Source: Octopus bimaculoides
Taxonomy: Eukaryota
Direction: 5' to 3'
Length of the DNA: 35,518 bases
Assembly (NCBI RefSeq): GCF_001194135.2
Contig: NC_069000.1
Coordinates: 42,368,337-42,403,854 of the forward strand
Position numbers and translations under genes: made by a program. The notes below the pieces were generated by a model, which saw nothing but the letters and a program-made list of their open reading frames with translations, had not been told where the DNA came from and searched no databases. Positions 1 to 35,518 of this stretch are shown here, piece by piece. Positions within the stretch are counted from its first letter, which is position 1; each line of letters begins with the position of its first letter.

Positions 1-744
1 AGATCGCAGAAGACAGTCACAGAGAACAACGGAAGGCCACATCCCTCAGCACACACCATTTATTGGTCTAGGAGTATTTTTATGGCCTAAACACACACTC
101 ACAGATTGATAGAAAAGAACACAAGATTCAAAGTGGTTCCAAGTTTCCAAGAAAGTGATCCAAAGTTTCTCGCTGGCCTCAAACCAGTTTCATGCCTCAT
201 AAAAAGTGTCTCAATTTATCTCCAAGAACCTGTATAAATTATAAATATATATGTGTGTGTGTGTGTGTGTGTACGTGTGAGAGTGTAATGCATAACATGA
301 TTTGGACATCTAGGTATACATGTATGAATGTATTTTTTTTATGAATACTTGAATTCGAGTCAACGTAACCTGTAGGTAACTATATGTGTATGTATGCGGG
401 AGTATATATATATATATATATATATCAATGTCTATATATACATATATTAATCAATCGATATAAAACATACATGAACTAGACACATAGACGTTCATTCAAG
501 CATGACTATATGCTTACATAGAAATATAAATACTGACATACATACATGTCACGAGTACGGACACAGATCGTTAGACCGATGAACATTTGAGACTAAACAT
601 AGGCAGAGAGAGAGGGGGGGAGAGAAAGAGAGAGAGAGAGAGACAGACAGATAGACAGACATACTGTCAGACGGACAGATAGATACACACGTACATAAAT
701 GCGTGAGTGTGTGTATACATATTTCTTGTAAGGGGCTTGTCTCC

Positions 745-1019
745 CAACTACATGGTTCCTAAGATGCAATGGCCGGGAACTGTACCCGGAACCATGTGGT
801 TAGGAAGCAAGCTTCTTTCCACACAGCCACGCCTCATACACATATATATATATATACGACGGGCTTCTTTCAGTTTCCGTCTACCAAATGCACTCACAAG
901 GCTTTGGTCGGCCCGAGGCTATAGTAGAAGACACTTGCCCAAGGTGCCACGCAGTGGGACTGAACCCAGAACCATGTGGTTGGTAAGCGAGCTATTTACC
1001 ACACAGCCACTCTTGCGCC
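745..1019 (-). mobile_element. tRNA-derived CORE-like SINE (family A): head fragment plus left arm, separated by (TA)n
   Basis: Reverse complement of the GGCGCAGGAGTGGCTGTGTGG...GGGTTCAGTCCC...CCTTGGGCAAGTGTCTT element also seen at 9131, 12155 and 30680. It has A/B-box-like and CORE-like (CCTTGGGCAAGT) motifs. Confidence 0.85.
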
Positions 1020-1610
1020 TATAAATAAATAGATAAATATATAAATATACATATACATATATATATATATTAATTTTTTTTTTTTTAAAGTTTCAGCTNN
1101 NNNNNNNNNNNNNNNNNNNNNNNNNNNNNNNNNNNNNNNNNNNNNNNNNNNNNNNNNNNNNNNNNNNNNNNNNNNNNNNNNNNNNNNNNNNNNNNNNNNN
1201 NNNNNNNNNNNNNNNNNNNNNNNNNNNNNNNNNNNNNNNNNNNNNNNNNNNNNNNNNNNNNNNNNNNNNNNNNNNNNNNNNNNNNNNNNNNNNNNNNNNN
1301 NNNNNNNNNNNNNNNNNNNNNNNNNNNNNNNNNNNNNNNNNNNNNNNNNNNNNNNNNNNNNNNNNNNNNNNNNNNNNNNNNNNNNNNNNNNNNNNNNNNN
1401 NNNNNNNNNNNNNNNNNNNNNNNNNNNNNNNNNNNNNNNNNNNNNNNNNNNNNNNNNNNNNNNNNNNNNNNNNNNNNNNNNNNNNNNNNNNNNNNNNNNN
1501 NNNNNNNNNNNNNNNNNNNNNNNNNNNNNNNNNNNNNNNNNNNNNNNNNNNNNNNNNNNNNNNNNNNNNNNNNNNNNNNNNNNNNNNNNNNNNNNNNNNN
1601 NNNNNNNNNN

Positions 1611-1620
1611 TATGTATATA

Positions 1621-1676
<56 letters not shown>

Positions 1677-1879
1677 GCACGTATGCGTATACGGGTGTGT
1701 GTGTGTTGGTGTAAGTGTGTATTTCTGTGTGAAGGGTTATTGTTGGTGTTTTATCTGTCAACAGATGTTATTTTGTTGATTTTATTTGATTTCCGATCTT
1801 TTCACATTCGTAATTCACCCCTCGTTATTATTCTCAGTCACTCCATACATACATACATACATACATACATACGTATTCG

Positions 1880-1961
<82 letters not shown>

Positions 1962-2073
1962 CATATGTGTGCATATATATACATACACATACACTAATAT
2001 ATACATACATACTTATACATATATACACACACAAACAACCCACACATACACACACACACACACACGTGTGTGT

Positions 2074-2125
<52 letters not shown>

Positions 2126-2213
2126 NNNNNNNNNNNNNNNNNNNNNNNNNNNNNNNNNNNNNNNNNNNNNNNNNNNNNNNNNNNNNNNNNNNNNNNNNNN
2201 NNNNNNNNNNNNN

Positions 2214-2270
<57 letters not shown>

Positions 2271-2393
2271 ATATGTAACCATACATACAAAGGAATAATA
2301 TATGAATTAGGTATGTATAGACATTCACAGATACATATAAATAGATCTATATATAGTATATATCATATATACATATATGCATACATACATACA

Positions 2394-2443
<50 letters not shown>

Positions 2444-3080
2444 NNNNNNNNNNNNNNNNNNNNNNNNNNNNNNNNNNNNNNNNNNNNNNNNNNNNNNNNN
2501 NNNNNNNNNNNNNNNNNNNNNNNNNNNNNNNNNNNNNNNNNNNNNNNNNNNNNNNNNNNNNNNNNNNNNNNNNNNNNNNNNNNNNNNNNNNNNNNNNNNN
2601 NNNNNNNNNNNNNNNNNNNNNNNNNNNNNNNNNNNNNNNNNNNNNNNNNNNNNNNNNNNNNNNNNNNNNNNNNNNNNNNNNNNNNNNNNNNNNNNNNNNN
2701 NNNNNNNNNNNNNNNNNNNNNNNNNNNNNNNNNNNNNNNNNNNNNNNNNNNNNNNNNNNNNNNNNNNNNNNNNNNNNNNNNNNNNNNNNNNNNNNNNNNN
2801 NNNNNNNNNNNNNNNNNNNNNNNNNNNNNNNNNNNGTGTGTGTGTGTGTGTGTGTATGTGTGTGTGTGTGTGCGCAAGTGTATACATACATACATACATG
2901 CATACATATACATAGCTATGTGTGTGTATGTATATATGTGCATATATACGTATATATGTATATGGCTATATGAATGTGTGTATGTATGTGCTTGGGCTTG
3001 CATATGTGTATATGTGCATATATGCGTAATATTAATCATCCTTTATACGTATGTAACTATGCATGTACATGTATAAACAT
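1611..3080. repeat. Compound (TA)n/(CA)n/(TG)n/(TACA)n microsatellite field with N gaps
   Basis: Directly visible. It is the source of the YIYI/CVCV/HTHT ORFs. Confidence 0.97.
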
Positions 3081-3578
3081 ATGTGTGTATGTACAAATAT
3101 ATATGTGTATAGATTTTTTTTTTTTTTTAACTCTGAGTTTTTTGTTTGGTTTCTTTGTTTTTTATATCGTTTATTGAGAATTTGAATGATTGATTGCGAA
3201 TGTGCTTATGTGTGAAATTCTATAATTCTGTTAACGATTTCTTTACAAGACACACTTGAAATAATACATGAAAGTCTACACTTAATCTCCCACCCTAATT
3301 CCAAAAAACCTCCTGACCCAAGCACCGCCTCTGATCTCTACAAAGTCGCTTTGAAATTCTGCCAATATTCTATAAAACTCAAAAATTACCTACTAATATG
3401 AAACCACTGGTTACCGTGAGGTGTTACATCGGGGAATGGCATCGGTAAAGTGCTCATACACAAGCACATGTGCACACACATACATACATACATACATACA
3501 TACATACACACATACACACATACATACATACATACACACACATACATACATACATACATCATACATACATACATACAT

Positions 3579-3826
3579 GATGGCCGTCCACTCGTAACCG
3601 AGGAAGACCATTGCTGAACTTGAGGAACATTGTGCGCTCTAGGACTAACTTATATTTTGCATTTGCGGCTCCGTTGGTGGCTAATGAGCCCTGCTCTTGA
3701 TAAGCATACACAACTGCAAACATTGCAGACCAAGCTTTCCCCATTCACTATACGAGCCGTGCGCTTTCGCGCAGCTCGCTTAAGTGCTTCATGCTGGATA
3801 CGTGCTCTCTCAAAAGTGTCGATCCC
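3579..3826 (-). mobile_element. 3' end of RTE-clade LINE with C-terminal C2H2-like zinc finger and (TGTA)n tail
   Basis: The minus frame 3826-3650 reads GIDTFERARIQHEALKRAARK...CNVCSCVCLSRAGLISHQRSRKCKI*. A short 3' UTR ends GGACGGCCATCA and runs into (TGTA)n. Confidence 0.7.
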
Positions 3827-3875
3827 CTACATACATACATACATACATACATACATACATACATACATACATACA

Positions 3876-4120
3876 TTCAAAAACCCAAGGTGCAACCGCA
3901 TGTGTAGGCTATGGCACTACTTCCCTATGCGGCACGATGCTGTTGCTAAAACAATTTACAATGCCATCCGCAAAAAAAGACTGTCTTGAAATAAACTTAG
4001 AAAATCCCTCTGTTATGCAATGCATTCATAAACACCAACTCAAGGAACACTGGTGGAATATTCCCATCAAAACTTCTGTCAAATATAAACATAACAGGCC
4101 GGATATTGTTATTTGGGACA
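3876..4120 (+). mobile_element. Fragment of RLE-type (R4/Dong-like) non-LTR retrotransposon
   Basis: Frameshifted peptides MRHDAVAKTIYNAIRK and KEHWWNIPIKTSVKYKHNRPDIVIWD contain the RHD and PD motifs of restriction-like endonucleases. A homologous piece lies at 30225-30603. Confidence 0.8.
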
Positions 4121-4410
4121 ACTGGTTCTTAATTAATCGACCCCGAAAGGATGAAAGGCAAAGTCGACTTCGGCGGAATTTGAACTCACAACGATTGGCA
4201 AGAAATCTTGAAATAAAACTGAATTATGTCATACATACATACATACATACATACATACGGCAAGCTGGTTATCCACATAATTAGCGTCTGCCAAATTCCA
4301 CTCGAAAGATATTAATCAACCTGGATACACTTACTCAATGTACCGTTTAACGGGATCGAACCCGCTATCAAAGCATTGCAAAGCGAACTTCTTCACTGCA
4401 CAAGCATATC
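4121..4410 (-). mobile_element. SINE fragments (family D, then degenerate family A)
   Basis: ATCGACCCCGAAAGGATGAAAGGCAAAGTCGAC...GAATTTGAACTC is shared with copies at 19050-19375 and 21487-22635. 4258-4410 resembles the family A left arm. Confidence 0.7.
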
Positions 4411-4832
4411 CGATTTCGGTCACATAATTGCTCAGATGTTTGCTCCTATACCGTTATTTCTGCTATATACCCGTCTTAGATGTCTGCTGTGAAGATGTGC
4501 AGTCATGTGAGAGATAATTTAAAGTGTTGATACGCCGCTCGGCCAAATAGCCGAGTCAATGTCGGCTAAATAGACCTAAATACTTTTAATGCCGTTTCGA
4601 TAGATCAAAAGTTTAATGCTAACTAAACAGATTGCAAGATTTGTGTTTCATGTTTAGTATAGTGTATCTCCGTGTCCGTGGGGAGGTGGATATATATATC
4701 CAAGGCTCAAGGGTCACCCATTTGGGCGAGTCTGTGTGCGCATGCGCATATCTGCATAACGTGATAAATTTAATATTCCAGATTATTGAGTAAGTCTACA
4801 CACAATACATATGCGTGCGTATGACTGAATGA

Positions 4833-4906
<74 letters not shown>

Positions 4907-5580
4907 TGAGACAATATATTACATATCCACAGACATACGCATAAAGTCATATATAAATATATATGAATGTGTGTGTGTATATATGCGTACACGTATATAT
5001 ATGAGTGTATGTGTTTATATATATTCATGTATGTATGTTTATAGGTGTACCATAGTTGTAAAAATATATGATACATGATAAATTATAAAGCGATAAAGAT
5101 TGTACATAAATCATAGCATAATCTATAGGAATTTACAATGAATTTAACTCACGTATGCAAACACACATGTTTTGGTTCATAGGATAAGAGAAATTATAGA
5201 AGGAACACATCCAGGCAATCAATACAAATTCCAAAGCATAATTCCAAAGCATAATTCAACGAAATAAATATACATATAAGTTTATATAAATCAATGAAGA
5301 AAATTACATGTGAAAGTTATATGAAAAAACTATGCATCATGTGCGTAGGGTTAAGGTACCGAATGGTGAAGTGATAAATATTGAGGTAAAAATCCAAGGA
5401 AAGAGCTTCCGAAAGGAACTGTTCCGATCGATTAAGAATTTACTGAGATTCTATATCTTTGTGCAGCTGAGAATTGCTATGCATTTTACATTTGATGTAA
5501 TGTTCACATTGCTTAAATAAATGGAGTCGCATGAAACGATCGTACTGCATTAACTTTGGCTATCCTTGTTGCTTATTTTG

Positions 5581-5615
<35 letters not shown>

Positions 5616-5858
5616 TATATGTACACACACATTATTAATAATGGTATATATTCCAGACAATTTTTACCATCCAGCAGGGCGTACAAGGAAGAATTCACGA
5701 AATGACTAACAACAAACTGTAGTCACAGATGTTAAAAACGNNNNNNNNNNNNNNNNNNNNNNNNNNNNNNNNNNNNNNNNNNNNNNNNNNNNNNNNNNNN
5801 NNNNNNNNNNNNNNNNNNNNNNNNNNNNNNNNNNNNNNNNNNNNNNNNNNNNNNNNNN

Positions 5859-5894
<36 letters not shown>

Positions 5895-6285
5895 GCAATA
5901 ATAGAATGTATTTGCTAACACGATATCCAATGAAGATGCATTTTCTGACTCACGTTAACTGGAACCTTACAACACAGTCTCAGACAACGAACTGCCTCCA
6001 GCATAGAAACTGTCAGAGGTCTTTGGTCACACAATGTCCAAGTAATCATTCTTTCGTAAACACTTGTTAACTATCTGGTTCTAACATGGGTTGGGCTAAT
6101 GAATTGGGAGTCGCGAAACTTCAGTTCTAATCTGCATAGGGTACTTGTCCCCAACTCTGGTCTTTTCAACAATTCGGGACAAAAGTCTACTTGCTAGAGA
6201 GATAGAACTGGCTAATGTGACAAATTCATAATCGGTTGCAATCGCAGAGTAGCAGCAGAAGCAGCAGCGGAAACAGTAACCTCAC

Positions 6286-6349
<64 letters not shown>

Positions 6350-6388
6350 NNNNNNNNNNGTGGTGGTGGTGGTGGTGGTGGTGGTGGT
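6286..6388. repeat. (TAG)n and (GGT)n trinucleotide microsatellites
   Basis: Directly visible, with a 10-N gap between them. Confidence 0.95.
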
Positions 6389-7809
6389 AGCAATGGGGTG
6401 AGTCTATTTTGGTTACTGTTACTACACGCACTACTACTCCACCTAGTCTCCTCCTCCTCCTCCTCTTACGAAATTTCTGTTCAACCCACTCTTACATAAT
6501 TCTAGCTGTTCCTACTTCTGTCCAATACTTCTCTCTCCCCTCCTCCTCTCCTCTCACTTCCTCTCTTCGTTTTTCTCCTCAAGCTCCACTCTCTCTTTCT
6601 CTCTCTCTCTTTCTTTTCCTTCTCTCTTTCACCCACCCCCAACCCACTCTGTTTTTCCTTCTCTCTTTTTCTCTCTCTCTCTGACAGTCCCTCACTCACG
6701 TCTTTCTTTCCTTCTCCTTCTCTTAATCTCTCTTCTGCAAAGCACAAAATGTGACCCACATTAAAACACTACAAACGCAAACCTGCTCCGTACAGAAACA
6801 GCTGTTACACCAACAAAAACATTGTAGACTTCATTTATTTTTTAAAACAAAAAAAACCCACAACCCACCCATTGATTCACAAACCTTCATTATTATCCAA
6901 CTCGCTTCCACCACAACCACCCTCCAGTGTCCTATGTCCACCCTGTATGTCTTCTACACAACAATAACAATCCCTTCTTCCATTAACCAGTAGCCATCTC
7001 ATCCACTTGATTGTCCTGTTATGTTTCAGCCACTCGTAAGAAACCTCTACTTTTCTCCTTTGAATTACAACCCTCAAGAAATTTCTCCTTTCTTATGTTT
7101 CCCCCACGCACATCAGTGTATATAAGTTGGGCTTGAACTCCAACCTCGTCAGTCTGTAGTATCCTCACCCAACTCAGGAGACCTAAAAATGTTAATGGNN
7201 NNNNNNNNNNNNNNNNNNNNNNNNNNNNNNNNNNNNNNNNNNNNNNNNNNNNNNNNNNNNNNNNNNNNNNNNNNNNNNNNNNNNNNNNNNNNNNNNNNCA
7301 CATACATGCACACACATACATACCAGCTACGTAATACATGCTTTAGTCCCAGAATAGCACAGATGTTACATTAAAATCACCCAAAACTCTGAACAATGGA
7401 CTTAGGTGTGAAAACATAGCTTCACGTGTTTATCTACAAATAATCTACCACAGCGGCTGTGTAGTCGTCCATTCAGGTTCTTCTTAAACTAGGCGAGAGG
7501 TGCAATGAAAAACACAATAAGTCTTCAGTGAATTTTTTTGTTTTGTTTTTGTTTTTTAAATAACAGTAGTTGGTTAATATTTTGAGCAGGCCGCTCGATG
7601 TCTAGAACGTCATTGCTGTTCTGTAGAAATGTATACATAAATACATTCATAAATAAATAATCACTATATGTGCAGAAATTGATGTAATAGCATTTGAAGG
7701 AAATTATACCATACATACACACATACATACTTACGTACATATATACATACATACAAGTATATATAAACATATATGTATTTGTATGTTTGTATGTATGTAT
7801 GTATGTATG

Positions 7810-7887
<78 letters not shown>

Positions 7888-7930
7888 CACAAACATACGC
7901 ACATATACGCACATACAACACATAATACAT

Positions 7931-7961
<31 letters not shown>

Positions 7962-8148
7962 GTTGTGAAGTACAAAGCAAATGCTGGAGAAATAAGGATA
8001 AACACAAGTTTATGTTATAGTCCCTACAGCCGTTTCACCATCATGGCTGTTTGGAGCCCAACAGTAGGTTTTCCAAGTGCATTTAAATGTTCAAACCACA
8101 ACCGATCATCGTGGAATACGTTATTGTATTAAAAGTTATTGATAACTA

Positions 8149-8365
8149 CGAGGTGTGACGAAATGTTACTGGCTTTAAGGGTATTGTCGAAAGGCCTGGT
8201 TGAAAGCCCAATCTTTCGAGTTCTTTTATAGGGCTTAGAAAAACTGAAGAACCGCTGCAATCATTGCGTGTATCTGAGAGGGGAATATGTTGAATAAAAT
8301 CATAATTAACTGATCCTCCCGTATTTTCTTTTACCTAAAGTCAGGAAATTTCCAGCACCCCCTGG
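8149..8365 (+). mobile_element. Mariner-derived MITE
   Basis: Imperfect TIRs (TA|CGAGGTGTG..GTTACTGGCTTT and AAAGTCAGGAAATTTCCAGCACCCCCTGG). It retains the mariner transposase C-terminus GLEKLKNRCNHCVYLRGEYVE*. Confidence 0.75.
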
Positions 8366-8946
8366 TGTGTCACAGCAATGGGGGTTCCAAATACTATGAT
8401 ATAAAACCAGATATGGAGGGAGTGGGATTGAATATTTTGGGGGTCTTTTGCTTACGATTGAGATCATAGTGACCCCACCCCTACATTCGGTAGTGTGGAG
8501 AGGGTCTATGTGGTTTGTGCAGGCCTTAATGGTCCTNNNNNNNNNNNNNNNNNNNNNNNNNNNNNNNNNNNNNNNNNNNNNNNNNNNNNNNNNNNNNNNN
8601 NNNTGTGTGTTTGTGTGTGTGAGTGTGTGTGTGAGTGTGTGTGCTTGCGTGTGTGTATAAGTGTAGGTGCTTGTGTGTGTGTGAGTGTGTGTGTGAGAGT
8701 GTGTGTATATGTGTTTGTGCGTGTATGTGTGTGTGAGTGCATGTGAGTGTGTGTATGTGTGTCTGTGTGTGTGTTTGCCTTCATGTACTGCTTGCTTCCC
8801 CTCTTTTCTTACCTGTACTGTCCATTCAATTTTCTGATATTACCTCATTGTTGAGCTCTCCTCTAATTTTCCTGTTCAACTGCCCCAGTTCTTTCCGTGT
8901 CTTTTCCAGCTTCATTCGTATTCTCTTCCTCCAGTTTGGTTCTTCC

Positions 8947-9062
8947 TTTTTATTACCTCCACCTTAGCAAAGGCAGAGGTATTGTTTTCAGTCGTGTTTG
9001 TTTGCTTGCTTGTCCGTGGACAAGATATCTCAAGAACTGCTGGATGGACTCGGATGAAACTT
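8947..9062 (+). mobile_element. 5' part of Helentron-associated (HINE/DINE-1-like) element
   Basis: TTTTATTACCTCCACCTTAGCAAAGGCAGAGG hairpin, then a (GTTT/GCTT)n microsatellite and GGATGGACTCGGATGAAACTT. This is the typical HINE 5' layout. Confidence 0.55.
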
Positions 9063-9130
9063 ATATAAATTATATATGTATATACATATATATATAATAT
9101 AAATTATATATGTATATACATATATACATA

Positions 9131-9484
9131 GGCGTAGGAGTGGCTGTGTGGTAAGTAGTTTGCTTACTAACCACATGGTCCCGGGTTCAGTCTCACTGCG
9201 TGGCATCTTGGACAAGTGTCTTCTACTATAGCCTCGGGCCGACCAAAGCCTTGTGAGTGGATTTGGTAGACGGAAACTGAAAGAAGCCCGTCGTATATAT
9301 GTATATATATATATATATATACGTCGGGCTTCTTTCAGTTTTCATCTACTAAGTCCACTAACAAGGATTTGGTCGGCCGATGCTATTGTAGAAGACACTT
9401 GCCTAAGGTGCCACACAGTGGGACTGAACCTAGAACCATTTGGTTGTGAAGCAAGTTTCTTAACAAACAGCTACGCCTGCGTCT
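9131..9484. mobile_element. Two family A SINE left arms, tail-to-tail around (TA)n
   Basis: 9131-9293 is on +, 9322-9484 is on -. The two are reverse-complement homologues. Confidence 0.9.
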
Positions 9485-10303
9485 GTCAAGAAAATTTAGA
9501 GTAATGTTCACAATACAGAGCTGAAAGAGAAAAAATATATATTAATGGACAGTCCTTCTACTACACAAGAAGGGAGTCCGTCGATTTTATCAGAATGAAA
9601 TGAAATTAAGCATACCTGTAGAGAACCATGAAAAATGGAGTAGCTTACCACTGGCCATTCATTAAAGATTTACGTTAAACCAAAAACACGATTTTCCCTA
9701 GCTAACCCAAATCTTGGGTACAAATGAGCATTTGGCCCTTCTCCTAAACGTAATTTAATATCTCAGCAACGGTCGATGACAAAATAAGATCATTTTCGGA
9801 ATCAGCACGAAAACTTGCATAACAGACACTTAAAAAATTAGGATAAACTAAACTTTTGCAAAATTTTGTAACATAGTGATTATAATCAGCTGGTTCTGTC
9901 AGAATCCGGTTAATCGTGTCAACATTATCAAGCTCGTCATACCGCCATTATCGAGTTATTTCCCTTAGATAAATAAATATATTTTCACGTAGAGTTATTT
10001 CCCTTGGACATTAAACCTAAGATTTTTTTCTATCGGGCTGTCAGATAAATTCGTTCGTTTTTTTGTGTATTTTATTTTAATCTTTTCTAATATCTGAATT
10101 AACACGAAAAATATTTCTATTGTAGTGTTTTATAGCGGATTAGGGTGGTTTTTCCTCTATTCTCTATTTTAATAAATATGTGTTACGTAGGTTATCCAGA
10201 TTTAATTACTGCATGTTACCTTGGGCAAGTGTCTTCTACTACAGCCTACCACCGACCAAGTTTCTTATCACTTAGCCACACCTACTCTGTGTGTGTGTGT
10301 GTG

Positions 10304-10650
10304 TGTGGCCTAGTGGTCAGGGTGTTGCGCTCACGAATCGCCAGATTGTGGTTTCAATTCCTGGTGTGTTCAATGTTCAACGTATACATCTTTGTGTGCG
10401 TTTATCAGTATTCTATAAACACCAGGTGGTGTGTTGTTTTCTTGAGCCAGGTACTTCATCTCACTTTGCTCTGCGATCACTTCGACACCTGGCATCTGAT
10501 ACACCGTGCACCTGTCCAGGTAACGTCGATTTGATGAAGAGAGTGAGCTTTATGTATATCACATACATTTGATCACCAGAAACAAATCATTCGTGCACGT
10601 CATTTGACAAAAGCTGAAAACTCACACTTCACCTTCGATGGAAGAGTCCA
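10304..10650 (+). mobile_element. tRNA-derived SINE (another family) ending in (CA)n
   Basis: A-box-like TGGCCTAGTGGTCAGG, B-box-like GTTTCAATTCC, and CORE-like GTTTTCTTGAGCCAGGTACTT. Confidence 0.6.
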
Positions 10651-10685
<35 letters not shown>

Positions 10686-10700
10686 TACACACACACACAC

Positions 10701-10757
<57 letters not shown>

Positions 10758-10824
10758 CATTTACTTTTAGTAATGAGATAAAAAAAAACCAAGGCCGTGT
10801 AGATTTTAGAACATTTATAAATAG

Positions 10825-10872
10825 GTCTTACAGCTGTTTCCAGGATATTTATTATATCCCTTCATCGGAGAC
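10825..10872 (-). ncRNA. Minimal type I hammerhead ribozyme motif (Penelope-like element end)
   Basis: The minus strand reads GTCT CCGATGA A GGGATAT-AATAA-ATATCCT G GAA ACAGCTGT A AGAC. This gives stem I, a core with U4>C, a 7-bp stem II and a palindromic stem III. Confidence 0.65.
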
Positions 10873-11499
10873 GGTGTGAGAAAATGGTTAAGCAATAGTC
10901 AATTTAGATAAGATACGAAATAGAGAGTGAATTGGAGGAACGAACATAGATGTGTGATATGCAAGGATAGGTACGATGATGCAATCAGAAAAAACAGCAC
11001 TTCCATTTTTCCTGTTTGCATCACCATACCTGTTCTTCGTTCCTACGTCTTGGTGAGCGGTATCAATAAACTCGGGAGTAAGTTGAAAGTACTTCACACA
11101 GATACGAAGCAGTAAATGCCTGGCCAAAGCAATCACTTTATATGATAAGGACCAAAACTTAATACAAATAATTATATGATACAAGACATGTATTGAAAAA
11201 AAAAAACGTGAGGCCCCACCAAAACAATCGTTTTGAAAATACGGGTCCATCCATTTCATTGTGGCTTGGTGGTGACAAACAATTTCTATTTTCTATACGC
11301 ATCGATTTTGTTTTGTTTTGTTTGTTTGTTTTTTTTTCTTTTAGTTACCAAAAGTAAATGTAACAATGCAATAGATATGTTAGAAGGTTAAAAGGTGGCT
11401 TGACATTTGTGAATATCAGAGGTTAAAGTTTAACATTTTGTTGCTATATTTCTATTGAAACAAAGCCTTTGTTTCAGTTGAATTTCTGATCTGGATTGA

Positions 11500-11760
11500 A
11501 ATGCGCAGGTGTTGTGATGAAGGTAATACAATTCATCTGTTTAGGATCGGTCGACTGATATTTGCAGACGACATGTTGTTACATGGTGCTCACCAGAAGG
11601 TGATCTCACGCATGTACTGAATGGATTCTCTCCTGAGTGCTGCAAGGCAGGGATGAGAATCAGTGCTGCGAAGACTAAGAAATTGCTCCTCTCAAGAAGG
11701 AACTCTCGGTGCACTCTGCATTTTAGTGGAACATCACGAAGTACTTCGAGGCCGTATTAA
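11500..11760 (+). mobile_element. Degenerate RTE-clade (Rex3/Expander-like) reverse transcriptase fragment
   Basis: RIGRLIFADDMLL (FADD at 11561-11572), then after a frameshift DLTHVLNGFSPECCKAGMRISAAKT. Confidence 0.75.
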
Positions 11761-11836
11761 AGAGTGTATGTTTGTAGATATGAATGTATATTAGCGTTTG
11801 TATGTTTAGTGTACGTAAGTACGTTTATATTTTTTA

Positions 11837-11947
<111 letters not shown>

Positions 11948-12154
11948 AGTACAGTGTGTAAAACCCGACAAACTGCTTCTCCCTCTTTTGTTAGGCTACC
12001 ATGATGTTTATTTAAAAAAAGAGAGTTTGTGACTGTGATAAAATAATGAAACCAATACTTACTAAGCAGTTGAGCACTATATTCAAAGAGATAATTAGAC
12101 GTAAAATATAAAAATTATTAGAATTAAGAATCAAATGTGAAAATATTATCAAGG

Positions 12155-12575
12155 GGCGCAGACGTGGCTGTGTGGTGAGTAGCTTGCTTACCAACCACAT
12201 GGTTCCGGGTTCAGTCCCACTGCGTGGCACCTTGGGCAAGTGTCTTCTGCTATAGCCTCGGGTCGACCAAAGCCTTGTGAGTGGATTTGGTAGACGGAAA
12301 CTGAAAGGAGCCTGTCGTATATATGTATATGTGTGTGTATGTATGTATGTATGTGTGTGTGTGTGTGTGTGTGTTTGTGTGTCTGTGTTTGTACCCCCAA
12401 CATCGCTTGACAACCGATGGTAGTGTGTTTACGTCACCGTAACTTAGCGGTTCGGCAAAAAAGACGGATATAATAAGTACTAGGCTTACAAAGAATAAGT
12501 CCTGGGGTCAATTTGCTCGACTAAAGGCAGTGCTCCAGCATGGCCGCAGTCAAATGACTGAAACAAACAAAAGAG
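12155..12575 (+). mobile_element. Full-length family A SINE (left arm, internal microsatellite, right arm)
   Basis: tRNA-like head, CORE-like motif, internal (TA/TG)n, and a 3' arm ending CAGTCAAATGACTGAAACAAACAAAAG. The 3' arm recurs on - at 29985-30195. Confidence 0.9.
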
Positions 12576-12622
12576 AGTAGGGCTAGTAGAAAACCACCCG
12601 GTGGGCGGACTTTCTGCTAGTA

Positions 12623-12872
12623 TTGGGTTGGTGCCTAATTATTGCGGCTTTATTTTGTTTCAACAAATTTTATTCAACAAAAACAATAGCAACATGTAAC
12701 AAAAACATCTTTAAATGATTATTCCGGAGCATATTCGCCATCTACTTCAATTACTGCTTCCCACTTGCTTGGCAGACGGTCAGACCATCATTCAAACATG
12801 TTTTAGGTAAATATTGTTATTGTTGAATGAAATTTGTTGAAAAAAAGCCGCAATAATTATGCACCAACCCAA
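12623..12872. mobile_element. Tc1/mariner MITE (250 bp)
   Basis: TA on both flanks and ~65-bp imperfect TIRs starting TTGGGTTGGTGC(C/A)TAATTATTGCGGCTTT, resembling Hsmar1/MADE1 ends. Confidence 0.9.
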
Positions 12873-12938
12873 TATATATAAATGTATGTATGTATGTATG
12901 CATGTATGCATGTGTGTACACGTACACACACACATATA

Positions 12939-13008
12939 TACGACGGGCTTATTTTCAGTTTCCGTCTACCAAATCCTTCGCAAGACTGGTCGGTATGAGG
13001 CTATAGTG
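12939..13008 (-). mobile_element. Family A SINE fragment
   Basis: CGACGGGCTT..TTTCAGTTTCCGTCTACCAAATCC; the copy runs into a gap. Confidence 0.8.
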
Positions 13009-13019
13009 GNNNNNNNNNN

Positions 13020-13056
<37 letters not shown>

Positions 13057-13483
13057 TATCCATCCACACACACACACACACACACATGCATGTAATTAGA
13101 GGTAAGCAGGCATACATTAGCACGCACAGCCGCTAATTGTATACGCATACATTTGCAGATGTTCGGTACATTTGCACCTCATTCACATTCACAGCGTACA
13201 AGTGTACCGAAAGTGTGCTCGTGCGTGCGTGTGTGTTGATTATGTATATTCAGATCCTTTCCTGTCCCGGTTGCGTAATTAAAGAAAAAAAAACAACTAA
13301 GGTCTCCCTGACCTAGTCTCCTGCAGCAAAAAAGTCTTGATGCTACGAGTCTGAACGAAAGATCGAACAAGGTCCACGTTCAGTTCTAATCCAGTTGATA
13401 ATAACCGGTACTCCGTCGGTTACGACAGTGAGTATTCCAGTTAGATATACGTTAAGTGTTCTAGTTAGTCTGCGTGGAGGCGC

Positions 13484-14573
13484 AATGGCCCAGTGGTTAG
13501 GGCAGCGGACTCGCGGTTTCGTTGTGAGTGTTTATTGAGCGAAAACACCTAAAAGCTTCACGGCAGGGGATGGTGGCGAACCCTGCTGTACTCTTCCACC
13601 ACAACTTTCTCTCCCTCTTACTTCCTGTTTCTGTTGTGCCTGTAATTCAAAGGGTCAGCCTTGTCACACTGTGTCATGCTGAATATCCCCGAGAACTACG
13701 TTAGGGGTACACGTGTCTGTGGAGTGCTCAGCCACTTGCATGTTAATTTCACGAGCAGGCTGTTCGGCACTATCATGNNNNNNNNNNNNNNNNNNNNNNN
13801 NNNNNNNNNNNNNNNNNNNNNNNNNNNNNNNNNNNNNNNNNNNNNNNNNNNNNNNNNNNNNNNNNNNNNNNNNNNNNNNNNNNNNNNNNNNNNNNNNNNN
13901 NNNNNNNNNNNNNNNNNNNNNNNNNNNNNNNNNNNNNNNNNNNNNNNNNNNNNNNNNNNNNNNNNNNNNNNNNNNNNNNNNNNNNNNNNNNNNNNNNNNN
14001 NNNNNNNNNNNNNNNNNNNNNNNNNNNNNNNNNNNNNNNNNNNNNNNNNNNNNNNNNNNNNNNNNNNNNNNNNNNNNNNNNNNNNNNNNNNNNNNNNNNN
14101 NNNNNNNNNNNNNNNNNNNNNNNNNNNNNNNNNNNNNNNNNNNNNNNNNNNNNNNNNNNNNGTCCATCCTATTATTTTAAAACTTCAAACTTCATTTGTT
14201 TTCTATTTTGATAAATTCTCTCTGTTGAAAATTATATTTTTATATTTTAAATAATTTGCAATTTCAGGAAATATGTTTTTATATTAAATTTGTGTTTTCT
14301 ACTCACGACTAGCTAGCGCGGACGCGCGAACTTTCGAGTAATAGATAGATAGATAGAGAGAGAGACAGACAGACATATAGCTCACTCCGGCCAGTCATGG
14401 TATTAGCTGTCAGTAGCCAAAGAATCGACAGGCCAGCAACAGGCATGCAGGCAGACAGACAGATACTTCACTAGCAGGCAGTGAGCACTTTCACTTCTGA
14501 CAGCTAATAGCATGATAGTGCCGGCTGTTCCGTTGATCGGATCAACTGGAACCCTCGACGTCGAAAGCGACTG
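13484..14573 (+). mobile_element. tRNA-derived SINE (family B) split by a DNA-transposon insertion
   Basis: Head GGAGGCGCAATGGCCCAGTGGTTAGGGCAGCGG. The body stops at 13765 and resumes at 14523. The uninterrupted junction is confirmed by the - copy at 14575-14860. Confidence 0.85.
13766..14522. mobile_element. Non-autonomous DNA transposon, GG...CC ends, 8-bp TSD (Merlin-like)
   Basis: TIR GGCACTATCATG/CATGATAGTGCC. Perfect TSD GGCTGTTC at 13758-13765 and 14523-14530. The interior is partly N. Confidence 0.85.
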
Positions 14574-14574
14574 T

Positions 14575-14860
14575 AGTTATTCTGACCAACGGAACAGCCT
14601 GCTCGTGAAATTAACGTGCAAGTGGCTGAGTACTCCACAGACACGCGTACCCTTGACGTAGCTCTCAGAGTGATTCAGTGAGATACAGAATGTGACATGG
14701 CTGGCCTCTTTGGAATAACAGGTACAATTCATTTTTGCCCAGCTGAGCGGACTGGATCAACGTAAAATAAAGTGTCTTGAGCAAGGACACAATACGCTAC
14801 CAACAATCGAAATCACGACCTTGCGATCGCAAACCCGAATACCCTGGGAAGCTAGCCACA
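14575..14860 (-). mobile_element. Family B-related SINE
   Basis: Reverse complement of the body at 13650-13765, with a tRNA-like head and GTGTCCTTGCTCAAGACACTT. Confidence 0.8.
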
Positions 14861-15047
14861 AATAGCTGATTCCTCCAAAACAATAATGATGATACAAGCG
14901 GAAGGAAAGCTGCTGGTTAAAAATGTAAACAAACGTGACACGAGACCCAAACTAATTTACTTAATCATAGCAAGCTGCTTAAGTGTTTGCACGTGTGTGC
15001 GTATGTGTGTGTGTGTGCGAGCGCGCGCGTGTGTGTGTGTATGTATG

Positions 15048-15712
15048 GGCATACCTACAGAATTGTGCCCCGCCCGACTTCGCTTCTTCACAACTTCCAG
15101 AAAAATATCCATTTTTTAATGAAATTTTCTACAATTTTGCTTCAAATGATGCACATTCCCATTATATCGAAATTCGTTGTAAAAACATTTTTTCCGAGTG
15201 TGAGGAGAGGGGGTTCGGAAAATTCACGCGAACCGGATTATTTTTTTCCTCATAACTTTCAGAAAAATGGGTATTTTTTTGAATGAAATTTTGTATAAAT
15301 ACCTTTGAGATGGTGTATATTATGATTCTATGGGAATTTGGTATGAAAAAGAAATTGGTGGACAAGCACATATACACACTGACACACATGACAAAATGGA
15401 ACATGAAATTTCGAAAGAAAAATTGTGATATGAGTTAGTATGTATGTTTGCGAGCCTACCAGTTTTTTTGGTTCATATTTAAATTCCGATATAACGGAAA
15501 ATTTCGGAACGGTATTTGCTGAAAATTTCATTACAAAATTACCCATTTTTTCTAAATTCGTGAATTTTCAGAAACTTCCTCCCCATGATCGGAACAAATG
15601 GTTTCATAACAAAATCCGATCTAATTAGAATCTACACTATCTGAAAAAAAAAAAATTCATTAAAAAACATCCATGATGCAAAATTGATGGGGCACATTGA
15701 TGTAGTTATGCC
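15048..15712. mobile_element. Second GG-ended, 8-bp-TSD non-autonomous element (Merlin-like)
   Basis: Imperfect 24-bp TIRs GGCATACCTACAGAATTGTGCCCC / GGGGCACATTGATGTAGTTATGCC. Flanks are TATGTATG and TATATATG (7/8 match). Confidence 0.65.
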
Positions 15713-15996
15713 TATATATGACTGGGTGACTGTAATGTGTATGTATGTAGGTATAGATCTGCGTGTATTTATCTGTGTGTATGTTTGTGTGTGCTTGCTT
15801 ATGTGTGCATGCATGTAAGTGTGTACCTCTATGTGTAGATATGTGTAAGTATATATATCATCTAAAAGCGAGTATATATTTTTGTGTCTACGTGCATGTA
15901 TGCATAATGTAATAATTATGTAATAAAAATGGGGCAAAGGTAAAGAATATGCACACCCGGTATTTAGGGTTAGGGTTTAGGGTTAGGATTAAGGTT

Positions 15997-16493
15997 GGAT
16001 CTTTTTTAAAACGGGGGCCACATTTTTCATTAACGAAACACTTTGAAACTTGGAACACTGGTAGAATGTGTCATATAAAACATCTTTTTCTCTTAGTCTT
16101 CTTAAAAAAAAAAGAAATCCATAAATTATTCCATGTTAAAGTTGTCGTATTTCTGTAATTTCAACCAATCACTGACGTCCATTCAGCCGATATACATTAA
16201 GTGCCGACTACATAAACAAACGATTCTGAAACAATTAACCCTAACCCTAGGGTTAGGGTTAGGGTTAGGGTTAAAGCAAATTNNNNNNNNNNAAACAACT
16301 GAATACTTGTCAGTGATTGGTTGAAATTATCGAAATAAGACAATTTTTTACATGAAATAAATTCGAATACAAAAATATTTTTCTGTTCTATAACACAAAA
16401 TAGATAAGTATACGAAGTTTAAAAGTCTTTCGCTACCAAAAACACTACGTAAAACATTAATGAAAAATGTGGCCCCCGTTTTAAAAAAGATCC
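15997..16493. mobile_element. Third GG-ended, 8-bp-TSD element (Merlin-like) carrying telomeric repeats
   Basis: Perfect 37-bp TIRs GGATCTTTTTTAAAACGGGGGCCACATTTTTCATTAA. Perfect TSD TTAAGGTT at 15989-15996 and 16494-16501. Confidence 0.9.
16236..16273. repeat. Interstitial (CCCTAA)n-(TTAGGG)n palindrome; G-quadruplex-capable
   Basis: TAACCCTAACCCTAGGGTTAGGGTTAGGGTTAGGGTTA; 16249-16270 is AGGG(TTAGGG)3. Confidence 0.9.
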
Positions 16494-16574
16494 TTAAGGT
16501 TTAGGATTAGGATTAAGGTTTAGGGTTACGCCAAAAACGGGTGGCAGGCGTATTTTTATCGCCGCTAAAAATGG

Positions 16575-16858
16575 TACTCTGTCGGTAACAACGACGAATG
16601 TTCGAGTTCCTCTCAATCGAATAGCGCCCTCGTGAAATTAACGTACAAGGGGCTGAGTAATCCACACACACACACGCACACCCTTAGTATACTTCTCGGG
16701 GCGATTCAGCGTGACACACAACGCGACAAGGCTGGCCCCTTTGAATTACTGGTACAACTCATTTTTGCTAGCTAGGTGGGCTGCAGCAACGTGAAATAAA
16801 GTAGCACGCCACCAGGAATCGAACTCACGACCGTGAGACGAATACCCTTAACCCACGA
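16575..16858 (-). mobile_element. Family B-related SINE
   Basis: Homologous to 14575-14860 (CTCGTGAAATTAACG..., GGAATCGAACTCACGACC). Confidence 0.75.
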
Positions 16859-16882
16859 TGTATGTGTATGTATGCTTGAATT

Positions 16883-16914
<32 letters not shown>

Positions 16915-17099
16915 CGTACGTACGTATGTATATATATATATATGTATGTATGTATATACGAACGTATGTATAAACAATTATAAAGACAAGTGCGTTCGCA
17001 CCGATCTGATTCCCACCCAGCAACACAAGCAAATTTAATTCCTCAAAACGTTAACCTTAAACACTTTCGGAAAAGTTTTTTTATTAATTTTTATATTTA

Positions 17100-17260
17100 T
17101 TTATAGAACTCGGAACTCGGGTCAATCACGTGATAACAACGTGTGGCGGGTTAAACAAGTAGCAGCTGCGCATGCGTCACCTTCTAAACGTAAACAACAT
17201 TGTTGTGGCTGCGCCCAACTGTTATGTACATTTCGTTTCGTCCTCTACTCTGAACGAATC
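17100..17260 (+). promoter_or_regulatory. Probable proximal promoter of the FAM210B-like gene
   Basis: CpG-enriched unique sequence upstream of the ATG, with E-box TCACGTGA (17126-17133), NRF1-like TGCGCATGCG (17167-17176) and Fox-type GTAAACAA (17190-17197). Confidence 0.5.
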
Positions 17261-17370
17261 TGATCGAACCCAGACTAAACTGCAAATATTTTAAGACTTT
17301 CACATTGATTTACTAATAGTCCCACTCGTATTTTATATTTTGTTATTGTGGATTTAACACGGAATAGACC

Positions 17371-18481
17371 ATGTTGCAGATGAACCGTTTGGTGCTTCAG
17401 TATCAGAACTGTTGCCATTTATCGCTTTTCAGTGCGAGCCATTACTCTTCTCGAATTACATATAAGCCTACTGCTTCTCTAATTTCTTCGACTGGACATG
17501 ATCAGAGTGGTTTCGGGACTCTGATGCCCTCAGCTCGATCGTTCTCATCGAAGACCGATCAACCGGATAACCACGATAGCAAAACCGGCCCCGTCGAACG
17601 AAAACAACAGTCGAACGACTATCGTAACAAGCATGGGTCCCATGATCGAGCCGACTTGCTAGGACGTCCATTCGCTAATCGTGACATCGATAATAGATGG
17701 CAAGGTTTACTGCACGACCGTAAACAATCCAACGACTCCACCATGGGCTTTCCATCCTATTCGGGCCCGGTTGTGAGCCTACACTCTGCTATGCAATCTA
17801 ATGTGCCGAAACCTTACTTTCCGAATGACAGATCTTCGTTCCCAACTCATAATAATATGCCTGGTGGAGGAGTAAAGGCCCAGCAAAAGTTTCTCTACGG
17901 TGGTTTGCACAGCACTCACCCGAGCAACCAGAAGAGAGAAGAGAGCTACCCGGTTAAATTCGCCGTCCCTGTCCATGCAACAACCGAAGCGGAAACACAC
18001 AACCAACCAGTTTCTATTGAGTATCAGGAAACGAAACAAAACGGGTTCGATACCGATAACCGAAATCAGACCGTATACGAAAACGGAGAAGAAAGCGATA
18101 TGAGTGTGTCTCATATTCAAGCCAGTGCCTCGACACCCTCAAATGCTTCCCAGATATATGCTAGTAGTATTAATAAGCAAGGTACCCTAGATAGTCTTCA
18201 GAATACCCATTTTACCAGATATTTTAGCCACGGTAGCACGCTGGCTCCACAACCAGAGGTCACCTATGTTTCACCGTGCCCTCAAGGAATTCAAGGTAAC
18301 GATTGCGTTTACTTCCAACAGTGGATGGAAAGCTGCCTCAGATACGGCTTAACCAACTGTGAAGAACAGCTGGAGAATTTAAAGTCCGGTCGGAAAACAT
18401 TACAGCAGGTACTTGATGAACAACAGAAAATTATCGAAGAAGCTGCTTTAAATATGAAAAGCAAGACATCATTGAACGGGG
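17371..18481 (+). CDS. First coding exon (~370 codons) of a predicted mitochondrial protein; probably the N-terminal part of the FAM210B-like gene
   Basis: Long non-repetitive ORF. ATG in ACCATG context. N-terminus is Ser/Arg/Leu-rich with RSF|SS at 17536-17550. GT donor at 18482 (ACGGGG|GTAAAT, phase 1), after which the frame turns T-rich and intron-like. The link to the downstream exon is inferred from strand and phase. Confidence 0.75.
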
Positions 18482-18684
18482 GTAAATTTATTCTATTTCC
18501 TTTTTGCTTTATCGCACATATTTGCTTCACTTTTTACGGGTATATTTGTATTTTAACTGCGAGAATTAAAACCTGTCAGAGAACGATTTTAAAATATTCG
18601 AATTGTCCACATAGTTTTGTTTCGGATTAAGATTAATGATGTAAAGAACAAAAAATTTATTCTAAAATAGCATCTTTTCTTTAT

Positions 18685-19375
18685 TGTTTAGCATCGTCCC
18701 GGGTCAGCTTTGATCGAGCAGACTTATGATTAAAGACATTTTAGTTTATTGGACTAAATTTTGAACCAGATTACATAACCTAATGTGTCCTTTTTCTATT
18801 TATGACAGAATGGTATGTGATATGTGAAAGATTTGACTGCTGTTTCTTATAGGTCGAACCCCCATGTTGAAACTCTCTTTGACTTTTCTTTCTAACAGGT
18901 CGAGCTGACAACTAAATGTTGTCCTTGTTAGATTTTGAAATAGCACGAAATAACGAGAGATGCTAGCCGTCTGCTGTAAACTAGGGTTGGGGGTAGAAAG
19001 ATCTGAAACTCGTAAAAGAACAATGATACACTGCTAATAGGTACATGATGTAAAATTTTGAAGTCGGGTAACAGTCATTATATCGATTCCAGTACTCAAG
19101 TGGTACTTGCTCTATCGATCTAGAAGGGGTGAAAGGTAACGGCGACTTCAGTGACCTTTGAACTCTGAACGTAAAAATAATAATTCTTTTTAATTTTGGC
19201 TCAGTGCCAGCGGTTTTGAGCGGAAGGGACAAATCAATTACATCGACCCCAGTACTTGACTGGTACTTTATCGACCACGAAAGAATGAAATGCAAAGTCG
19301 ACCTCGGTAGGATATGAACTCGGAACATTAAAAACCGCCCAAATATCGCCAAGTATTTGGTACGAGGTTCTGTTT
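18685..19375 (-). mobile_element. Degenerate SINE copies (family E pieces, then two tandem family D copies)
   Basis: Similar to 25215-25390 (family E) and to 21487-22635 (family D). Confidence 0.6.
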
Positions 19376-19870
19376 TAATGTGTTAATTTATTTTAGCCTT
19401 ATAATAACAAATAACAAGGCTTGAATTTTGGTCGGGTTGGAAATGGCAGATTAAAACGACTCCAGTGCTTGACTGCTTTTACTTATTTTTGTTTTTTATA
19501 AACAAAATCTAAAAGAAATTCGAAGTTTCGAAAACTTGGCAATAACAGTTGACCGAATTATTTGCATGATTACAGAAATGTGTGTCCGCCCTCCACCGCC
19601 GACTGTGTTGTTCTCCATCGGACTGTAGGTGGAATTATACGAAAGTTTTCAAAAAATATAAAGGTTTTTATTATAAATATTATTGGCTATCCTTCATTTT
19701 GAGTCATATTATTTACTGCTTTTCCCCCCCAATATAATCGTAACCAACATCAGTGAAAATGTATTTCTGGAAATTTTCATCTAAAGAATATGCATTAAAA
19801 ATGCATCATGAAGAGGTGGGGAAATGTCGAAGAGGTGGGCATGTTTATGTTATTATACTGGATTGTTTAT

Positions 19871-20050
19871 AAGGCGGCGAGCTGTCAGAAACGTTAGCAC
19901 GCCGGGCGAAATGCTCCAGTCTGATCTGGCAAGGGTTCTACAGTTGGATCCCCTTCCTAATGCCAACCACTCCGAGTGTGTAGTGGGCACTTTTCATGTG
20001 CCGGCGGCACTGGCATCGGCTACGTTCGGACAGTGCTTTTTACGTGCTGT
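19871..20050. mobile_element. Family D SINE head (+) joined to RTE 3'-UTR fragment (-)
   Basis: AAGGCGGCGAGCTGTCAGAAACGTTAGCACGCCGGGCGAAATGCT, then CCAGTCTGATCTGGCAAGGGTTCTACAG..., which is shared with 26288 and 31499. Confidence 0.7.
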
Positions 20051-20420
20051 CAGTCGGGACGAGGGAGGCCCCAGCCTGGCCACACTTTAATGACTGATAC
20101 AGAAGTAACAGTTTCAAAAGATACGTAATTCATTGGCAAAAGTTTTTGGTTCTCACAAGTGTAAATGCAAATGCTCCCTAAATATGTTATAAGTATACAA
20201 AAACTTCGGTAAATACCATTTTTATTCCTTCCATGCCTTTTTTTAACCCTTTTCTTCTCTGCATGATATTTTCATTAATTCTTTTTCTATGCCTATAATT
20301 CATTAACTAAAAGAAGGAAGTTGTTAAATATGATGGGATGATTAATAACATGATATCATTTGTATGAAATATACCACGTGATGTACCTTATACGTTATAC
20401 ATGCACGTGATATATGCCAG

Positions 20421-20459
<39 letters not shown>

Positions 20460-20547
20460 GAGAATATACAAATAATAACAACAGACGAGGACAGGTGGTG
20501 TAAATAACAAAAGTATATATTAGTATGACGCTCGGGAATACGGAAAG

Positions 20548-20584
20548 TCTTTGACGTTTCGAGCTACGCTCTTCAACAGAAAGA
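20548..20584 (-). ncRNA. Minimal type I hammerhead ribozyme motif (Penelope-like element end)
   Basis: The minus strand reads TCTTT CTGTTGA A GAGC-GTA-GCTC GAA ACGT C AAAGA. This gives a 5-bp stem I, a core with A6>U, a 4-bp stem II and a palindromic ACGT stem III. Confidence 0.6.
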
Positions 20585-20959
20585 ATACGGAGACAAGGAG
20601 AAAAACACGGAGAAATAAACTGCAACAATATTTATACACATAGACAAACACCTGCTATACTCTCAGGCTAATGACACTGCATGCTCATGTTTGCAAGTGC
20701 ACAAAATATATGCAAGCCTTTATATGAATGCACATTAACACAAGCGCCAGTGCATGATAAAGATTTTTAACATAGGCACAAGGATGCTAACATATTGTTG
20801 GAAAGGGTAGAGACAATTTTATCAACCCCCTCTATTTGATTTGTGCTATATTTTTATTGACCCCAGAACAATGAAAGATAAAGTCAACTGAGATAGAAAT
20901 AGAACCCATAACAAAAGTGTGTACAGTAATCCCTCACCATATCGTGGTTTATTATTTAA

Positions 20960-21163
20960 CCCTTTCGTTACCAACCCGGCTGAAACTGGCTCTGAGTACA
21001 AATGTCTTGTTTTCATAAGTTTTTGAATTAAAATCTTAGTCACAATTTATGTTCCTAACACCAGCTTAATGATAACTAAGTTATATTACTAAATTTTTTG
21101 TCATATTTAAAATTAATTGAAAGAAACACAGAGCATCTCAACAGAAATATGGTAACAAAAGGA
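20960..21163. mobile_element. piggyBac-type MITE, copy 1
   Basis: TTAA flanks at 20956-20959 and 21164-21167; TIR CCCTTTCGTTACCA / TGGTAACAAAAGGA. Confidence 0.85.
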
Positions 21164-21194
21164 TTAAAATATATAATAGAGAAATAATTCTTAA

Positions 21195-21412
21195 TCCTTT
21201 TGATACCAACCTGTCTGAAACCGATTCTGGCTCTGTTATATAAATGTCTTGTTTTCAAAAGTTCTGAATTAAAATCTTCCACCAAACCTTAGTCACAATT
21301 TATGTTCCTAACACTATCATTATAACTAAGTTATTTTACTAAATTCCTTGTTGTATTTAAAGTAATTGAAAGAAACACAGAGCATCTCAAAGTAAATTTA
21401 GTAATGAAAGGG
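21195..21412. mobile_element. piggyBac-type MITE, copy 2
   Basis: TTAA flanks at 21191-21194 and 21413-21416; the interior is homologous to copy 1. Confidence 0.85.
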
Positions 21413-21486
21413 TTAAAGTGAGTTCTTTTGTGCCGTAAACCATTTACCATTTCTTTGGTGTCCCCTCTTTCCCTTGATGCCCTAAG

Positions 21487-21822
21487 CACATACTTATTTT
21501 GCTTAACGGTTAATCCAGCGCTGCTCAAAACGATGAAAGCTAAAACTCACCCCGACCAGATTTGGACTCAGATCATAAAGAACAGTGTTTTGTTCAACAC
21601 TCCAAGGATTCTGCCAGCTTGTTGCTTTTTCATAATAATAAAAATCCTTTCTACTATAGGCACAAGGGCTAGTTGATTATATCGACCCCAGTGTCATGAC
21701 CCTCAAAGGCTGAAAGGTGAAGTCGGCACCAGTGAAATTTGAACTCAAACTTAAGCTGGACAAAATGCCACTAAGTAATTTTTGCGGCATGCTAACAATT
21801 CCACCAGCTCACCACATTGATG

Positions 21823-21857
<35 letters not shown>

Positions 21858-22033
21858 GATAATCCTTTCTACTAAAAGCACAAGGCCTGAAATTTGGTGG
21901 CTGGGAGGTAGTTGATTACATCAACCCTGGTGTGCAACTGGTACTTATTTCATCAACCCTGAAAGGATGAAAGGCGAAGTTGACCTCAGCAGAATTTGAA
22001 CTCAGAACATAAAGATTCTGCCAGCTTACTGCC

Positions 22034-22082
<49 letters not shown>

Positions 22083-22400
22083 TAATAATAATAATAATCC
22101 TTTTTTAGTATAGGCACAAAGCCTGAAATTTGAGGATGGGGACTAGTCAATTACATCAGCCCCAGTGTTTCACTGGTACTTAATTTATCGATCCTGTGAA
22201 GACGAAAAGCAAAGTCAACCTCGGCAGAATTTGAACTCAGAACATAAAGATTCTGTCAGCTCACCGCCTTAATAATAATAATAATAATGATAAGGCAAAT
22301 TTGTTCTAAGTGTCATTTGAACCTAGTACGTAAACATCCACAACAAATATCACAAAGTATTTTGTCTCATGCTGTAACAATTCTGCAAATTCACTATTTT
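21487..22400 (-). mobile_element. Head-to-tail array of 4-5 family D SINEs separated by (AAT)n tails
   Basis: Repeated units ...GGCACAAGG...ATCGACCCCAGT...GAAAGG...GAATTTGAACTCAG...CCAGCT, spaced by (AAT)n. Confidence 0.85.
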
Positions 22401-22418
22401 TGATAATAATTCTAAATA

Positions 22419-22635
22419 AGTTGGCAAATTGGCAGAACTGTTAGCATTCCGGTCAAAATGCTTAGCGGTATTTCATCTGTCTGCGTTCTGAGTCCAAATT
22501 CCACCCAGGTCAGCCTTGCTTCTCATCTTTTCAGAGATGATAAAATAAGTACCAGTTGAGTACTGGGGTGGATAGAATCGACTTATCCTCTCCCCCAAAA
22601 TTGCTGGCCTTGTGCCAAAATTTGAAACCATTATT
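22419..22635 (+). mobile_element. Near full-length family D SINE
   Basis: Reverse complement of the adjacent array units. Further + copies lie at about 23207, 24556, 28100 and 34445. Confidence 0.85.
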
Positions 22636-22647
22636 AATATTATAAAA

Positions 22648-22920
22648 TGGTTGAGTTCCTTTTGAGTGTTGGGCCTCACAGAGGTGAGATTGATGAGTTC
22701 CTTTTGAGCATTGGGCCTCATGGAGGCAAAGTGGCTGAGTTCCTCACAGAGGTGAGGAGGCTGAATTCCTTTCAAGCGTTGGGCATCAATGGAGGCAAAA
22801 TGGCTGAGTTCCTTTTGAACGGGCCTCACAGAGGTGAGGTGGCTGGATTCCTTTTGAGCGTTGGGCCTCGTGCAAGCAAAGTGACCGAGCTTCTTTCGAG
22901 TGTTGGGCTTCATAGAGGCA
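22648..22920 (+). repeat. ~42-bp minisatellite, about 7 units
   Basis: Unit is roughly TGGCTGAGTTCCTTTTGAGCGTTGGGCCTCA(CAGAGGTGAG/TGGAGGCAAA). Confidence 0.9.
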
Positions 22921-23208
22921 ATGACCAAGACCTTTGGTATTATGTCATGCTTGAGAAGACCCTTCAAGCCGAGCAAACCCGCAGTCATGGCAGATGCCGG
23001 TGCCACACAAATAGCACCTGTGTCGGTGGCACATAAAAGCGCCCATTACCTTCTGGAGTGGTTGACATTAGCAGGGACCTCCAGCCATAGAAAACCATGC
23101 CAAATCAAACTGGAGCCAGGTGCAGCCTTCCAGTGTGCCAGCCCAGTCAAACCGTCCAACCCATGCCAGCATGGACAACAGACGTTAAATGATGATGATG
23201 ATGATGAT
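22890..23208 (+). mobile_element. 3' end of RTE LINE or LINE-derived short element with (GAT)n tail (family C)
   Basis: Ends CCAACCCATGCCAGCATGG..GACGTTAAATGATGATG. The same 3' end occurs at 24937, 26288, 27494, 29692, 31040 and 31499. Confidence 0.85.
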
Positions 23209-23311
23209 GTAGCAAGCTGGCAGAATCATTAGCATGCCTGGGAAAGTACTTAGCAACATTTTGTCAATCTTTATATTCTAAGTTTAGATTCTGCTGAGGT
23301 TAATTTGTGGT

Positions 23312-23510
23312 CAAAGGATTCTGGATTATTTTTCTGTTTTTCTTTTTACTTAATTTTTGAGAGTGGTCAGGTTCATTTTTAGTATTCTCGTTTGTAAGAG
23401 CAGTTGAGTTTATTTCGGATATTCTCATTTTAAAAATCATCTCCGGCTAATCGTCGAAAGGACATTGGTGTTGCCTTGGCGGAGGGTTGCGCTCTCTGAA
23501 TACTCTTGTT
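23312..23510 (+). mobile_element. 3' part of HINE/DINE-1-like element
   Basis: Ends GCCTTGGCGGAGGGTTGCGCTCTCTGAATACTCTTGTT. GGCGGAGG is near-complementary to the CCTCCACC 5' sub-terminal motif at 8955. Confidence 0.5.
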
Positions 23511-24654
23511 TTATTTGTTATCCAACAAATCTATAATCAAAAAGATTCCGACTGTGACCCTTTCTTCTTTTTTTCCCTCTCTTTCTCTCTCTTCCCCCAG
23601 AACACTGGGTAAAACTATGTCTATGTTTTGTGTGCACTGACTCCCTTTACCTTGACTTTTGGGCCTTTCAACATCTTGTCAAACAATAGTTCAGCTATAA
23701 ATCTTGGCAAGCACTGCATCCATTTCACAGCCAGGCATGTCATAATTGGAGCCAGATAACAGAAAAATAAACTGTGACCCATATTACAATACAGCTTACA
23801 TATCAAGGATATAGTGTTGCTGCTACACTCACATACACACACACAAGCACACACACAAACTCCTGCACAAGCAATAGACTTCATTTTATGACTAGTTGTC
23901 GTCCTCAAAACTTAAGAGATGCTTTAGCTGAGGTCAATTACTAACCGACCAATCAGATATAAAATTTGAAATGCTCCACATTCAAATCCCTCCTCATATA
24001 TCGAGGTCAGTGTTGCAGGAGATATACACATGCATGTGCGCACATGCACATGCTCGTACATCCTTGACCTTAAGAAAACGAACACCATTTTGTTGATTTC
24101 ATAAACACTTGCTCGCCAACACAAACTTAAAACCATTGCCTTACAAACATACTATTTCTTCTTTCTAACTCTTCACCAACTGCTATGTGGTAGCTCAGTT
24201 TGCTAGAAATAGCAGCTAAGTCTCCCTCAACTCNNNNNNNNNNNNNNNNNNNNNNNNNNNNNNNNNNNNNNNNNNNNNNNNNNNNNNNNNNNNNNNNNNN
24301 NNNNNNNNNNNNNNNNNNNNNNNNNNNNNNNNNNNNNNNNNNNNNNNNNNNNNNNNNNNNNNNNNNNNNNNNNNNNNNNNNNNNNNNNNNNNNNNNNNNN
24401 NNNNNNNNNNNNNNNNNNNNNNNNNNNNNNNNNNNNNNNNNNNNNNNNNNNNNNNNNNNNNNNNNNNNNNNNNNNNNNNNNNNNNNNNNNNNNNNNNNNN
24501 NNNNNNNNNNNNNNNNNNNNNNNNNNNNNNNNNNNNNNNNNNNNNNNNNNNNNNAATACCAGTTGAGTACTGGGGTCGATGCATTCGACTACCCCCACCT
24601 TCCACCAAACTTCAAGTCTTGTGCTGAAATTTAGAATTAGTATTACTGATATAC

Positions 24655-24700
<46 letters not shown>

Positions 24701-24936
24701 TGGTTCTATATGGAATATGAGGAACTAAGTAACAAACTAAAGCTGTCTCCTCTATACAAGGTACCTGTGCCTTTCTGTCCATCATATTTTTGCCTCCCTA
24801 CACGGGGCATAATTTCATCTCCCTCCTTACTACAACTCAACTCAGTCGAAGGGTCTTTTTCCTTGTCTTGTAAGTTATTTGGCTACATCGCTTGTGTTAG
24901 TATCACGGAAAAAAGGACCCAATACCCTCTGTAAAG

Positions 24937-25083
24937 CGGGTGGCTTTAGAAAAGGCGTCCAGCCATAGAAACCCTGCCAAAGATGGCATCGGAGCTCAAC
25001 ACAGACCTCCAGCTCATTAGATCTTGTCAAATCATCCAACCCATGCTAGTATTGAAGATGGACATTAAGTGATGATGGTGATG
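24937..25083 (+). mobile_element. Family C 3' fragment
   Basis: CCAACCCATGCTAG...GGACATTAAGTGATGATGGTGATG. Confidence 0.7.
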
Positions 25084-25600
25084 TATGCATAATTTCCTAT
25101 GTAAATATATATCTTGCAGTGTATAACATGGGATAAAACGTGATGTGGTCTCAAAACCAAAATTATCCGCTGTAATTCGAGACAAGTTCTTGTTAGCACA
25201 TTCTACATGATTGTGCAATCGGCTATAAATAGCAGCTTAATCTCACTCAAATCACGCCTCACTCTCTTTTTTAAAAACAGAGGACCGCTTTAGATACTGT
25301 AGTGCAGAGAACACAGCGCTTGATCACAAAAAGTCAGGATCGCCATGGTTGGAATGCATTTGGTCACAGATCTGCTCAATCAAGAAGATAATTACGTACA
25401 GCACATTATTTGTCACTAGAGAGACCCACATAACAAAATACATTTGTTATTTGTATTCGCTTCATTGTTTTCAGATGCCATAATTGTGGTTTTGTGTTTG
25501 AGCATGGTTGAGTTGTTTGGGTGGTGTCAGATTAAATAACAAATCTGATCCGTTGTCAGGTTTAACACCCTCACCTGCCCTCCTTTGAAGTGATGTAATT

Positions 25601-25777
25601 CAGTGTTCCGCAACCAGTATGCCTGAGTACACAGATGTGCCACAGGACAATGTTAGGTGTGCCGCAGTGTAACCCGAATATAATTTTCGGCCCTATTCTT
25701 AGTCCACGTCTGCTGCCGAATTCTGAAAAGAATACCAGTGTACCACAAGTGTCAAAAAAAAGGGTTGCAGAGCCCTG
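25601..25777. mobile_element. Old hAT-like MITE
   Basis: TIR CAGTGTTCCGCAACC / GGTTGCAGAGCCCTG. The 8-bp flanks ATGTAATT and ATGCAGCT match at 5/8, and the mismatches are transitions. Confidence 0.5.
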
Positions 25778-26287
25778 ATGCAGCTCTGATTGTGTTTTCC
25801 CCCTCCAACTCTCTCAGGTCCCCAATTTTATACAGGCTTATACAGCAGACTCCAAACTGTTGCCCCAAATCAAAGCATCGCTCTGGGCAGACTGCTCTTA
25901 CTTCTGTCCCCACTTCAGGTATATTACTGCCCCCTTGAATGCTTTTGACAATCTCTACTCCAATCCCAGCATTCATATGTGTGTGTGTGTGTGTGTTTAC
26001 ACCTGCAATCTGCTGTCATTAGTATGAAATGGGTGATAGGTGACGGTCTTGTCAATTTTGCCGTCAACATCTCTTCCCCTCATTCCCTCACTTTGAGCAT
26101 AAGAAGCCATGTGGAATAAGAAATCCTTTACTTGTAAAACAATTAAGGGCTTCTATGAGAAACGGCATCAGGCTGTAAAACAATACTTCATATTACACAT
26201 ATTTGTTCAGCCTATGGAGAAACAGACCTAAAATACTAAAATAGATGTGTGTGTGTGTGTATATATACATACATATATATATATATA

Positions 26288-27493
26288 TCATCATCATCGT
26301 TTAACGTCCGCTTTCCATGCTAGCATGGGTTGGACGATTTGACTGAGGACTGGTGAAACCGGATGGCAACACCAGGCTCCAGTCTAATTTGGCAGAGTTT
26401 CTACAGCTGGATGCCCTTCCTAACGCCAACCACTCAGAGAGTGTAGTGGGTGCTTTTATGTGTCACTCGCANNNNNNNNNNNNNNNNNNNNNNNNNNNNN
26501 NNNNNNNNNNNNNNNNNNNNNNNNNNNNNNNNNNNNNNNNNNNNNNNNNNNNNNNNNNNNNNNNNNNNNNNNNNNNNNNNNNNNNNNNNNNNNNNNNNNN
26601 NNNNNNNNNNNNNNNNNNNNNNNNNNNNNNNNNNNNNNNNNNNNNNNNNNNNNNNNNNNNNNNNNNNNNNNNNNNNNNNNNNNNNNNNNNNNNNNNNNNN
26701 NNNNNNNNNNNNNNNNNNNNNNNNNNNNNNNNNNNNNNNNNNNNNNNNNNNNNNNNNNNNNNNNNNNNNNNNNNNNNNNNNNNNNNNNNNNNNNNNNNNN
26801 NNNNNNNNNNNNNNNNNNNNNNNNNNNNNNNNNNNNNNNNNNNNNNNNNNNNNNNNNNNNNNNNNNNNNNNNNNNNNNNNNNNNNNNNNNNNNNNNNNNN
26901 NNNNNNNNNNNNNNNNNNNNNNNNNNNNNNNNNNNNNNNNNNNNNNNNNNNNNNNNNNNNNNNNNNNNNNNNNNNNNNNNNNNNNNNNNNNNNNNNNNNN
27001 NNNNNNNNNNNNNNNNNNNNNNNNNNNNNNNNNNNNNNNNNNNNNNNNNNNNNNNNNNNNNNNNNNNNNNNNNNNNNNNNNNNNNNNNNNNNNNNNNNNN
27101 NNNNNNNNNNNNNNNNNNNNNNNNNNNNNNNNNNNNNNNNNNNNNNNNNNNNNNNNNNNNNNNNNNNNNNNNNNNNNNNNNNNNNNNNNNNNNNNNNNNN
27201 NNNNNNNNNNNNNNNNNNNNNNNNNNNNNNNNNNNNNNNNNNNNNNNNNNNNNNNNNNNNNNNNNNNNNNNNNNNNNNNNNNNNNNNNNNNNNNNNNNNN
27301 NNNNNNNNNNNNNNNNNNNNNNNNNATGTCCTCAGCAGTTACAGCCCATGTTTCACTGCCATGTAGCATGGCTGTTCGTACGCATGCGTCATACAGTCTG
27401 CCTTTTACTCTGAGTGAGAGTCCCTTTGTCGCCAGCAGGGGTAAGAGCTCTCTAAACTTTGCCCAGGCTATTCTTATTCTAGCAGCTACACTT
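26288..27493 (-). mobile_element. RTE-clade LINE 3' portion (mostly inside an N gap)
   Basis: Minus-strand peptide SVAARIRIAWAKFRELLPLLATKGLSLRVKGRLYDACVRTAMLHGSETWAVTAED (post-RT region of RTE ORF2). The family C 3' tail is at 26288. Confidence 0.85.
26472..27325. other. Largest assembly gap (others start at about 1099, 2126, 2444, 5741, 7199, 8537, 13778 and 24234)
   Basis: N runs, mostly adjacent to microsatellites or repeats. Their content is unknown and could hide exons. Confidence 0.99.
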
Positions 27494-27680
27494 TCATCAT
27501 CGTTTAACGTCCGCTTTCCATGCTGGCATGGGTTAGACAGTTTGACTGGAGCTGATAAGCCGGAGAGCTGCACCAAATTCCATTCTGATTTGGCATGGTT
27601 TCTACAGCTGGATGCCCTTCCTGACGCCAACCATACTCCAGGAGTATGATGGGTGCTTTTACATGCCACTGGCACAGCTT
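27494..27680 (-). mobile_element. Family C 3' fragment abutting the LINE body
   Basis: TCATCATCGTTTAACGTCCGCTTTCCATGC... is near-identical to 26288 and 31499. Confidence 0.85.
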
Positions 27681-27963
27681 CCATTTACATAGTGCATATA
27701 TATATATATATTTCAATAATAATAAATAAAAGGGTCAAATTTAATTAATTAGCTAATCAATTAATTAATTGATAATTTTACCAAGTAGTTCGGTACATTA
27801 AAATAACCTTTTTAGGTAAAATTATACAGATATTCTATAATTATAAACATAATTATAATTAGGGGTCAGCTAATTACTTTGCCACGCACCGAATTTAGAA
27901 ATAGGAGTTAAATACCTTTTCTACTACCATAATGATAGTAGAAAAGGCACTTAAAACTTTTAT

Positions 27964-28096
27964 TAGCAGTAGTAGTAGTAGTAGTAGTAGCAGCAGCAGC
28001 TGCAGTAGTAGTAGTAGTAGTAGTAGCAGCAGCAGTAGTTGTAGTAATAGTAGCAGCAGTAGTAGTAATAGTAGTAGTAGTAGTAGTAGTAGTAGT
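27964..28096. repeat. Compound (TAG/CAG)n microsatellite
   Basis: Directly visible. Confidence 0.95.
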
Positions 28097-28814
28097 TAAC
28101 AAGCTGGCAGAATCACTACTGTGTCAGGTCCAATGCAAATACCAGTCAAATACTGGGGTCAATGTAATGCACTAGCCCCTTCCTTTTAAAATTGCTGGCC
28201 TTGTGCCAAGATTAGAAAGAATTCTAGTTATTGGCTTTCACTGCTTATGTTCCGGCTGTGATCATCCTGCCTGTTCTTTTTTTATTTTATATTTTGTTCA
28301 GACTTAGTTTGTTTCCATTGTCTTATGTAGTCTTCACCCACAATCTTTTTCATAAAAAAACACTAAGGTGTTGTTTGACTGCTATTTCTAGCATGTTGAA
28401 TAATCACATAGAGGTTTCCTCTATTTGATGTTGTTGGTTTCACTTCTGCTTTTGCCACTATTGTTGTTGTTGTTGTTGCCTATCTGGCTTTTATTCTTGT
28501 TGTTGCTGTATTGCTTTTTTTTAAAATTTATTTTGTTAATTAACCCAAGATTGCTTTAGAATTAATTGTATGTGTGTGTATGTTTTCAATTTTCTAATTT
28601 TAACTAACTTCAGTGCACCCATATTATCCTTATAATCACTAATCTATCTATAAATGCATTTGGAGTGCATTTAGCTGCTGCAGTTGAAACAGTAAAATTG
28701 CTCGTTTGAACTATTTTGATATATATATGAGTTATCTTTCCTTGTTTTCTCTTTTGTGTTTGTTTTGGGTTATTTTTTTTTCTTTTTACATTTTACTGTA
28801 TTTATATCTTAATA

Positions 28815-29349
28815 CAGGACTATTCAAAAAGAACGAACCAATTTAATTATGCAATATCTTAATAAGGAAAAGCAATAGAAAACTCCAGCTAAGTCCCAAG
28901 TATTTACTCACAATCAACTTTTATTTACTGTCTTATAAGTGTTCAATGTGGCCACCACTAGAGAATTCCTCCCAGACACGTATCAGCATATCATGATCCC
29001 TTGAATTGATCATTTGTTATTCAATGTTTAACGTCATTGAGGTTAATGGGTGGGGGTGGAACATAAGCACGATCTTTTACATATCCCCCACAAGAAAAAC
29101 ATCACACCCATCGAACAACAACGGCGATCAACTCAGTGGCTCGTGATATGCTGATACGCATCTGGGAGGAATTTTCTTATCGCATTAACGTTGCCCATGC
29201 TGCAGGTGGTGGCCACATTGAACAATTGTAAGACAGGAAATAAAAGTTGATTGTGAGTAAATACTTGGGAATCAGCTGGAGTTTTCTATTGCTTTTCCTT
29301 ACTAAAATGTTGCAGAATGAAATCGGTTCATTCTTTTTGAATGACACTA
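28815..29349. mobile_element. Tc1/mariner fold-back element built from two transposon right ends
   Basis: TA flanks and ~200-bp inverted arms. + strand reads TTAINSVARDMLIRIWEEFSYRINVAHAAGGGHIEQL*; - strand reads DVFLWGYVKDRAYVPP. Confidence 0.85.
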
Positions 29350-29691
29350 TACTTCTCACTATTCAGACTCTGTCTTCCATTCACTCTGCTTTTCTCTCTC
29401 TTTCACTCTCTCTCTCTCTCTATCTCTCTTTCTCTGCTTCTTCCCTCTCTCTCTCTCTCTCTTTGCCTTTCTACTCCTTTCTCTCTCTGCTTCGTTCCCC
29501 TCCCCTTTATGGCAGCTCTCACCTCATCCTGCTCCTCATGAACACTTCATCATTTTTATGAGTTCAGCCTCCTTCCACTACAACCACCATCACTGCTACC
29601 ACTACTCCCACTGCTGCCAATCCTGCACACATGCACATCCTCACTTCTTACATTCCCCCTCCCCTCTTAATCCTCTACCACTGCTTATTAT

Positions 29692-29935
29692 TATCATCAT
29701 CATCATCATCATCATTTAATGTCCACTTTTCCATGCTTGCATGATGTTGGGCAGAATTTTGTTCAAGCAGATTTTCCATAGCTGGATGCCTCTCCTGTCA
29801 CTAACCCTCATCTGTTTCCAAGCAAGCTAATATTCACCCCTCCCCTGATCAGACATGTCTTCATGAATGATTGGAAATGAATGAAATTACACACTGCTCG
29901 TATGACAATGGCACTCGTTTACAGCTATGTCCAGG
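29692..29935 (-). mobile_element. Family C-related element with (ATC)n tail
   Basis: TCATCATCATTTAATGTCCACTTTTCCATGCTTGCATG...TAGCTGGATGCC. Confidence 0.7.
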
Positions 29936-29984
29936 CAAGTAGTGACACAAATACACACGCATACGCATGTAGATACATACTCTT

Positions 29985-30850
29985 CCACTCTATTACTTGT
30001 TTCAGTCATTTGACTGTGGCCATGCTGGAGCACCACCTTAATGGGGTTTTTTTTTAGTCGAAGAAATCAACCCTGGAACTTAGTCATTGTAAGTTTAGTA
30101 CTTATTCTACCAGTCTCTTTTGCCAAACTGCTAAGTTATGGGGACATAAACACACCAACATCGGTTGTCAAGTGATGGTGGAGAGACAAACACAGGTACA
30201 TACATACACACACACACACATACATACTGAGGGCAAAGAAATAAAAACCCGCAATATGGTAGAAGCCATAGTCACTCATAATAAAAAGAAATACTGGTGG
30301 AATGTACCTGTGAAGACCTCAATAAAATGCAATCACAACAGGCCTGATATAATGATTTGGGATAGAGAAGAGAAACTGTGCACAGTTGTGAAAATTAGCT
30401 GCCCAGCGGATGTTAACATAAAGCTGAAGATCAGTGAAAAGGAGAACACCTATGCTGAACTATTGAGAAATCTACAGTTACTCTATCCAGATTACAAGTT
30501 CAGGTTTATACCTGTAATTATTGGGGACACTGGGATATGTAACACACGGCCTAAATACCAATCTTGAGAAATTAAGCTTCTCAAAACAAGAAAAGAGAAA
30601 GCTAATCCTGGGACTGAACCCAGAACCATATGGTTGGGAAGGAAGCTTATTACCTCACAGCCATGCTTGCACCTATGTACATATATACAATGGACTTGCT
30701 TTCAGTTTCCATCTACCAAATCCACTTATAAGGCTTTGGTTGGTCAGGAGTTATTACAGAATTCTTGTCCAAGATGGCCCACTGTGAGACTGAACCCAAG
30801 ACCATGTGCTTGGAAAGTAAATTTCTTAACCACACAGCCACACTCATACC
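29985..30850 (-). mobile_element. Family A SINE pieces (right arm 29985-30195; heads 30605-30670 and 30680-30850)
   Basis: Reverse complements of the arms of the full copy at 12155-12575. Confidence 0.8.
30225..30603 (+). mobile_element. RLE domain fragment of R4/Dong-like non-LTR retrotransposon
   Basis: KYWWNVPVKTSIKCNHNRPDIMIWDREEKLCTVVKISCPADVNIKLKISEKENTY... is a PD-(D/E)xK-type endonuclease; one frameshift. Confidence 0.85.
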
Positions 30851-31498
30851 ATGTGTGTTTGTGTGTGTGTGTGTGCACATATGTTTGTAAGGATGTTTAC
30901 ATTTTGTAATCTTATGAGTTAGTTTGGTATCCACTGTTGCCATTTCCCTGTTGACAATTCATCCAGTGGCTCTGCACTTTCAAACACATGCCATCCGCAG
31001 TGAAAAATCCCTTAGTTGAAAAAGAAGAGCACCCAGTCACTGGAAACTGCCTTAACTCACTCAGCTAACCCATGCAGGCATAGAAAAACGGACGTTAAAA
31101 CAATGATGATGATGATGAATCTGTTTATTGCTGCTTGGCAAAGAAAAACAAAGAATGAAAGCAGATAATCTTTCTTGAAGAATTCCTAAGTTTGATAAAG
31201 AAGAATTTCTTTTCAGACAGCTTAATAATCACATTGTTAATCTTAATCCTGTCTTGGGAAATTTTCCCCACTCCCACCACCTCTCTTATTATCTTTTTTT
31301 TTTTCAACCTTGTTTTTTTCCATCTTCTGGTTTTCTTTGTCATTTTTTACATTTAACTTTGTATTTTTCTTCTTTCATTTCATTTTTTTTGTTTCTTCTT
31401 AAATCCTGTTGTGTCTGATGGGAAAAACAGTCCAGCACAGTTTTAAAGATAAACTTTGTAGGTCAGCATTTTTCTGATCTGACACCCACTCTGTATAT

Positions 31499-31800
31499 AT
31501 CATCATCATCATTTAACGTCCGCTTTCTATACTAGCATGGGTTGGACGGTTTGACTGAGGACTGGCGAACCAGAAGGCTGCACCAGGCTCCAATCTGATC
31601 TGGCAGAGTTTCTACAGCTGGATGCCCTTCCTAACGCCAACCACTCAGAGAGTGTAGTGGGTGCTTTTACGTGTCACCCGCACGAAAACGGCCACGCTCG
31701 AAATGGTGTCTTTTATGTGCCACCCGCATAAGAGCCAGTCCAGGGGCACTGGCAACGATCTCGCTCGAAAACCCTACAAGGCCAGTCAGGCGGTACTAAC
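31499..31800 (-). mobile_element. Family C (RTE 3' end) copy
   Basis: Near-identical to 26288-26471. Confidence 0.9.
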
Positions 31801-32283
31801 GGCTCCTTTCAGTTTCCGTCTACCAAATCCACTCACAAAGCTTTGGTCAGCCCAAGTCTATAATAGAAGACACTTATATATATGGTGGTTGCCTACTCAT
31901 GGAGAGTCTGACCACCTCTTCTACTTACACCTAAGATCTTTCATGATATCTGATGTGACACCCACATAGATTGCATATCTGCTTTAGACCATCAAGAACT
32001 GCACTTAAGTTTTGATATTTGTGGATCTTAAAATGTCTTTTGAGGCCTCCGTTAAATTTGCAGACCTTATGGCATTGACAGGTATGCGCAAATAGATAGG
32101 CAAAGTAGCAGGTGGAGGTTCAGTTTTTATGGGTCCGCAAAAGAGATTTGAGCCCAGCAAAAGAAAGGCATGAATCTGTCACAAACCGTGTGCACAAGAG
32201 GGTGGTTGGGATTCGTTTTCTCGTTGATCGTAGCATCAAGGTGGGTGAGAGAGTTGGTATATGTGAAAGCACATGGTTGGATG

Positions 32284-32590
32284 TATATAAAACAAAATAA
32301 AATGAAAAAGCTACAGAAGATTTGTATTATATGGTTAAAAAATATATTAAAATCATCATGTTAGGAGAATGATATAAAATTTTGTGTAGTGACATTGTTT
32401 GGGGAGGAATAACCGGTTTTGTATTTTCTTTTCAAATTTCTCAAATTTCTTTCGGTCAAGAAATTCAAGAAATTTGGAAAGAAAATACGAAACCGGTTTT
32501 ATATCATTTTCCTAACATGATGATTTTAATATATTTTTTAACCATATAATACAAATCTTCTGTAGCTTTTTCATTCTATTTTGTTATATA
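32284..32590. mobile_element. TA-flanked fold-back element (MITE-like)
   Basis: ~95-bp outer arms and ~31-bp inner arms are almost perfectly inverted. Confidence 0.8.
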
Positions 32591-33099
32591 TATATATATA
32601 TAACCCATGCAGTAGGGTTGCTCCCAAAACTGTGCTTGGGAAGCCAACTTCTGACCCACATTGGTTATAATAATAATAATAAGAAGAAGAAGAAAGTAAT
32701 TACTAGCTTCAATATGACTTAAGATTTTTTATGTATGTTCATCTTTTTATCAATTTCTATCATTTTTGCAATTCAGGTTCTGTAATCAGAGTCAATATTC
32801 AATATTATTATTTAAAATCAATATTCCAGATTAAAAAAGAACTTTTGAAATTCTTATTTCTAAATCTTTTAAATATTTATTCCTACCATTCTCGCTTTAC
32901 CTTTTTCTCTTACCTGGATTTTCCTCTTCAGACATGTTGTTTGCCTAGATTTCATCTCCCGTCTTAACTTTGTCACCATTGAACTACAATTCTCATCACA
33001 CGATCACACCACCTGCGCAATCCATGTCAGTCTCTTTCGTATCCTCCTCCTCTTCATCATCATCATCTTCTTCATCTTTGTCCATCTCCGTCCCTACAG

Positions 33100-33604
33100 C
33101 CACGACCACCACCGCTGTCGCAATACACTCAGCTAATGAAGAGCACCTTTTGAACAAGCATCGGTCGGTTTCAGATGTCTACCAGAAGCATCACCAAGAC
33201 TCCAAGGATGAGCAGAAAGCAGTGGAACCAGCGTTCGAGGGATGGATGCAGACGGCGCTAAACCGAATCAGGACGGTCTCTTTACGGCCGCAACAACTGC
33301 AGTATCGCCTTCATCATCATCATCATCACCACCACCATCAGCAACAACAGAGGACATTCTCTACATCAAACTGGTTTTCAAATTCTAAAGGGCCCATTAC
33401 CCCAGAAAACAAAACAGAAACACAACAAACATCAACCACAATTCCAGCCCCAGATACTGTCAGTAGTACCAGTGACGCCCCTATCGAACTAACCCGCAGA
33501 CAACAACTACAAAGAGCTGTCAAAGAGTATGGTTCTACTGTCATGGTTTTCCATATCACGATCTCCCTCATGTCTCTTGGCGGCTTTTACCTTGCAGTCT
33601 CCAG
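33100..33604 (+). CDS. FAM210B: Coding exon of FAM210B-like (DUF1279) mitochondrial membrane protein; last exon outside window
   Basis: Peptide RRQQLQRAVKEYGSTVMVFHITISLMSLGGFYLAVS matches my recollection of FAM210B (SQQLKKIFQEYG..G..LHIGISLISLG.FY.VVSS). Phase-2 donor TCCAG|GTATCC at 33605 would complete the conserved Ser. Strong phase-1 acceptor (long pyrimidine tract, CCCTACAG|) at 33099. The 5' boundary is uncertain. Confidence 0.85.
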
Positions 33605-33804
33605 GTATCCCTATTTATTCCTTCTCGTTGTTGCTCTCCCTCTTTTCATCTTATTTTCCTTTATGTTCACTACATTAAATTCGTATGCGGCTCAGTTTTA
33701 CAAATTTGTCAGGCTGCTGGTCCACCACTCAAAGAGGTTGATAGTTTGTATCTCTTCACCTCATTGTGTTTGTGATACAAGTCACTTACACTGCTTTTGT
33801 TTCC

Positions 33805-33933
33805 ATTCATTTTGAAAATAACAAAGAATTTAATAAAATAACTTCATCATTGTTAAGCTGAAGTTTAGAACATAAACTGACATGAAACTCTGATGCAAGA
33901 TATTAAGTTTCGGGCAGTTTGGTATCAAAAGGG
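33805..33933 (-). mobile_element. Partial piggyBac-type MITE related to 20960/21195
   Basis: Ends TGGTATCAAAAGGG|TTAA and shares the TTTATGTTC(C)TAAAC and AAGTTATTTTA motifs. Confidence 0.6.
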
Positions 33934-35127
33934 TTAATGAAGGATTTCCTTGGGCGGGTGGAGATTGGTGATTGGTAGTTAAAGTTGACCTAGAACTTGA
34001 AAGTAGTAGGTGAATGGGGGTAGATTAGGGTTTGGTAGAAACAGCTAATTATGCCCCAATAACTTGAAGGAGGTTGGCTTTGTGAAATTTGTTTGGTAAT
34101 TTATAAAACCCAAATTTTTTTAAGAATGAATGTACATACTTTTTAATCTGTCTATAATTTGTGGGTTGACATGCAATACGTCATCTATCATCACGGTATA
34201 GCCCTGAACCTGTACTCATGAAATGGGTCCTCAAGTTGTGTAAAGTGTAGGATCCTATGAGATCACTTACTTCTACAGAGTCATTTACTCCCATACTAAC
34301 ACCAGTTGGAGTATCAGGATTTTTGATGTTATAAATAAATCTATCATGAAGCACTGAAGATTGGTGTAGTTATCAGTCAAGTGTATAACAGAGGCATGGT
34401 TTGAATTCCTTGTATGATTTTGCTGTTACTATTTGATTGCATCATGGATTGGCAGAATTGATAGAGCATCAGCTAAAATACTTTGTGATATTCGTATCAC
34501 TATGTTCTGATTTCTTTCCTGTCAAGGTTCACTTTGTCTTTCAACCTTCAGTGGGTGGAGACAATGAAATAAAGAACTAGTTAAACACTGGGTTCAACAA
34601 TGTAATTGACTAACTCCCTCCTGGCAAATTTGTGGTTTTTTGCTCTTGTTAAAATTGATTATTTTCTTATATGTCATTTCTGTTTATTAAAATTTGTCAT
34701 TGTCCTCCTGAATAAAGCTGTTTGGATATTCTTAGTCGTTCAGCTAAGGAATTTGTAAACTGAAAAACTATTCTATATGTTTGAAGACAAGATGTTTTGT
34801 TTTGTGTTTCAGGCATTGTTTACAACTTACAGAAAGTTTCACCTGCAGGACAGCATAACTGCATCTGTCCAGAATTATCAGGTTGTAGGATGTAGCTATT
34901 CTCTGGTGATTCTGGATAAACTGTGCTGTCCTCCAGATGAAACATCTTACGCAGATATGTGTGTGTCTGTGAATGTATATATATTTATGCCTGTATGTTT
35001 GAATGTATATTTATATGTATATGCATGCATGAATGTGTGTATGTATATATTTATGTGCATGTGGGAATATATAAATATGGGTGTATGTGTATGCATATAT
35101 ATGAGTGAATGTGTGTGTGTATATACT

Positions 35128-35158
<31 letters not shown>

Positions 35159-35176
35159 GCTTGTGCGTGTTTGTAT

Positions 35177-35518
35177 GACTGGTGTAGCAGCATCATAGTC
35201 AACTGCTACAAAGGTAAAGGGGACGCTTTAGATACAAATAATTACAGAGGCATCAAGCTGTTAGATCAGGTTATGAAAGTTACAGAGAGGGTCATAGCCC
35301 AACTAATTAGGGAGCGAATCAATTTAGATGAGATGCAGTTTGGGTTCGTGCCAGGTAAAAGCACTACTGATGCCTTATTTCTAGTGAGACAGTTGCAAGA
35401 GAAATACCTAGCTAAGGATAAACCTCTGTACCTGGCTTTCGTTGACATGGAGAAAGCCTTTGACAGGGTCCCCCGATCCCTTATCTGGTGGTCAATGAGG
35501 AAACTTGGGATAGAAGAA
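35177..35518 (+). mobile_element. RTE-clade LINE reverse transcriptase (runs off window end)
   Basis: 114 open codons: DWCSSIIVNCYKGKGDALDTNNYRGIKLLDQVMKVTER...MQFGFVPGKSTTDALFLVRQLQEKY...LYLAFVDMEKAFDRVPR. Not in the ORF track because it is unterminated. Confidence 0.95.

What the first reader, a model, noticed from the sequence alone, without database searches (positions are those of the whole stretch)
17371..18481. ~370-aa novel mitochondrial module in front of a FAM210B domain
Vertebrate FAM210B is a small protein (about 190 aa from memory). Splicing 18481 to 33100 gives at least 538 codons before the last exon. The added exon has a presequence-like start (cleavage-like RSF|SS), a long low-complexity S/N/Q/D-rich linker, and a compact Cys/helical C-terminal block. 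I recognise no known domain in it.
Basis: partly seen in the sequence, partly recalled or inferred. Interest (0 to 1): 0.7.

Follow-up and report, generated by a model that had tools for sequence, protein, structure and literature searches.

The report
Conserved N-terminal extension of octopus FAM210B
The 370-codon exon is the real first coding exon of the octopus FAM210B-like mitochondrial membrane protein gene; its conserved parts (a short motif and a small three-helix cysteine domain) are shared by molluscs, brachiopods, ribbon worms, a bryozoan and a priapulid but have never been described or named.

Summary
ORF 17371..18481 is coding (dN/dS 0.21 against another Octopus species; 0.05 in the Cys block). 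It is 100% identical to the first 370 residues of RefSeq LOC106881681 (Octopus bimaculoides, 613 aa). That model uses exactly the proposed 18481^33100 junction onto the FAM210 (PF06916) domain.

The exon is not one 370-aa module. It holds four parts:
- an acid-free, basic leader;
- a conserved motif, VSLHSxMQSNVPxP..NMPGGG..HPS;
- a predicted-disordered linker;
- a ~70-aa three-helix block with C-x9-C-x7-C and GRKTL (pLDDT about 90).

An exhaustive profile search finds the block in about 78 protein clusters, usually as two tandem copies and almost always directly in front of a FAM210 domain. In many species the block and the start of the FAM210 domain lie in one exon. Named members come from Mollusca, Brachiopoda, Nemertea, Bryozoa and Priapulida. 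Octopods keep one copy.

There is no Pfam family, no PDB sequence match, no Foldseek match and no paper.

A conserved R-x-[FY]-S-T-S site (MPP/MIP-like) sits 20-70 aa before the FAM210 domain. RefSeq also models block-only isoforms in several species. The N-terminal part may therefore be cleaved off or made separately.

Mitochondrial import and function are inferred, not shown. This is a new variant of a known family, of moderate interest.

The parts
17128..17178 (+). Possible core-promoter elements about 200-240 bp upstream of the ATG: palindromic E-box TCACGTGA (17128-17135) and an NRF-1-like site TGCGCATGCGTC (17167-17178, 2 mismatches to YGCGCAYGCGCR)
   Evidence: Sequence read; pattern scan. 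Weak: consensus matches only.
17371..18481 (+). Coding exon 1 of the FAM210B-like gene (aa 1-370 plus the first base of codon 371); donor GT at 18482
   Evidence: 100% identity to P0001 residues 1-370; dN/dS 0.21.
17371..17550 (+). Presequence-like leader (aa 1-60): no D/E before aa 44, Ser/Thr-rich, R6/R28/K32/R56, ends RSFSS (aa 56-60, nt 17536-17550)
   Evidence: Full-length relatives from four other phyla also begin with 25-64 acid-free basic residues, with few exceptions.
17755..17940 (+). Motif A (aa 129-190): SYSGPVVSLHSAMQSNVPKPYFPNDRSSFPTHNNMPGGGVKAQQKFLYGGLHSTHPS...; family consensus VSLxSxMQSNVPEP..PTHxNMPGGG..KY..HPSRxFSTS
   Evidence: Found in 45 family proteins. M141, V145, P146 and P148 are invariant in a 50-sequence alignment. 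dN/dS 0.098. pLDDT 52-72 with one helix at aa 169-180.
17941..18255 (+). Low-complexity S/N/Q/T/E-rich linker (aa 191-295), predicted disordered, poorly conserved
   Evidence: pLDDT below 50; dN/dS 0.43; largely deleted in Argonauta.
18256..18480 (+). Cys/helical module (aa 296-370): PCPQGIQGNDC-x9-C-x7-CEEQ..SGRKTLQQVLDEQQKII; three helices at aa 310-325, 330-339 and 344-368
   Evidence: HMM hit at 18268-18471, 96 bits, the only copy in the window. pLDDT 88-95. dN/dS 0.054. 86 clusters, about 78 of them real, in the exhaustive search.
18482..33099 (+). Intron 1 (14.6 kb, phase 1): microsatellites, assembly gaps and repeat or transposon-like ORFs; no relic of a second module
33100..33605 (+). 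Coding exon 2 (aa 371-539): T/H/Q-rich spacer, an internal presequence-like stretch, and the first 35 residues of the FAM210 domain including the hydrophobic helix VMVFHITISLMSLGGFYLAV; donor AG|GTATCC after 33605 (phase 2)
   Evidence: (PF06916 at 28.1 bits, cutoff 26, profile positions 1-34). The same donor position occurs in contig L001 and in dozens of ORFs ending ...FYLAVSR.
33240..33404 (+). Internal acid-free basic stretch (aa 418-472: GWMQTALNRIRTVSLRPQQLQYRLHHHHHHHHHQQQQRTFSTSNWFSNSKGPITP); the MPP/MIP-like motif R-T-F-S-T-S is at 33351-33368
   Evidence: 55 aa without D/E, 6 R/K, 9 H. The R-x-[FYL]-[SCH]-[TSG] motif lies 21-68 aa upstream of the FAM210 domain in 55 of 76 family proteins.
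33501..33605 (+). Start of the FAM210A/B-like domain (PF06916); the remainder lies beyond the window
   Evidence: P0001 residues 505-592 match PF06916 at 86.5 bits, E 1.7e-24. tblastn finds no later exon in the window.

Best explanation
Exon 17371..18481 is the genuine first coding exon of the Octopus bimaculoides FAM210B-like gene. It encodes the octopod version of an old, undescribed N-terminal architecture of FAM210B-type proteins. That architecture is shared by Spiralia (molluscs, brachiopod, nemerteans, bryozoan; an annelid keeps motif A only) and by Priapulus. The order of parts is: presequence-like leader, motif A (MQSNVPEP..NMPGGG..HPS), a disordered linker, one or two three-helix Cys modules (C-x9-C-x7-C..GRKTL), an MPP/MIP-like R-x-[FY]-S-T-S site, a short polar tail, then the FAM210 membrane domain. 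Octopods have lost the second module, replaced it with His/Gln-rich low complexity, and acquired a 14.6-kb intron after the remaining module. Inferred mechanism, in three steps. (1) The N-terminal leader drives import through the presequence route, so the extension enters the matrix ahead of the FAM210 hydrophobic helix, which then anchors in the inner membrane. (2) The small Cys module acts there as a soluble thiol- or metal-bearing or partner-binding unit serving the FAM210B membrane function. (3) It stays tethered, or is partly released at the conserved R-x-F-S-T-S site. Shown here: gene structure, coding constraint, family-wide conservation and linkage to FAM210, the predicted fold, and the absence of any described homologue. 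Inferred: import, compartment, Cys chemistry and function.
For: Gene model and junction. Independent linkage: in contig L001 the leader, motif A, two modules and the start of the FAM210 domain form one uninterrupted ORF ending at the same phase-2 donor as octopus 33605. Dozens of other ORFs do the same. Full-length RefSeq/GenBank models with module(s) plus a complete FAM210 domain: Plakobranchus, Haliotis, Liolophura, Littorina, Pinctada, Mya, Solemya, Mytilus, Aplysia, Biomphalaria, Patella, Pomacea, Tubulanus, Lineus, Lingula, Priapulus. Constraint: dN/dS 0.054 (module) and 0.098 (motif A). Fold: three helices, pLDDT 88-95 and 76.7. Cys conservation in 241 module copies: Cb in 190 of 203, Cc in 201 of 203, Cc-x7-Cd in 174. 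Leader: acid-free basic N-termini of 25-64 aa in most full-length members checked. Conserved cleavage-like motif before the FAM210 domain in 55 of 76 proteins, where I estimate under 1% by chance. Human FAM210A has a cleaved targeting signal (site at Val95) directly before its DUF1279 domain (PMC10245961). FAM210A/B are mitochondrial membrane proteins (PMC10564795, PMC5520928). No described family.
Against: No transcript data could be inspected here; the octopus junction rests on RefSeq models in two Octopus species, an Argonauta model, and frame and site logic. No targeting predictor was available. The octopus leader is only weakly amphipathic (hydrophobic moment 0.25). Mouse FAM210A was reported with its N-terminus in the intermembrane space (PMC10564795). 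If that applies here, a large attached N-terminal domain in the matrix is hard to reconcile unless it is cleaved off. Function is unsupported by any experiment or homologue.
Confidence: 0.6

Rival explanations
1. Tandem precursor (polyprotein). The gene encodes two mitochondrial products in one precursor. After import, the matrix processing peptidase (with the octapeptidyl peptidase) cuts at the conserved internal R-x-[FY]-S-T-S site. This releases a soluble matrix protein (motif A plus Cys modules) and a canonical-size FAM210B, whose short acidic tail can then adopt the vertebrate topology.
For: The motif is conserved 21-68 aa before the FAM210 domain in 55 of 76 proteins. It fits the R-2/R-10 pattern R-x-(F/L/I)-x-x-(S/T/G) (textbook knowledge). 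A second copy, HPSRQFSTS, closes motif A in many members. In octopods, where module 2 is gone, a 55-aa acid-free basic stretch ending RTFSTS is kept. Human FAM210A is cut at Val95 at the equivalent place (PMC10245961). Module-only isoforms or models exist in Haliotis rubra, Liolophura, Dreissena, Gigantopelta, Ostrea, Saccostrea, Babylonia and Lineus, which shows the N-terminal part can stand alone. The reported N-out topology of FAM210A (PMC10564795) would require removal of a large N-terminal domain.
Against: No cleavage data. About a quarter of members lack the motif, for example Solemya, Tubulanus and Priapulus. The motif could instead be part of the module's C-terminal helix or a relic of the ancestral presequence.
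Confidence: 0.3
2. Two transcription units or alternative products in octopus. Exon 1 mainly makes a module-only protein from a transcript ending in intron 1. FAM210B is mainly made from a start inside or just upstream of exon 2 (in-frame ATG at 33025, or M420 'MQTALNRIRTVSL...'). The 613-aa fusion would then be a minor or model-derived form.
For: The frame of exon 2 stays open upstream of the acceptor to 32970, with an ATG at 33025. The M420 stretch looks like a presequence. Module-only models are common in other spiralians. O. vulgaris annotation splits off a 54-aa fragment of the module.
Against: Three independent octopod models join the parts. M420 is Val in O. sinensis. The read-through tail after 18481 is not conserved between Octopus species, so there is no conserved short-isoform end. 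In many species the parts are in one exon.
Confidence: 0.15
3. Intermembrane-space disulfide module. The Cys block is a CHCH-like, MIA40-oxidised helical domain facing the intermembrane space, in line with the reported N-out topology of FAM210A.
For: One exact Cx9C lies within helix 1, and further Cys lie at helix ends. FAM210A N-terminus was reported in the intermembrane space, and FAM210A interacts with YME1L there (PMC10564795).
Against: There is only one Cx9C; the other spacing is Cx7C. An odd number (three) of Cys is conserved, and the fourth is missing in about a third of copies. No CHCH Pfam hit. The module lies on the N-terminal side of the membrane helix, behind a classical leader, so it would enter the matrix first. 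The flank before the helix is strongly basic (LTRRQQLQRAVK), which favours the matrix side by the positive-inside rule.
Confidence: 0.12
4. Chance ORF or mis-annotated non-coding sequence.
For: None beyond the low complexity of the linker.
Against: dN/dS 0.21 overall and 0.05 in the module. Homologues in five phyla at E down to 1e-59.
Confidence: 0.01

Closest known systems
Vertebrate FAM210B (and FAM210A), PF06916 / DUF1279 mitochondrial membrane proteins
   Same: The C-terminal FAM210 domain matches at 86.5 bits, with its hydrophobic helix. There is a short basic C-tail and no C-terminal coiled coil, as in FAM210B. A cleavage-like R-x-F-S-x-S site with a short polar tail sits before the domain, comparable with the FAM210A targeting signal cut at Val95 (PMC10245961). 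Other annotators name relatives 'protein fam210b' or 'F210B-like'.
   Different: About 450 extra residues lie in front of the cleavage-like site, holding motif A and the Cys module, which have no counterpart in described FAM210 proteins. No named hit of the module search fell outside Spiralia and Priapulus; many hit clusters remain unnamed.
Spiralian 'uncharacterized / F210B-like / DUF1279 domain-containing' models (e.g. Mya arenaria P0112, Mytilus P0114, Aplysia P0117, Liolophura P0093, Lingula P0097)
   Same: Same gene family and same order of parts. Same phase-2 intron inside the FAM210 domain.
   Different: Most molluscs have two tandem Cys modules. Octopods have one, scoring slightly closer to copy 1 (102 against 94 bits), with no detectable second copy. 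Octopods also have His/Gln-rich filler, a longer disordered linker, and a 14.6-kb intron between the module and the rest.
Twin-Cx9C / CHCH intermembrane-space proteins
   Same: Short helical domain with a Cx9C pair on one helix.
   Different: Only one Cx9C, three helices rather than a helix-turn-helix hairpin, an odd number of conserved Cys, no Pfam CHCH match, and an N-terminal leader.
N4BP1 C-terminal UBA-like domain (PF23054)
   Same: 18 of 46 module copies give weak partial matches (best single-copy E 3e-4). Whole proteins reach 24-28 bits against a cutoff of 27. The match covers GRKTLxQ[IV]FxEQ..I, profile positions 11-36 of 47.
   Different: The octopus module itself does not hit. Only half of the profile is covered. 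The predicted structure makes this stretch one long helix rather than two UBA helices. Foldseek finds no UBA structure.
Mitochondrial tandem precursors cut internally by MPP (e.g. yeast Arg5,6; recalled from the literature, not tested here)
   Same: A possible way of working: two functional units in one imported precursor, separated at a presequence-like internal site.
   Different: No evidence of cleavage here; unrelated proteins.

Membership tests
FAM210A/B family (PF06916, DUF1279) | Match to the PF06916 profile above the gathering score | tested here: met
   P0001 scores 86.5 bits (cutoff 26) at residues 505-592. The in-window part of exon 2 scores 28.1 bits on profile positions 1-34.
FAM210A/B family (PF06916, DUF1279) | Hydrophobic membrane helix at the start of the domain | tested here: met
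   VMVFHITISLMSLGGFYLAV is read directly in exon 2. It is a 28-aa acid-free, uncharged stretch.
FAM210A/B family (PF06916, DUF1279) | Mitochondrial targeting signal and mitochondrial localisation | tested here: inconclusive
   Only composition heuristics were run: no D/E in aa 1-43, R/K present, RSFSS. No TargetP or MitoFates, and no experiment.
FAM210B rather than FAM210A subtype | No C-terminal coiled coil; protein ends shortly after the domain | tested here: met
   P0001 ends 21 residues after the PF06916 match (...KPPKPKPISK). No phylogeny against vertebrate paralogues was run.
Spiralian/priapulid 'Cys-module + FAM210' architecture (undescribed; defined here) | At least one copy of P-x-G-x-Q-G..C-x9-C-x7-C..G-R-K-T-L..E-Q module N-terminal to the FAM210 domain | tested here: met
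   Window 18268-18471, 96 bits. P0001 module scores 144.9 bits.
Spiralian/priapulid 'Cys-module + FAM210' architecture (undescribed; defined here) | Motif A (VSLxSxMQSNVPxP..NMPGGG..HPS) upstream of the module | tested here: met
   aa 129-190; invariant columns.
Spiralian/priapulid 'Cys-module + FAM210' architecture (undescribed; defined here) | Two tandem modules (typical of molluscs) | tested here: not met
   Only one copy in octopod proteins and in the whole window, intron included. Single-copy forms also occur in Lingula and Priapulus.
Twin-Cx9C / CHCH | Two Cx9C motifs on antiparallel helices | tested here: not met
   The spacing is C-x8-C-x9-C-x7-C. There is one Cx9C only, three helices, and no CHCH Pfam hit.
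UBA_N4BP1_C (PF23054) | Full-length profile match above gathering score and a three-helix UBA fold | tested here: not met
   The octopus module has no hit at E<=1 (part A). Relatives match only positions 11-36 of 47, at 24-28 bits. No Foldseek match.
MPP-cleaved tandem precursors | Demonstrated internal cleavage giving two stable products | not testable with these tools
   Only the conserved R-x-[FY]-S-T-S motif and module-only isoforms are available.

The most novel reading that the evidence does not exclude
The spiralian/priapulid FAM210B gene encodes a mitochondrial two-in-one precursor. A conserved internal MPP/MIP site releases a soluble matrix protein, built of motif A and one or two three-helix modules with a conserved Cys triad. 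That protein binds a metal or iron-sulfur cofactor and cooperates with the membrane-bound FAM210B in iron or heme handling or protease regulation. The same soluble protein is also made on its own by a conserved short isoform. The module would then be a new cofactor-binding fold and a direct clue to the still unknown molecular function of FAM210 proteins.
Probability: 0.12. Interest if true: 0.75.

Novelty: new variant of a known kind. Interest (0 to 1): 0.45.

Why it matters
FAM210A and FAM210B are linked to several processes. These include mitochondrial translation, cristae remodelling through YME1L/OMA1 (PMC10564795), and erythroid iron import and heme synthesis (Yien et al. 2018, cited in PMC12904366). 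Their molecular activity is still unknown. A strongly constrained soluble domain that has stayed fused to FAM210B across at least five protostome phyla is a 'guilt by fusion' clue to what the membrane domain works with. The conserved Cys triad, the conserved internal cleavage-like site and the recurring module-only isoform each give a concrete, testable hypothesis. For annotation, the module and motif A deserve a profile, because they currently carry no Pfam family. For octopus genomics alone the result is ordinary: RefSeq already predicts the gene model correctly.

Tried and rejected
- **Pfam** scans of the exon, the full proteins and 46 module copies gave only sub-threshold hits (ANG-1, PANTS-like, Gly_rich_SFCGS, partial UBA_N4BP1_C).
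- **PDB sequence profile searches** with A2 and A3 gave nothing below E 0.019; a synapsin-3 stretch is judged chance.
- **Foldseek against PDB** with both models gave zero matches.
- **A second, degenerate module** in octopod exon 2 or in the 14.6-kb intron was searched for and none found.
- **The search for homologous proteins with the short module alignment A3** returned almost nothing: 1 hit from 113 candidates. The word index seems to fail on short profiles, so this was a wasted search.
- **Literature** searches for FAM210 with molluscs or N-terminal extensions, and for a sequence string, found no relevant paper. Yien et al. 2018 is not held.
- **Bacterial promoter/terminator scan** upstream is not applicable to a eukaryote and found nothing.
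- **Model coordinates** are not exposed, so Cys-Cys distances could not be measured.
- **An untested lead from memory:** human FAM210A may begin 'MQWNVP...', which resembles motif A 'MQSNVPEP'. I could not fetch the human sequence, so this is a lead only.

Full report
**1. What is in the sequence**

The window is Octopus bimaculoides genomic DNA. It is AT-rich and full of microsatellites, N gaps and repeat ORFs.
- An ATG at 17371, with an in-frame TAG two codons upstream, opens a 419-codon ORF.
- A GT donor follows base 18481 (GGG|GTAAAT). A pyrimidine-rich acceptor (ccctacag|CC) precedes 33100.
- The phase-1 junction restores the frame of an exon ending at 33605 (AG|GTATCC). That exon encodes the first 35 residues of a FAM210A/B-like domain (PF06916, 28.1 bits on profile positions 1-34).

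The 370 codons are 100% identical to residues 1-370 of NCBI LOC106881681 (P0001, 613 aa). The rest of the domain is outside the window. Orthologous models exist in O. sinensis (605 aa, 87% identity) and Argonauta hians (588 aa, 51%).

**2. It is coding, and only parts of it are constrained**

I compared the exon with a genomic contig of another Octopus species (L003, 83% aa identity). Nei-Gojobori dN/dS values:

| Region | dN/dS |
|---|---|
| Whole exon | 0.21 |
| C-terminal Cys block | 0.054 |
| Motif at aa 129-200 | 0.098 |
| Leader | 0.47 |
| Linker | 0.43 |

AlphaFold2 with a 50-sequence family alignment gives matching results:
- Residues ~300-368 are confident (pLDDT 88-95) and form three helices (310-325, 330-339, 344-368).
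- The motif A region is at pLDDT 52-72.
- Everything else is below 50.

The module folded alone gave the same three helices (pLDDT 76.7). So the '370-aa module' is a composite: leader, motif A, disordered linker, and a ~70-aa domain.

**3. The module is a family, and it travels with FAM210**

A profile of the Cys block (A2) was searched exhaustively against 1.84 billion representative proteins. It found 86 clusters, 70 of them at E<1e-10. Eight are repetitive junk.

The real hits are 220-560-aa proteins that usually carry two tandem copies. Wherever the contig allows, they continue into ...KEYGSTV.VFH..SL.SLGGFYLAVS|R. That is the FAM210 domain, broken at the same phase-2 intron as octopus 33605.

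In contig L001 the leader, motif A, two modules and the start of the FAM210 domain form one uninterrupted ORF ending AG|GTAAGG. This is independent proof that these parts belong to one protein.

Named members:
- Gastropods: Plakobranchus 'protein fam210b', Haliotis, Littorina, Aplysia, Biomphalaria, Patella, Pomacea and others.
- Bivalves: Pinctada, Mya 'F210B-like protein', Solemya, Mytilus, Dreissena, oysters, unionids.
- A chiton (Liolophura).
- Nemerteans (Tubulanus, Lineus).
- A brachiopod (Lingula).
- A bryozoan (Watersipora).
- Priapulus caudatus.
- The annelid Paralvinella, which keeps motif A but no Cys module.

No named hit fell outside Spiralia plus Priapulida. Many hits are unnamed metagenome or SRA contigs.

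**4. Anatomy of the family**

The consensus order is:
1. An acid-free basic N-terminus of 25-64 aa.
2. Often one or two [EI]G[IF]QG..helix..QGxQG stretches.
3. Motif A, VSLxSxMQSNVPEP..PTHxNMPGGG..KY..HPSRxFSTS, found in 45 proteins.
4. Module 1.
5. Module 2.
6. QQRRxYSTS.
7. A 20-70-aa polar tail.
8. The FAM210 domain.

In 241 module copies from 142 proteins, three Cys are almost invariant (C-x9-C-x7-C). A fourth Cys, eight residues upstream, is present in only about two thirds. G-x-Q-G, W, G-R-K-T-L and E-Q are also nearly invariant.

Octopods have a single module, slightly closer to copy 1 (102 against 94 bits). There is no detectable second copy in exon 2 or anywhere in the window, including the intron. 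His/Gln-rich low complexity fills the gap.

**5. No described relative**

- Pfam gives only sub-threshold matches.
- The most recurrent is a partial match of the GRKTLxQIFxEQ..I helix to the N4BP1 C-terminal UBA profile. It covers positions 11-36 of 47, scores 24-28 bits against a cutoff of 27, and appears in 18 of 46 copies but not in the octopus copy. I treat this as a lead, not membership.
- PDB sequence profiles and Foldseek against PDB with both models find nothing.
- Full-text searches found no paper on this extension.

**6. How it probably works (inference)**

Vertebrate FAM210A/B are mitochondrial membrane proteins with a cleaved targeting signal just before the DUF1279 domain. In human FAM210A the site is Val95 (PMC10245961). 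See also PMC10564795 and PMC5520928.

Nearly all full-length members of the present family that I checked start with an acid-free, basic leader. The simplest reading is import by the presequence route. The extension would then enter the matrix ahead of the FAM210 helix. The flank before that helix is strongly basic (LTRRQQLQRAVK), which also points to the matrix side.

In the matrix the conserved Cys triad would be reduced. That suggests metal or cluster binding, or redox sensing. [quoted passage not shown] This link is speculative.

**7. The most interesting open point**

A motif R-x-[FYL]-[SCH]-[TSG] lies 21-68 aa before the FAM210 domain in 55 of 76 proteins. I estimate a chance expectation below 1% per protein. 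The motif matches the classical MPP/MIP R-2/R-10 pattern.
- It sits where vertebrate FAM210A is cut.
- A second copy (HPSRQFSTS) closes motif A.
- Octopods, despite losing module 2, keep a 55-aa acid-free stretch with 6 R/K and 9 H that ends RTFSTS (window 33240-33404).

RefSeq also predicts module-only isoforms or genes in Haliotis rubra, Liolophura, Dreissena, Gigantopelta, oysters, Babylonia and Lineus. Mouse FAM210A was reported with its N-terminus in the intermembrane space (PMC10564795), which a large attached domain could hardly follow.

Together these facts make a 'tandem precursor' reading plausible, in which the soluble N-terminal protein is cut from FAM210B after import. I give it about 0.3. 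It is not shown.

**8. Rivals for the octopus locus**

The exon-2 frame is open upstream of the acceptor, with an ATG at 33025, and M420 starts a presequence-like stretch. An internal promoter giving a short FAM210B is therefore conceivable. However, M420 is Val in O. sinensis, and the read-through tail after 18481 is not conserved.

An intermembrane-space CHCH-like role is disfavoured. There is a single Cx9C, an odd number of conserved Cys, and the module lies N-terminal to the membrane helix.

**9. Verdict**

- This is a new variant of a known family, carrying an undescribed domain and motif.
- Interest is moderate (0.45). It would be higher if the cleavage or cofactor hypotheses hold.

Noticed in passing
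window 4737-4748: A perfect palindromic NRF-1 consensus, TGCGCATGCGCA, lies 12.6 kb upstream of the ATG, next to a (TA)n/(GA)n microsatellite. It could be a distal promoter, an upstream non-coding exon or another gene's promoter.
   Followed up: partly
window 35213-35518 (+): A reverse-transcriptase fragment (PF00078, 46 bits) of a LINE-like element lies in intron 2 and runs off the window end.
   Followed up: yes
window 26434-27684 (-), 30172-30567 (+), 3784-4284 (+): Further transposon-like ORFs, with no Pfam hit at E<=0.01. One has an RT-C-terminal-like tail interrupted by a large N gap. Two share a related '...NRPDI[VM]IWD...' segment. All lie in intron 1 or upstream of the gene.
   Followed up: partly
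window 707-1024, 9253-9504, 12012-12413 (-), 30521-30909, 31661-31969: Translations share 'FSF(R/H)LPNPLTRLWS..Y.RRHLPK...', which suggests at least five copies of a short interspersed repeat scattered through the window.
   Followed up: no
window 32970-33099 (ATG at 33025): The exon-2 reading frame stays open for 130 nt upstream of the acceptor and holds an in-frame ATG followed by a poly-Ser tract. This is a possible alternative first exon or start for a short FAM210B isoform.
   Followed up: partly
related proteins P0091, P0092, P0115, P0063 and others: Module-only isoforms recur across molluscs and nemerteans. They diverge from the long isoform at a conserved point just after the R-x-Y-S-T-S motif. 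Many end in similar tails (..(E/K)W(N/A/P)*, ..(E/K/S)RD*), which hints at a conserved alternative 3' end.
   Followed up: partly
P0095 (Octopus vulgaris): The O. vulgaris annotation carries a 54-aa 'hypothetical predicted protein' that is just a fragment of the Cys module. The gene is probably mis-modelled there.
   Followed up: no
family-wide, e.g. P0006 aa 55-95, P0010 aa 57-96: Extra [EI]G[IF]QG ... GP(S/D)[IV]QG[IV]QG stretches lie upstream of motif A in many members but are absent from octopods. QGxQG seems to be a recurring punctuation motif of the whole extension.
   Followed up: no
window 1000-3000, 5700-5900, 13780-14160, 24230-24560, 26470-27320: Large runs of N (assembly gaps) and long TA/CA/GA microsatellites. 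Intron content and length are therefore only approximately known.
   Followed up: no
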